A stretch of DNA of 63,256 nucleotides, counting the filler, from Diploschistes diacapsis (Eukaryota): assembly GCA_023645945.1 (NCBI GenBank). It is 6 parts of 6 records of this genome, joined end to end, with 100 filler letters (N's around TTAATTAATTAA, not from the genome) between each part and the next. Parts side by side here need not be neighbours in the genome. Positions count along the whole stretch, not along the records: positions 20,402 to 49,699 come from JALAIB010000136.1; 5 more parts are not named here. One strand, given 5' to 3'. Positions within the stretch are counted from its first letter, which is position 1. Each line of letters begins with the position of its first letter. Both the position numbers and the translations under genes were made by a program. This document shows positions 1-63,256 of this stretch, one piece after another. The notes under the pieces were generated by a model. That model did no database searches. It was given only the letters and a program-made list of their open reading frames with translations, and was not told the origin of the DNA.

Positions 1-1170
1 TCGCCACCCTCCCCAACCTCTCCATCTCCGCCTCCAACGCGCGGCCCCTGTCCCTCAGCACCACCATCCTTGCCCAAACCTCCTCGCTCCTGCCCTCCAG
101 CCCAGGATCTATCACTCTCCTCTCCAACTCCACCAGCCTGACCCTCAGCCTCTCCTCCTCCGCATCCATCGCATAGCCCCTATTGCGCAGCACCTGCGTC
201 TTGGCCGCCAACTCCATCACCTTCCGTGCCAACCTCACGTGGCGACGCCGGCACTCGGCCGCGCGCGGCGCAATCTCGAGGTCGTGCCGCCGCAGCAGGT
301 CCGCAAGGCCGCTGTTGATCTCGTGCAGGCGGCCCTGCAGCACGGTCAGGACGGAGGCTTGGAACGTGATGCGCGATCCGAGCTGCTGGAAGCCGGAGAC
401 GAGGACGGGGATGGAGGAGGCGTCGGGCGCGGACCGCAGGGCGGCTTCCCATTTCTCTTCGTCGTCGGCGGGGCCCGGGGTGTAGAAGGGGCGGTGCTTC
501 GGGTCGACGGAGTTGTAAAGGTAGGTTTTGAAGGGGGATTGGGGGGTTGTGGGGTCCCATTTGCTGGCGAGGGTGAAGATTTGTTCTGGGATCGACTTTT
601 GGCCTGTTGGATGGGTTAGCTGGGAGGTAGAGCGCTTTGAAGTATGGGTGGGTGAGGATGTGACGTACGGGGTTGGAGGTCGGCTTCGCTCCATATTCTG
701 CTGTTGTTGAGGCCTTGCGATTGGTTCAGGGCGTTGTTGAATTGGGGCTGTTGTTGGGTCTGCTGAGCTTGCTGCGTGGTGCTCGCGCCGAAGAGGCCAG
801 TAGATGGCTTTGATTGTCCAAACAAGCCATTTGTCGTGGATGGTTGTATCTGTGTACTGTTTCCAAGGTTTCCAAACACGGACGAGGTAGGCTGCTGGTT
901 CTGGGTCGAGCTGGCGAAATTACCAAAGACAGACGATGTGGGCTGCTGGTTTTGCGTCTGATTCTGGTTCTGGTTTTGGGTTGAGTTCCCAAAGCTCCCA
1001 AAGACAGACGAGGTAGGTTGTTGAGTTTGGATGGCTGAGGCGCCAAATCCTGACTGCGTCGACGCCGAGGTATTGAATGTGCCAAGTGGGGGAGCTGATG
1101 CTAATGCGTTTGAGAACGGGCTGGACGAGGTCGTGGCTGGAGTGATGCGACTGAAGAGGGAGGACGCCAT
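1..1170 (-). CDS. NUP57: FG-nucleoporin Nup57/Nup54-like, 3' end outside window; intron ~604-668
   Basis: ATG at 1170 (MASSLFS...) with SVFG/GLFG repeats and Q/N-rich linker; GTACGT donor at 668, CTAAC branch, CAG acceptor at 604; exon 2 reads RQKSIPEQ..KWDP..FKTYLYN..WEAAL..QVLRNRGYAMD.EEE.L..GR.EEVWARM, typical of the Nup54 domain. Confidence 0.85.
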
Positions 1171-2569
1171 AGCGCTCGCGCTGCAGTTCAACCAGCAAGG
1201 TTAACAGATGAGTGAGGGGGATTGCCAGTGCAAGGAAGGAACAAAAATGAGAATAGTAAGAAATGCAGAGGCAGTCTAGTCTTTACACCAGCATATCATC
1301 AAGAAGCGCAAATGCAGCGCTACCGTAGCTTTGTGAAATATTGAAGTATTAAGATAATGTCAACAATGCGCTGTGTTTCCGCGTGCTTCTTGCCCCTAAG
1401 GTTCGGCTTCGTCTCCTCGCTTAAAATCCCCAAATGCCGTAGAACACGCGTTTATTATATAGTTCTCTCCTCCATAAGTCCTTCCTACAACGTAAGAGGA
1501 CGTGATCCTATAATCTTCTACTACTTTTGCAAAGAAGACTGCCCCTGTGTATATAATTACTCCTGTATCTTTGCCTGGTCATGTATCTCCTCCTACTCTC
1601 AACTGTTTGCCTCGCCTGCTACATTATCCATGATCGATGTTGCGTCTCCTCCACAGCCTACCTGATCACCCTATCATGGAACAAGTTCTTAACTAATGTT
1701 TAACGGGAATAACTTCGACCAGTTTTATATGACTGCGGTAACTTCCATACAGCGAACAGATATTTAACGGATACCAATCAGGAGAAAGATCAACAAAATT
1801 GATTAAATGACAACTAAAGGTTCTCGATAGAAATAAAATGTTTACGTCCTAGAATCCACCAAACAACGCGGAATGGCAACTTTAGAGTTAAGAATGAAAA
1901 CTACGCCGGAGGTTTTGCACAAGTCGATGCTCAGAACTTCCTTTGGGAGTCTGAAGATGTATCTGGACCATGCTTTAAGCGTGCGGTAACAAGTGGCGAC
2001 TTTAAATACTTTAACAAAACCCAACCACTGCACCAAATGATAGCACGATTTAATAGGCTTACTAGTTAACCTTTTATAAGATATTACCTTGCGAGGCTAG
2101 ATAAAGCCTCGCTAGACCATCTTAATCTTGATTTATATTACTAGGAGTTTTAACAGTAAACTACTAAAATAAAATCTTCCAGGTACCATATAGTACCCCA
2201 AAATACGGTTACAGGGATCGCTTGTTTATCCCCTTGGTTTTTCTATCAAGCGATCGTTGTTGCCATCGAAGAAACGCGGAGATAATAATCTAGATTGCTG
2301 TCCTAAACGGATCCCAGTTGGACTCGGCTTCTCCTTAAGGGAAAGTAAGGGGACGAAAGACATAAAAAGAGAGCGCTAAAGATTCTTCGAAATATGATCT
2401 AATATAACCTACGAGTCGACGAAGCATAAAAAGGCCCCCTTAACAATAGATACCTTGGCAATATTATAAACACATCTTCTACAGCCTTAATTATTCTTTC
2501 CGCTACACATGACATTCGCTCATTTGCGCCAAAGTCATCAATGCCTGCTAGTCAAATCTATTTCCACAT

Positions 2570-5500
2570 CTAATCAATACTCTTCCTCAACTTTACTTCA
2601 AATTCGCCGCGCAACTTAACAAAAGCCCTAAGCACTCTAAGAAGGTTTTTATCCTTCATTCCATTCTGATACCAGTCCTCCTCATTATCATTATTAACAT
2701 TTGTATTCTTTGCGTTGGCGGTGCAATAGACGCTTGTATCTTGAATATACTTGCCAGTATCAGTTTCTGCCTGTTTCACGAACGCTTTCTCATTGCGCTG
2801 CGTCTTGAGGGAATCTCGCTCGCTTTGGATACCCAAATTGTTTGTATTGAATAGAGGCACCGACTTCGTTAAGTCGGAAAAACAACCAACAATTGTGTGT
2901 AAAATCGTGTAAAAGTCTTGAAGGATATTAGTATCGTAATAAAATATATGAATTCGACATAGATCTAACATACCTTTCAGGCGCGACCGAATCTCTAATG
3001 CTTGGATCTTATTGGCGTGCTCAATCGTCCTTATATCACCATGCTTAAAGAAATCGAGCAGGTACGCGTTCAATGATGGATCCGATTCCTCTCGATAGAT
3101 AGGTAGGTATGGCATTATTGCTTCTTCCAGGAATACTCCCGAGCGAACGGTATTACATAGCTCAGAGATGATAGGAAATTCGTCACCGTGGCCAGAGAGC
3201 GCGACGAATGCCGAGCGGACGACCGGTGATGGGCCACAGGCGCTGGCTGGTATGTCTAATACTACTTCAGACCCAATATTATATTTCGTGAGCGGAAGTT
3301 TATTGTCTTCATAGTGTAGATACTGATTGATGTATGTCTTAGCATATGCCTTGAAAACAGTCAGAGTCTCGGCGTTATGTGTACTGAGCGCATCCTTTGC
3401 AGCTTTAGGCAACGGTGGGAGAAAAAACTACAGACGAGGAACGCTTGATCGATGTCTTTGCACAGGGTAAGTTAGTAAGGTCCGTTAGGCGGGAGCTTAG
3501 TAACCGAAAAAACCTTTGCCATTTGGATTCCCACAACGACAACATTTCCTAGCAATTCAAAGCCGCGACGACCGGCACGACCAGCCGCCTGGCGGAAGTT
3601 AAGGGCCGTTAGGGACATCGAATCACCTGCAAATACGACAGTTTTGGAGGGCATGTTGATACCCAATGCAAGCGTGCCTGTTGCCAAAACCACTCGCAGA
3701 AATCCTCTGCGGAAGAGCACTTCGACAATCTAAAAATACCTGCCATGCATTCCCGAGTGGTGTACGCCAACTCCACGCTCCAGCCCATGAACAATCCACT
3801 CTGGCACCCTGCAGACACGCAGCTCTGACTGTATTTCGGCTAGCTCTGACATGGCCAGCTTGGTGATGTCCGCGAAATAAAAGCCGTCGATAGGCGCGTC
3901 CGGATTAAAACCAGCCCACACACTGAACGTCGGCGTTGGCCTGTTCACGGGCACGTTCGGCTTTCGAAACTTTCTCATCGTCGTCTTCATCAGCACGAGC
4001 GCGAGCAATTTCCAGCTCTTTCTAGTACTGATCGAAATCAGCTATCTTCTTTTGCCAGGACGACTCAAACGCCTTCCATGCATTTTCTTTACTACAAAGC
4101 TTATCGATCGTGAAATGTGCTAGCGTCTCGCACATAATGCGATCGTAGTTGAATACAAGACACGGTAAAGCGTCTTTAGCATACCGATCAACTAGAACAG
4201 GCAATATGGTAAAAAAAAGGCCATCAGTATCTACTTCGCGATAATTACAGTCTTTGCCGCAGCTATACTTCGTGTTCATATCATCTCGAGCTACCATATG
4301 CTAAAGATTGCTGCCAAGATCTCGGCTAACCAGATCAAACGACGACCATCTACTGCCGGAGTACTTTTTTAAGTTCCGCCTCTTAATTAATAACATCTAT
4401 TTTCTTGACTAGAAGGGGAAGTATTTTTTCTGAATATAGTGACTAAAGAAGACTATATTTCTCAATAGCGTACCAAGACAAACAATCGCGAGCCTCGAGA
4501 CTAAGGTCATTAAACATCCCCTTTTCTCTGTTGATTAAACTAGCGACTAAATGCACAAAGGCAAATACATTCGATCCATCAAAACCAGGGGTATAAATGC
4601 CAGAGAATGCAAGTAGCCCAGAGAAGCAGAATACCTTCGGTGGCACGGAAACGAAACTGCGTAGATTCGAGTATCGATGGTGATGCTGAACTGTAACGAG
4701 CTCGTTGGCATTGGCCATTTCAGTCAATGATAGCCAATCGCTCAACTCCCGGGGATTCCCAACCGTAGCAAAGAGAGCAATGATACGACATGGCGCTTGC
4801 AGGAGAAGTTGCTCCCAGATTACACCGTCCTCTCCCTGGCCAATGCTATGGATTTCATCAAAGATGATGCGCTTGATACGTGTGGACCATGAATTATTCT
4901 TTCCCGCATGCATCGGTGTAAGCAGCATACTCTGGAGCATATGTGGAACGGTGACGAGTATTTGACAGCCAGTAGGATTGTTAATGCGGTAGTCACGTGT
5001 GTAAATAGCCCAGACTGACCGCCCTGCATGCTTGTAATTCTTGGAAAAGCGGCCGTGGATCTCAGCCGCAATCTGGCCGACCAGAGCCGTGGTCGGCGCT
5101 ACATATGCGAGCACACCATCATCATCGGCCTTCAGAACCTTTTCCATGGTGTAGAATGAGATGAATGTTTTTCCAGTAGAGGTCGGTGTTGTTATAAACA
5201 GGCTTTGGTTCTTGTCAATAGCATCGAGAACGCATCGCTGCCAGCCGTCAGGCTCAAAAGGGACGCGCGATTCGGACGCTGAGTCAATGGCCCGATCGAG
5301 GTACGGACCGCAATGCTCAAGTTGGAACTCGATCGGGCTACCGGGAAAGGGAAAATTGATCCCTTTTAAGAGTCCTTAGATCAACGCAGGGAAAGGCTAA
5401 TGGCCGTGATGGCGCATTGGTCTTGATCTCAATTCCAGGAAAGCCAAGTAATATAATAATACCTTTAAGCGCCATTACAACTTCTGGAGTCACGCCCACG

Positions 5501-6300
5501 GTCGCTTTAAACAAGCGATGAAGGGTATCCCATGCTAAAGCAGCAATGCTCATTTTATCAATAGAAATCTTGCCTTTAATAAGAATTTGGAAATGACAAT
5601 CAACAGTAAAAAGCTGAACCTCGGGGCCCAGGTGATCAAACTCATCCAAGCTCTGTAGATATTGAAGGCCGAGTTTGCGACGAATAGTCAGGTCGTCTTC
5701 AGCCAAGATCTCTTTGCACTTAGCTCTCCAGAAATTGGCTTTGATCTCGCTCTTCGGCTTCATAATGATGGCCTTGATTTCGGCGGCAGCTTCAAGCGCG
5801 GCGATCTTACCGCCCTTTTTATTGGGATTACCTGGTTGCTTGTTTCGTTTAGGAGGCTCATTAACATATTCTTGTTGTTTGGCTGGATTGAGAACCCCCA
5901 GCTTTCGATAGTGGCTAGCAGAGCCAGCAACAATAATCTAAGGCTCCAGAACCTTACCGGAGGCATTGGTTAGACTAGCCGCATACACTTGGACTTCCTT
6001 TTAAAAAATTTGATTTTGAGTGAGAGCCTTTTTATCAGCTTATCGCTCGACTTGGACGGATGATCCTTTATTGACTAGAACTTTTTCCTGACTGCGCCAG
6101 TATGAAAGTTCTCTAAAGATTTGGATTTAACTAGAGGTCAGAACTCTGAAATCACCAACGGCGTTAAGATAAATAAAATCGAGATGTCTTTCGAATACCG
6201 AATTCTTAAAGGAAAGAATGGCGCAATCATTGGACAACATGGCTGATACACGTATCCCGCTCTCGATCGAGGCATGTACAGTCACGTGCCAAAAGTAGTT
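2570..6300 (-). pseudogene. DDX60-like (Ski2-like) DExH-box RNA helicase, fragmented by stops and frameshifts; 5' part missing or degraded
   Basis: Collinear fragments: FEPDGWQ..LDAI..PTSTGKT (motif I), YVAPTTALVGQ (Ia), IIFDEIH (II), LFATVGN (III), [31 protein letters not shown] (V), [10 protein letters not shown] (VI); in-frame stops e.g. 4022, 4350-4352, 4383-4385, 4443. Confidence 0.85.
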
Positions 6301-6709
6301 AGGTATCAAATAAACAAATACCACCTACCAACTTTATTGAGCCATTGCGCACTTAATAAAGCTTCAATAAATACGCAAAGTAAATCATTTTAAAGCTCTT
6401 AAATAATAGATTATATTAATATTTAGTTTGCCATCCTTGCGCGTCGATATAAGCCTCTATTCGCTTCGGTATAGAATGCATTAATCTAATTGTTACGATC
6501 CAAGGTACTGTTCGGCAGTGCTTGGCACGCAACAGCTAGTCGGGCACTTCCTAGCCATTTCTTATATATAGTCCAATTAGGGTAACACGGGTCACGTAAT
6601 AAATAAAAGGTCTTAAAGACTATTCTATTTAATCGTAAATAGAAAGAAAGAACGGTAATTTTATTTATTTATTTATTTATTCTATTAAAAAAGTTATTGG
6701 TTATATAAG

Positions 6710-6809
6710 NNNNNNNNNNNNNNNNNNNNNNNNNNNNNNNNNNNNNNNNNNNNTTAATTAATTAANNNNNNNNNNNNNNNNNNNNNNNNNNNNNNNNNNN
6801 NNNNNNNNN
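6710..6809. other. Artificial contig spacer (N44-TTAATTAATTAA-N44)
   Basis: 100-nt N run with a six-frame stop linker; same design occurs five times. Confidence 0.99.
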
Positions 6810-7818
6810 GGGTTCCAGATGTTGGGGCGGGTGAGGAAGGTGGTTAGTACTCTCCCTTTTTTTTTTCCTGCCCCTTCCTACTCTCTTCTTTTTTTTAAAG
6901 GTACAGGAGGCAAGGAGTCTTTGCGCGAGTGTGAGCTCGGACACGGGTAGTTCCTTTGCTTATGGGGAAGAAAGCTAATGGGCGCTGCAGCTCGAGAACG
7001 AAAGGAAGAAGGTCGTGGAAAAAAATGCCGCGAAGCAGGCTGCTGGAGGCGGAGAGGGCGCGGGTGCGGAGGAGCTGAGGAAGGGCGGATAGATTTGGGG
7101 GGACGCATTGTGTTGTGCTGGGCTGGGCTTTTGTGATGATACCCATGTTGGAGATATCTTGCAGAACCGGAAGACGGCGCGCTGGCCGGTCCTCTCTCTC
7201 TCGCTTCGGCGTGGAGGCAGGAGCTGCGCTCGAGCAGGAGGTCGGGCCGGTTACGTACGATCGAGCTTTAGGGTAAGACTTGTTCCGCCAACGCCAGCCT
7301 GGAAATGAAATCCGAGCTTGCGATTGTCAAGTATCATATGCTTGAAATAACAAAAACAAAATTTTTGTCGAGTTGCTCCTGAGAGAATAAAAAAGGCGCT
7401 CTGTTTTGGAAATCCCCCAATGCATCTTCATGCTATCCTGGTAGGCGATGGTACAGAATAATTTGCACACCAGAGACCTTCCTCTACGAGTTTATGCCAT
7501 ACAAGAGCTTTAGGGATCCTTCGGGTCAAGTACAAAAAAGGGCTGAGCTACTTGAAGCTCTCCCTAGACCTTTCAGAACTATTTTGTAGTTAATCTGCAG
7601 CATCTCTCGAGCTCTTGTGTGAGCCTAAAGTCGGCGGGAAAGGTGTTTGGTGTGCAAATTAAATTCAAGATGCCTGCCGGGTAGCCCATAACCGTCTATA
7701 TACACCTTCCGTGCCGGTCCGCGTCCCAAAGTGTTTCCAATATGCTATCCATGCAAAGCAAACCCTTTCCAATCCACCCAAATTAACCATGTAGAACTCC
7801 GTTTCCACCCGATCTTCT

Positions 7819-9571
7819 TCATCGCACGAGCCTCTCTTCCTCTCCTCCTTCGCCCACTCTATACACCCCGTCCACCTCCTCGCTCCTCCTCTCCTCCTCC
7901 TCCACCGCATCCAGCATCTGCATCGTCTCCTCCCTCCTTCCCTCCTCCTCCTCCGCCTCCCCGCTTCTCCTCTCCTCCGCCTCCACCGCATCCAGCATCT
8001 GCATCGTCTCCTCCCTCATCCCCGCCTCCGCCTCCTCTTGATGCGCAACCCCATGTAGTATCTCCCTCGCATCCGCCCGCATCTTCTTGACCTTGATGTA
8101 ATTATACGCCGCAATGCTAGCAATCGTAACGATCAGCCCGCTCACGTTGATCGGCGTTAGCGGGTCGTGGTACACAATCTCCGACGCCGTGATCGTCAGC
8201 ACCTCCTTGAAGATGCCGCAGATGGACAGCGTGACGACGGAGGTGCGCTTCAGCAGCGCGTACTCGGCGCTCATCATGCAGAAGGCGATGGCGCCGGGGA
8301 AGAGAATCAGCAGTATCCCGACCAAAGTGCCCTTCCACGACGCGAGCCGCGCGAAACCCTCGGCCAGCGGTTCGAAGCCTTCGATGGGGATGGCGAGGAC
8401 GAAGATGGCGAGGAAGGTGATGGGAGTGAGGAAGAAGATGCTCGAGAAGGGGTTGGAGGTGGCGGCGTTGCGGAGGAGGAGGATCTGGGTTAGGGCCCAG
8501 CGGAAGCCGGAGAAGAAGGCGGAGAGGAGGATGAGCATGAAGCCGAGGAGGTTGAAGGCTGTTTCGCCGGCGACCATCATTATGACGCCGCCGGTCATGG
8601 TGATGATGATGAGGATTAGTTTCAGCGAGGGAGTTTCGAGGCGGAAGATAAAAGCCCAGAGGAGGACAAAGGCGAGGGCCGAGGACTTGCACATGGCTAG
8701 AGGGTAAGCGATCAGCGGTCTGGGAAGGGCCAGAGACTGAAAGGAGGCTTACTGAAGAACGTGAGTGAGATGAACTTCAGAGACATGTTCCCCAGGCCAA
8801 TGTCCAGACCTGTGGCTGTACCGCAGGGGCCAATGCGGGAGATGTAGAACCAAGGTGTCATCAAGGGTTTCTTCGACTCTGGGGGAGTGCCTTCTTGGCC
8901 TTGCTTGTCATTCTCCTCTGCTTCTACAGCGCGTGCAGGCCTATACTGCGGGAAAAAGTAGAGTGTTGCAGATGCTAGAACGAATTGTACTACCATGTGC
9001 ATGCTGGTTGTGAAGAGCGGAAATCTGAAATCGAGGTTGTCGGGCGAAAACATCCATTTGTTGTACTATCTGAATCAGGAATCCATGCCGACCATCTTCA
9101 GAGCGGGCCACTTACAATGGATATCGATATCGAAAAGACATACCACAGAGCGATCAGCAACGCATTGACGATAGATCGCCTCAGAACGGCGAGATCGGCG
9201 AGCTTGCGTTCATCCTGCGCTGTCAAGGCGTCGCCAGCGACTCTCCCATCTAACGAAGTATCTCTGTTCCTTCTCCTCCGCTTCTGCCTTCTGCCCTCAG
9301 GATCCAGCCCTGCCTCTTCGTCTTCATCGGAGTATGTGGCCTCGAAGTCATCGCCCTTGTTCGGTCTTTCTATTATATCTAGAGTATCTTCATCACTTTT
9401 ATCCACTCTGGCGTGCCCAGTCTCTCGTGATATCAAGTTCCGAACCCCTCCGCCAAGCTGTTGTTTTCCGGAGACGGGTACCCCTGCATTCGTAGGAGAT
9501 GGGGCAAGGGCGGGCGTATGTGATTGCTTTGGAGAGTTCCATGCGTTTGCCTCAAAGGCATTGTGCTCCAT
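7819..9571 (-). CDS. Nucleotide-sugar / triose-phosphate transporter family protein (SLC35C2/Ymd8-like); introns 9066-9115 and 8697-8752
   Basis: LWYVFSISISI|YNKWMF..FPLFTTSMHM..GPCGTATGLDIGLGNMSL..T|MCKSSALAF..GFRWALTQILL..SVVTLSICGIFKE; canonical splice sites restore the frame. Confidence 0.9.
7893..8017. repeat. 81-nt (27-aa) tandem duplication in transporter C-terminal tail
   Basis: TCCACCGCATCCAGCATCTGCATCGTCTCCTCCCTC at 7901 and 7982; peptide REETMQMLDAVE twice. Confidence 0.9.
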
Positions 9572-10132
9572 TCCTGTTACCAAAGCCCACTAGCTGTCCG
9601 GGCCAGTTTCATTTCCTAAGATGAGTTGTGCGAGTGCGGAGAGCTGCTAGTATTCGAACCGCTGAACCCATCCGACCGTGCTTGCGAAAAGAGACGAGCA
9701 GGATGACACTGTTACTTGAATTCCCGAAGAAGATGGTAATACTTGAGCAGGAAAGCAGCCATATCAATTCGTAAGACTAATCGTGTGGTCTCATAATCAC
9801 ACGCAGCCGCTTTGGCCTGCCGAGATCGCGCCAAGGTTGGATCTACGAATGATCTTGCGGAAGAGCAAACCCCAACATCATCTCTGCATGATCATGTTGC
9901 GTTTCCCGCAAAACCCTACTATACTTCGCACAGTATCGTAGTAGTAGCGACTATGATAAGCACAGATATTGCAGAAGCGAATGTTTCGACTCGAGCTTGG
10001 CTTTGTCGTTGATCTAAAGGTTCCATCTAGTGCAGGTATACAATGTGCAGTCTACGACTTTCAAAGCGCACGCCCCGACTGCTTGCTTTGAGTTCGCCAA
10101 ATCTTCCTCCAACAATGCTTTTTTGGATTGCC

Positions 10133-11942
10133 TTATGCCTGATATGTTGAGGCAGACACATTGCCGCCTCTACCTGTCCAGTTGACATGGTTGTCCTTTC
10201 CCTCGGGGTACTTGTCATTTGCGAACTCTGGCTTAATGCGGAAGGTGTGGGCGCCAAAGTAGTCGCGCTGTGCTTGAAGAAGATTTGCGGGTAGATCTTT
10301 CGTTCTGTAACCGTCATAGAAACTGAGTGCAGTGCTGAATGCCGGTGTCGGAATGCCCCAAAGCGCACCTTTACTTACCACATCTCTCCAGCCTGGTTGG
10401 GCCTTGTGGATAGCCTTGTTGAAGAAGTCGTTGAACAGGAGGTTTTCGAGATCCGGCTCAGCACGATAGGCGGCTGTAATGTCCTTGAGGAAGACGGAAC
10501 GGATGATGCATCCACCACGCCACATGAGGGCAATGGAGGGTTTGTTGAGCTTCCAGCTGTATTGCTTGGCAGCCTGTACAACGTCAGTTAGCGGAGTTTC
10601 CCAGCAAATTCTCTTTACTTACGTTCTGGATTAACATGAAACCCTGAGCATAAGAGATAATCTTCGAAGCATAGAGCGCTTGCTCAAGGTTATCAAGGAA
10701 CTCCTGCTTGTCGCCAGTGAAATGGGGCTTTGGACCATCAAGAACCCTAGCAGCGCGACCACGTTCTTCCTTGAGCGAGCTAAGACACCTAGCAAAGACA
10801 GCTTCGCCGATTAATGTTACAGGCATTCCAAGATCCAACGCATTGATAGCTGTCCATTTGCCAGTACCCTTCTGGCCTGCGGAGTCGAGAATCTTCTCGA
10901 CAATTGGAGTGCCATCGTCGTCGTTGTACCTAAGCACATCGCGGGTAATCTCAATCAGGAATGAATCGAGGACGCCCTGATTCCACTTCTCGAAGACGTC
11001 ACCCATCTCCTTGTGCGAAAGTCCTAGGCCGCGCTTCATGATGTCGTACGCCTAGTGCAAGAGTTCAGCTTCCGTTGTGGAGACGACCGGCTAACATATA
11101 TACCTCGCAGATTAATTGCATGTCACCGTATTCGATACCGTTATGAACCATCTTCACATAGTGACCAGCACCATCATCGCCAACCCAGTCACAGCACGGC
11201 TCCCCATCGGACTTGGCGGCTATGGATTGGAAGACATCCTTTATGTACGGCCAAGCTTCTTCATTCCCGCCTGGCATGAGACTGGGACCGTATCGAGCGC
11301 CCTCTTCGCCACCAGATACACCAGTGCCGACGAATCTTATACCCTTCTCCGCCAATGCCTTTGTGCGCCGGTTTGTGTCAGGATAATGCGAGTTCCCACC
11401 GTCGATGATAATGTCGCCCTTCTCGACAAAAGGCAAAAGTGAGTCGATAAAGTCGTCAACAGGCTTTCCGGCCATGACAAGGAGCATCATCCTTCTTGGT
11501 TTCTTGAGCTTCTTAACGAACTCCTCGATCGAGTGTGCACCAATAATGCTCTTGCCTGATAAAGCTAAGCAGTTGGCTTCTGATCGGATTTACGGGTGTC
11601 CTCACCTTTCGCCTCATTTTCAAGGAACCGATCGACCTTTGCGACGGTCCGATTGAATGCAAGAACCTTGAAGCCATGGTCTGCTGCGTTCATGATTAGG
11701 TTCTGGCCCATAACCGCCAAGCCGATGAGGCCGAAATCTGCACTGAGTAAGCATAAGCCAGCCATGCCGGCTCAGAGCCGGTATGGCAGGCGAGCCAGTC
11801 AGCGATCATATGCAACTGGAGACGATGAATTACATGCGGAACAGTATGGGCTTGAGGCTGTATCAGAGCCGTCTTGGACTTTGGAGGACTCGCTATTCGT
11901 AATAATGTTGGAGAATGCTACTTACAGTTCGCTGTCCGACAT
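10133..11942 (-). CDS. GND1: 6-phosphogluconate dehydrogenase, decarboxylating (multi-exon)
   Basis: [88 protein letters not shown]; intron 1 at 11743-11925 plus further short introns. Confidence 0.97.
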
Positions 11943-12512
11943 GGCGGATGTAATTTCACTTGTCTCGGTATTCAGAAAGGATATTGTAGAATTGAAATGA
12001 TTAGCTAGACTTCGAAGTCTGCGTGCTTGTGTAGAGGCAGAGGCAGTGATAGAGGCCGAAGGGGTGATGGAATCTTTTATGGACATTGATAGTGGGGTTG
12101 TTCCTTTTCATGCGCCATATTCCAGTAAGCATAACTTGTACGGGTCTTGGCACTTCAACGACGGACGTGTATTCGCTTCGGTGAAAGTAGTGCAATCGTT
12201 ACCCATGACATTGGCTAGAAAGAACTTACTGGGTACAAGGAACGGGGCTGTCTGAATAGTTCTCATCTATTGGACTAAAGTGTAAGTTAGGGCTGCTGTA
12301 GCTTTTGAAGAGGCTGCCTCAGGCGCACACCCCGTTGCTCACCACGGAGTTACTACTACTTGCGAACCTGATCTAGTTTTGTGCATAGAACCTTTGGTCT
12401 ACTTTGTATGTTTTGACCAGGCCCTGCACCCTGTCCAACGTCTCAGTCACGGCCCATTTGTGACAGGTACGTTTCTTAATTTCACCGAGAATCAAGAGCC
12501 TAGATATCCATC

Positions 12513-13518
12513 ATGTCGTGTCCTCCGCCACCAGGTCTGAAAGCATCTCAAACATCGTCCCAGTCATCCTCTCTCCCTCCGCGACCACCACCTCCAGCAA
12601 ATCCACAAGCCTTCTCAACGAACAACAGCCGCAGTGCCTTCTCTGCCTTGACGGGTTTTGCGCCGCGATCGGTAGCAGCACAAAGCCAGTCATACCGAAC
12701 AGACAGCCCACACATCGCCGCTGGCCCATCGGCACCACCAAGCAACTTCACCGCATCTACCACATCATACACCAGCCCTCAATACCAGCAGTCCGCAGGA
12801 CCCTCATTTTTCCCACAAGACAACAGTTACGATGACTCCTACACACAACAAACACCCCCGCAGATCCGTAACCCTTTCGTGGCACCCTCCCAAATCGCCG
12901 CCGCCAGCCGCGCCGGCTTCGGCGCCGGCGTCGATCCCGAGCTCGAAGCCCAAATAGCGCAATGGCAAAGCGCATACAGCAGCCGCGACGACAAGCGTCC
13001 CGGCGCATCCTCCGCGACGGGCGCGAACACGGGGCCACTAGGCGTGCGCTCCAGCGATCCGGTGATGACGGCCTCGGAGATCACGTCGGCCGCCAACCCC
13101 GACACCGGCGTCGCGTCCGTGGTGACGGGCGCGGACGGCAAGCAGAAGACGGTCATCCGCAAGGGCGGCGGGCAGACGTGGCAGGACCCGACGCTGCTGG
13201 AGTGGGACCCGGCACACTTCCGGCTGTTCGTGGGCAATCTGGCGGGCGAAGTGACGGACGAGAGCCTGCTGAAGGCGTTTGCCAAGTACGACTCCGTGCA
13301 GAAGGCGCGGGTGATCAGGGATAAGCGCACGACGAAGAGCCGGGGGTTTGGGTTCGTGAGTTTTTCGGACGGGGACGAGTACTTTCGCGCGGCGAAGGAG
13401 ATGCAGGGGAAATACATCGGCAGCCATCCGGTGCTGTTGAGGAAGAGTACGACGGAGATCAAGGCGACGACGCCGAGGGATCAGAGGAAGGGGAAGCATG
13501 GGAAGGGCGGGGCTGGCG
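12513..13518 (+). CDS. RRM-domain RNA-binding protein, RBM42-like (3' partial)
   Basis: R..GGQTWQDPTLLEWDPAHFRLFVGNLAGEV..KARVIRDKRT.KSRGFGFVSF..EMQGKYIGSHP; runs into the spacer. Confidence 0.88.
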
Positions 13519-13618
13519 NNNNNNNNNNNNNNNNNNNNNNNNNNNNNNNNNNNNNNNNNNNNTTAATTAATTAANNNNNNNNNNNNNNNNNNNNNNNNNN
13601 NNNNNNNNNNNNNNNNNN
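13519..13618. other. Artificial contig spacer
   Basis: N44-TTAATTAATTAA-N44. Confidence 0.99.
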
Positions 13619-15594
13619 GTCCCCGACATAACCACCCCCTGCTCCCCCACCACCAGCGTCTGCGACCCGTCCACGATCGTCGTCGGCTTTGAGAACGGGT
13701 ACGTCGTGCCTCCAATCACGACGTCGCCGGGTTGCAGTCCCAGCGTGATGCCACCCACCACGTCCAGGCTGGCACTCGGCAGAGGCGCGACGGTGGTGCC
13801 GGGGAAGGCTAGCCCGCTGGGGCCCGCGACGATGGTTTCGGACCCGACGGTTAGTGTCGTGAGGGAGGCGCCGGGGCCGATGGAGAGCGTATGGCCGTCT
13901 ACAATCGCGACTGTGGAGCCGATGTCGACTGGGATGCCGTCTACCGTTTTGGCTGTGAACGCTGCCGCTGCGACAGGTGTAATCACAGCGGCCGGTAGAG
14001 GCACGGTAGAGCTGCCTTCTACGATCGCGCTCGGACCAACGGTATAAGTAGCTCCCGCAATGGTCAAGACGGTGGAGCCGGAAGAAAGGATGCCGACGGT
14101 GGAGCCGGCAATGATGATCTGGCTGGGGTTGGCGGGGTTAACTTCTACTGTCTGCCCACCCAGTGTCACGCCGGGCACGGGCGTGATCTCAGGCGCAACA
14201 GCGCATATGGTCATGCCCCCAGGGGCCACGACGCCAGCATTGGAAGGAAGTATGGTAAACGTCTGACCGTTTACGACGGCGGTCGTTGCAAACGCAGAGG
14301 GAGGAAAGGTGCTACTGCCGATGACGATGTCGGATGAAGGGTTCTGGCTAACGGAGACGCCATTCACAGCGACGCCAGACGAGCCTAGAGAAGGCCCCGA
14401 GGCCGGAGCAGGGGAGCCAGGTGATGAGTTGCTTTGTCCGTTCCCTGAAGAGCCGCCAGACGAGGATCCTGATACGCCTGAAGAGCTCCCGGATCCACCA
14501 CTTGATGAGCCCGAGGAACTCCCAGATCCACTACCGCTCGCACCTGAAGATCCCGATGAGCCTGAAGAGCTTCCGGATCCAGTATTGCTCGAACTTAAAG
14601 ACCCATGAGAGCCCAATATGGAGCCTACGATGCTACCGATTCCGGAAGGCGAAGCTGCTCCATCGCCACTGGATGAGGAAGATGCAGATTCCTCAGAGCC
14701 CGATCCTTGTGCACTTGGCGTCCCAGAGCTCGGGATTGAAGATTTGACAGCCGCTAGAGCAGAGCTTACCAGCGCGCCCAGACCTGGAGCAATAGGATCG
14801 TCCTCCGAAACGCTTCCCCCAGAGGCTGCCGTTTGTTTGGCAGGCTGAGATGGAGAATTCTGCGCTGTGGTGGCGGCTGGTGCATAAACTGCAGGGCTTG
14901 GCGTTGGCCATGCCACGCCAGGACCCGGCGTGGAGGTGACATATACGGAAGTTTTCTTCGTGCTGGTGATTGTATAAGAGAGTTGTGTAAGTGACATGCC
15001 GGGAATACCGCCAGGGCCTATTCCTGCTGCTCCAGTTACCTGGGTGGGGTCGCCTGGGCACCATGATGGTCCGGTAATTTCGGGGGGTGGAGAGGATGCT
15101 GAAGTTGCAGCATTGCCCTGGTTGGTAGTAGTGGCATTGGGTAGTACGTATATGGTATTGCCAGGGACGGTGGTTGTCGTTGTCACGTAAATGACGCCTG
15201 ACGTTAGGGTTACGCAGGGTACAAAAGTCGGCTGCAAACTCCCGTCGTCAGACGCAGTTGATGTGTGCAAGGGGTCCACAGGGAGACCAGCCGGATGCGT
15301 GATGCAGTCTATATTGGCATTGTTGTCACAATGAGGGGAGGTCAGGCTGGATGTCGTGGTCGTGCTGGTGGAGCGTGAGATCGTTGAAGTTGAACTGTTC
15401 GACCATGGCAACTGGGTAGAAGCTATTGTACTCGTCGTCCAAGTCCCAGAGGACGTGGTTGGTTCCGGCTCAACTATCGATATAAGAGTGCTGTCTCAGG
15501 GAAGAAGTCCCTTCGTCAACGTACTATCCGTGATCTGACTGAAACTTGCCCCTACGCCCCAGGCCCCTAATAGTAACGACAGCAGAAGCATCAT
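13619..15594 (-). CDS. Secreted Ser/Thr/Gly-rich mucin-like / cell-wall protein with beta-rich repeats (3' partial); intron 15474-15524
   Basis: Signal-peptide-like MMLLLSLLLGAWGVGA; GTACGT..TAG intron joins it in frame to the 614-aa ORF; SG-rich linker; repeats like VNGQTFTI, LGGQTVEV, IAGATYTVG, VDGHTLSIG. Confidence 0.75.
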
Positions 15595-16655
15595 TCCGAC
15601 AACCGTTCTTAAAATCTGCGTATGTTATGCCCTAAGATACATAAAGGGATTGACAAGGAAAGAATATGGTCGGAGAGGAAGGAGATTAACAAAAGACTAT
15701 AGTAAAGACTGTAAGACCCGATAGCAAGCGAATGGCCGGGTTGAAGGAAAGATACTGTAAACACGAAGAATGAAGATATCAACTACAAAGAACGTCGAGG
15801 CGCTCAGGCCATGCAAAAACGAGTGAAGGAATCCAGTGTATGTTCGTATCTGCGAAAGAATACGTCAAACACGTCTTATTGTGCAGGCAGTAACTGCAGA
15901 GCCACGAGGCGTGGGAGCCCTCGATATGGGAAAGGGTAGCATTCCAAGAGGCGGACCGTTCGGCATTATCCCATTTCAGCATGCTATCACAGACGACAGA
16001 ACCCTTTGAGATGAAGAGATGCAACCAACTGGAGAGTAGAGTATGGTCAATCAACCGGCTTTGAATTAAGCTTGACCAGAGCGTTTCCTGCAAAGGTAGC
16101 GTCCCTCAGCTGCTAATCCGTACGGCTGTGGATCATTGGCCAAGGAGTCACGAGGCTGTCGTTACATATTGCATCTGTAACACTGCAAATGGTACGTTAT
16201 GGGCCCTCCCTTTCCATGGGACAGTTCATGAACCTCATAGACGAGTAACAATATAGCTGTTAGGCCGGGCTGAGCTGGGAGAAACGGCGCGAGCTGGTGG
16301 TCCTGCTAATACGAGGCACAAAGCGGCGCGCAATTATTGACATATTTTCCTTGCTCTTTTCTTCTTGGAACACATCTCTTGATTTTCCTACTGCTGTTGA
16401 ATAGAGTAAGCCTTCGAAATGCGCTTCTTGTTGTGGCGCCGAAGTGGCTTTCCCCCTCGCAGCGTTTGGAAACTGCAGATCGTTGGTAAATCCTTAGAGT
16501 GGTGGCTGAGAGCCTGAGACCTGAGAAATGGAAAAGTAGAAGTAGATAGAGTCTGTGGTTGTAACTTGTTGGAGCCAAGAGCTGAAGGCTAGATACGAGA
16601 ACTATGAGGTTTGCGGTTAGTGTCGCCACAACGCCATTTCAATCCTACTCTACTC

Positions 16656-16717
16656 CAACACAACAACAACTGAACTGAACAGAACAGAACTGAACAGAAC
16701 AGAACAGAACAGAACAG
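16656..16717. repeat. Microsatellite (CAA)n followed by (GAACA/GAACT)n
   Basis: caacaacaac tgaactgaac agaacagaac tgaacagaac agaacagaac agaacag. Confidence 0.9.
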
Positions 16718-17165
16718 CTAGACTGAAACAGCACGGTCTCTATCTCATTCAGTCCATCCCATCGTCTATGGCCCATGGCCCGTGGCCCATGGGTCATCGA
16801 CTCATCGACTCATCGCCTTCGCGGGCCTTACCTTGACCCACACTACATGCTGACATCTGAATCTTCAGGTAGGTAACAGGCTCTTCCTGCTTCCATTCCT
16901 CTGCCCTCTTGTGCCTGTCATCTCTTTCGTGCATTCTCAGAAGCGTTGTCTCCGATAGCTGTTGAGTCAGTCATATTCCCGACTTTCCTTCATATCTACC
17001 TAATATCAGATCCGTGGCGCCCGTCAAAAGATCAAAAGAGATCCATCCGTTCCGTTCGGGCGTCGGTGCGTTTGGGGCCACCAAGCTCGAAGCGTTTTCC
17101 CTAGGATACGGAGGTCAGAAACATGCTGTACTTTGTGGCTTCACAATGATACTGTAACTGCAAGA

Positions 17166-19348
17166 ATGCATATAACCCAGACACCCTTTGCGCGGTGCTT
17201 GCTAAGCTTGCTCTGGCTGGAATATCTGCCTCGAGCTGCCAGTCAGTCCGCAATAAGTGTAGAACCTTATACAACAAACTGGTAAGGTCCGGCGCTCAAA
17301 TGCACTCTTTTACATACTTAGAAGCGCAGGATTGGCTATGATGGAACTTGGTCGCCCTTCACCGTCAAAGTAGGCACGCCCCCACAATGGGTATATCTCT
17401 TTCCTAGCACATCCACGTCGGAGACCTGGGTCATTGGTGCTTCCGGCTGCGGTGGTCAGATACAGTGTCAAAGCGCACGAGGAGGTGCTTTCCTTGCCAA
17501 TCAGTCCAGCACCTTTGTATCCGAGGGCGACTACAATCTTGGCCTCGATTCCAACCTTGGCTTCTCGGGATCGGGCTACTATGGACTGGACTCTATTCAG
17601 CTGACGTAAGTCAATAGATAAGTGCGGGTTGTAGAGTGGAGCTGACAGGAAACAGCGACAATGCCGCCGAGGAGGGTCAGGTCATTGCCATTGTCAACGA
17701 CACCGAGACGTGGACCGGCTTGCTCGGCCTCGGTGTCCAAGGAGCGACCTTTGTCCAGGGGGACGACAAATCTCTTTTGGACTCTCTTTCTAGCGGCAAC
17801 GATACCCTCATTCCAAGCCTGTCCTATGGCTTTACTGCTGGAGCATCGTACCGCCTCAAGCAGGTTCCGGGCTCACTAACGCTCGGCGGCTACGACGCTG
17901 CTCGCATCCAGCCCAACGACAACACCTTCGCTCTCGATTCGAACCAGCAGCCTACAGTGACGCTGAGCTCCATAGAGGCATCCGGATGGAACAACAGCAA
18001 CGTTACACTGTTCGGCTCGACCGACCAGGGCCTCTTCACCATCGACTCCTCCACGCCCTTCCTCTGGCTTCCCGAGGCTGCGGCCTTGCGCTTCGAGCAA
18101 ACCTTTGGCCTCGAGTACAACGACACTCTCCAGCTCTACTTCTATCCCAACCACTCTGCCCCAAACAGTTCCCTCCTCTCAGCCCTGAGCGATTGCACCT
18201 TCACTTTCACCCTCTCCGACCTGTCCGACTCCAAACAAACCCTTGTCCTCCCCCTCCCCGGCCAAGCTTTCACCTCCCTCTCCCTCTCATACGGCTACCC
18301 TGGCCTTTCACTCGCAGCTACCACCGATTCCATCCCCTACTGGCCTATCCGTAAGGCCGCCAATTCAACGCAGTACACGCTTGGCCGTATGTTCCTGCAA
18401 GAAACCTACTTGACGGTAGACTACGAGCGCAACAATTTTTCCCTCTCCCAAGCGGTCTTCAGCGAGTATGCTCTTACGAACAGGCAGGTTATTGACATTC
18501 CTTCCATCAACGGCACCTCTCAGTCCCCATCTTCATCCCCACATCCTTCCCAAGGCCTCAACACAGGCGGCGTTATCGGTCTCGTCGTGGGCTGCATCTG
18601 TATCCTCTTCATCGTCCTCGGCACCCTTGCCATCCTTTGCGTCCGCAAACACCGCTATACTTCTTACAGGAACAAAAACCGCAAGGACGCAACCACCCTC
18701 GCCGAGCTTTCCAGTGCAGTGGAGATCACTGAACTGCACGGCACGCCGAGTCTTACTGCCGTCGACAACGAACCGGTGGAATTCCCCACTCCCATGGCCA
18801 AATCCGTCGTTCTGGGCGTCGACCACGACCCTTTCATGCCTGTCGAGCTGCCTCTACGGACAAGTGTAGACTGTGGCCGCGGTGTGGACTTTCTGCCGCC
18901 GACCTACGCTGCGTCCACCGTCAGCCACAGTGGTTCGAGTTTCCACCGCCAGGAATATACTAGAGCACCATCGCCAGGTGGAGTATCACCGCTGTTACCG
19001 CCTACGCGTGGGGCTGAGTCGTGCTCGGGCTCTGAGAAGGACAGAGGGACGTGGTATGTCTCCAGCGAGAGTGAGAAAGGGACGAACGAGAGCCGGTGGC
19101 ATGCTCTGGATCCTGTTTCGAGGGCCTCGCAGTCGACGGCTAGAGAATTGGCGATTCATGTGGTTGAAGGCTCAGAAAGAGCGCGTGTGGATTTGGAGAG
19201 ATCTACGTTTGCGAATGAGGATGGGCGGGAGGACAGAGGAGAAAGAGCAAGGGAAAGGGGGAGCGGAGCAGAGGTGTATGGCGCAATGCCCGACACGCTG
19301 AGGGCGATGGGCGATGCGCAGAGATTTAGCTGGGAGAGCCTGGGTTGA
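17166..19348 (+). CDS. Type I membrane pepsin-like (peptidase A1 fold) protein with degenerate first catalytic motif; introns 17282-17329 and 17606-17655
   Basis: Signal-like N-terminus; DGTWSPFTVKVGTPPQ..FPSTSTSETWV, GLLGLG, GSLTLGGYD, IDSSTPFLWLP, LGRMFLQETYLTVDYERNNF; TM helix GGVIGLVVGCICILFIVLGTLAILCV-RK; long cytoplasmic tail. Confidence 0.85.
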
Positions 19349-19770
19349 AGGATTTTGGGATTGTCGAACCGCTGACACGCCGCGGCACTTGTTGCCATCC
19401 ACAATGACCAAAACAGGGCCTGGCGGGTAGATCAACGCGCCCATGCTACCCGCAAGCAGCACCTGTGACACCAACTCTCCGTTACCAAGGCGCTATCGCT
19501 CGAAGCATATCACACGCTTTCTTTCGGATGTCTAGGCTCCAGATTGCCAACCGGAAGTATCCCACATATATGACATTAGCACGATGTTGTGCAACGTCAT
19601 GGGAGATTACATGTCATTCAGTAGGTAGGGTGCGTGAGCGCTCACCGCCTCTATCGCCACGGGCCTAACAGAACGAGTTGCGCCCACAGGGATCAAGGGC
19701 AGAGAAGGAAGTGGGAGCGGAGAAAAAGTCACTTCATTCCGGCATTCTGGCGATTGCTCCTAGAGAGGGC

Positions 19771-19822
19771 TGGATGGGGCCATCGTGTCGACGGATGGGG
19801 TCATCGTGTCGACGGATGGGAT
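19771..19822. repeat. 21-nt tandem repeat (~2.5 copies)
   Basis: ggatggggccatcgtgtcgac ggatggggtcatcgtgtcgac ggatggg. Confidence 0.85.
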
Positions 19823-20301
19823 GCGAAGGATCAGGAATTAGACTTTGGAGCAACGTGGACGGGGGGGAGGGAGATGGGGCCCAGAGACAAGAGAGAGCAG
19901 CAGGACAGCCAAGAAAGACCAAGGCGGGGAAGAAGGAGGGGGGGAAAAAGCAGCTTTTGCTCCCCGATGTGATTTGGCTGCAAGCAAGGAGATACCTTTC
20001 TGCGACACCCAAATCATTTACATGGGACGGATATATATATATTACCCGGTTCAGCATAATTCCCCATCTCTTATTAATATTTTTTATTTGAATCCAGTTT
20101 AAACCAAAACGCCAATGCGGGGGGCGTCCGGGGCGTCAGACTACCGATGCATGCACCCCCCCCACCTTTTTCCTCCCACGTTTACATCATATATTATGGT
20201 CGCCGTCGTCGTCGCCCGTCGCCGACTGTCGCCGTTAACACACTCCCCCCCACCATCAAAACCAAGGCGGCAAGAAGCGCGGCAAGAGGGTGGTTTGGGG
20301 G

Positions 20302-20401
20302 NNNNNNNNNNNNNNNNNNNNNNNNNNNNNNNNNNNNNNNNNNNNTTAATTAATTAANNNNNNNNNNNNNNNNNNNNNNNNNNNNNNNNNNNNNNNNNNN
20401 N
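20302..20401. other. Artificial contig spacer
   Basis: N44-TTAATTAATTAA-N44. Confidence 0.99.
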
Positions 20402-21401
20402 GCGCTGAAGGCGTGGCCGGGCGGGTTGCAGGTTGGAGGCGGTGTAGATGAGGGGAATGCCGGGAATTGGATAAAGGGTGGGGCGGAGAAGGTGAGGAGA
20501 GCCATTGACGCATCTTTTGCGAATTTTTTTTTGTTGGGGGAGGTTCGGGCTTCTTGTGGGAAAGGGGGGTGCGGTGGAAAACGATGGGGGTCATTGGTCA
20601 TGAAGGACGAGTTTTGCGCTGTAGTAGTATCTCATCGAGAGGCTGGACTGGGCACACAGTGCTGCTTTCTCGTATCAATACTGATACAAGCAGTGCAGGT
20701 TATCGTAACGAGCTATCTATTTCCCAACGGCAAATTCTCCATGGACCGGCTACAAGGCGTGCTGGAGGCGTTGGGGGGCGACAAGGAGAAGCTGGTGATC
20801 GATCTCAGCTGTCGACGGCAACAGGCGCCCGGCGATGCAAACGAGGATGGAGAGGGCGAGGTGCGCTGGGTAGTGGCGACAGACAAGTGGCAGCGGCTGG
20901 CGGACTTGGAGGTCAATGCTGGTTCGTGCATCTCCTTTCCGCCCATCCTTCCTCCTAGCTATTCCCCATTCCTCCCCTCTTCTCTCCCGCTCTCGCTCCC
21001 CCCAACGAGGGCTTCCAACCCGATCTCTCCTCACGTGTCAACAACAACCACTGCCGAAAACGTACCCACTAAACCACCCCCTCTCCCCCCCTCCAGAATC
21101 AATAGCGATGCTCTCCCCCCACTGCTCCGAGTTCCTCATCCACGCCGCCGACAACGAAGGCCTGCAACGCGGCATCGACGAGGCGCTCGTGCAGAAGCTG
21201 GGCGAGTGGTGCAGCATCCCGGTCACGTACGCGGGCGGGGGCTCGTCTGTGGCGGACCTGGAGCTCGTGGACCGGCTGAGCCGGGGCCGGGTGGATCTGA
21301 CGATTGGGAGTGCGCTGGATATTTTTGGCGGAAGCGGGGTCAGATTCGGGGAGTGTGTGGAGTGGAATAGTAGGGCGGCGTCTGGCTCGGAAAGTAGGTG
21401 A
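20402..21401 (+). CDS. HIS6: ProFAR isomerase, histidine biosynthesis (5' partial); introns 20492-20698 and 20922-21096
   Basis: [44 protein letters not shown]..|[44 protein letters not shown]. Confidence 0.93.
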
Positions 21402-21794
21402 AAGGGGGTTGAAGGTGGCGCAAGCAATGGAGAGCAGATGGAGGATGCGGTCTGTTGGGTAGTCCCGATGGAAAGCCTGGGGACTTGGTCGGTGGGGTTA
21501 CGCACACGGCCTCCAGGGGATGTATGTCTTTTGGCCCTGATGATAAAAGTTTTTCTGCTTGCTATGTACAGCTATCCATCCTATTTCTCCTGTCCACTAA
21601 CAACTCGTTAATTGAGTTAAGGTTATAAAGACCCAACGCCTAACGCCCCCTGATCTCAGCCGTTTTCGTATGCTTACCCGTCCTAGCCAGACCAAAACCC
21701 ACGTGGAGGGTGGATTATGCATGTATATGTATCCTTCTATCACCCAAAGGAAACGGGAAAGCAAAATCATGTCTCGTACACCATCACGCGGCAA

Positions 21795-23839
21795 TTATAC
21801 TTGAGCTCTGCCACCCGCACCCGCACCTCCTGCTTCTGGCCCTCCTCCCTCCTCGTCCCCGTTATCCGCCCCAGTTCTAGACTCCTGCAACAGCTTCCCC
21901 TTCTCTTTCCCCCCGCCCCTCAACCACCTCCTCATCTTCCACCACCCGCCAATGGCGTCCTGGCTCCGACTCTGACTGGCCCTCCTTTCTCCACCACTAC
22001 CCTCTCCCCCTACAGACGCGTGTCTCGATCTCCTCCATCTGCCTCGATAGCTCCTCCCCGTCCCGCTTCGCGCCAACAGCCCCGTCCTCTCATCCGCCAC
22101 CTCCTCTCCGCCCTCGCCGCTCTCCACTCCCTCTTCGATAGCCGCACTGGGAGGCCGCAGCCGCCTGGGCGTCAGCGCCCTTCCTGCGCCCCAGCTCGAT
22201 CGACGCCGCGAGGATATGGGTGATAGCACAGGCGTGGGCGCGTCTTCTTCGAGCTCGCTCCAGATTTCGTCCGCTTCATGCGAAAATGATATCGTTTTCC
22301 TCCGGTTCCGCTGCCCAAGGAGCCCGAGCGATGAGGGAGACATGTGCGGCGACGTGCGTGGAGGCGGGGAAATGGATGGCTGGGGGAGACGGATGTTTCT
22401 CCTGGGCTTTTCTTTTAGGGTGGGAAGGTTTGTCGTTGATGTCGTTGCGGGGTGTGCGGAGGCGGTGCCGTAAGCGGTGGGCTGCTGCGTCAGAGAGGCA
22501 GAGGTTAGCTTGGCGGGCATGGTAATAGAACGGCTGGGTGGTGGTAAGAGTGATGTAGACAGTTCATGTTCGTGCTCGTCTTCATATTGTGAGCTGAGAA
22601 GAGGGGAGGTGGAGGTTTCGGAGTCGGAGTCTGTGGGAACGAAGCCCATGCCCGGAGTTAGGGGCGTTTGGCTGAGGGCAGGCTTGGTTATGGAATCGGA
22701 GTTGAGGCGCCAAGAAAGGCATACGACGCCAGTGAGAAGGATTAGGGTGCCAAGGGCAATCTGAAGTGCATGTGAGCTCGAAGGATGAAATTGAGGCTTG
22801 GGTGTGCAATACCATTAGAGCTGCAAGGACGTTGAGCCTTGAAGCTTGACGAAAGTAGATTAAGCCGTCTAGAATAGCTATAATGTTATACACGCAAAAA
22901 ACAAAGGGGTATAAAACGCTAGTCGAGCACAGCTTCAAGCCACGATGTAGGAAATATAACTGAGAGAGCGCCAAGGCACCCAGGCCGAGAAGGATGATCC
23001 AAGAGGGGACACGATTGAATTGGTTGTCCCCCGCGACGATCGTCCGGACCAGAAGCTCGACTGCAGATTTGGCCACTAGCAGTGAATGTGCAGAGAGTAT
23101 GCCGCTAATGGCCCCGTAAGACATTCCGCGGAACCGCCTCATCCGGGGGCTGTTGCTGTTCTGTCCGCCTAGTAACTTCAGAGTTCGAGATCCGATGAGT
23201 ATTGCGACGACGGCGATTGCGGTGCCAACCATCCAGAGCACGAATTGCCATCTTCCTAAGAGCTCGAGCAATTGGTCGAGGCTATGAGCTGGCTCACTAA
23301 TAGCGCCAAAGCTCGCAATCAACCCGGCTCCTCCGGCTACCAGGATGGTTCCTGCAAGCGAATAACGAGTAAAGGGCTCGCCGAGTATGAGGGTAGCGCA
23401 TATCGAATTGAATACGAGCCCGGACTGCCGATTGTTTTTAGTATAATCACATAGCAAGCGAGATATAACGTACCGCTTGAAGTGTAGAAAGGACAGGTAA
23501 TGGTAGAGTGGTGATCTGAATGGTGCTGCCCACAAGGTTCGAGACGATGAACATGAGCATTCCCAGCTTTAGCCCATCAGCAGTTTCTCTCCCCAACGTA
23601 GAAGGCTTTTCATCCCCACCTGCCATCGTCTTCGTTTGTATGGCGGCCGCCGAGTGGCTTGGAACTCCTTCTCATCTTCGAGCATGTGCGACTTTCGTTG
23701 CAATGTTAGACCTAGACTTTGTACGCTTGTAGAGACTAGGCCGACGACTATTCCGAGCTTCCAGAATGTCAACTTTTGCTTATGGAGCTGGAACTACATG
23801 GCTTACCGCTACATTGCCCCCTTGGGGCATATCGTCCAT
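21795..23839 (-). CDS. NIPA-type (DUF803) magnesium transporter-like membrane protein, multi-exon
   Basis: MDDMPQGGNVA|LGIVVGLVSTSVQSLGLTLQRKSH..PPYKRRRWQ..SGLVFNSICATLILGEPF..SGILSAHSLLVAKSAVEL..QLYFLHRGLKLCSTSVLYPFVFC. Confidence 0.85.
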
Positions 23840-24742
23840 TGGATGTATCCGGTCCCAACAAGTGCATTGATGCGTGTCACGAAATGGCTGATAAGCGGAC
23901 AGTAATCCAGCTCCACAGAGGGACTTAACCTCCAAGACTGTCAAGGCAAGGGATATATGAGATGTTGAAAGGGATAATCATGCAAATTTGACATAGCGAC
24001 AATCATGTGATATCGTATCGAGGGCTGCTGAAGCGGTCAGCAGCGTACTGTAAATGCGTAGCCGTACCTACAGTATTATTGTGCATGCAGTGGCCATCAA
24101 ACGGACATCACTTTCGGCGTTGCAAGCAGAGCCGGGGGCAGTTATTCTGACCGAAATAAACGCTATTACATAAGTAAATTATCGGAGTTGACACTTCCGA
24201 TCTTTCTGAATTTTCTATGTCTTCCCACTACATCTTAATATACGTGCACGGTTTATTTGAAGCAAAGAATATCGAAGGTAACGGTGACTAGACTAAATTA
24301 ATGACTCTGATTCGAATGGTGATATTTGTTTTAAAGGAGCGTGGGTGTAAAAAAACTTATAATAAACATCACTTGAAAGATCCGCAAAAAGGGCGTAAAG
24401 GCTAATGGTAAAATATATATTTATTTCGGTCACAATAACTGCTCTGGCAGAGCCGGTCCCACCAAGTCCGATCCGCCTGATCCTACTGTATACCAACAAC
24501 GCTCATTTGAACTCGCTTTTTGGGCAATAACGATCAAGGTATACTCCATTGTACTTCTTGTATCTGCAATAGTCGAAGGGGTTTTGACCTGATCAAGCCG
24601 CTTCTATAGGATTGCCCGAAGGCGTAATTAATTGCAGGCTTCCATACCACTTCCAGTCACTACGTAACTTGAACGGTCTTGTCAATAATTCAACTTCTAA
24701 TACAGCCCCCCTCCCTCTGCCTGTACTTGGAATACCGACACA

Positions 24743-25549
24743 ATGGCGCACGCAATGTCCGACGACCAGGCAAGCAGCACCTCTCCCCCTCCCCTCAACG
24801 CATCCCCAGTCCTAACAAGACCCCAAGGTCGCCGGCGAGCTCAAAAAAATGACCATGTTCATCCGCCAAGAAGCCATGGAAAAAGCCAAGGAGATACAGA
24901 TAAAAGCTGACGAGGAATTTGCCATCGAGAAATCTAAATTGGTCCGCCAGGAAACCGCCGCTATCGACACCCAGTACGAGAAGAAGTTTAAGCAGGCCTC
25001 CATGTCCCAGCAGATCACGCGCTCCACGCTGTCCAACAAGACCCGCTTGAAGGTCCTTTCGGCCCGGCAGGAGCTGCTGGACGAGCTCTTCGAGAAGGCA
25101 CAGGGCAAGCTGGGGGGCTACACGAAGGATAAGGGGAAGTACCAGGAGATTTGCAAGGGTTTGATTCTGGAGGGGTTGTACATGCTGAACGAGGACAAGG
25201 TGCTGGTTAGGGCGCGGAAGCAGGATTATGAGGTGGTGAGGAAGGCGTTTGAGGGGACCAAGGAGGAGTACAAGAGGAATTTTGATAGAGAGGTGGAGCT
25301 GCAGCTGGACGAGAAGAATCCGTTGCCCGAGGATTCGTAAGTACCTGGGCTTGTTTTGAGATTTTGTGATATAGCGTTGCTGACGTGTGCGCGTACAGAG
25401 CTGGTGGTGTGTGGATTGTCGGCGGCGGAGGCAAGATAGACATCAATAACACCCTTGACGAGCGCTTGCGGCTGCTGGAGCATGATGCGCTGCCCATGGT
25501 GCGCCAGAAGCTGTTTGGCGCAAACCAGAACAGGCGTTTCCACGATTGA
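24743..25549 (+). CDS. VMA4: V-type H+-ATPase subunit E; introns 24770-24827 (GC-AG) and 25337-25398
   Basis: MAHAMSDDQ|VAGELKKMTMFIRQEAMEKAKEIQIKADEEFAIEKSKLV..|SAGGV..GKIDINNTLDERL..LFGANQNRRFHD*. Confidence 0.96.
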
Positions 25550-25794
25550 GGCCTGTATCCATCTGCATTGTACGTATGGTGTTCGTTAGAGGGTGGAATG
25601 ATTTGTTTGAACGTTGAGCTCGCCCCAGCCACGGCTGTGCTAGTGTATCTTGAGCGAGCAGGTATTCAGGGCTAGTTATCAATACTTTCAGATTTTCGAT
25701 GCTAGTGACTATCAACACTCCCCAAACGATGAATATCCGCCGTACATCCCTTCCGAACACCTCGCTAATAACAACCATGGTACAAAGCTCTTCA

Positions 25795-27906
25795 TTATAC
25801 ATTTCCTGCCGTCTCCGACTGGATGGCAAATTTTCTCATGAAATTGCTGCTTCCACTCCTTTCCACATCCCCAAAAACGGACTTCTTCGGCCTAGGCTTT
25901 GTTCGCACTGCATAGTGCAGCCGGCTGTCCATAGCGACCAGCACCTCCTTGGCTTCCGTGCGGGACATGTGTGATGCTCCCGAGTCTACGATCCGGCTGG
26001 ACATGTACTTGATAGCTTCCAAAAGCTCGTCCACCCCCTTGTTAAATTTCCTTTCTACTGCCGCATCAAGCGGATCACTCGGTCGATCACCGTCGTCAAT
26101 GCCGATGTCGAGCAAGGACATGCTGGTGCCTAGCTGATGGAAATCCATACTATGTTTGATCGTGTATGCTGGCTGGACTCGTAGAAATTTAGCCATTTGC
26201 GGAAGCTCTGGTAACAATGGCGCATCTTTAGTGAGATAGGAGATGTCTTTGAAAAAGAAGGCCAAGGCGAGCCGTCGCCGAAGTGTGCAACACGTGATTG
26301 TTGCGACTGGTATTGTTTTAGTTAGTTGTAGCTGTAGTTGCACGCTGTCAACCTTGCGGTAAATTGCCTCAAGCGAGGCAAGCATTTGTGGTTGGGAAAT
26401 GGAGGCAGACTCATCACCCAAACAAGCCTGCATGGCGTTGTGCAGTGGGAAAAGAAGCTCCGCTTCCGATACCAACGCGAGATCGAGAGACATGCAGAGA
26501 AGAGAGTGTATGAGGAAAGCACGAGTTTCAATAGAGAGACTATGACGCCGAGTTAGCAATTTGTTCCCCGTCAGAATGTTCAACACTTACTTCCTCCCAA
26601 TCTTCCCAAGTAGTGACAGGAAGTGCTTCAATTCGTGATTGCTCAAACTCCTTTGGGATGATTTTCCTTCTTGTGCTATCCTTGGGATAATCTTTGCACT
26701 CTGATCTAGAGCTTCTGTACTAGCACCAAGGTCGGAAAGAATCTCAGAGAGGAGCTCGGGGTTTAAAAGCTCCTGAGACTGCTCGGCTGCCTTCTCCACT
26801 ACTAGCAGATAGCCTTGGCGCAGATCTTCCTTGGATTCGAAATAGCAGTACCTTACTATCCACTCCAGAATATCTTTCGGAAGATGACCGGCTGCCGCAA
26901 TATCTGAGCAATTACCAGTAAGGATAGCAAGCTCCCTGTTCGGTGGTTCCTGAGGCCACAATCTAGATGGTCGCTCTTTAGAACGCGGAAAAGGTAGAAT
27001 GTTGACGGCCATTCCGGACTCCTCAAAAAATGACCACCTGGTCTTGACTTGCAATGCTTCTGCCCTCTGAAGAGCGCGCATCACTTTGTCGGCATCATCC
27101 CGGTCTTTGGGCAGAATCTTAGCAGCCACAGTCTCTGCGTTGAGGCTTCTGGGTGGCTCTCCCACGCCTCTGCATAGCTCCGCAGCTAGCAGACTTGCCT
27201 CAACCTCCGCCGCCAAATCAAGAGCCTTTTCGTATGCTGAATCCTCCGCATCTGCTTTCTCGGCTCGATCCAGCAAATGCGTTAACGAAAAGGTGTATTT
27301 CCTTTGCGGTTCAGAAATATCCATTTTGTCATGACTCCCAGTCCTTCCACTGGCACTCGGAAGTTTTCTAAATTTCAGCGACCTTGGCGTTGGGAGTTCT
27401 GGTTCGCTGCTTCCAAGGTCTGTTAGGGGCGAGGATGACTTCATTTTGGGTCCTCGCCTTAAGGTCTCATCAAGCTCCGCAAGTGAGCTGTCGGTGCCAG
27501 ATTCGTCGTCGGAGTTTCGAACAACGCTCTCGCCATTCTTGACAATACGCTGACTGCTTGTCAGCGTTGGCAGACCGAAGCTAGAAGCAGCACTTTGAAT
27601 CGAGGCGTTTGATGTCCGCGAAGGACGGATCGCGATATCCGATGGTGGCTCGGGAGTGTCACCACTAGCGACCGGAGTAAGAGCAGAGAAGCCGGATGAA
27701 CTTAACTCGATTACAGGATCAGGCTGCTTGTTGCCATCAAGCCTTGGATTTTTAGATAGCGGCGATGCCCCCCCATAATGGCTTGCCGAAGGCTCTTGCT
27801 CCGAGAGAGGACGCTTTGCTGGGGTATATGCCCTTGCAAAGGGCTTGAAGAAGTCTTTGATGTTTGCGTTCTTCTTACCGAGCTTCTCTCCATTCTGTTG
27901 CACCAT
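25795..27906 (-). CDS. Fungal hypothetical protein (disordered N-terminus, helical C-terminal domain); one short intron near 26540-26590
   Basis: Two long adjoining ORFs (439 and 263 aa) separated by a GTAAGT donor and CTAAC branch; C-terminus IVDSGASHMSRTEAK..LHYAVRTKP resembles proteins recalled from other Pezizomycotina; function not assignable by eye. Confidence 0.7.
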
Positions 27907-28315
27907 TGCTCACATTGAGTATACTGTACCGCTGACTTAGGGGACGAAACTTAATGCTAATGCTATTGTACCCTGCGTACGTACCTTAGTGCAAGTTTAA
28001 TAGAAGCGCGCCGGGTGCGCACAGAAGTTTGGAGTCGGAGGTTCTATAATCGGTAGACTAGAGGCAATGGTGGTCCCAGCCACCTCAGTAGCCCTCGGTA
28101 AGCGTCCAATTAGGAAGCGCCACCACTTCGGGTCAGCTTATACTAATACTTTGTGCCTCGAGAGCTGCGGGGTATATTAGATGTGCAATCAAGTCTATGA
28201 AGAATTGTCTACTCGCTCGCTCGCACTCTCCAACAGTAAGCATTGTTCGAAACAACCGTCGACTAAAGTGTGGTTCCGTATCAGTCTACTGCGACTTCAG
28301 ACGATCTTGCAGGCT

Positions 28316-31300
28316 ATGTTCTTAAGGAACTTTCTTCCATCCACCTGGCGCCACAGCTGCCTGACAGAACCAAGTATGCTTGGAGGTACAATTATTCCCG
28401 ACTGGAGTACAGTCTTTACCGGGGCTCTATTCGCTCTAACGATCGCGATCTGCTGCCATGCACTCTTCTGGCGTCCACAGAAGAAGAAAAGTACCTCGAT
28501 CCCGGAAAAGACATTGATCCCCAAAAAGACATTGATCCTGCGCATCGAAGAGATTCCAGCGGGTATACCGCACGAAACCCTTCAACACGATCTCGAATCT
28601 ATTGTCTACCAGAATCCAATATTGAGGAAGGACGAGATCACTGTATTGCAAGCCTCCTTCGTTCCAATAGACCGGAAGACGGCCTGTGCGACCGCTGCCT
28701 TCCATACATCGCTCAAACCGGCCGACCTGATTAAATTATGCCAAGCGCATATTGGTCTGCCTTACCGCTTCGATAACAAGTTCGATGGTATTACGCCGCT
28801 TTACGAGGCCAGTGGAGGTGCAGATGTTGAGTAAGCATACTCCCTCAATCAAGGGCCACACATCATACACTTACGCCACACTTATGACAGCGTAATCGCC
28901 GTTCCCGGCCTCGGGAGCCACGCGATTGGTTCGTGGAAATCTCCCAGTGGTGATGATCTTTGGCTTCGAGATTACCTTCCCCGTGATATACCAAATATTC
29001 GAGTTCTACTATATGGTTACGATACCTCACTTCTAGGCGGTGATTGTAAAGATTCTATTGAGGACCTGGGTATTCGCTTTTTGGAGTCGGTAAAGGCTTT
29101 TCGTGCAGACACTGTACGTGGGATCTGAGAATATTGAGGCCACGTGGCTTATTCTGTGATAGGCACATCGCCGTCCAATTATATTCATTGGCCATAGTTT
29201 AGGAGGCTTGCTGATAAAGGAGGTAAAGCTTTCCGCAGATCTCGACCGTCAGAGAATAGATATTCACCTCATGGCAGGCACTAATTTGGGCGCGCGATCA
29301 ATCCACCGACCCACAGAGCCTCAATTTCTGTAAAGCTTGTTACGGATTGCTTCTCTTTGGTGTCCCGAATCATGGATTGCGAAACGACCAGCTAAAGAGC
29401 ATCGTTGAAGGCCAGCCAAACGAACTGCTGATACATGATCTGGTAGTCGACAGCGACTCTGAACCCACTCCGTTTCTGAAGAGAATCTCTCGCCAGTTCT
29501 CCAATTATTACAAGGGTCAATACCAAGTCATATCGTTCTTTGAAAGAAAAAAAAGTCCGACTGTAAAAGTGAGATACGTTCTCAGGCCAGTAAGAGGGAA
29601 AGGTTAATAACCAAACTTTAGTTCCAGCCAGATGGACAATTGACCAAGACCGGTCCAATGATATTCATGGTAACGCAAGAGTCCGCGACAAGCACGGGCT
29701 TAACTGCGGCAGGTGGTGAAAATAACATTCCACTTAACACGGACCACTCGGGACTCGTGAAATACCAAAGCCGGAGCCAAGAGGAATATAAAATTGTGAA
29801 GTCGAAGCTTAGTATACTTGTCGATGAGGCAAAACAGGAGGTCTGCAGACGGTTTACAGAAAAGGGTACGTTGGTAGGCGCTTTCACTAGAACATCTTTG
29901 AATGTTAGCACTAATCTTCGGTTCTTAGGCTTGACGGACGAAGAGTCACACCTGTGGCTTAATCTCAATCGGCCGCCATACTCAGCATTTAGGTATTCAT
30001 CAAAACTTGCTAGACCTGAGAAAGGCACACTGGAATGGCTCGTTCAAGAAAAGCATGCCAATGATAATTCTGAACTTAGGGCCAATAGCATGCCTGAAGG
30101 AAGTCTATGCATGAAGGACTTTAAGTCATGGCGAGACTCAAAGGAATCGGAAATCCTTCTGATAAGTGCTTCACCTGGAAGGGGCAAGTCAGTACTGTCG
30201 AATTTTGTCTTGGGACATCTTGAACGCAAAATACAGGAGGAACCGTCGCCTCGCAGCAAGGTCATCTACTATTTTTGCAATATCAGGAATGACGATGCTT
30301 CACCTAACGCATGTTCTGTACTCCAGGCACTCATTGTTCAGCTTTGTGAGGATTATCAGCGCCTGTTTCGAATTCTTCCCTCGGACTACCAGAAAGTTAG
30401 CGATCGCTTCTTCTCGGACTCTTTTGACACACTATGGTACACATTTGAGAAAATGCTGCAAAATGACACGTATGCTCGGGTTTTTTGTATCATCGACGGC
30501 CTTGATGTTTATCAAGAAATGGGTGAACTGATCACGAAATTAAATAAGGCTTTTAGCCCCAGAACCGAAGCAAAAAGTCGGGTCTTGAAATTATTTTGTA
30601 CAACCAGGCCCTCAAAGCCCATACTCGAGTTGTTGAAACCATCAAAGCCCAAGATTCTTCGCTGCAACGAAGATGACCTCGCCATCTTCATTGAATCACG
30701 GGTCAGTTCTCTGGAAGAGACCTTCGGAGCTGAGATTATACAGAGCATTAAAGACCAACTAAATGAGAAGGCTGAGAACACGTTCCTCTGGCTCGAAGTA
30801 GTCACCAGGGGAATTAGATCAATCGAAATGCCTACCCCGTCAAAGATAAAAGACACAATCGAGGACAACCCTGAGGAGCTCAATGACTTATACCATCTTT
30901 TGGTAAATAGCCTAGTTAAGAAAGACAAAGACAAAGCTCGCCTCCTAGCTTGGGTAGTTTACGCAAGGAGTCCTCTTGATCTCAGGGCCCTGGAAGACGC
31001 CATGGCCATTGATCTGACAAAGACGTATACGAGCTACGAGCAATGTAACCCAGATAAGCCATCTCTGAAGTCAGAGACCTTCCACAATGTCTTTGGCACG
31101 CTATTTGATATCGTTGAAGATAAGGTGTACTGTATACATCAGTCTCTCAAAGACTACTTTGAGAGTCGAAACCCCCTTGAGGAGTTCTTAGACCGTAAAC
31201 ACCCTCGACTGGTTCTCGCACATGTTTCCATGGCATACCTTTCTCTGGAAGAATTTGGACATCCCTCAAGGGACATGAATATGCTCCTACACAAGTTTCC

Positions 31301-32588
31301 GCTGCTTCGATACGCCGCTAATCACTGGTATTCCCATATAGAAAGTGCAGCAGATATCACTTGCTCTCCTCCACTCCAGGACTTTCTAAAGGAGATTATT
31401 CCTCCTAACAACCTTAAGACACAAGTCTGGATGAGTGAACATGTCAGCAAAATATATCCTAACTACCCGTCTCGTATTAGTGAAGTTGCAATTTATTTCG
31501 ATATTGGATGGCTCGCAGAACTACTCCTAAACAGAGAGCCGTGCGGCATTAGTGATGACTTCGAAAGAAATTGTTTATCACAAGCCATGACACGCCAAGG
31601 AGCAGTGTTGGAAGTCTTACTGAAACACGAGAGAGTTTTGGCGCTGACAGTGACGGGTGGTGAGGTTCGATTCATTGCAAGATTTCAACACTTTAGAATG
31701 ATGAAACTCCTTCTGGATCGACGAGGAACAGACGTTCAAATCACAGAAGAAGTGGTAGAAGCCGCTGCAAGGAACGATAAAAATGGCAGAGAAATAATGA
31801 CACTACTTCTCGATCGACGAGGAGCAGACGTTCAGATCACAGAAAAAGTGGTAGTAGCAGCTGCAGGGAGCTGGGGAAGTGGCAAGGACGTAATGACACT
31901 TCTTCTCGATCGACGAGGAGCAGACGTTCAGATCACAGAAAAAGTGGCAGTAGCAGCTGCAGGAAATAATGAAAGTGGCAAGGACGTAATGACACTTCTT
32001 CTCGATCGACGAGGAGCAGACGTTCAGATCACAAAAGAAGTGGTAGTAGCAGCTGCAGAGAACTTTTGGAATGCCAAGGACGTAATGACACTTCTTCTCG
32101 ACCGACGAGGAGCAGACGTTCAGATCACAGAAAAAGTGGTAGTAGCAGCTGCAGGGAACTATTGGAATGCCAAGGACGTAATGATACTACTTCTCGATCG
32201 ACGAGGAGCAGACGTTCAGATCACAGAAAAAGTGGTAGTAGCAGCTGCAGGGAATAGCAAGGACTCAATGACACTTCTTCTCGATCGACGAGGAGCAGAC
32301 GTTCAGATCACAGAGAAAGTGGTAGTAGCAGCTGCAGGAAACCATGAAAGTGGCAGAGCAATAATGGCACTACTTCTCGACCGACGAGGAGCAGACGTTC
32401 AAATCACAGAAAAAGTGGAAGTAGCAGCTGCAGGGAGCTGGGGAAGTGGCAAGGACGTAATGACACTTCTTCTCGACCGACGAGGGGCAGATGTGGAGAT
32501 TGCTAAAGAGGCGGTAAAAGTGATCGCAGAACACTTTGATGAGGAAGTAATAACACTTCTTCCTGAGCAACAAGGAGCAGACGCCTAG
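28316..32588 (+). CDS. Fungal NLR-like STAND protein: N-terminal TM segment, SesB-like alpha/beta-hydrolase, NACHT, ankyrin-like 32-aa repeats; introns 28831-28890, 29114-29162, 29223-29277, 29569-29621, 29866-29928
   Basis: All five GT-AG introns splice in frame; VIAVPGLG..GSW..WLRDYLP..RVLLYGYD, IFIGHSLGG, FGVPNHG, DHSGLVKY; Walker A ASPGRGKS, Walker B IIDGLD, AENTFLW, IHQSLKDY, YAANHWYSH; nine LLLDRRG repeats; start could be ATG 28316 or 28376. Confidence 0.9.
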
Positions 32589-32630
32589 ATCACAGAGAAA
32601 GTGGTAGAAGCAGCTGCAGGGAACGACAAC
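31701..32630 (+). repeat. Highly conserved 96-nt (32-aa) tandem repeat array of the NLR sensor domain
   Basis: Unit MTLLLDRRGADVQITEKVVVAAAG-xxxx-KDV, nearly identical at DNA level (e.g. cgatcgacgaggagcagacg at 31811 and 31907); one unit is 29 aa; a partial unit continues after the stop codon. Confidence 0.97.
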
Positions 32631-33400
32631 CCTTGATGAAGAAATTGGGCAGGCACGGTACAGCGGTGTTTGTTGATGGCACAATGTGAGGCCCTAGCTT
32701 TTCGCGGATATCTTTGTGTAGATCCGCCGGACGGCTTCTATCATAGAAGTCAGGCTTGGTCTTGATGATAGAGCCATCAGTTAGGTCTTTGAGGTTTCTA
32801 AAAAGAAGGTTCTCCTGCGAGGGGATGTCGGCGGTGCCAGCGATAACCGGGAATATTTTGCTTATCACTATGTTTTCAGTTAACGCTTCTTCATTGATCT
32901 GTTGGAAGGCTTTAAATGCGTTCTTAGAGAAGCGCGATGGGGAGAGAGACGGCGTTGGCTGTGCTATCCTGTTGTTGATTTCTGCTCAATTGCTTGGTTT
33001 CGGAGCGCGATTGTTCATATGTATGCCATGGTCGATGAGGTGCTGCTCGAAGATAGGGTTATAGGTAGAAGATTTTCTGGTTTTCGAGGATGTATCCGAT
33101 TCTCTTCCAGTTTTGGCTCGTTTTCGGAAGCCCGATTGACTTGAGGGCATCATTCGATTGGAAGGAGCTGCGGTTTCGGGGTCTGGATGTTATTATACCG
33201 TTAGAAAGTTATCCGAGAAGGTTAAATCGAATTTATAATTCTGAGGTGTTCGAGGTTTGGTCTATCGTGTCTTGCGAAGCGTTTAAGCTGTATAAGGTTA
33301 ATGTTTTTCTTGTTAGTCCGTTCAGGTGGCATAAGAGCAGCAGATTATTCAATCCTTCGATTAAACTCTTGAAGTGCGTCGGGAATGAGTCACAGCCGTG
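32631..33400 (-). pseudogene. Relic of a fungal accessory-region PD-(D/E)XK-like protein, truncated and mutated
   Basis: LKRFARH..PNL.HLR; SSTYNPIFEQHLIDHG..PSN*AE..QPTPSLSPSRFS..F.NL.DLTDG..KPDFYD.SRP..LGPHIVPS..PCLPNFF; TGA at 32986-32988; ends abruptly at the NLR repeat. Confidence 0.65.
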
Positions 33401-34026
33401 ACAGATTATCCCAATAGGAATTAGGTGTCCGGTGTCGTTGCTGATTCTCGATCTTTCGACGTTTGGTGGTAGGCGGCCTTAAAGAGTCAGTCGTAGGCTC
33501 TGCTCCAACACACAGCTTTCGTTTTCGCTTGGGGGAGATATTGGAGTTCGATGCAGATACGGACGTAGCGCGCGTGACAAAGTTCCATGTTGGATACAGG
33601 AAGTTCCATATCTACTCTTTCACTCAATGCCTGTTACGTTACACAAGATTGGCGTGAGGAAAGCTCGGCCTATATTACGTACCAAAGATGGATCTTTCTG
33701 TATTGAAGCCATCCTTTATAATTACAGTCAAGACAAAGAGTACCCAGGTCACATGACAGTAGTTTAAGTTATACGCAAAAAACCTCCTGTTAAAGTGGGA
33801 CGAGAGGCTAAGAAGGAGCAGGAGAGATACTTGATTCCGCCTCAAACTTTCAATAAATTATCTGCAACCCTTACATGTTTCATGCTAGATACTATATATA
33901 TCTTTTGATTTTGCGTATTGTGGTCGCTCTAGACGCCCAAATTTCAACTAGGGTTTCCCCTTTCTGCATGATTTTTGCTCCTTATGCAATTAAATACTTT
34001 TGTCCATACCGTGTTCCTGCCAATGA

Positions 34027-37000
34027 TTAGCCAGCTATCCTTTCTAACGCCCTTTTCGACCACATAGTATGTGCATGCTCTTTGCCTAGACATTTGCCCT
34101 GCCCGTCAAGTGCACCAGCATGATGTCTTCTGGCAACATCAATATCCCCTGAAATTTCATATAAACAAGCCAAGACTGTTCATAGCCAATAGTGCATCTG
34201 GATGCTGCGGTCCCAAAGCCCTTTCCCGCCGTGTCACTACATCTCGTTGCATTGCGATAGCATCTTGGATTCTGCCCTGGTCCCGGTAACAGCGTGCAAG
34301 ATCCGACATTATCCAGATGGGATGTGGATGGTCTGGTCCTAGCTGCTGCCTCTCTATCGTCAGCACTTGCTCGTGCAACGCAGCTGCCTCGTGTGGCCGG
34401 CCTTGCTTGAGTAGACAACGACCTAATGCGTTCTTTGTCCACGAGATGTGCAGGTCTGTCTCAGGGAATAGCACTTCAAGAATTTGAAGGGCCCTGCGAT
34501 GTAGAAGTTCTGCTTCCTCGGTGCGGTTTAAATGCCTACATATTCGGCCGAGTTCGTTGACTGTGAGTACGATGTCGAGATAATCCTAGGGCAGAGCTTA
34601 CTCTTAGCAGTTGAGCGCCTTCCTTTGCATGTTTTCCGCAAGTTCCGCCTTCCCTTGCTGGTCATATAGAATGCCCAAGCTATTTAAAAGCCAACAAGCA
34701 TTGGGCAAAAGAGTTGTATGAGAGCCAGCTGACTCTGCAAGCGCTGCCTCAAACATTTGAACGCCTCTGTCTAATTGGCCTGCCATGGTGTACTCTCGTG
34801 CAATATCGCGGACAATAATTGATCTCTCGAAGTTGGAGATCTCCCGCACAGAAGGCAAAGATGAGTTCGCTTTTGATGTCAACATCATCTCATCAAGCCG
34901 AAATAAGGCTCTCTGAATATCATTTAGGTCTTCGATGGAAGAATCATGAGCATCTGGCCTTTGCCTGGACCACGATCCAACTTTCTTTTGAAGCTTGACG
35001 ATATGTTGGAGGGGGAATGGCCGATCTCCAGATATCAGGGATCGTGCAATCCATATGGAGCGTCGGTCAGGAGATGCCACAAAGTCACTATACAATAAGT
35101 GAAAACTGTCATCACACTTAGACGATGATAAGTGATAGCACCAATTCTCCGTTGCATATCGTGCGAGTGGATACTCAACCGTATCTACATTCACAGTGTC
35201 GGCGATACCCTCCAAAGCCAAGTATGACAGCAGCGTCTCCACAATCTCCTGATGAGCCATCTCTTCCCTTATCTGGAAAACGTCCTCGTCAGGAGATGAC
35301 TGCATGTTATTAGCATGGTTGAGAATGTATTCATGGACAGAGTGATGAGCGAAGTGGAAGGTGTCTTGACGGTAAGTGGCCAGAGGACAGCACAGTTCCA
35401 ATACCGAGTCTCTGAATGGAGCCAACTATTTGCAGAAGACTTTTCTCTTTCCGTCCCATGACAAGGCGCACTGCAGCTCTTCCCAATGTAATGGGCTTGC
35501 GCTACCACATATCCACAGAAAAACCCTCCGAGCTATTTCTTGTCTTGCAGACGACTCACACCTGAGACGGTCTAGTAGAAGGCCGTAGACATTGTCCAGG
35601 CCATGGGGTAACTCATCCAGAGCCTTTGTCATTTCGCACATATTGATAGTTGATTGAAGAGTTTGAATGCACAAATGAGCATAGAGGAACATGCCATCGG
35701 CCTTTCTAGAAAATACTGTGAACATGCGCTCTTTTAAATTGTCATCATGATAGGGCAGGTCATCCACGGCTTTCTTTAGGTACCTATCAATATCTAGCTT
35801 GGTTGATATCGCATCCACATGTATTGAATCCGCCTTGTCCAGTTCCCTGCGAATGCCGAGCACGTTCCTAGAGAGGCAGATCAGATGCAGTGATGGCAGT
35901 GCTTGTGCAGCAGCTGTAAATGATCTTGTTATTTCCGTGACGTTCTCGGACTCGTCCAGGCCATCAATCACTAAGTAAAGAGCCGGCAGAGATCTCACTA
36001 CTTGTTCAAACATGGAGAATACATGGTCCGAGGAGGAAACGATAGTTCGGCCATAGGCTTTCGCACTTTGATAAGTACTCAGTATGATTTCGGGGATGTC
36101 ATCAACCTGAGCCAGTATTTGTGCCAAAATGCTTGCACAGATGTCTAAAAGGGAAATTTTCTTCTTGTCGGCCGAATAGCAATAAAAGTATGCTACTAGC
36201 GGCCCGTCCATCTCCGTACCACTTCGTAGTTGCTCGAGGTGTTCTACCACGATTGTACTGAGAACTGTTTTACCCGAACCAGGGGCCCCAGAAATCCAAA
36301 GGCTTTTCGGAAAGGAATGTGAGAGGTCAAGCCATTGCTGGAAGACGGGATGCTCAAGGAGCCATTGACCGGTCCCTTGCAACCGCTTGGAGATAGCTTG
36401 CTGAAAGTCTTCCCAGTATGCGACGCGGTTGAGCCACGCCATGACCGAATTCCGCGTCTCCAGATTTCCGAGATTAGCAATATATTATGGCAAAATTCTC
36501 TGCATAAATGTGGGATTTACCAGTACGTCGGTTTTTTCTCTCATTTTTTATGTGAGTGTCGATGCGTTGCCTCGAGCACAATGCCACTTCTGCGTTGAAT
36601 ACGTTGGTACACTGAGAGACAAGCCGGAGGTTGTCCCCAAATTCTGCCTCGAAAGGCTGGAATACTGTTTTGACAAATACTCTAAAAGCTTTGCCCGATA
36701 TTAGTGTCCGGCATGATATGAATGTAAGCAGCGACCGAAGGACACTAGTTACCGCTCCCTGTAAGGACGTCTCGCACTAGTTGTAAAAACAGAAGAATAT
36801 TAAGGTATAGGTTTACCCACGAGGCACAAACTCGAGGTTCCTCAGCGAGCATCCTTTCGTATTGGCAAGATATTGAGATAACATCGCTGAGTTTCGAAAT
36901 CGTCTCTGAGATTAGTCGAAAGTAATAGAAAGAGCCTCGAGCTATCTTCGCTCAATTAGCCACCATATCGGGGAAAGTTGTGGTCATGGCTGTTCAAATC

Positions 37001-37110
37001 AAACCGCTTACCTCCAATAACATTTCGAGAGAACCCCAAATTAAAGCAGCCGGGCTGACTTCGTACTGGACCATACTATCTACGGCTGGTGAGAATCGTA
37101 TAAGGAAAGG
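34027..37110 (-). pseudogene. NACHT-TPR NLR-like pseudogene with helical N-terminal domain
   Basis: N-terminal FSPAVDSMVQ..PAALIWGSL; GTGQWLLEHP.FQQW, WISGAPGSGKTVLS, LVIDGLDES, KADGMFLYA, HHSVHEY; TPRs LNSLGILYDQQG, LGPDHP, LGPQHPDAL; stops at 35426, 34604, 34598, 34586 and frameshifts near 34165 and 34070. Confidence 0.88.
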
Positions 37111-37741
37111 GTCGCCTCCCTCTAGCCACGCGTATATTATATAGCTCGTTGTGCAGCTGAGATTGACCGGTTATATTGATTGACTGGGCTCAGCTCCAAG
37201 TCCAAGACGCCCTTTTTCTGCTCTGCATACGCCGGCCCACCAAATCACATGGGTGGAAGCGCATGCCTTCACCGAAGAGCTGCATTAGCTTGGGGGCACA
37301 GACCCAATATCTATGTCTTTTGCGCTGCTACCTGAGAGGTAGGGTTCTTTCCATCTGCATGCACCTCATCCGTTAGCTTTGACGATTACATTGCATCGCG
37401 GCCATACACAGGCTTGATATCCCCTCACAAACTATGCGTACGCTGCTGAATTGATGACGAGGTCTCAAGAGGTGGCTGAAATTTCCTGCACCAACAAGCA
37501 CCTATCTTTTTCCAACCTTCGGGTTCTTAAAGATGGCCTCGCAAACCCTGAGGTCCAGCCTGTAAAGACTAAATTACACCTCTTAGCTTTCTACATCGGC
37601 GAGTTCTGACAGAGGCGTGCGTAGACTTGGAATATGTGATACGAGGTACGGAACCCATAATCTTGAGTGTAGGAGCCATGCCATTCTACTTGTGACATTT
37701 CATCGCTAACTTTCTTGGGTAAATTAGGAACAAAGAGCGCC

Positions 37742-38540
37742 ATGTCTCAATTTGTCCAAGTCATACACACCGTTGCCGCTATGAGACGCATCCGTTCTAC
37801 GTTGTCCGAGCCGGTTGGTTTCGTACCTACGATGGGTATGCTTCACGAGGGCCATAAGTCCCTAATACGGCTTGCTTCACACCAAACATCTTCTATTATT
37901 GTTTCCATCTATGCCAATCCATCCCAGCTCGCTCCATCAGAGGACGAAACTTCCTATCCATCTGTGTTGGAATCTGATATGAGTGAATTAAGCACACTGG
38001 ATGAAGAGTTTTGCTGCAATAGTCTAGGGAGGATAAAAGCCGCCTTTGTACCGAAAGATAGGGACATGTATCCTTCCGGGCATCCTGGCAAGATAGCTAG
38101 TGGTATCGGAAGTTCTGTGAACGTTCTGCCATTATCGAAGCTGCTTGAGGGAGCCTTGAATCCAGCACACTTTGTGGGAGTAGCCACTGTGTGCTTAAAG
38201 TTCTTCATCGTCCTGAGACCGGGAAAAGTGTATCTCGGAGAAAAGGACCTCCAACAGAGTCTTATTGTCAAATGGCTTGTGCTCGACTTTCCTGGTGGAT
38301 ACGGAAGTAATTGTTGGGCCCACAATCAGGGAAGTTGATGGGCTTGCCATGAGTAGTCGAAACCTCTTCCTTGGGAGCCGAAGGCGAAAGGTCGCAATCA
38401 TATTGAGAAAAGCGCTTTGTGCTGCTGAATCTTCCTACCTTCAAGGTCAAAGAGTTACAGTACACATCCTGCAGCCTTGTATTGCACTGGCAGAGGAAGA
38501 ACGCAATAGGCAAGATAGTATAGTATTACAACCCACCTGA
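37742..38540 (+). pseudogene. PAN6: Pantoate--beta-alanine ligase (pantothenate synthetase) homologue with a frameshift near 38290 and short C-terminus
   Basis: VGFVPTMGMLHEGH, VSIYANPSQ, HFVGVATVCLK, YLGEKDLQQ; after the frame change LVDTEVIVGPTIREVDGLAMSSRN. Confidence 0.85.
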
Positions 38541-39501
38541 ATATATGTTTATCTTTGACGTATAAACATGGAGAGGTGTCGTGAGACCCTCTCTCAGGTT
38601 CTCTGATGAGATAGCACCGAAACTCTCCGAAGTACGTTGGCGGTTGTTCCTGAACATGGCAAATGGGCGAATGAATTGGTGGGTTTGAAATGTCTTTTAA
38701 TTATATACGGATTATTTGAAAGGCTCCATACTTGGCCATTGATGTAGATGTGAATATGTTGAGGTGCTGTACGGAGTAGAGTAATGCCGAATAGGCTTTA
38801 TGCTTGGGCGGTATACTAACTACGGTATCAGGCATAAACTATGTTAATACGCGCTAAGTTTTAGATGTACAAAGTTATCACTGTTTTACGATTTCTTTCA
38901 ATTTTTACACAGCATATACGACAGTGACTTGCTGCTCTGCTGTGACACTGGTCAGCATCTCGATGAGCCTGCACAATAGGGGCGGAGAGGATAAAGAGGC
39001 AAGCAAATAGATCAGGATGTAAGGAGCTACCAAGAGAGTCCGAGACAGCATGACCCTGTTACTGCTGCTTTCTCCACTTTGGCGCGTCTGCTTGTGGGAC
39101 CCTCAAATTGGCCTGAGCTTGGGCAAAGAAGCTGGTGTAACCGTCCAGGTTTCGCATCTCCGCGATGGATCGCCGCCACTAGTGAAGGTCGTCTTCTACA
39201 TCCCAAATGGCGGAGGATAAGATAATGATACAGCCGACGGACCTATTCCGAGTTACCTTCTAAAGTCCATATAAATACTTGGCGTGATTGTGTTGCGAAT
39301 ATCCCGTCCACCTTCAAAACGTCCCAGTATGTATCGAGGCACTCGAGAAAATTACTACGTGGCAAGTTTTACACGTAAGCCATCCAAATGTCATAGACGC
39401 TAGATGACAACTCGTTTCACATCCGTTTCAACGGAAGCTGTTCAGCGCCCTTTCCCATTGTGACTTAGCACCAATTTTGCCGCATCAGGTCTTCCATTTT
39501 T

Positions 39502-39601
39502 GTCTCAAGACACTCGTCTCTACCCATTATTCGTCTCAAGACATTCGTCGTCCCCAGACGCTGGTCTTAAGACACTGTCTACGGACATCCAGTCTCGAGA
39601 C
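39502..39601. repeat. Array of quasi-palindromic GTC-N4-GAC decamers
   Basis: GTCTCAAGAC 39502, GTCTCAAGAC 39533, GTCCCCAGAC 39550, GTCTTAAGAC 39564, GTCTACGGAC 39577, GTCTCGAGAC 39592. Confidence 0.85.
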
Positions 39602-40139
39602 GAACCATGGCTCCCCCCAAAATTCCCCTCATTTACACTCGAGTAACGTCCTTCACTCTGTCCACTCATCGATATCTCCCGTATTTTTATTTTTATTATG
39701 TCGTGTTCCGTGGCTGCCACTGAACACTTTAAACCCCTCCCACTAGAAAATTACGTTCGCATCGTCGCCCTCGGGCCTGATTTGCGGAAAGTCTCCGTTT
39801 ATGGCACAACAGAGTTCCTTCACCACAGCTCCAGCATCGAGGTCTTATCACTCCTGATACTTTTAAAATGGTCGTATCCGAGCTTTAAGGCTTCGCCATG
39901 CTGGGACATGGTCATCAGCCTTGTGGCTGCTGTGGCACGCAAATTCACAATTCACCCTATTCTGCACGCAATTAGTCGCAGGCATAAATCGAAGGGCTCT
40001 GTAGAGAGCGCTTCATCTTAGCTTTCCATCCATCGCAAAATGACCCCCCGTTTGGTCTTTGATATATGTTGTGCACGTCAAAGCCTACATCGTTCTCATT
40101 CTTGTTATCGGCATCTAGGTAGGCATTCATATCGCTAAC

Positions 40140-42278
40140 ATGGCTGAAGCAATTGCCATCGTCGGACTTGTCGCCTCGATCGCCTCTCTTATCGGCCTCA
40201 GCGCCAAGCTGGTCTCTCAACTATATGATACCACCTCTAAGTCCACAGACATTCCCGAATCGTTTCGTTCTCTGTGGATTCGGTTGCCTTTACTGACGGC
40301 AACACTCCAACACATCCAGTCCCAGGCAGAGGCTGGCTGCGTTCCCGATGATGTAACGAAAGCCCTGTAAGCTGTCGTCGACAATACCTCCGAGCAAGTA
40401 TCAACTGTACAAATCTGTCTGTCGAAGGTCCTCCCATCCGATGGTGCCTCGAGGCTGGAGCGGGCGTTGAAGGCATTGAAGAGTCTGGCCAAGGAAGAAC
40501 AAGTACAGCAGGCTTTTGGAAAGATACACAAGAATAATGATATCTTGATATTGTACCAGACGACACGGCATGTCGGTACGGGTGACCGTATTTTGGAAGA
40601 ATTGTCGAAATTGAATGTGGCACCACCAGCATTGTCAAAGTCGTTTGGCGTATGCCTTGGTCGAGCACCTCAGATTGCAGCAGATGACTTGACTGGACGA
40701 AAAAACGAGTTGCAGCAATTACAAGATTGGCCCTTTCCGAAGAATCAACCTAGTCGTCAACGCATCGTCAGTATCGTGGGCATAGGAGGCATAGGTAAAA
40801 CACAGCTGAGCCTGGCACATGTACGGGAGTGCGCCGATGACTATTCATCAATATTCTGGATAAATGCGAAAGACGAAACAAGCTTGAGACGGAGTATGGC
40901 AGATTTGAGTGCAGTGGTTTTTCACGAGTCTGCCAATCTTGCGGCACAGTGCGGATGACGAGAAGCTCAAGGTCGATAGGGTCCGACAGTGGCTCTCAGA
41001 GACTGGGAATAACCAATGGCTTTTGATATTCGACAACTATGACAACCCCCCTCTACCGGGAATGGACAGTTCACCAGGATACGATATCCGAGCATACTTC
41101 CCACATCAAGCACATGGCTCGATCCTGATCACAACGCGTTCGCCACAACTCCTGTTCGCAAAACAACTTCCTTTGAAGAAACTAGAGGATGTTGAACAAA
41201 GCTTGGCTGTCCTGGCAGCTAGGTCGGGCCGCAGGATTTATGGGGGTGAGATCAAGGTTTCAAGTTATAAGACTGATTATTACGGCTGACCTAATGGCGA
41301 TTTGAAGATCCCTCAGCAAGGAGTCTTACATTACGTCTCGATGGGCTGCCCCTAGCACTCGCAACAGCTGGCGCATATCTCAGCCAATCAACGGATAGCT
41401 TCGATGACTATCTCGATTTATATAACAATAACTGGAGCGATCTCAGCCAGTACAGTTACGGGCCGATAGAACTACGAGGAGCGAACTTTATATTCGACAT
41501 GGAACATATCATTTCAGCAGGTCAGGGACTAGGATCGTATAGCGGCGGAGCTGTTAAAGCTGATGGCATACTTGGACAATCAAGATCTCTGGTATGAACT
41601 TTTTAATAAGGATATTAGTAATGCACCGGAATGGTGGATTGAGCTGCAAAAAAGCCGGGTGAGATTTAACCGGGCGATCTCGATATTGCACAGCCACTCT
41701 CTTCTCGAGTCGATGTGAGAAAGTATAGCCTACATACCTGTGAGCACGACTGGACGCTGGAGCACCCCAATCGCAGATTTGACCAGGAGAGATGTCGGAT
41801 CGCCCTTCACTGTGTAGCGGCGAATGCAAGCTGGGAATCAGAAGCGGAATACTGGGTGAAAAACCGGCGGCTGCTGCTACACGCACGCCGGTTCAAGCAC
41901 ATTCGAATAAAGGAAGCGATCGAATGGAGTGCAATCGAGCCCGAAGATCTGCACCAGTTTGCAAAACTATACCGGTAAAACGATATGATCGCTGAGGCGG
42001 AGAAGATGTATCGGCGGGCGCTGGATGAAAAGGAGAAAGCGTGGGGCCCGGACCATCCCTCCACACTCCGTACTACTAATAACTTACGCTTGCTCAATGC
42101 TAGCCGAGATGGGCATATAGAAGTGGGAAAGATACATTCACGGGCGCTCGATGGAAGTGACAGGGCATACGACACTGACCGGCATCCACAATCACCACCA
42201 TCAACAGGGAAAGCCATTTTAAACAAACTTAAAGCTGGCATACGGAGGCAGAAAAAGGCTTTGCAGAACGGTAGATAG
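40140..42278 (+). pseudogene. SesA (HeLo-like) - NB-ARC - TPR NLR-like pseudogene
   Basis: MAEAIAIVGLVASIASL..P.SFRSL..RLPLL..TL (SesA-type N-terminus); GIGGIGKTQL, WLLIFDNYD, GSILITTR, LDGLPLALATAG; TPR AEAEKMYRRAL..WGPDHPSTL; stops at 40368, 41530, 41976 and frameshifts near 40950, 41470, 41712. Confidence 0.88.
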
Positions 42279-42320
42279 ATCTCGTTAGAATGCTCACTTT
42301 ATCTGATGGATTAGAAAACG

Positions 42321-42366
42321 TAATAATAATAATAATAATATAATCATAATAAATATTATTATTAAT
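42321..42366. repeat. (AAT)n / (ATT)n microsatellite at the right edge of the NLR island
   Basis: taataataat aataataata taatcataat aaatattatt attaat. Confidence 0.85.
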
Positions 42367-43764
42367 AGACTATCTGTATGTAGCTTTGTACGAAAAGGGA
42401 TAGTTAAGCGAGAATAAATGCTTCGGCGTTAGAAAGGGTATCCGGTTTTGTGGATTGGTTCTCATCCCGGGGCTAGAGGTATCTAGCTGAAAGGGAAGAT
42501 ACACTTTAGGGCTTGGTGAGGTTGAGGTTGCAATGAATGGGCCTGAATGGCACCCGTACACTACTACGCCCTCCGGAAGCATCTTGAGATGATCATTGCC
42601 CATACAAAGTGCTAAATATCTTTCCCTTGATCTGCGTTTGGGGTCACTGTGAGTCTGTGCCCCCCCGGCTCTCTTCCCAGTCGATGCCGCAGTCATCGTG
42701 GTTTCAAAACTCCGGAGTCACTGACAGACTGCTTTCCGCATCCCAGCCATTACAAATAAATAGGGTTTGCAGTGACTCTCTGTACCATTGAATGCGCCGT
42801 CAGGAGATCACGGGTCATTGGAAAGATTACTACTATAAGCTCCTAAATGAAAGGCTCAGGGTGTCGCCTGAATGGCGGAGCAACTTAAAGCGGTAGTTTA
42901 AGGAGATGAAGAGCATGGGTGGGTGGGATGACTTAGTTCAGGGCCGCTGATCAGGACACAGAGACGACGCCGTTGGAGCCGGGAGAAGCTATTAAAAATT
43001 AAAAACGGTGTGGCCCTATCCTACCTAGTATTGCTAATGCCGAGAGAGACAGTAGACAGTAGCTGATCGAGTAAGCAGCAACGGCGGAAAAACGACGGAG
43101 AACTTCTCACTTCCCCCCCCCTTCCCTTCCCTCTCCCCTTTGCTATGTAACGATTACCTAGTCGTAGTATACTTCCCTACTACTTGTCCACTACAGAGTC
43201 TCTCTTTTCTTTTCCTTTCCTCCTCTCATCATAGCTTTGGGTTTCCCTTTACGAGCTGCGACACCCACAGGCTCACAGTTCCACCCAGGATATGCCACCT
43301 TAGCAATCGGAGATTCGGTTACCTCCCGTAACTCCGCCGAGCTTACAACTAAACACCACCGAGCCTTGTGCAGACCTCTCCAATCTTTCTCCCTTGAACC
43401 TCCTATCTCGTGCAAATCGCACCAGCAGCTAGCGAGCAAGTACATACCGTAATCCTTGACAGACGCAGCGACGCCACCATTGTTGCGTACGGAACGTTTC
43501 TGTTGTCGTCGGTCTTCGCAGCTTCGTCTTACTTCCGCTTTATCCGGACCGCTGTAATAGCGCAAAGAACACTTGAAGTTACCACAAATTTATGTGAAGC
43601 AAGAATCGCAGCAATCTCTGACTTCCGCATTGTCTAATAGGCGATAACTTCGGAGCCCTCCTGCATGGGAATTCACGTGCAAGAATATCCACTTTCGGTA
43701 CTGGGCAGTCCTTTGCATTTCAACTCTGGATGACCACGACTCAAGAGAAGCAACAACGGCGGCT

Positions 43765-46700
43765 ATGGCTGAGCAGCCGTTGCCAAATGGCGTCAGCATT
43801 TCGAAGCCGGCTAGGAGAATACGATGGGCGACCCAACGCGTTGGTACAGGAGTCGCGCAGGTAAAAAGAAATCGTATCATGAGTAGACTATCTCTGCGAG
43901 GCTCAAGCAATGAGATGAAAAGAGAATCTGGTAGTTCTGGCTCGATAGGCAAGCATTCGCCTTCTACCGATGCGGCTGGCGATGGGGAAGGTGGAAGGCG
44001 GATATTCTTCAACATGCCACTGCCGGCCGATTCGAGAGATGAGGAGGGGAAGCCGCTCGTACATTACAGTCGCAACAAGATTCGCACCGCCAAGTACACC
44101 CCGTTGACTTTCATACCCAAGAATTTGTGGTACCAATTTCACAACATTGCAAACGTCTATTTTCTTACCCTCATTGTGTTAGGGGTAAGTCTTTTTTCTC
44201 AAGGAATGCTTGTTGCTGGCCTAACCATCAGTTCCAGTTTTTTAGTGTTTTTGGAGTCAACAATCCAGGCCTCAACGCCGTACCCCTGATCGTGATTATC
44301 GTTCTTACGGCGTTCAAGGACGGAATCGAAGATTGGCGGAGAACCGTACTCGACAACGAGCTCAACAATGCGCCGGTACACAGGCTCATGGACTGGGAGA
44401 ATGTCAACTCTGCGGAGGATGAGGTTTCGTTGTGGAGGCGAATCAAGAAGGCAACCTCTCATGGTATTCTTAACACCTTCCATACCTGGCAGCAATGGAG
44501 GAGGCGGAAATCTGGTGGTGGAAGAGGCTACACCGAGAGGGCTATGGACGAGGAGCGCATGTCTATCGACACTAGGCGCTCTTCGTATAGGGGCCCCAAA
44601 AAGTCAACAAACGAGGGCGGAATCCAGATGACCCCTGTTTCTTCGCCTCTTCCCAAAGATCAATCCGAGGCCGAGCTTTCTCGGGCAAATGCCAGGCTAC
44701 GGTCAAAAACCACGTATTCGTTCAAAGCGGGAGAAACGGACGGTATAGAAGGAGACGGCGTCGCAACTGGTCACGGCCACGCATCTGCAGGTCCGTACGG
44801 TAGCTTAATAGATCCTATCGAGCAGACTCGTGGCAAAGCTCGTTTCAGAAAGGATTACTGGAAAAACGTCCATGTTGGGGACTTCGTTAGGATACACAAT
44901 GACGACCAAATCCCCGCCGATATTGCCATCCTATCCACGTCGGAACCGGACGGTGCCTGTTACGTCGAGACTAAGAACCTTGATGGAGAGACAAACTTGA
45001 AGGTCAGGCAGGCACTACACTGCGGCCAGGACATCCGGCACGCGACAGACTGCGAGAAGGCACAATTTATTCTCTATAGCGAGCAGCCTCACACGAATCT
45101 CTACGCGTACAGCGGGCTATTAAAGTGGACTCAGCGCAAATCGTCGGACCCGCAGCGCTCAGAGGTGGAAAAGACGGAGCCCTTGACGATCAACAATCTG
45201 CTGCTTCGTGGATGCAACCTACGTAACACGGAGTGGATAATCGGAGTTGTCGTGTTTACCGGCCCCGACACCAAGATCATGCTGAATGCGGGCATCACAC
45301 CTTCGAAACGTTCGAGAATCTCTCGCCAGCTGAACTATAATGTGCTGTACAACTTCACTATCCTTCTGATAATGTGTCTCGTCTCTGGGATCGTCAATGG
45401 AGTAACGTTTGGGAAAAGCCACGATTCATGGAACTTCTTCGAATTTGGACAATACGGTGACACTCCCGGCGTTACTGGTCTCATCACTTTCTGGAGCGCC
45501 ATCATTTTATACCAGAACTTGGTCCCAATCTCCCTTTATATCAGTTTGGAAATCATCAAGACCGCACAGGCCTTCTTCATCTACAGCGATACTTATATGT
45601 ACTATGAGCGTCTCGATTACCCCTGCACACCCAAATCCTGGAACATATCCGATGATCTTGGCCAAGTTGAGTACATCTTCTCGGACAAAACGGGAACATT
45701 GACGCAAAACGTCATGGAGTACAAGAAGTGTACTGTCAACGGGGTTAGCTATGGCGAAGCTTACACAGAGGCTTTGGCCGGTATGCAAAGACGGCAAGGG
45801 ATCGATGTCGAGGCGGAAGGTGCAAAGGCAAAAGAGCAAATCGCAGAAGATCGGATCCGGATGCTCAAGACCCTAAGAGGGATCCACGACAATCCCTATC
45901 TCCACGATGACGAGCTTACCTTCGTTGCTCCAGATTTTGCGGAAGACTTAACGGGAGCAGTGGGTGAGGAGCAAGCGGAAGCGAATAAGAATTTCATGTT
46001 GGCTCTTGCTCTCTGCCACACCGTCACCACCGAAAGGACCCCGGGAGATCCTCCGAAACTGGAGTTCAAGGCCCAGTCGCCCGATGAAGCAGCATTGGTT
46101 GCGACTGCTCGAGATTGTGGCTTCGCTGTGATGGGCAGGCAGAACGACACAATGATCGTTAATGTGCAAGGAGTCGAGGAGAAGTTCGAGGTCTTGAACA
46201 CGCTCGAGTTTAATTCTTCACGAAAGCGAATGAGTGCCATTATTCGCATGCCTGACAACAGGATCGTACTTTTCTGCAAAGGTGCTGATAGCGTCATCTA
46301 TTCGCGTCTGAAGAAGGGTGAACAGAGTAAGTTGAGAAGGGACACTGCCGAACAGTTGGAGATGTTTGCGAGGGAGGGCTTGCGCACGCTTTGCATAGCT
46401 CAAAAGGTTGTAACCGAGGGGGAACACCAACGGTTCAGCATGGAGCATGACGCTGCCGCCACTGCAATAAATCATCGGGAAGAAAAGATTGAGGAGGTCT
46501 TCGACGCCATGGAAAGGGATCTTTCACTGATAGGGGGCACTGCAATCGAAGATCGTCTGCAAGATGGTGTGCCGGACACGATCGCACTGCTTGGGCAAGC
46601 CGGCATCAAGCTCTGGGTCTTGACGGGCGATAAAGTCGAAACCGCAATCAACATTGGATTCGCGTGCAATCTGCTGAGCAACGAGATGGATCTCATCGTA

Positions 46701-48483
46701 ATGAGATTCGAGACTGACGATCTCGGACTTGTAGAGGCAGAACTTTCGAAACATCTGCACACTTTTCAAATGACGGGCTCAGACACGGAGCTGAGAGCTG
46801 CTAGGAGGAATCACGAAGCTCCGGCTCCCACGCACGCCATCGTCATTGATGGCGACTCATTGAAGCTAGTGCTTGATGAGCAGGTTCGACGGAAGTTCTT
46901 GCTCCTTTGCAAACAATGCAAGGCCGTTTTGTGTTGCCGTGTCAGCCCAAGTCAGAAAGCGGCTGTCGTGCAGATGGTCAAGAATGGACTTGACGTGATG
47001 ACGCTTTCTGTTGGAGATGGTGCCAACGATGTCGCTATGATTCAGGAGGCAGATATAGGAGTCGGCATAGCTGGAGAAGAAGGTCGCCAAGCAGTCATGT
47101 CGTCTGATTATGCCATTGGCCAGTTCCGGTTCTTGCAAAGGTTGGTTCTCGTTCATGGTCGCTGGTCATACCGGCGCTTGTCAGAGACTATTGCGAATTT
47201 TTTCTACAAGGTAGGTTGCTCGTCGCTAATCTAGCGAGAATTCCTGCTAATCCTCGCAGAACATTGTCTGGACCTTTGCGCTCTACTGGTACCAAATCTT
47301 CGACAACTTCGACTGCAACTATCTCTTCGACTACAGCTACGTCCTCCTCTTCAATTTAGCCTTTACGTCGCTACCAATCATCTTCATGGGCATTCTAGAC
47401 CAAGACGTCAGCGATAAGATCTCTCTGGCGGTACCGCAACTATACAGGAGAGGTATCGAGCGCAAAGAATGGACGTCACTCAAGTTCTGGATGTACATGT
47501 TGGACGCTCTGTACCAATCCGTAATATGCTATTTCATGCCATATTTTCTGTTTGCTCCGGCTCGATCTGTTTCGTCGAACGGCCTCGACTTGAACGAAAG
47601 AGTTCGCTACGGAAATTTCACTGCGACGTCTGCCATCTTTGTCGTCAACTTCTACGTGTTGATGAATACCTATAGATGGGATTGGTTGATGGTGCTACTG
47701 ACCAGTATCAGTATCCTCTCCGTTTGGTTCTGGTCTGGCGTTTACAGTTCTTTTGTCGGGTCCGACACTTTCTACAAGGCGGGCGCAGAAGTCTTCGGTG
47801 CATTATCATATTGGGTTACAGCACTTCTGATTATCATCATTTCCCTTCTACCCAGATTCGCCGTCAAGGCGTTCCAGAAGGTGTTCTTCCCCTATGATGT
47901 CGACATAATCCGCGAGCAAGCAAGGCAAGGCAAGTTCGGATACTTGGACGACTTGCCATCCGATGCTTCTCCAGCCAAGCTCGCGGGCGGCAACTCATTC
48001 AATGGGGCTAGATCCGATGAAAATGCATACGGTAGGGCCCCCAAGTCCCTCGAGGAAGACATGAGACCAATTTATCCTCCATCAGTTGCACCCACCTTAA
48101 AGACAACGACAACGAATAACCGACACAGCACAAGCGGCAGCATCAACTCGGTGAATATCGGGCCAGCGATCTTTGAAGAATCGCCTGTAGAACCTCATTC
48201 GATGACCGAGCCTAGCAATAGACCCACCTACTCGAGGCCCACTTCATACCAGAGCCCGGTTTCGCTAGAACCACCTGTGCCACTGGAACGAGTTCGTACC
48301 TCGATGGACCGACCAAGACCGTCTTTCGATAGAATACGCAACTCCATGGACATTGTACGTCCCAGTTTCGAGGCCAGCAACGACTTCACCTCGGCGTCGC
48401 GGCTGATGAAGCTGGATTCAAATCATTCCGAACTCCCTTTGCCGTCGCCGCGACTTTCGAAAGGACCATCGAACCTCCGGTAG
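43765..48483 (+). CDS. DNF1: P4-type ATPase phospholipid flippase, Dnf1/Dnf2-like; introns ~44185-44238 and ~47211-47259
   Basis: NKIRTAKYTP, ETKNLDGETNLK, QNLVPISLYIS, FSDKTGTLT, QSPDEAALV, KGADS, WVLTGDK, CCRVSPSQKA, GDGANDVAM, GQFRFLQRL. Confidence 0.95.
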
Positions 48484-49699
48484 CGTTGGCGTTTCTTCCT
48501 CCTGTGCCCGACCCTTTTTCATTGTAAATAGCCGCATTTCTCTTGGGCGTTTCACGACCTCCGGCATGACACCTTTTTCTATATACTGAGTTGAACCCAA
48601 TGTCGATATCCACTAAATTCGAGCAAGAGCATAGTCCGCAGGCGTTCAAAAGGATCCAACAGTGGTTACAGAGCATTTGCAGCGGAGTCCATTTCAGCTG
48701 GTCTTCCCTGGTGATACCCTCTCTAGGATGGAGCTGGTGGACGCTTCGTATTCAAGGGTTTTTCGTGCAAGATTATGGCTGGCGGGATTTTTCTTCTGCG
48801 TTGGATGACTGACACGAAAGAGGAGCATGTTGTAGATTGGTTGGGGGAGTATTGGCCTGTGCTTGAAGTGAGGGTGCAATACCTAGACGTAGACAGCGAT
48901 ACCAACAATCAAGATTTTATTCCCTACCCTACAGCATTTGAAGGAGTGTTTTTATCTATTGTCCAATACTTCGACTTTTGTGTTAACACTTTTACTCGGA
49001 AGTGAATCCTGCAAAGTTGGCTGGAGACCTTACGTTCGATTGATATAAATCTCGATCAAGCTTTGCGGAACCTTCAAACCTGAACGCGGTTCATTCATTG
49101 TACTCTGACATCTTACTCATTTCCTACATTTTAACGTTCACACTTTGCTCGTTCTCTCCTCTTCTAATTTCTTTCACTTGTCATTTCTGACAATGAACCC
49201 CGGTTTTGGTCCACTGTTCATCTCACCTCCCAATCTCCGCTGACACTTCAACTGAACTCACTATGTCCTCGTTGACAGTGGCAATTGGGCTTACATATGG
49301 ACGCCCCTCTAGCCAAAGCAACCTTTATTACTCTTCAGCTTACCTCTTCTTCATACCCACCTTTCTTCCATCTCACCCCTTCCGCCATCTTCCAGCAACA
49401 AGATCATCAGAATCTGGGCGGCCATCACAGTCTCTCCCAACGAAAAACGGCCACACCGCCATGTCCCCCATCAAGAACAAGCCAAAAGTTAGCCCGTAGG
49501 TCCCATTCTCCCCTGGAATTCCATCTCCTTTATTCTCTACATACGCTAAAACAGCCCCCCCCTTATACATCCAGGACCGCGCACAACAGCTCCATCCCGA
49601 CAGCCGTCTTCAAGACCACCACTCCCTTCCTCCGCCTCACTCCGCACTCTCCCAAGCCCTCCATCGCCACAATCACAACCGCCACCGCCACCGCCAACC

Positions 49700-49799
49700 N
49701 NNNNNNNNNNNNNNNNNNNNNNNNNNNNNNNNNNNNNNNNNNNTTAATTAATTAANNNNNNNNNNNNNNNNNNNNNNNNNNNNNNNNNNNNNNNNNNNN
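49700..49799. other. Artificial contig spacer
   Basis: N44-TTAATTAATTAA-N44. Confidence 0.99.
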
Positions 49800-50201
49800 C
49801 CTCCCTTCCATCACTGAGGTGCATATACAAAACATACCTTAGATAATGACATCCATCCTACTACGCACGTGCAGGTCGAGTACTCCGTCATTATGGAAGC
49901 TCTCGCACGATGTTACTCTATATGCTACAATTTCAAGCCAGACACACAATAATATTCCATGTTTCAATCGTAATTGTTAATCGTTATTATTATAATGGTG
50001 CGTCGAATTATGAATTTTGGAGTTCTCTGTGGAATTCAAAGATGACCTAACCATCGCCGGAAGATAGGTTCGGATCCACATCAACAATCCTCGCCCTAGG
50101 TTCGCATTGGGGTCCACTTGTACCGGAAACAAGGCCTGGCAATCACCTCATAGGCATACAAAAGCAGAACAGCGAGCCACAGTCCCCCCGATCAATGACC
50201 C

Positions 50202-50895
50202 TTAGTTTTTTGCATTTAGCTGCACAAAGATCTTGTCAAAGCTATGTTCGTTCCAGTAGACCTTCGGACACAGCCCCGACAGCTTCCACTCGCCATCCAC
50301 CCTCTTGTACCAGTGCTTGACGAAGGAGTGGCCGTGTCCCCTATTCTCGACCGTTACTCCATCTGGTGCATAACGCTGATGCGCCGCACGAATCTGGTTG
50401 TGGCCAATCACCTCCGTCTCAGAGACGCGTTCGAACTTCCTGGCTCCCATTAGGTGTTGGGTGCGGATCAGGGGATCCCCCAGGAACGCAGGTGAGCTCA
50501 TCATTGCCACAAACTCATCAGCAGGGACGTTGTCGATTCTTTCGTGACCGACAATACTATAGTCGATCATCATGGTCGGTGCCAGGATCTTCCTCAGCCG
50601 TGGCCAGTCCTGACCGTCCCGCGTAAGCTTGGCCAGCGGTATAGATTCGGTCAGTTATCGTACCTTGTTGTCGTAGCTATCAGCCCATTCGAAAACGATT
50701 TCTGTGAGGGCAAGGTAATCTATCGAGTTGAGTAAGTGCAAGGGAAGCCAGCCTCGGCACGTCACCTCTACCTTCGAACGTGATTTTCGCTGGAGCCAGC
50801 GCAGCAGATTTGGGAGGGGCTTCGGCGGACCCTGGGCCAACCTTCCAGGATGTCTGACTATAAGACTCAGTGGCAGTTGCAGTGGGGGGGGTCAT
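50202..50895 (-). CDS. SCD1: Scytalone dehydratase (DHN-melanin type); two short introns
   Basis: ITFE|DYLAL..FEWADSYDNK|DWPRLRKILAPT..IDY..FLGDPLIRTQHLMG..QIRAAHQRY..GHGHS..HWYKRVDGEWKLSGL.P.V.WNE. Confidence 0.93.
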
Positions 50896-51856
50896 GGCGA
50901 AAAGCTTTGCAAGGAGGCGAGCAAGGTTTCTGAAGGACTGTGCAACGGCGCTTTCAGGCCGCCGGGTAGTCATGTAGTCGAGCGATAGGCGTAAATGAGA
51001 TGGAAAATGTTCCCTTGATAAGGATATAAATCACAAGATGCTCGCTGTGGCCATCGAGAGTTTGAATGATCCCACGAGTGCGAGCGTCTCCGTGAGACAT
51101 GGCTGCCAGAAAGCAAAGTCCGCCTTTCCTCGCACAGCAGTATACCGACCTCACGCACCGCGTCCCCATTACAGGTAAGGACCAACTGTTCGCTCGGCAA
51201 GGCAACGCATCCAAGGACGAGAAGAGTAACAGGCCTAAAGCGCGAGGTAGCCAGGAAACTCATGCTTAGGCCTCAGCATGCGAATTTTGTCCCAGATAGG
51301 TGAAATGCTTAGTTAACCAAGCTCGGTTAGCGGTGAGGGATATGGACACAAGCTTGCGGTTAGCTGCATTGATGCACGCGTCGGCGAACGAGACCCTGCG
51401 CATTCAGTGGTACGAGGTAGATCTAGCTGCCGAACGCCGAGACTAACAGCGGAACGAATCAGTATTGGCCTCGAGTTCTGGCCATGGGATTCGGAAGAGG
51501 CAATACTGCAAAGCCTATCGCATTGCGAACGACCAAAAGTTTAGTTCAACTGCTGGCGTTTGAAAAGGGCAATACCGATAAAGGTAAAGAAAACCAGAGA
51601 ATCAAAGATGTCAAGATCGGAAGGCGATGGCTTCGCAAGAGTCTGCGAGGCCGTGAGGGCAAAGGGAAGAATACTACATAACCTAGACAGATTGCATGAG
51701 CTCTGGCTGATAGTTATTGCAAATTCGGAAGAGTCAGCATCAGCAACATCTGACAATTTACTATTCTTGTCTGCTTTAGTGCAAAGCACGGAAACTTTGC
51801 AGTCATCAAAAGTAATACTCTAATTACCCACCTCACCGGTCTCGTCCCGCGTCAAC

Positions 51857-52911
51857 ATGGCCGTTGAAGAAGGTCAGAGCAACGGCGTCGTACCAGTTTC
51901 AAACGGCAGCAGTTCCAACGACAACATAATCCATGGCAATGGTAGCTACCATTACTTCTCCAAGCCACTCGCAGGCAAAGTCGCGCTCGTTACAGGCGGA
52001 GGTCGCGGTATCGGGGCGGGCATTGCGCGCGAACTAGCCATCAAAGGTTGCTCTGGCATCATCATCAATTACGCCTCGAGCAGCAAAAGCGCCGCCGCCG
52101 TCGTAGCAGACCTCGAGAGCCTCGGCACCAGCGCAACCGCCATTCGCGCAGACCTGACAAAGTACAAGGAAGTCGACCAGCTATTCGAGCAGGCTGTAGC
52201 GAAGTACGGCCGACTGGACATCGTGGCCAGCAACTCCGGCAAGGAGATGTTCCGTCCTCTTCTCGAGACGACCGAGGAAGATTTCGACGGCATCTTCAAC
52301 CTCAACACGCGCGCACAGTTCTTCGTTGCGAAAGCAGCCCTCAAGCATATTTCGCCACATGGCCGTGTTATCCTGATGTCTTCGATTGCGGCTGGACTAG
52401 GCGTCGCAGGCCACGCCCTCTATGCTGGGTCGAAGAATGCGGTCGAGGGCTTTACGCGCTGCTTTGCCAAAGACTTTGGTGTGAAGAAATGCACGGTCAA
52501 CTGTATTGCACCTGCGGGTGTAAAGAGCGACATGTGGACTCAGAATGCGTGGCGGTATGCGCCTGGGTGCAACAAGTCAAGCACTCCAGCAGAGATCGAG
52601 GCCAGCCTTGCAGCCGGAAGCCCGTTGAACAGAGTTGCAGTACCTGGTGACATTGGACGCTGCGTGGCCTTTCTAGCGAGCGAGGAGGGCGAATGGGTCA
52701 ACGGTCAGTACATTGAGCCCTTACACTTGACTTTGTAGCACTTGAGCATCTGTCGGTGTGATGAGATGCTCCCTTCTCAACCACTGGCTTTGCAAGCGGC
52801 ATTTCCGCCACACCCTTCCTTCCATGACATTAGTCTTTGGTGGGCCTTGCTGACGATCTAACGCCACCATTAGGTCAAGTAATCCCTCTAAACGGCGGTG
52901 CCTCGGTCTAA
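51857..52911 (+). CDS. Hydroxynaphthalene reductase (SDR), tetrahydroxynaphthalene-reductase/Arp2-like; intron 52703-52873
   Basis: LAGKVALVTGGGRGIG, NSG, NTRAQFFVA, HALYAGSK (YxxxK), TVNCIAPAGVKSDM, EWVN|GQVIPLNGG. Confidence 0.9.
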
Positions 52912-55900
52912 AATAAGGTGGTGTTGAGGCTGAGATGGGAGCTAGGAAGGAAGATCATGGGGAATTGCACGGAGTTTTCCATTCGGGGAAATGCACCAAT
53001 AGCAGGGCTGTATTATGCAAAAATGTCGTCGGCACATAAAGGGCTGAGGATGGATTGCGCTTAGCCCTGTTTTATGGGCGTCTATAGAGTCTTAGTATTA
53101 ATATTAATATCTGTTGGCATCCTCATGTATCGCTGAAGCTATTCAGATATCCCGAACTGATACTGTACTATCATTTTCCGTCAATGCTCTGTTTGTGTTA
53201 CGAGGAAAACTCTCGCATTAAGCCGCTGTGCTGCTGCAGTCAGCAAATTATCCACACCCGGGGGCGGCCCTTTGCGTTGTATTGCGCTGTTGTCCGTGCC
53301 CAACTGTTTCTGCTACGTGGTGTGTGAAAATAAAACAAATTGGGAACCTTTACAAAAGAACAAGTTACATCACCAAGATACAAAGGTACATGACGCTCAG
53401 GCTTTTTCGTGGAGTACCATTTCGAGTTGCCAGCGCTTTGTCTGGAGGAGCGAACCATCTCCAGCCACCCCGGCTACTATTTCACTCCACTCTCAGATGC
53501 CTTTGCTCCTATTTAACAGCTATGCTTTAAGCTTTTACTTGGAGGTCTAGTCAGTTGTACTCTTTCTCTCTCCATGATAGGTCCGACTACCATCTCTTCT
53601 TCATCCTACACCATAACAAACTCTATCTCCCAGAACCAAGAGATACGACTGGCTTCATTTTGTCCCTCCCACGTCCGGAGCGACACCCGCGCACCAATGA
53701 CGGCTGGGTGTGTATTCCGTGTCCGTGTCACTGTTGGCTGGAGTCACATCCAGGGAGCTCTGACGGAATGATGTTACTTCGTGGTCCATACATGGCGGAG
53801 AAATGGTGTCCGCCTTGTAATGGTGCCCTCATCCATTGCCTTAGGTACCGTTTCAACAGATAGACAGGTCCGAGACTTTCCATCCGTTCAAGCGAAATGC
53901 CATTATGAATTTAGCACATCTCCCTGGGTAATCCTGGACCAACGAAGTGTCTTCCGCCCCTTGTCCATACTTCTTGTCGACAACGACACAACCAGGCAGC
54001 TTCCATTTACGTTAGCCTCTCACTCTTGCACCACAACAACAATAGCCTAAGATTGGCACAGCGAAACCTTACCTAAGCTCTTATCTCTCCGAAGCGCACA
54101 ATGACGTTATTGGCGGAAAAGAGATTCGATTTTGACTTCTGTGCATGTTGCTGAAGCAACTGCATTTGCGTCGGAGGTGGCACCGCACAACGAGATCCTG
54201 CAGGCTGGATCAGGAGTCGCTACTACGTCGGAGGTGCATGACGCTCTGATAGAAATTCCTCTTCTCCATGCATCTCAAAAGGGCTGACCGACTTTACCGA
54301 GCAGCAGACATGGGCGGCGAGACCCCGACGGTTTAATCGGGCTTCTTAAGCCTCTGACAATATACGATGATGTCCAGTAAAGCTTCTTTCTTTGGCTAGA
54401 TTCTACACGAGCAGCCATGTCACTGGCCTAAACTAAAAGATATACGACCCTTTTCTGGAGCTGTCAATCTGCCTCGGAGCCACGCGACCACTCAATATCT
54501 TTCATATCGACCCCGAAGCCGTTACCATTGTGCCCATACCTCCACCAGACGCCGAAACCACTGCCTGAGCCCTACATGGGAGATGCAGGATCCATCTGCA
54601 TGCACAAGACGCCGAGGGTCAGATCTCGATAAGCCCACATGGATGTCGGTGATTCCTGCCCCATCATGCCATGGGCCATGGCCGTATTACTCCAAGCCAC
54701 AGAAAGCAAGACCAACGTCGGAGATCCCTCCTCGCTCCTCGCCATTTTTCATCGCCAAGGAAAAGTCTTTTCAGGTGCAGACGTGCCAATGAACACCCAT
54801 ATCTATACTACTGACCTCATAGAAGTCCAACAACCTCTCCACCTAGCTCCTGGGCCTAGGGCCCCTCGCACTCTACCAGTACACGTTTCCGCCGTCACCC
54901 CGGCCACCTCAACAGACAAGTGTGCGTAGTGTCAGATGAAGAGCTGCATCAACATCCGCATGCAGAACGCAAAACCTTCATACTCGCATACATGTAAGGT
55001 TGCATCTCTCACCCTTGTTCCGGGTTTCTGACTACTTCGAGTGACGAGCACTTGCACCAACACAGCCACACCTGCTGGAGACTTACATCAACGTCAATAT
55101 AGAGAACCAACATCTTTGGCGCAACGCCTTCTTACCTGCATACATGTATCCCGTTCATATTTCCGGCCCCGTTCCCGCCACCTCAAGTGACAGCCATTCG
55201 TACGAGCACGCGAAACTGCTCGAGCGTCGCATTTGCCTCCGCATGCAGAACGCAATGCCTCCTTACGCGCATACCTGAACGCATGACTTGCTACAGTACA
55301 TGACCTTCTACAGCGCCCGCATGCGCGAACGCATCCACCCCAAGCGCTCTTACACATCCCTATCCCCAGCACTGTCCCCACCCCCTGGCCTAACCCACCA
55401 TTGCCCCCTACAGTACCCCAAAACTCTATCTCTCGATCATCGTACCGTTCGCTTATCTCGCCTTGTGCCGGACTACTCCATCTTGCAGATCAGAAAGCCA
55501 CACTCCCTTCCAACCGCCCCTTCCTTCTTACCGCCTATTCCATATCTGTCCTATCTTCCACCCCCCCATCTGCCACTCCACAACCATAGCAGCCCAGACC
55601 CCCGGAAGAGCCACCGAACAAGGAAGCCTCCAATCAACCTAGCCGCCGATCTCCCAGAAAACGGACGCATTCCACACCCACAAGGCAGGACAGTAGACAT
55701 GTAAGCAATCCGCCGCCCGCCAGATCTACGACATACATAAGCCAACCACCCAGTCTACATTCACGGGCGCACACACGTGCGTATCTAGCATTCCAAGGCA
55801 CGAGATGTATATATCAGGGACAGCAGTACGCCGGGGGGCGGGGGCCACGAGACCGATAGAAAGTGTTCCCCCCCCACCCCCAAAATCCACTCCACACCAT

Positions 55901-56479
55901 GAATCATACCACACCGAAAAGCCAATACCAGCGGATAAACCCCCACGAAGACTGCAAAGGGAAAAGAAAATCACCCCCGATTCACAACAGCCCCGTTAAC
56001 TGGCCGCTGTCTGTCGTGGGAAGGATCATTTCTGTGAAACCAGATGGGGGCGGCATGAGCGTTGGATGGGGGTGGGCGGATTTCTGCTATAGTAGACAGT
56101 GGCAGGCAAAACCGCCGGCACGGCCAGCAAAGTCGAGAAACCCGCCGCGTTTGCTATTGCTATTGCTATTGCCCTTGCGGAACCGCGTTGATGGAAGATG
56201 CGATGATGTGAAGGAAGTTCTCGTGGAGATGTACCGTGGCATTGTTGATATTTCTGGGGTTGCATGTCCGAGACAAGTAGGTAGTAGGATTGATAGACTG
56301 ACAGCAGAAAAACAGTTGTGAGGGCGATGATGCTGGTGCTGGGAAGTGGCAGTTAAAGCAGTCGAGCTTTCAAGGAGTCAACAGGAAAATAGCAGATTAA
56401 ATATTAATAGTGTTGGTGATGGGTACTGGTATCGCTATGCTATCGTGTCTCAAACAAAATCCCAAAACCCCCCCTCCCC

Positions 56480-56579
56480 NNNNNNNNNNNNNNNNNNNNN
56501 NNNNNNNNNNNNNNNNNNNNNNNTTAATTAATTAANNNNNNNNNNNNNNNNNNNNNNNNNNNNNNNNNNNNNNNNNNNN
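56480..56579. other. Artificial contig spacer
   Basis: N44-TTAATTAATTAA-N44. Confidence 0.99.
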
Positions 56580-57696
56580 TCGATTAGGTAGGGGGTTGGT
56601 GGGGGGATGGGTTTTGTTGAGAGTGTGGCGGAGGCTTTGGGTGTAGCGAGGGAAGAAGTGTCGACTTTGCTTTGGATGGTGGATGCTTTAGAGGGCGTAA
56701 AGGGGTCGTGCGACATGTCCGGAAACGAACCCTCGTTTTCGGAGAGTTCGAGAGCCCGGAATTCAATGGATTTGACGAAAACAACCTGGCAGTTCTCCGC
56801 CTACTTGTACATGATCAGTATCAATCAGGCAATCCAGAACAGAAATCCCGAGCTGTCTCAGGTGTGGAGTCGACCAGACGTACCTCCATATCATCAAATA
56901 CCTTTCCATCCCAATCCCGCCTCCACTCCCTTGCCTTCTTCCCACTCCGGAACTTCATGAGCACCATATACCGGTTGCTCCTCTCTGTCCTGATCATCCT
57001 GAAATGACTCACCTCCTCCCTCGTCTTCTCCCCCACAAAGCCCAGAAAATCCGACGGGGTCATGTAGGAGGGGACGGCAAGTATGCAAAGCATCGTACAG
57101 TCCTCATCCCGAAAGCCCGGAGAAGACCCGTTCCGGGTTTCGTCCTGGACACTATGCTCTCCCCGCCCATGCTTGTGCGTTTTGGGAGAAGCGGTATCGT
57201 CGTAAAGCCCGGGCGTTGCGTCCGCATCGCGGTATAGCCGGACAACGCCCCAGCCAAGGGACTCCTCCCCGTTATCTAGAGGCTCGAAGCGGCCCTTTGT
57301 GGCGAGGCCACCAGATGGGGCGGAGATGCGTTTCTCGTGGTTAGGTTTGGGAGGACGGCCTTCATTCTTGGACATGTCGATGCTGCGTAGCGTGACTATG
57401 CCCCACCTCCAGTCGCGGGTCTGAGCTATGTCATCTGTATCTGCTTGGTTCAAGACCGCTCTAGGTATGGTGAGTTTAACGTGAAGATGTTCTTGGCCTA
57501 CTCCGTCCGGCGGGAATGGAGAGATATTTTCACGATCATTCGAACTGCCTGATGTTTTTTTCTGGTTCTCCCGCTTCTTTGCAAAAAGGTCTTGGCTTCC
57601 AAACAAGGCCTTGCCTGTCTGTGATTCGTGGTGATAGACTGAGGGTACTTTTGTCAAGTCTATACGGATGTGGAAGAAAAATGAGGGGGCCTGCAT
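56580..57696 (-). CDS. ETP1: BRAP2/Etp1-like RING and UBP-ZnF protein (3' partial); intron ~56801-56883
   Basis: GWGVVRLYRD, LCILAVPSYMTPSDFLGFVG..SHFRMIRT..NRYMVLMKFR..GKVF.DME|AENC.VVFVKSI; truncated just before the RING domain. Confidence 0.88.
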
Positions 57697-58098
57697 CGGT
57701 ATTAAAAGTAGGATGATGAGAGCATGTCAAAACGATATTTTCGATTGCTAACTACGGCTCTATGAGAGTAGGAATATGAGTCAAGATGATCGAGAACATT
57801 CTTCATTTCTGCTGTTCCACTCGTTCCCACAAACAACCGACGAGTTTTGCATTTTTCATTTTCAACCTAAGCTTTATTTATACCAGCTATATTCCACTAC
57901 ACGGGCCAATGCTCGATGAATTTCACGAAAGTCAGAAAAACCATTGCATGATTGCAAATTCAGTATGCATTTGCTGGTATCAATATGAACAGATCATGAT
58001 GTAGCATTCATGAAACCTTCCCATCTCCCATGATTCTTTCATCAAGAACACCCATGTCGCTAAACACCCAAACTCGTTTGTACCATCATGTCGAAGCT

Positions 58099-59135
<1,037 letters not shown>

Positions 59136-59303
59136 GGTGGATTATTGGAAGAAAGAACTATGGGCTTTGTGATGTGAATATGGGAATTTGCTGAAGTTGG
59201 TGAAGGTTCGCTACTGAATGATGGTGATTAACTGTGGTGAAAGAAAGACAGTTGTGGGAAAAGAGGTTCCTAGTTTAAGTAGTGGCGGGCGTCAACACTT
59301 GGA

Positions 59304-59350
59304 TGAGTCAGCTTTATATGTGTGGCGAATGACGGAATCTCGAATGTTCC
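59304..59350 (-). promoter_or_regulatory. Candidate UBI4 promoter elements: TGACTCA (Gcn4/CpcA-type), TATAAA, GAAnnTTC heat-shock-like dyads
   Basis: TGAGTCA 59304-59310, TTTATA 59313-59318, GAATCTTCGAATGTTC 59335-59350, about 170-215 nt upstream of the ATG of a gene class known to be stress-induced. Confidence 0.45.
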
Positions 59351-60395
59351 ACTAGGATCTTTTCAAGACTGTAGTGATTTTCCCGAACGTGTTTATCTCA
59401 GACTACCGGTTAATGACTTTGCATCTCAATGTTCAAGGTCAATGTCAATATGGCTAATGCAAGATACCAACTACCTACGAAACCCACCAAAAATACTACG
59501 GGAAAAATGGAAGTAAGCCCTGGTCTTTGTCAAGTACCGGATTTTGTCTCGGAGCTTCCAACTCTCCAGTGGCTAGGCGCAAGTAGGTAAGCTCTAGATC
59601 CCCTGACCATCCCCGCTTCTTTGGCAGGCATCAGGAGGGGTTGAACTGGCCGCGTGAACATGTCAGCGAGCGCAGAAACAAAAGGAGCACGGTTGAGTGC
59701 CTGCAGGGCCTGGAGGAGGCGTTCTACACAGGTTTAGCTCCAGCCTATTACACGGATGTGCTCTGATAAGACTAATGCAGCAAATGAAGGCCTGAGTGTG
59801 CGAGGATACGGATGGGCATGTTTTTAAAGGCATCACTTTCGGAGCCTCGCTCAGCTCTCTATGCAAAGCAAGGCTAGTAGGTTCTGTCACTTGCGGGACC
59901 TTTATCTGGTATAGAAGCGAACATTGTATTTCCCCATTACTCAAATCTTGTTTAGAGTAGGTCACCAGCTCTATATGTACAATGCAGAAGCCTTAACCGT
60001 CTCACGGTTGGCAGAACAGACTGCTCGTCTTCAGCTCTCCCTAGAGTTTCCTCACAGACATCAGCAGGTGAAGCTCGTCGTGACTCTATGCCGTTGACAT
60101 CGTGAAACATAACGACCGTTCCCCTCGGCGTGCTCCGCTTGAACGCTTTTCAGATGAAGGATAGAAACGAGGAAAGACGGCTGTCGAATAAGGATAGGCC
60201 ATTTCGAAGTGAAGTAAAGATTTTTTTTTTTAAAAAAAAAAAACCAAAAAAAAAGAAATCTCCAGACGCTACATTAATGGTCAGCGATAATCATAGGGCT
60301 GCGTAACGCGTCGGCATCGATGGGTGCTCATTCTGTCGAACAGGTCGTGAAATCCGTAGACTCAGCTGTGAAGGTATCATGATATCATGGAAACA

Positions 60396-62840
60396 TCAGT
60401 GGGCTCGAATGACGAGCTTCGAAACGAAGGTATTGGAAAGGCAGTCAAAGTCATTGCGGTCGAAGTTGGCCTGGTGCCGGGTCTTTAGGTATTTGTCTGA
60501 GAGAAAGGTCAAAATTTCATGCAATAGCAAAAGTCTTCGAGCCATCTTACCATTTCGTGCAATATGATCGCGGACCTCCTCCATCGCGGTGCAGACGGCG
60601 GCATTAGAATTAAGAAGCAAGTGGTGCTTAGACGTATCCCACTCTGTGAAGGCTGGCACCTTCTGGGAGATGGCCGAGAAGAGGCCGACGATGACGCCGA
60701 CGGGGGTAGACTCCATGTCCTTGCAGAACTTCTCGACCACTGCAGCATCTGGGATGCGGTATCGACAATCGAACTGCATCTCCTCCCATACCACAAGGAG
60801 GACAGAGGCGAGCATGAAGATGGTCGGCCAGTGCTTGAGCTTGTCCTTCGAATAGATGCTCGAGTAGAGCGCAGAGAGCTCCTCCAAAACATCCTTCTGA
60901 AGCTCACGCCACAGGTTGGCCATGGCGCACTTGACCTGAAAGTTGATCATGACGGGAGCAGCGGTTTCGCCAAAGTAATACGAGTCCTGAGGAAGCTTTC
61001 CTGCCATCTCCTCGTGCTCCGCACCGACAGACTTGACCAGACAGATGGCCTGTGTCAGGTTGTACGCTAATACAAATTTGAGCGCCTTTCGGATGACAGG
61101 AGTCTTCTCTCTGACCCAAAACCTGTAGACCGTTTTCAGGATTTCCGGGAAGAACGGCGATCCCTGGAAGTACTCGTCGACGAAGTATTCGAATCTACCA
61201 TCAATATGGCGGTCCAGATAGTCCGACAACATCGCAGCCGATATGCCCTCCATCCCCGCAGACAGCCTTGCCGTGTTGACTTCGAACTCATTGACGAGGC
61301 CATCCTTCGTCTCCACCCAGTCGACGCCAAAGACCTTGTCATCCATCACAAAGACCTCGCGAGCCTGAACCGGAAGATAGTGGCCATAGCCATGAGTAAC
61401 GAAGAGCGTGCTTTCCTTGTCCGAGAAGCCCTTGATGTTGCCTATGGAGAAGCCAAGGCTGACGTGCCGTTCATAGTCAGCTTTCCAATCCTTTAGAAAG
61501 TAGCCTAGGTCCTTGATATCAATCCTGGTGCAAGGAACCAACCACAAGCGAGCATGGGATGGCTGACAACCCGCGCAGGGATCACCCTTATCACACTGAG
61601 CTTGTCAGGTAGAAACTTTGAGCCGCTGTTGGGATAAACTCACAGTCTTTTTCAGGAATCGACACCGAATGCAAGCGCCCAGCTTGCGAATCTCGGAAGC
61701 TTGCTTACGTTGATCAGGCCGGAGGGGGCCTTTTCTCCTACCAACACGCTTCTCCGTCGTTTCAGCCTTGGAGCCCTGAGTAGGTTTCTTGCTGATACCC
61801 TTGGTAGATGCGGCTGTTTTGGTAGCGGTAGACTTACGTGGCCTGCTACGTGTTGGGGGTGAGATAGGAGAACGCTGTGGGGAAGTGGAAGGGGGTTGGT
61901 CAGTAGAGATGGGCTTGACCAGGGCGGCCGATGCGAGGACGGGAGGACTGTGGCGCTCCATTTCGTAATAGAATTCGTGATCCGAAGGGAAATGAAGTTC
62001 CCCTGTGCTGTCGTTGCTGGGTGAGCTCGCGCATTGCGAGACTTCCACGAAATCATCAGACGAAGTGCGAGAATGTTGTCCGTTTTCCGACGATGAGTCC
62101 GAGAGGGTACGGGGATGCAGAGTCTGGCTGGGATTGAAGATGGCCCCGGTATACGGATCGACGCGCTCAACAACATTCCAGCCGTTATCACTGCTCGAAG
62201 AAGAACGTGCCTCATAGATTTCACTGTATGATTCGGTAGGAGAGTTCATATGACCCAGTTGATGTTGCTGTTGCTGTGCCATAACCTCCTGCACGGTCTG
62301 CAAGTCATACATGCTGGTGTCAAGTTCGGGCCAAGGAATGGGCATCTGGGCCAAATTGTTCATGTTCGAATTCATGTTCATGCCATTGTGCATGGAATTT
62401 GCGATGGCGATGTATTCCTGCTCCGTCGGGAGTGCGGCACTCATGCTGGCGTTCATGTTTCCCTCGAGACTTGCTTCGAATGTTGCCTGTTGTGACATGT
62501 ACTCGGTCGGGGAGTGGAAAGTGCCGTAGGTGTCGAACTGTTGGTGAGGGAAGGAGTTTGTGTCGAGGGGGAAAGAGACCGGAGGAGCCTGAGATGTCAC
62601 CTGCCATTCTGCCATGATCGATGGCGGCGGATAGGTCGCGGTCTGTTGATACTGATGGGAGTCCAAAGCGAGGGAAAGCGGACTGGTTGACCGCTTTGGC
62701 ATCATGGCGGCGGCGCTTGCGGGAGCCTCGTTAGAGGAATGCTGGAGAGGCCATGACAACCTCGAGCCAGCGTACTCTCGAGGATAGTGAAAATGGGCGC
62801 TTCTCGGATCAAAATCGAAGCTTGGGATGGGCTCGGCCAT
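60396..62840 (-). CDS. Zn(II)2Cys6 fungal transcription factor; introns ~61597-61643 and ~60497-60550
   Basis: RKLGACIRCRFLKKT|CDKGDPCAGCQPSHARLWLVPC binuclear cluster after a basic KKRVGRRKG region; Q/S/M-rich N-terminus. Confidence 0.9.
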
Positions 62841-63083
62841 GATGGTTGTGAAGATTGATAATGATAATGATGATGATGAGAGAATGAGAGTGCTGTGTGA
62901 GTAGTAAGGGCAGTAAGAGTCGTGAGGGCCCATTGAATGGGACGTTGGAGAGTCAGAAGGGCCGCTTCTCTTTCACTGGGCGAAAGCAGCGGTGAAGAAG
63001 ATCAGTTCGAATCGCTGTAAACAAGGATCAGCGATGCACGACCTTTACCCGATACTGTCTAGCTTACCCTGCCGAGAGCCCAC

Positions 63084-63248
63084 CAGCGCCAGCGCCAGCG
63101 CCAGCACCAGCACCAGCCCCTTCGATAAAAATAAAAAAAAACTCGGGTTTACTTGTTACTCTGCAGAATTCACTCTCCCCACCAGCCCAGTTTTTCTTTT
63201 CTCCCTCTCCCTCTCCCTCTCCCTGTCCCTCTCCCCTCTCCCCCTCCC
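63084..63248. repeat. Simple repeats upstream of the Zn2Cys6 gene: (CCAGCG/CCAGCA)n and (CTCTCC)n
   Basis: ccagcgccagcgccagcgccagcaccagcaccagc and ctccctctccctctccctct. Confidence 0.8.
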
Positions 63249-63256
63249 CATCACAC

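Follow-up and report, generated by a model that had tools for sequence, protein, structure and literature searches.

A small mixed cluster of NLR genes in the lichen fungus Diploschistes diacapsis, with a candidate pairing of one receptor and a pantothenate synthetase paralog

Between 28.4 and 42.3 kb of the window (the whole 63,256-nucleotide stretch of Diploschistes diacapsis DNA analysed here), three mutually unrelated NLR genes are bracketed by housekeeping genes. These 14 kb are, we consider, probably an accretion patch that has settled: a small cluster of mixed NLRs comprising three independent modules rather than one system. Module A would be NLR1; module B, NLR2 together with PAN6-B, a paralog of pantothenate synthetase (PanC/PAN6); and module C, NLR3 with a palindrome array, an upstream non-coding element and probably a DUF7924 relic. 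Mixed-architecture NLR clusters are already a known kind, and the cluster itself, its decay and its links to Starships are expected and matter little. It is module B that we put forward tentatively, at a shade under even confidence, as an undescribed conserved immune module of lichen-forming fungi: a TPR-NACHT receptor coupled to a dedicated, apparently catalytically intact PanC paralog acting as bait, signal maker or effector.

Every component named by a previous, sequence-only reading of this DNA (three NLRs, relic, PAN6 copy, palindrome array and flanks) was found. The hypothetical gene at the left flank (25795–27909, minus strand) matches no Pfam family and adjoins genes for V-ATPase subunit E, a NIPA transporter and a HIS6-like protein, whilst the right flank is a P4-ATPase phospholipid flippase (DNF1/2-like; 43765–48483, plus strand); an AT-rich run and an unstranded TAA microsatellite (42321–42352) mark the right edge of the island. 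All three receptors have the tripartite STAND arrangement of N-terminal effector, NACHT or NB-ARC domain with Walker A/B motifs, and repeat sensor. NACHT matches occur on 40 contigs of the genome, with two separate full domains on the island contig alone; the number of NLR triples expected by chance within 14.2 kb is 0.008–0.12, assuming 40–100 NLRs. The closest paralogs in the same genome are distant (NLR1 28%, NLR2 28%, NLR3 32–34%, PAN6 copy 41%), and no DNA match to the island genes longer than 123 bp was found there, so that recent duplication of any of them was rejected. That longest match is a dispersed, unstranded piece at 38936–39058, 81% identical to contig G000:C736, in a patch that also contains TPR fragments.

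NLR1 (28376–32588, plus strand) is the only intact receptor, as previously proposed: a six-exon GT-AG model encodes 1310 amino acids without internal stop, whereas NLR2 and NLR3 carry stops and frameshifts. The gene, and with it the island, had been started at 28181; 28376, where alignments of relatives begin, is more likely. From its N-terminus the protein comprises a membrane helix (aa 10–31), a ferredoxin-like domain (aa ~46–139), a SesB alpha/beta hydrolase, a NACHT domain and ankyrin repeats, Pfam returning NPHP3_N/NACHT and nine DUF7104/ankyrin stretches. The lipase motif GHSLGG lies at residue 236, with the accompanying D-H; Walker A takes the family form ASPGRGKS and Walker B reads IIDGLDVY. 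Relatives from Zopfia (P0003) and Gyalolechia (P0005) are 65% and 60% identical over ~1300 aa; the former has weak DUF676/Abhydrolase_6 matches, and the predicted structure of another relative (P0080) resembles serine hydrolases (E 2e-5). The membrane helix recurs in 17 of the 31 NLR1 relatives with a lipase motif; the ferredoxin-like domain, with a best structural match of Z 8.1 and Foldseek E above 0.001, fits no specific family.

The ankyrin (DUF7104) array itself (31710–32630, plus strand) is built from 96-bp units, ~9 of them near-identical; the seven full units share a mean DNA identity of 86% and vary chiefly at unit positions 21–25 and 28. Their similarity to consensus, 0.85 by a simple consensus measure rather than T-REKS, exceeds the 0.7 threshold for high internal conservation. 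The final unit is interrupted by TAG at 32586, and the array abuts the truncated relic at about 32630. By analogy with its family, the variable repeats of this live receptor would sense ligand, the NACHT domain would then oligomerise, and the membrane-anchored SesB lipase would attack membrane lipid, leading to cell death. The Podospora Pa_7_10370 class (PMC13449251, PMC4986451) shares the SesB lipase, NACHT and near-identical ankyrin units with few variable positions; NLR1 differs in its additional N-terminal helix and ferredoxin-like domain. The word ‘transmembrane’ is absent from the published NLR surveys compared, and an NLR with a membrane-anchored lipase is a minor point that can likewise be tested.

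NLR2 (34033–37113, minus strand) is a DUF7708-NACHT-TPR pseudogene with four in-frame stops and one frameshift near 34170; NACHT and TPR were assigned by Pfam and DUF7708 from the N-terminus of full-length relatives, the first exon of the island gene not having been located. It is single-copy in the genome (47% at the island locus, 28% for the next best), and our search returned no prokaryotic relatives. One relative shows a weak Goodbye match at its DUF7708 end (E 0.0024); killing activity of Goodbye-like domains is described as unproven in PMC9815663.

Head-to-head with NLR2, across a short divergent spacer (37114–37741, unstranded), lies the PAN6-B pseudogene (37742–38522, plus strand), a Pfam Pantoate_ligase match split over two frames by a frameshift near 38291; it breaks off near residue 262 of 335, with ~75 C-terminal amino acids missing. 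It belongs to a clade distinct from housekeeping PAN6 (tree support 0.959) and is 41% identical to the resident copy, which sits on another contig (C761) beside a DEAD-box helicase gene and to which it is not orthologous by our test. The HxGH, NPxQ, KDxQQ and SSRN motifs are retained, and H37, H40, N61, Q64, K170 and Q174 are invariant across 25 sequences of the clade and present in the island copy. These correspond to the six PanC catalytic residues named in PMC5772511 (His44, His47, Asn69, Gln72, Lys160 and Gln164); the clade is predicted to be catalytically intact. PAN6-B thus shares fold family and catalytic residues with PanC/PAN6 (PF02569; PDB 1iho, 1mop, 9b2q) but differs in its separate clade, its linkage to an NLR and its altered pocket-adjacent residues (QF to QL, D73 and the SRP arginine). 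A viral scan with PAN6-B gave three loci at 33–38%.

Relatives of the two genes appear to be linked elsewhere. In Fulgogasparrea, an NLR2 relative (Q9201_005039, P0292) and a PAN6-B member (Q9201_005040, P0122) carry adjacent locus tags on one 31,091-bp contig, and 7 of 25 NLR2-relative records share an exact longest-contig size with a PanC match, as against none of the 220 control records (0/100 for NLR1, 0/120 for NLR3). Five of the seven pairs are same-source and within the PAN6-B clade; the other two (P0320/P0139 and P0435/P0151) are cross-source, one involving a bacterial-type HPPK-PanC fusion, so contig-size matching is not error-free. Across six pairs the NLR2 and PanC identities co-vary (rho 0.64; 10 of 720 permutations), which may equally reflect shared species history. 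The PanC search covered proteins of 322–2000 aa among 670 candidates; pairing outside the window rests on the one adjacent-tag pair together with contig sizes, order and orientation having been seen in the window only. PAN6 had been regarded as incidental cargo, and the head-to-head arrangement, the separate clade and the linkage elsewhere point instead to a partner of NLR2: a two-gene module that would recur in other fungi and be dead as a unit here.

How the two might be coupled, and in which direction, admits several readings. The likeliest of them makes PAN6-B an active enzyme which, itself or through its product, would be monitored by the TPR domain, with the DUF7708 end as output; that NLR2 guards PAN6-B, much as PLP-1 is proposed to guard SEC-9, is nevertheless on the doubtful side. 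Like PLP-1/SEC-9 and HET-E/HET-C (PMC12881547), the pair would tie an NLR to a conserved housekeeping-type protein; in contrast to them, the partner is a dedicated PanC paralog beside the receptor, its housekeeping copy lying elsewhere, and has no known incompatibility phenotype. Alternatively, both genes could simply be passengers of an old block, PAN6-B being a metabolic paralog that makes extra pantothenate or has become an amide ligase of a new kind, and that plays no part in NLR signalling. Retention of the catalytic residues alongside altered pocket neighbours is what a neofunctionalised enzyme would show, and within the proteins searched 18 of the 25 NLR2-relative records have no linked PanC match, those from Lachnellula and Rutstroemia in the same clade among them; but the linkage spans Diploschistes and Teloschistales whilst NLR identities drop to 35–60% and PanC identities to 51–67%, and both genes are dead in the window, and we consider this account unlikely. 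We regard as distinctly unlikely the idea that PAN6-B is itself the output, an adenylating enzyme switched on by the activated NLR to drain ATP/pantoate or make a signal molecule. The invariant catalytic residues, the DUF7708 end without demonstrated killing (the Goodbye match above is weak and from one relative) and the receptor-effector gene clustering described for fungi in PMC9815663 favour it; against it, no NLR-PanC fusion occurs among the proteins retrieved and, by eye, no amyloid-type motif was noticed at the N-terminus of NLR2 or PAN6-B.

Were the NLR2–PAN6-B module real, it would connect non-self surveillance in fungi with the vitamin B5/coenzyme A pathway, at which exchange between the lichen partners is plausible; its neighbour would be an NLR family carried between lichen fungi by Starships. 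For most fungal NLRs the sensed ligand is unknown; where a receptor keeps one specific enzyme gene alongside, that gene points to a candidate ligand or output, and the two genes of an intact pair would suffice for a test. Our literature search found nothing joining pantothenate synthetase with NLR/NACHT proteins, or pantoate with Starship cargo; papers returned for pantoate and lichen gene clusters were unrelated, and those for PAN6 and fungal NLRs concerned mammalian NLRs.

NLR3 (40140–42278, plus strand) is a SesA-NB-ARC-TPR pseudogene by Pfam, with three in-frame stops at coding positions (one in place of Lys), about three frameshifts and a shortened TPR region. Its derived changes are skewed (C>T/G>A 62 vs T>C/A>G 26), C-to-T changes showing a mild CpA bias by context (CA 23/284, CG 18/240, CT 15/260, CC 6/222); the window-level composite RIP index is negative across the island. 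Upstream are four unstranded GTCTYNAGAC palindromes (39502–39601; starts at 39502, 39533, 39564 and 39592, spaced 31, 31 and 28 bp). The two-unit pattern has a single site in the 29-Mb genome (reversed control 0), so an active genome repeat was rejected; in loci L062 and L066 the same array occurs at the NLR3 relative's 3' end. Next comes an unstranded conserved non-coding element (39655–39936) with similarity to NLR3-relative loci, found ~600 bp upstream of the SesA genes in L074, L080 and L083 and, in L078, as a ~500-bp inverted pair flanking the NLR. An ORF at 39647–40021 was rejected as a gene, having no Pfam or usable Atlas match and DNA that aligns as non-coding in relatives. The DUF7924/PD-(D/E)XK-like relic (32632–33500, minus strand) carries stops and frameshifts and is truncated at the ankyrin array; an Atlas lead to PDDEXK_12/DUF7924 scored under 0.9, and of seven paralogous frames in the same genome (30–37% identity) five match DUF7924, three above cut-off.

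Relatives of NLR3 do adjoin Starship captains. In L062 a DUF3435 match over cut-off follows the NLR at a distance of 3.8 kb (L066 being 99% alike), and others lie about 3 kb before it in L080 and L083; in all, a captain occurs in 3 of 12 long NLR3 loci scanned, two of them independent. Neighbours include a ferric reductase (L078) and DUF7924 (L074), whereas L057, L058, L061 and L086 place NLR3 relatives among ordinary genes. Of the 33 loci, 12 entered this Pfam scan of neighbours, with 106 of their 130 ORFs, the NLR frames themselves and L066 duplicates being set aside; PAN6, NLR1, NLR2 and the island flanks occur in none of the 33. As previously remarked, no captain is visible: DUF3435 and DUF3723 are both absent from the island contig (C402), with 14 DUF3435 matches on eight contigs and DUF3723 on five genome-wide, and neither FRE nor PLP was seen among the island ORFs scanned. 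The idea of cargo from a large element is supported for NLR3 and its neighbours only, whose relatives lie beside captains; a single recent insertion is not borne out, given the missing captain and DUF3723, the want of convincing terminal repeats, and the coverage of all bins by two sequencing runs with a contig across the left edge. Module C would be stranded pieces of Starship-type cargo that reached this site and then decayed, with C-to-T changes in excess; the mild CpA bias, the negative RIP index and the stop in place of Lys count on the other side. Starship auxiliary NLRs (10.1101/2021.12.13.472469 and, for Tangerine, PMC13486527) likewise lie beside DUF3435 captains, and the pattern reported for the Tangerine NLR resembles the spread of the named NLR3 relatives over Teloschistales, Caliciales and Chaetothyriales; the island differs in having no captain, DUF3723, FRE or PLP.

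The empty site proposed as a check was not seen: no joint crosses the patch in four sequencing runs, and the related runs X2 and X3 leave none of its 30 bins uncovered, one X3 contig bridging the left edge (27754–28695) and another the array/relic junction (32561–33551). One X2 contig lacks the palindrome array, just 23 letters remaining on one side.

Two larger readings of the patch can be weighed on these data. The whole 14 kb might be one degraded, captain-less Starship with every gene its cargo, given three NLRs and a DUF7924 relic between housekeeping genes, DUF3435 and DUF3723 elsewhere in the genome, captains beside NLR3 relatives and the AT-rich right edge. The published criterion (10.1101/2021.12.13.472469) is a captain-less region with at least three hallmark matches; among those hallmarks (DUF3723, FRE, PLP, NLR) the island offers three NLRs, only NLR3 being tied to Starships. 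This is improbable, however: neither DUF3435 nor DUF3723 is on the contig, the edges share no direct or inverted repeat of at least 10 bp (Starship repeats can be 4–5 bp), the patch is fully covered with its left edge bridged, and NLR1, NLR2 and PAN6-B are missing from the NLR3 loci. More improbable still is that the patch functions as a heterokaryon-incompatibility locus subject to balancing selection, other individuals carrying live NLR2 and NLR3 alleles. High-identity ankyrin repeats such as those of NLR1 (consensus match 0.85) form a class under balancing selection in Podospora (PMC13449251), an X2 contig differs from NLR1 at 208 of 1216 letters with X2 joints that also extend the array, and X3 differs at 77 of 991 letters over the relic as against 3 of 764 in the flank (25983–26745), a comparison of two related runs, as contigs; but two of the three NLRs bear several independent lesions, and paralogy or a different organism may account for the additional X2 contigs.

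A settled, mixed cluster accords better with these observations, and the birth-and-death cluster suggested earlier is supported: two of three NLRs are dead, they are mutually unrelated, and they have no close paralogs in the genome. By the definition in PMC12258605 (at least two NLRs separated by less than 40 kb and by fewer than eight other genes), three NLRs in 14 kb form a cluster. The Sordariales clusters described there hold 3–5 NLRs in 47 of 272 cases and mixed NB types in 108, with few paralogs; the present island is in a lichen fungus, has two dead members, and sets one NLR head-to-head with a non-NLR enzyme instead of another NLR. Finally, contigs of run X4, from organism B, cover NLR3 (55 of 1735 letters differing), the relic (20 of 353) and the non-coding element but not NLR1, NLR2, PAN6-B or most of the flanks, holes that do not prove absence; the pattern may reflect recent horizontal transfer.

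The island occupies part of a single 29,298-bp contig (C402; window 20402–49699) within a 29.1-Mb fungal assembly, and it is this section of the window alone that is contiguous with it; artificial spacers (N44-TTAATTAATTAA-N44) at 6710–6809, 13519–13618, 20302–20401, 49700–49799 and 56480–56579 join unrelated contigs. To the left of the island lie a hypothetical gene, V-ATPase E, a NIPA transporter and a HIS6-like gene, and to its right a P4-ATPase flippase (DNF1/2)—the names HIS6, NIPA and DNF1/2 being those suggested by Pfam matches—with GC inside the island (~0.43–0.50) a little under that of the flanks. All parts listed in the sequence-only reading are present on this contig: three NLRs, a relic, a PAN6 copy and a palindrome array; its view that NLR1 alone is intact also holds, as NLR2 and NLR3 are both broken. 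Among the 40 contigs of the host genome with NACHT-type matches, this is the sole one with two separate full NACHT domains, and 0.008–0.12 instances of three NLRs in 14.2 kb would be expected were 40–100 NLRs placed at random. For Sordariales, PMC12258605 gives 47 of 272 NLR clusters with three to five NLRs, and mixed NB types in 108 of 272. In the form first described, the island is an ordinary mixed NLR cluster, decaying, and of a kind already known; what is new in it is a probable NLR–PanC pairing and, to a lesser degree, a putatively membrane-anchored lipase NLR.

NLR2 (DUF7708-NACHT-TPR; 34033–37113, minus strand) carries four in-frame stops and one frameshift, and no close paralog of it was found in the host genome. 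Some 630 bp away, on the opposite strand, lies the PAN6 copy, likewise damaged (a frameshift, with the last ~75 residues missing) and 41% identical to an intact PAN6 elsewhere in the genome. A PanC tree of 55 proteins places the island copy in a separate clade (support 0.959), here PAN6-B, together with Teloschistales, Heterodermia, Agyrium and further proteins; the resident PAN6, Psora, Botrytis and Monilinia fall outside. By alignment, PAN6-B proteins keep the six catalytic residues (as listed in the PMC5772511 abstract) and are altered at residues near-invariant among other PanC proteins.

In Fulgogasparrea, the NLR2 relative Q9201_005039 neighbours the PAN6-B match Q9201_005040, both on one 31,091-bp contig. 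An exact longest-contig size is shared with a PanC match by 7 of 25 NLR2-relative records, versus 0 of 100 for NLR1 and 0 of 120 for NLR3; five of these are same-source PAN6-B (6,211; 19,713; 31,091; 31,462 and 40,250 bp) and two are cross-source and without explanation, one involving a bacterial-type fusion. The other 18 records, including clade members Lachnellula and Rutstroemia, have no PanC size partner. The 20 proteins looked up were a non-random set, picked as top matches or as near the window's clade; pairing elsewhere is read from locus tags and longest-contig sizes, and DNA arrangement from the window only. NLR2 and PanC identities co-vary over six pairs (rho 0.64; 10 of 720 permutations), something shared ancestry could also produce. 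We consider NLR2 and PAN6-B probably to be a conserved two-gene module, dead as a unit in the island. The nearest precedent is guarding as put forward for the pairs PLP-1/SEC-9 and HET-E/HET-C (PMC12881547); alternatively PAN6-B may have an effector role, or may be hitch-hiking with NLR2. No description of an NLR–PanC pairing was found in the literature searched, which included few subscription papers. Separately, an NLR of the sister clade (P0320) and a PanC protein nearer the housekeeping clade (P0139) both have a longest contig of 3,428 bp; they may be a pair, and could mark the pairing's origin or be coincidence.

NLR1 (28376–32588, plus strand) is modelled as 1310 aa from six GT-AG exons with no internal stops. 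Its N-terminus presents a hydrophobic helix (residues 10–31) and then a ferredoxin-like domain, for which structure comparison found no specific family, followed by an alpha/beta hydrolase with GHSLGG, NACHT and ankyrin units; serine hydrolases match the structure model of a relative, P0080. The lipase motif recurs in 32 of the best 80 matches, and a similar helix in 17 of the 31 lipase-motif relatives among them (the window's own record excluded). By analogy with its family (PMC4986451 and PMC13449251), ligand binding would lead to oligomerisation and lipase-mediated death, the helix perhaps keeping the lipase at the membrane. The 96-bp ankyrin units are 86% alike in DNA, varying mostly at positions 21–25 and 28; a TAG closes the last of them, and the array abuts the truncated DUF7924-like relic at ~32630, a junction spanned by a contig of sequencing run X3, and in X2 contigs the array runs on further.

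NLR3 (40140–42278, plus strand) belongs to a widespread SesA-NB-ARC-TPR family and has decayed. Its identity is 93% with one protein, 69–74% with Teloschistales and Heterodermia, 63% with Rhinocladiella and 49% with Cladonia; paralogs within the host reach 32–34% at best. A 1735-letter contig of run X4, labelled as another organism, lies on NLR3 with 55 differences. Derived changes show a C-to-T excess (62 vs 26) with weak CpA preference, for which reason we regard RIP as possible and claim nothing stronger. Non-coding sequence at 39655–39936 has a counterpart upstream of SesA genes in NLR3-relative loci, and at L078:9274–13441 an NLR sits inside a ~500-bp inverted pair of this element (73% alike), which could be a Pack-type transposon. 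In loci L067, L068, L073, L074 and L078 the SesA N-terminus is fused to varied cores: kinase, NACHT-ankyrin and other NB-ARC-TPR types.

Whether the island is cargo of a large mobile element, as the sequence-only reading had suggested, probably has a different answer for NLR3 than for the whole. NLRs are among the known Starship auxiliaries (10.1101/2021.12.13.472469), in lichens too (PMC13486527). Across 33 metagenome loci compared, the closest full-length NLR3 relatives (L062/L066; 80% in DNA over 2 kb) run straight into the island's type of palindrome array at their tail (75% over 71 bp), and a DUF3435 captain precedes them at a distance of 3.8 kb; at L080/L083 a captain lies ~3 kb upstream. 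Other neighbourhoods hold a ferric reductase (L078) or a DUF7924 gene (L074), and in four further long loci the neighbours are ordinary genes. For the island as a whole the suggestion looks unlikely: as that reading had it, no captain is visible, neither DUF3435 nor DUF3723 being found on C402 (they occur on eight and five contigs elsewhere in the genome), no repeat of at least 10 bp shared by the two edges was found, and NLR1, NLR2, PAN6 and the flanking genes appear in none of the 33 loci. Separate arrivals of the modules at a tolerant site fit best. The island is covered in 30 of 30 bins in both X2 and X3, X1 being left out as a possible source of the assembly, and an X3 contig crosses the boundary on the left, differing at 19 of 970 positions.

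Several further features were seen. L080:678–7399 is Starship-like, with PD-(D/E)XK nuclease, SAD/SRA domain and cytosine methyltransferase genes ahead of the captain. Within the host genome, captain fragments co-occur with NB-ARC/TPR matches on contigs C154 and C3847, the pieces on the latter stop-free; C2868 and C4022 hold two cytosine methyltransferase genes, one of them encoding 725 aa and possibly RID-like; and C736 (L014) has stop-ridden TPR fragments, a 123-bp piece common to the island and, by eye, nuclease-like and MADS-box-like relics. On a separate contig of the window, tandem units of 228 bp (58092–59062) are probably polyubiquitin, judging from unit length and sequence.

Follow-up and report, generated by a model that had tools for sequence, protein, structure and literature searches.

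The locus described here raises the question of whether a fungal NLR can carry its lipase-like effector permanently tied to a membrane, and what such an effector would do once the receptor is triggered. The locus lies in a window of 63,256 nucleotides (the whole stretch of DNA that was analyzed, filler included) from Diploschistes diacapsis and is an intact fungal NLR gene of the SesB-like-lipase/NACHT/ankyrin-like-repeat class (Table 1). SesB-like/NACHT NLRs are a common and known architecture, to which this gene adds one more example; SesB-like lipases are among the commonest N-terminal modules of fungal NLRs. We give a probability of roughly 0.6 to the explanation as a whole, namely, that the gene encodes an intact SesB-like NLR with a membrane-anchored lipase, in which ligand-triggered oligomerization would lead to a cell-death or defense response. 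Published systems are cited below as described in the accessible portions of the papers.

Table 1. Features of the NLR gene, in window coordinates
Feature	Position	Strand	Basis
Whole coding region, sequence-only model	28316..32588	+	ATG at 28316 and TAG at 32586-32588 read from window sequence; rebuilt from window: 1330 codons + TAG
Six exons	28316-28830, 28891-29113, 29163-29222, 29278-29568, 29622-29865, 29929-32588	+	3993 nt joined, 0 internal stops
Probable true start ATG (Met21 of the sequence-only model)	28376..28378	+	A at -3; deposited model and P0003, P0098, and P0099 begin with, or align to, this Met
Hydrophobic helix VFTGALFALTIAICCHALFW, predicted single-pass signal-anchor	28412..28471	+	KD19 2.12, top 19-residue Kyte-Doolittle window of the protein
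Basic flank RPQKKK after the helix (positive-inside signal)	28472..28489	+	Sequence read
N-terminal domain, ~95 aa, unannotated; predicted beta-alpha-beta-beta-alpha-beta order	28529..28807	+	P0118 model residues 68-162, pLDDT ~97
Predicted alpha/beta serine hydrolase, DUF676/SesB-like class, cut by introns 1-4	28826..29865	+	Pfam on relatives, structure matches
Micro-exon 3, 60 nt, with nucleophile elbow GHSLGG (29190-29207)	29163..29222	+	Absent from deposited annotation
Asp-His of NTDHSG, candidate catalytic His	29742..29747	+	Inside NTDHSGLVKY 29736-29765; D400/H401 of P0118
NACHT-type NTPase (Pfam NPHP3_N)	30114..30608	+	6.6e-26, 91.9 bits, cutoff 24.8
Walker A SPGRGKS; Walker B FCIIDGLD	30171-30191; 30483-30506	+	Sequence read, both intact
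Weak winged-helix match GPIID_WHD	30942..31043	+	E 0.0088, 16.9 bits, below cutoff 27
DUF7104 array: eight canonical 32-aa units (one of 29), variant unit, partial unit	31707..32585	+	Pfam, TRF, model
TAG at Q position of repeat consensus, then 36 nt of in-frame repeat-like DNA	32586..32624	+	Window vs TRF consensus

Gene structure and start codon

The sequence-only reading had claimed five introns and an uninterrupted protein of about 1300 aa, and this was borne out by the 1330 open codons and by colinearity with independently annotated relatives; the introns measure 60, 49, 55, 53, and 63 nt, all five bounded by GT..AG. Compared with a relative from Endocarpon pusillum (EPUS_05851; P0002), this splicing aligns over 442 columns at 67.6% identity and with 8 gap positions, versus 53% identity and 67 gap positions for the deposited model against relatives; by this sequence comparison, it is a much better match to the relatives than the deposited D. 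diacapsis MAG model. Because the five-intron product is colinear with relatives and the position of the hydrophobic segment is kept in them, the coding structure goes beyond chance. The GC content of the gene (0.45 to 0.48) is similar to that of neighboring sequence. Automatic annotation dropped the 60-nt nucleophile exon in this gene and in at least one relative, and surveys using deposited proteins may, with that exon skipped, call such effectors inactive or overlook the lipase domain.

In-frame ATGs 5' of the probable start are found at 28181 and 28316, and the first 20 codons of the sequence-only model are probably 5' leader. Within the first 400 residues of that model, Met occurs at positions 1, 21, 376, and 379 only; the stretch from helix to nucleophile contains no AUG, and therefore any lipase-bearing product (one that keeps Ser258) would retain the anchor. 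Initiation past the hydrophobic segment, which the sequence-only reading had named as a way for its proposal to fail, was considered and rejected: no AUG start drops the helix yet keeps Ser258, and the likely start lies upstream of the helix.

The N-terminal helix and the hydrolase

The hydrophobic segment and basic flank described in the sequence-only reading were found in place, and a Kyte-Doolittle scan, the charge bias, and predicted structure together point to a single-pass signal-anchor. Among relatives collected with a query of residues 1 to 330 and a representative library, 121 of the 147 with sufficient N-terminus (a tally of sequences, some of them near-duplicates) have an equivalent hydrophobic segment, whereas a globular control region gave 0 of 147; the segment is lacking in 26 of the 147, which have at least 25 upstream residues. 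The helix begins a median of 8 residues from the N-terminus, its hydrophobicity ranges from 1.6 to 3.1 across relatives, and net charge is +3 behind it versus -0.67 ahead, being greater behind in 117 of 121. It occurs in stand-alone relatives as well as in NACHT/ankyrin, NACHT/DUF7104, and NB-ARC/TPR fusions. The clade retains the anchor as hydrophobicity, not as sequence; in the group formed by P0002, P0003, P0005, and P0048, helix and flank are also alike in sequence (ICC[HY]ALFWRP). Judged by these sequences, the predicted anchor is the rule for this branch of the family. The suggestion that an added signal-anchor is unusual, for which a survey of its frequency had been proposed, did not hold for the relatives that share the N-terminal domain; it did hold among the more distant DUF676/SesB-like hydrolase relatives without that domain, most of which lack the helix (present in 3 of 30).

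The positive charge behind the helix implies that the NLR body should be cytosolic. A cleaved signal peptide, with a secreted or luminal product, would likewise be N-terminal and hydrophobic, but the hydrophobic run is 20 residues long, and the charge distribution, positive behind it and with no net positive charge ahead, is the reverse of that in a signal peptide; we rejected this reading, which appears extremely improbable. To our knowledge, no precedent exists for an ATP-driven NACHT receptor located outside the cytosol.

The conserved anchor appears to have been little described so far. Four papers on SesB-like proteins or NLRs (PMC4986451, PMC9815663, PMC12258605, and PMC3321046) do not use "transmembrane" anywhere in their main texts, and PMC13449251, PMC12881547, PMC10197012, and PMC5485727 use it in other contexts only; this comparison covers open-access main texts and is thus no proof that the anchor is unpublished. 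The main texts of the first four papers also make no mention of an N-terminal helix and ~95-aa domain before the lipase. Pfam has no family matching this small domain, whose fold class is assigned from the order of secondary structures in a predicted model. Exon 1 is matched by 100 library proteins at E<=1e-3; among longer proteins, its sole match is the gene's own deposited product, and the ESM Atlas gave no usable match to it. We suggest tentatively, and at somewhat less than even odds, that the anchor and the small domain belong to the ancestral makeup of a large SesB-like effector clade and have been largely overlooked in the literature. If this is true, SesB-like NLRs and their stand-alone lipase partners would be resident integral-membrane proteins, in contrast to pore-forming effectors, which insert on activation only; their origin may lie in a SERAC1-like organelle-contact lipase, and part of fungal NLR surveillance would be located at a specific endomembrane.

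The hydrolase is N-terminal to NPHP3_N here and is also found on NACHT and NB-ARC relatives. The GHSLGG elbow and DH motif noted from the sequence are both present, and Ser256, Asp400, and His401 of the stand-alone relative P0118, whose equivalents occur in the window, are nearly invariant in an alignment of 54 sequences (A1). P0118 matches Pfam DUF676 at 25.1 bits (cutoff, 20.3), and Abhydrolase_6 is over its cutoff in the relatives P0154, P0002, and P0010. In the AlphaFold model of P0118 (pLDDT 84.5, pTM 0.78), the hydrolase spans residues 169 to 412 and matches lipases, phospholipases, and esterases at Z 17 to 20, led by the phospholipase PlaB from Legionella (Z 20.2; rmsd 3.6 over 232 aligned residues) and the lipase BlEst2 from Bacillus (Z 19.6), with a generic plateau near Z 17; Foldseek returned generic alpha/beta hydrolases only (TM ~0.3). 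Among PDB sequences, the search for a solved relative of P0118 gave four rows at E 0.46 to 0.77, none significant, and a profile search with the full-length A1 alignment was dominated by ankyrin proteins and uninformative on the hydrolase. Lipase activity is a prediction for a domain whose fold matches generic alpha/beta hydrolases. A PGAP1/Bst1 GPI inositol-deacylase was considered and rejected: the single Pfam PGAP1 match scored 13.1 bits (cutoff, 24.3) and fell on the 20-aa micro-exon 3, none of six intact relatives matched at E<=0.01, and the Bst1 structure, at Z 16.6, falls within the generic plateau.

In a published table of Sordariales NLRs, the "sesB" profile and Pfam DUF676 overlap on the same residues (PMC12258605), and we assign the hydrolase to the SesB-like class provisionally and indirectly, via these shared DUF676 residues. 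That SesB-like hydrolases are established domains at the N-terminus of fungal NLRs agrees with the accessible text of Dyrka 2014 (PMC4986451), where they form a predicted lipase class accounting for ~20% of annotated fungal NLR N-termini.

The NACHT module, the repeats, and the stop codon

The receptor half of the protein agrees with the earlier description of a NACHT domain followed by a hypervariable repeat sensor: NPHP3_N is followed by a DUF7104 array with a variable patch at unit columns 21 to 28. GPIID_WHD, the winged helix after NACHT, is recorded on many relatives. Pfam matched DUF7104 in 9 stretches (5.1e-125), and the unit reported by TRF is 96 nt long and repeated 8.3 times at 85% matches. 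Differing codon pairs in the 8 columns of the patch are nonsynonymous in 104 cases and synonymous in 16, versus 89 and 63 in the other 24 unit columns. In the predicted structure (pLDDT 91.2), the repeats form a helical solenoid whose single hypervariable loop occupies unit positions 21 to 28, and the best Foldseek matches of this model are ankyrin proteins (E 1.8e-4, TM 0.5 to 0.6); Pfam Ank scores 61.8 bits over the whole protein with no single stretch passing, and DUF7104 is far stronger. The repeats are thus predicted to fold as an ankyrin-like solenoid.

The array ends at a stop codon that takes the place of a repeat Q codon, and repeat-like DNA continues beyond it; around the stop, 5 differences in 51 nt separate the sequence from the repeat consensus (counted by eye). 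This could be the mark of a silent or decaying gene, a copy, recently truncated or not expressed, within an NLR family of fast turnover. At most 15 codons, ITEKVVEAAAGNDNP, would have been lost, however, and the rest of the gene argues against decay: the reading frame is open through six exons with canonical splice sites throughout, the Walker motifs and the catalytic Ser and His are intact, the base composition is like that of the neighbors, and P0002 likewise has its C-terminus just past a GADVQI motif. We regard decay as very improbable.

The same order of helix, N-terminal domain, hydrolase, NPHP3_N, and DUF7104 is found in P0002 and in the lichen/Eurotiomycete proteins P0003, P0005, and P0048; P0002 has 26 DUF7104 stretches, versus 9 in the D. 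diacapsis gene. A predicted lipase, NACHT, and highly similar repeats with variable positions are shared with ascomycete SesB-like/NACHT/repeat NLRs, as described in the available text of PMC4986451 and PMC12258605. Unlike in those published NLRs, the D. diacapsis repeats are DUF7104 units (ankyrin-like, 32 aa) and not canonical ANK, WD, or TPR repeats.

Mode of action and related systems

In the mechanism that we propose, the helix would be an uncleaved signal-anchor with its short N-terminus outside and the entire receptor in the cytosol, and the protein would reside permanently at a membrane. Binding of a ligand to the variable surface of the repeats would release NACHT-driven oligomerization, the oligomers would bring the lipase domains together, or unlock them, beside the bilayer that tethers them, and membrane lipid would be hydrolyzed, ending in a cell-death or defense response. 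By analogy, it is plausible that oligomerization activates the tethered lipase and that this enzyme brings about cell death. The conserved anchor, by placing the enzyme at a membrane with predictable topology, offers a testable picture of where such receptors act. The published account of CgSBP, as far as its accessible text goes, runs counter to permanent residence of the lipase on its target membrane, at least if CgSBP shares the helix.

As for the executioner role, the involvement of SesB-like domains in cell death is described as shown only "more indirectly" (PMC9815663, accessible text). The hydrolase might instead be a signaling or regulatory enzyme whose lipid product leads to a nonlethal defense, or a decoy or sensor domain. 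In line with such a role, the original sesB phenotype is described as a growth alteration (PMC3321046, in the portion available), and PlaB, the closest structure, is barely over the generic hydrolase plateau. Against it, the annotated domains at fungal NLR N-termini belong mostly to death-associated classes (available text of PMC13449251 and PMC9815663), and the conserved catalytic Ser and His argue against a dead decoy; a role short of killing seems to us rather improbable.

The destination of the anchor bears on the target. Human SERAC1 combines one N-terminal TM (residues 32 to 54) with a serine-lipase domain at the mitochondria-ER interface (PMC6687635, accessible part), and its lipase domain is the one equated with the SesB-like domain in the accessible text of Dyrka 2014 (PMC4986451). 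By architecture only, and within the same broad class, the D. diacapsis protein resembles it in having a single N-terminal TM and a serine lipase; SERAC1 differs in that its lipase is C-terminal (residues 396 to 540) and in being without NACHT or sensor repeats. The same protein could be imagined with its anchor directed to an organelle (to the outer membrane of mitochondria or to an ER-mitochondria contact), where its lipase would act on organelle phospholipids by remodeling them, in the manner proposed for human SERAC1, with no attack on the plasma membrane. The moderate hydrophobicity of the helix (KD 2.12), its strongly basic C-terminal flank, and the name "Protein SERAC1" on relatives would suit this placement, but such labels are automatic, and the range of helix hydrophobicity among relatives fits no single destination. 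We consider an organelle placement unlikely, if worth keeping in view, and favor the membrane-tethered cell-death or defense effector.

Such an effector may be compared with the HeLo and HeLo-like effectors of NLRs, which likewise have an N-terminal helix with transmembrane propensity (PMC10197012, in the text available). According to that text, the HeLo helix sits in a folded bundle and is freed on activation to form pores, whereas in the D. diacapsis type the helix is predicted to be free: the AlphaFold model of P0118 has a free helix at residues 22 to 40 followed by a disordered linker at 45 to 58. The D. diacapsis-type effector, on this model, would be an enzyme behind a disordered linker, unlike HeLo.

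SesB-type lipases also occur on their own, as effectors that carry C-terminal amyloid signaling motifs (Daskalov et al. 2012, PMC3321046, as far as accessible). Unlike the stand-alone SesB/SBP lipases, the D. diacapsis module is fused to its receptor ("all-in-one") and is without an amyloid motif. Stand-alone relatives, among them P0118, P0179, P0201, and P0207, have the same helix, N-terminal domain, and hydrolase and end in short G/N/Q-rich tails, which were judged by eye and have no Pfam match. Several stand-alone relatives bear the automatic name "Protein SERAC1" in their sources. The tail of P0201 includes the string NDGLQ, which is also part of the PP-motif consensus given in the accessible text of PMC3321046.

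Gene structure and splicing

Rebuilding the gene from the window yielded six exons and five introns, whose joined exons amount to 3993 nt (1330 codons plus a TAG stop) with no internal stop; the coordinates, intron number and length of roughly 1300 aa proposed in the sequence-only reading are therefore correct. The deposited product of this gene from Diploschistes diacapsis, a lichen-forming fungus, is the 1252-aa P0001 (source name: hypothetical protein, Diploschistes diacapsis MAG), which begins at Met21 and passes from ...AFRADT straight to LKSIVEGQ..., leaving out the exon that encodes the GHSLGG nucleophile elbow. When both versions were aligned to seven relatives, the five-intron product gave the better alignment in all seven (with EPUS_05851 of Endocarpon pusillum, P0002, it reached 67.6% identity with 8 gap positions in 442 columns, versus 53.0% and 67 gap positions for P0001), which makes the splicing read from the bare sequence the better model. 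The same 60-nt micro-exon is skipped in the deposited model of a Gyalolechia relative (P0003); an elbow match was absent from the first 700 residues of 20 of 97 relatives, micro-exon loss being identified for P0001 and P0003 only. This micro-exon tends to be lost in automatic gene models, and active SesB-like domains may therefore be under-reported among deposited proteins.

In-frame ATG codons lie at 28181, 28316 and 28376. The third, which has an A at -3, is the start or aligned start in the deposited model and in the relatives P0003, P0098 and P0099, the N-termini at this point comparing as MLGGTIIPDW versus MIGGPVYPNW. A start downstream of the N-terminal helix, on which the earlier claim of an anchored enzyme would have foundered, is impossible for any AUG that retains the enzyme, since the Met following Met21 is residue 376 (counted from ATG 28316) and lies C-terminal to the nucleophile.

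Features of the lipase NLR gene and its neighbors in the window
Feature	Position	Strand	Details
Exon 1	28316-28830	+	
N-terminal helix	28412-28471	+	
Exon 2	28891-29113	+	
Exon 3	29163-29222	+	micro-exon with nucleophile elbow
Exon 4	29278-29568	+	
Exon 5	29622-29865	+	
Exon 6	29929-32588	+	
Introns 1-5		+	60, 49, 55, 53 and 63 nt; each GT..AG
In-frame repeat past the stop	32586-32639	+	
131-aa open frame	32593-32985	-	directly 3' of the lipase NLR; no Pfam family at E<=1e-4
Second NLR gene	34160-36951	-	NPHP3_N/NACHT 35429-36484 (2.6e-35); TPR_12/TPR_10 34160-35425
P4-ATPase (flippase)	43648-48480	+	phospholipid-translocating; about 11 kb downstream of the lipase NLR
Scytalone dehydratase	50205-50654	-	3.5e-50
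Short-chain dehydrogenase	51824-52735	+	7e-46; adjoins scytalone dehydratase

Hydrolase, NACHT and repeat domains

Pfam was run on single exons and on the open frames of the window, and hydrolase matches were taken from intact relatives. The gene matched NPHP3_N, a NACHT-type NTPase (6.6e-26, 91.9 bits), and its product has both a Walker A motif (SPGRGKS) and a Walker B motif (FCIIDGLD); DUF7104 matched at 5.1e-125 in nine stretches, and GPIID_WHD fell below threshold. The Pfam search of exon 1 returned no family, and the 20 aa of exon 3 gave weak hydrolase matches only. In intact relatives the hydrolase is DUF676 and/or Abhydrolase_6; the stand-alone relative P0118, which shares 53.6% identity with the window's product across 425 columns, scores 25.1 bits for DUF676 against a cut-off of 20.3.

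An AlphaFold model of P0118 (490 aa; 54-sequence alignment; pLDDT 84.5, pTM 0.78) comprises a helix (residues 22-40), a disordered linker (45-58), a compact beta-alpha-beta-beta-alpha-beta domain (68-162; pLDDT about 97) and an alpha/beta hydrolase (169-412) with a long helix behind it. In a structure search without prefilter the top match was PlaB, a phospholipase of Legionella (Z 20.2, rmsd 3.6 over 232 aligned residues), and the next the Bacillus lipase BlEst2 (Z 19.6); below these, scores level off near Z 17 with many esterases, lipases and thioesterases, among them PGAP1/Bst1 (16.6). Foldseek likewise gave a generic hydrolase picture, and no solved protein was a significant sequence relative. 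The elbow Ser and the Asp-His pair, nearly invariant in the 54-sequence alignment, are both found in the window's product, as the sequence-only reading had stated for GHSLGG and the DH motif.

The C-terminal array was resolved by TRF into a 96-nt unit (8.3 copies, 85% matches), corresponding in the protein to eight canonical units of 32 aa (one has 29), together with one variant and one partial unit. Variation centers on unit columns 21-28, with up to 7 different residues per column; differing codon pairs there were 104 non-synonymous to 16 synonymous, versus 89 to 63 in the remaining 24 columns. The last 371 residues were modeled (pLDDT 91.2) as a solenoid of short-helix/long-helix hairpins, and by our own mapping the variable patch falls on the loop joining the two helices. 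DUF7104 is an ankyrin-like repeat, since the best Foldseek matches of this model are ankyrin solenoids (AnkB, E 1.8e-4; espin, TM 0.56-0.63, rmsd 4.8), and the term "hypervariable repeat sensor" suits the array. The TAG stop stands at the unit position of a CAG (Q) codon and is followed by 36 nt of repeat-like DNA in frame, with 5 differences from the TRF consensus in the 51 nt around the stop (counted by eye); past it the unit goes on as ITEKVVEAAAGNDNP, then two TGA codons. The TAG may have arisen from a CAG through a recent C-to-T change, or the end of the array may have moved. At most 15 codons are lost, P0002 likewise stops shortly after GADVQI, and the gene is taken as intact.

A conserved N-terminal helix, a predicted anchor

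The segment VFTGALFALTIAICCHALFW, followed by the basic flank RPQKKK noted in the original reading, is the top 19-residue hydrophobic window of the entire protein (Kyte-Doolittle 2.12); the classical Kyte-Doolittle criterion, applied here to the relatives, is 1.6. Among 188 relatives (97 plus 91 further), 183 were aligned to exon 1, and 148 that had 25 or more residues ahead of the small domain, an unannotated N-terminal domain of about 95 aa, were kept, 35 shorter ones being left out as truncated. A window of at least 1.6 occurred in 122 of the 148 and of at least 2.0 in 102, the gene's own product included; with that product excluded, the helix was found in 121 of 147, versus none of 147 in a 100-residue stretch beginning at the small domain; because some rows are near-duplicates, these tallies count sequences rather than independent events. 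In the 121, the helix has a median of 8 residues in front of it and a median of 21 between its end and the small domain. Its sequence is kept only in close relatives (ICC[HY]ALFWRP, among lichen and Eurotiomycete proteins); outside these, hydrophobicity alone is conserved.

Net charge over 15 residues on each side of the helix averaged -0.67 before and +3 after it, and was greater behind the helix in 117 of the 121. Positive charges flanking a membrane helix mark its cytosolic side (the positive-inside rule), and read this way the bias predicts a signal-anchor with a short N-terminus outside and the receptor body in the cytosol. In helix and flank together (28412-28489; ICC[HY]ALFWRP), one or two Cys residues, putative S-acylation sites, stand close to the helix's cytosolic end beside the basic residues and are conserved in the closest relatives P0002, P0048 and P0100.

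Among 146 proteins with a Met start and a kept elbow, the helix occurred in 82 of 116 with the small domain versus 3 of 30 without it. By these sequence counts the anchor accompanies the small domain and is normal for this clade, not for all DUF676/SesB-like proteins; the earlier remark that a signal-anchor is unusual thus holds for those lacking the small domain and is not supported within the clade.

Relation to known systems and genomic setting

In the portions of the literature drawn on here, SesB-like domains are a predicted lipase/esterase class that accounts for roughly a fifth of the annotated N-termini of fungal NLRs and is connected with human SERAC1's lipase domain (PMC4986451); they pair with NACHT and NB-ARC modules, and a Sordariales NLR table places the "sesB" profile and Pfam DUF676 on identical residues (PMC12258605). 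The gene is a member of this known SesB-like/NACHT kind. The main texts of PMC4986451, PMC9815663, PMC12258605, PMC3321046, PMC13449251, PMC12881547, PMC10197012 and PMC5485727 do not mention a transmembrane segment on SesB-like proteins. The anchor and small domain are a conserved part of this effector clade, so far apparently little described, and the sole feature that gives the gene wider interest.

SesB and SBP also occur beside NLR genes as stand-alone lipases that bear sigma or PP amyloid motifs, according to the sections consulted of PMC3321046 and PMC5485727. A search with P0118 found 125 stand-alone relatives at E<=1e-10, many with the helix and short G/N/Q-rich tails. Examples of these tails, from stand-alone relatives that combine helix, small domain and hydrolase, are NGGxxSQGN and VGNDGLQFFG; the latter, in P0201 (...VGNDGLQFFG...), resembles by eye the PP consensus in the part of PMC3321046 used here. 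By eye, the tails of P0201, P0192, P0193, P0207, P0118 and P0179 were likened to fungal amyloid signaling motifs; those of P0118 and P0179 had no Pfam match.

From the observed parts of the protein and their conservation we infer a wider mechanism. The protein would be permanently tethered through its N-terminus, some 20 flexible residues separating the enzyme from the bilayer; a ligand bound at the variable repeat loops would permit NACHT oligomerization, clustering would activate the lipase or concentrate it on the membrane to which it is tethered, and the breakdown of lipid would lead to death or a defense signal. The main rival is a SERAC1-like organelle role for the anchored lipase: human SERAC1, as described in the part of PMC6687635 drawn on, has one N-terminal transmembrane segment (32-54) along with a serine-lipase domain and resides at the mitochondria-ER interface. 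The observations of the sequence-only reading are confirmed, and its interpretation is supported in part.

Of the 87 open frames in the window with 130 aa or more, 60 were scanned with Pfam, the other 27 being overlapped by longer frames, and among the 60 there was no sign of an operon-like partner for the lipase NLR. Ordinary neighbors were Nup54, a DEAD helicase, a TPT transporter, 6-phosphogluconate dehydrogenase, an RRM protein, an aspartyl protease, NIPA, pantoate ligase, a P4-ATPase, scytalone dehydratase, an SDR, BRAP2 and polyubiquitin. No link is implied by the nearby flippase gene. The second NLR has a helical-looking, unannotated N-terminal region in frames reaching about 36951, and the scytalone dehydratase and short-chain dehydrogenase seem to belong to a DHN-melanin gene pair.
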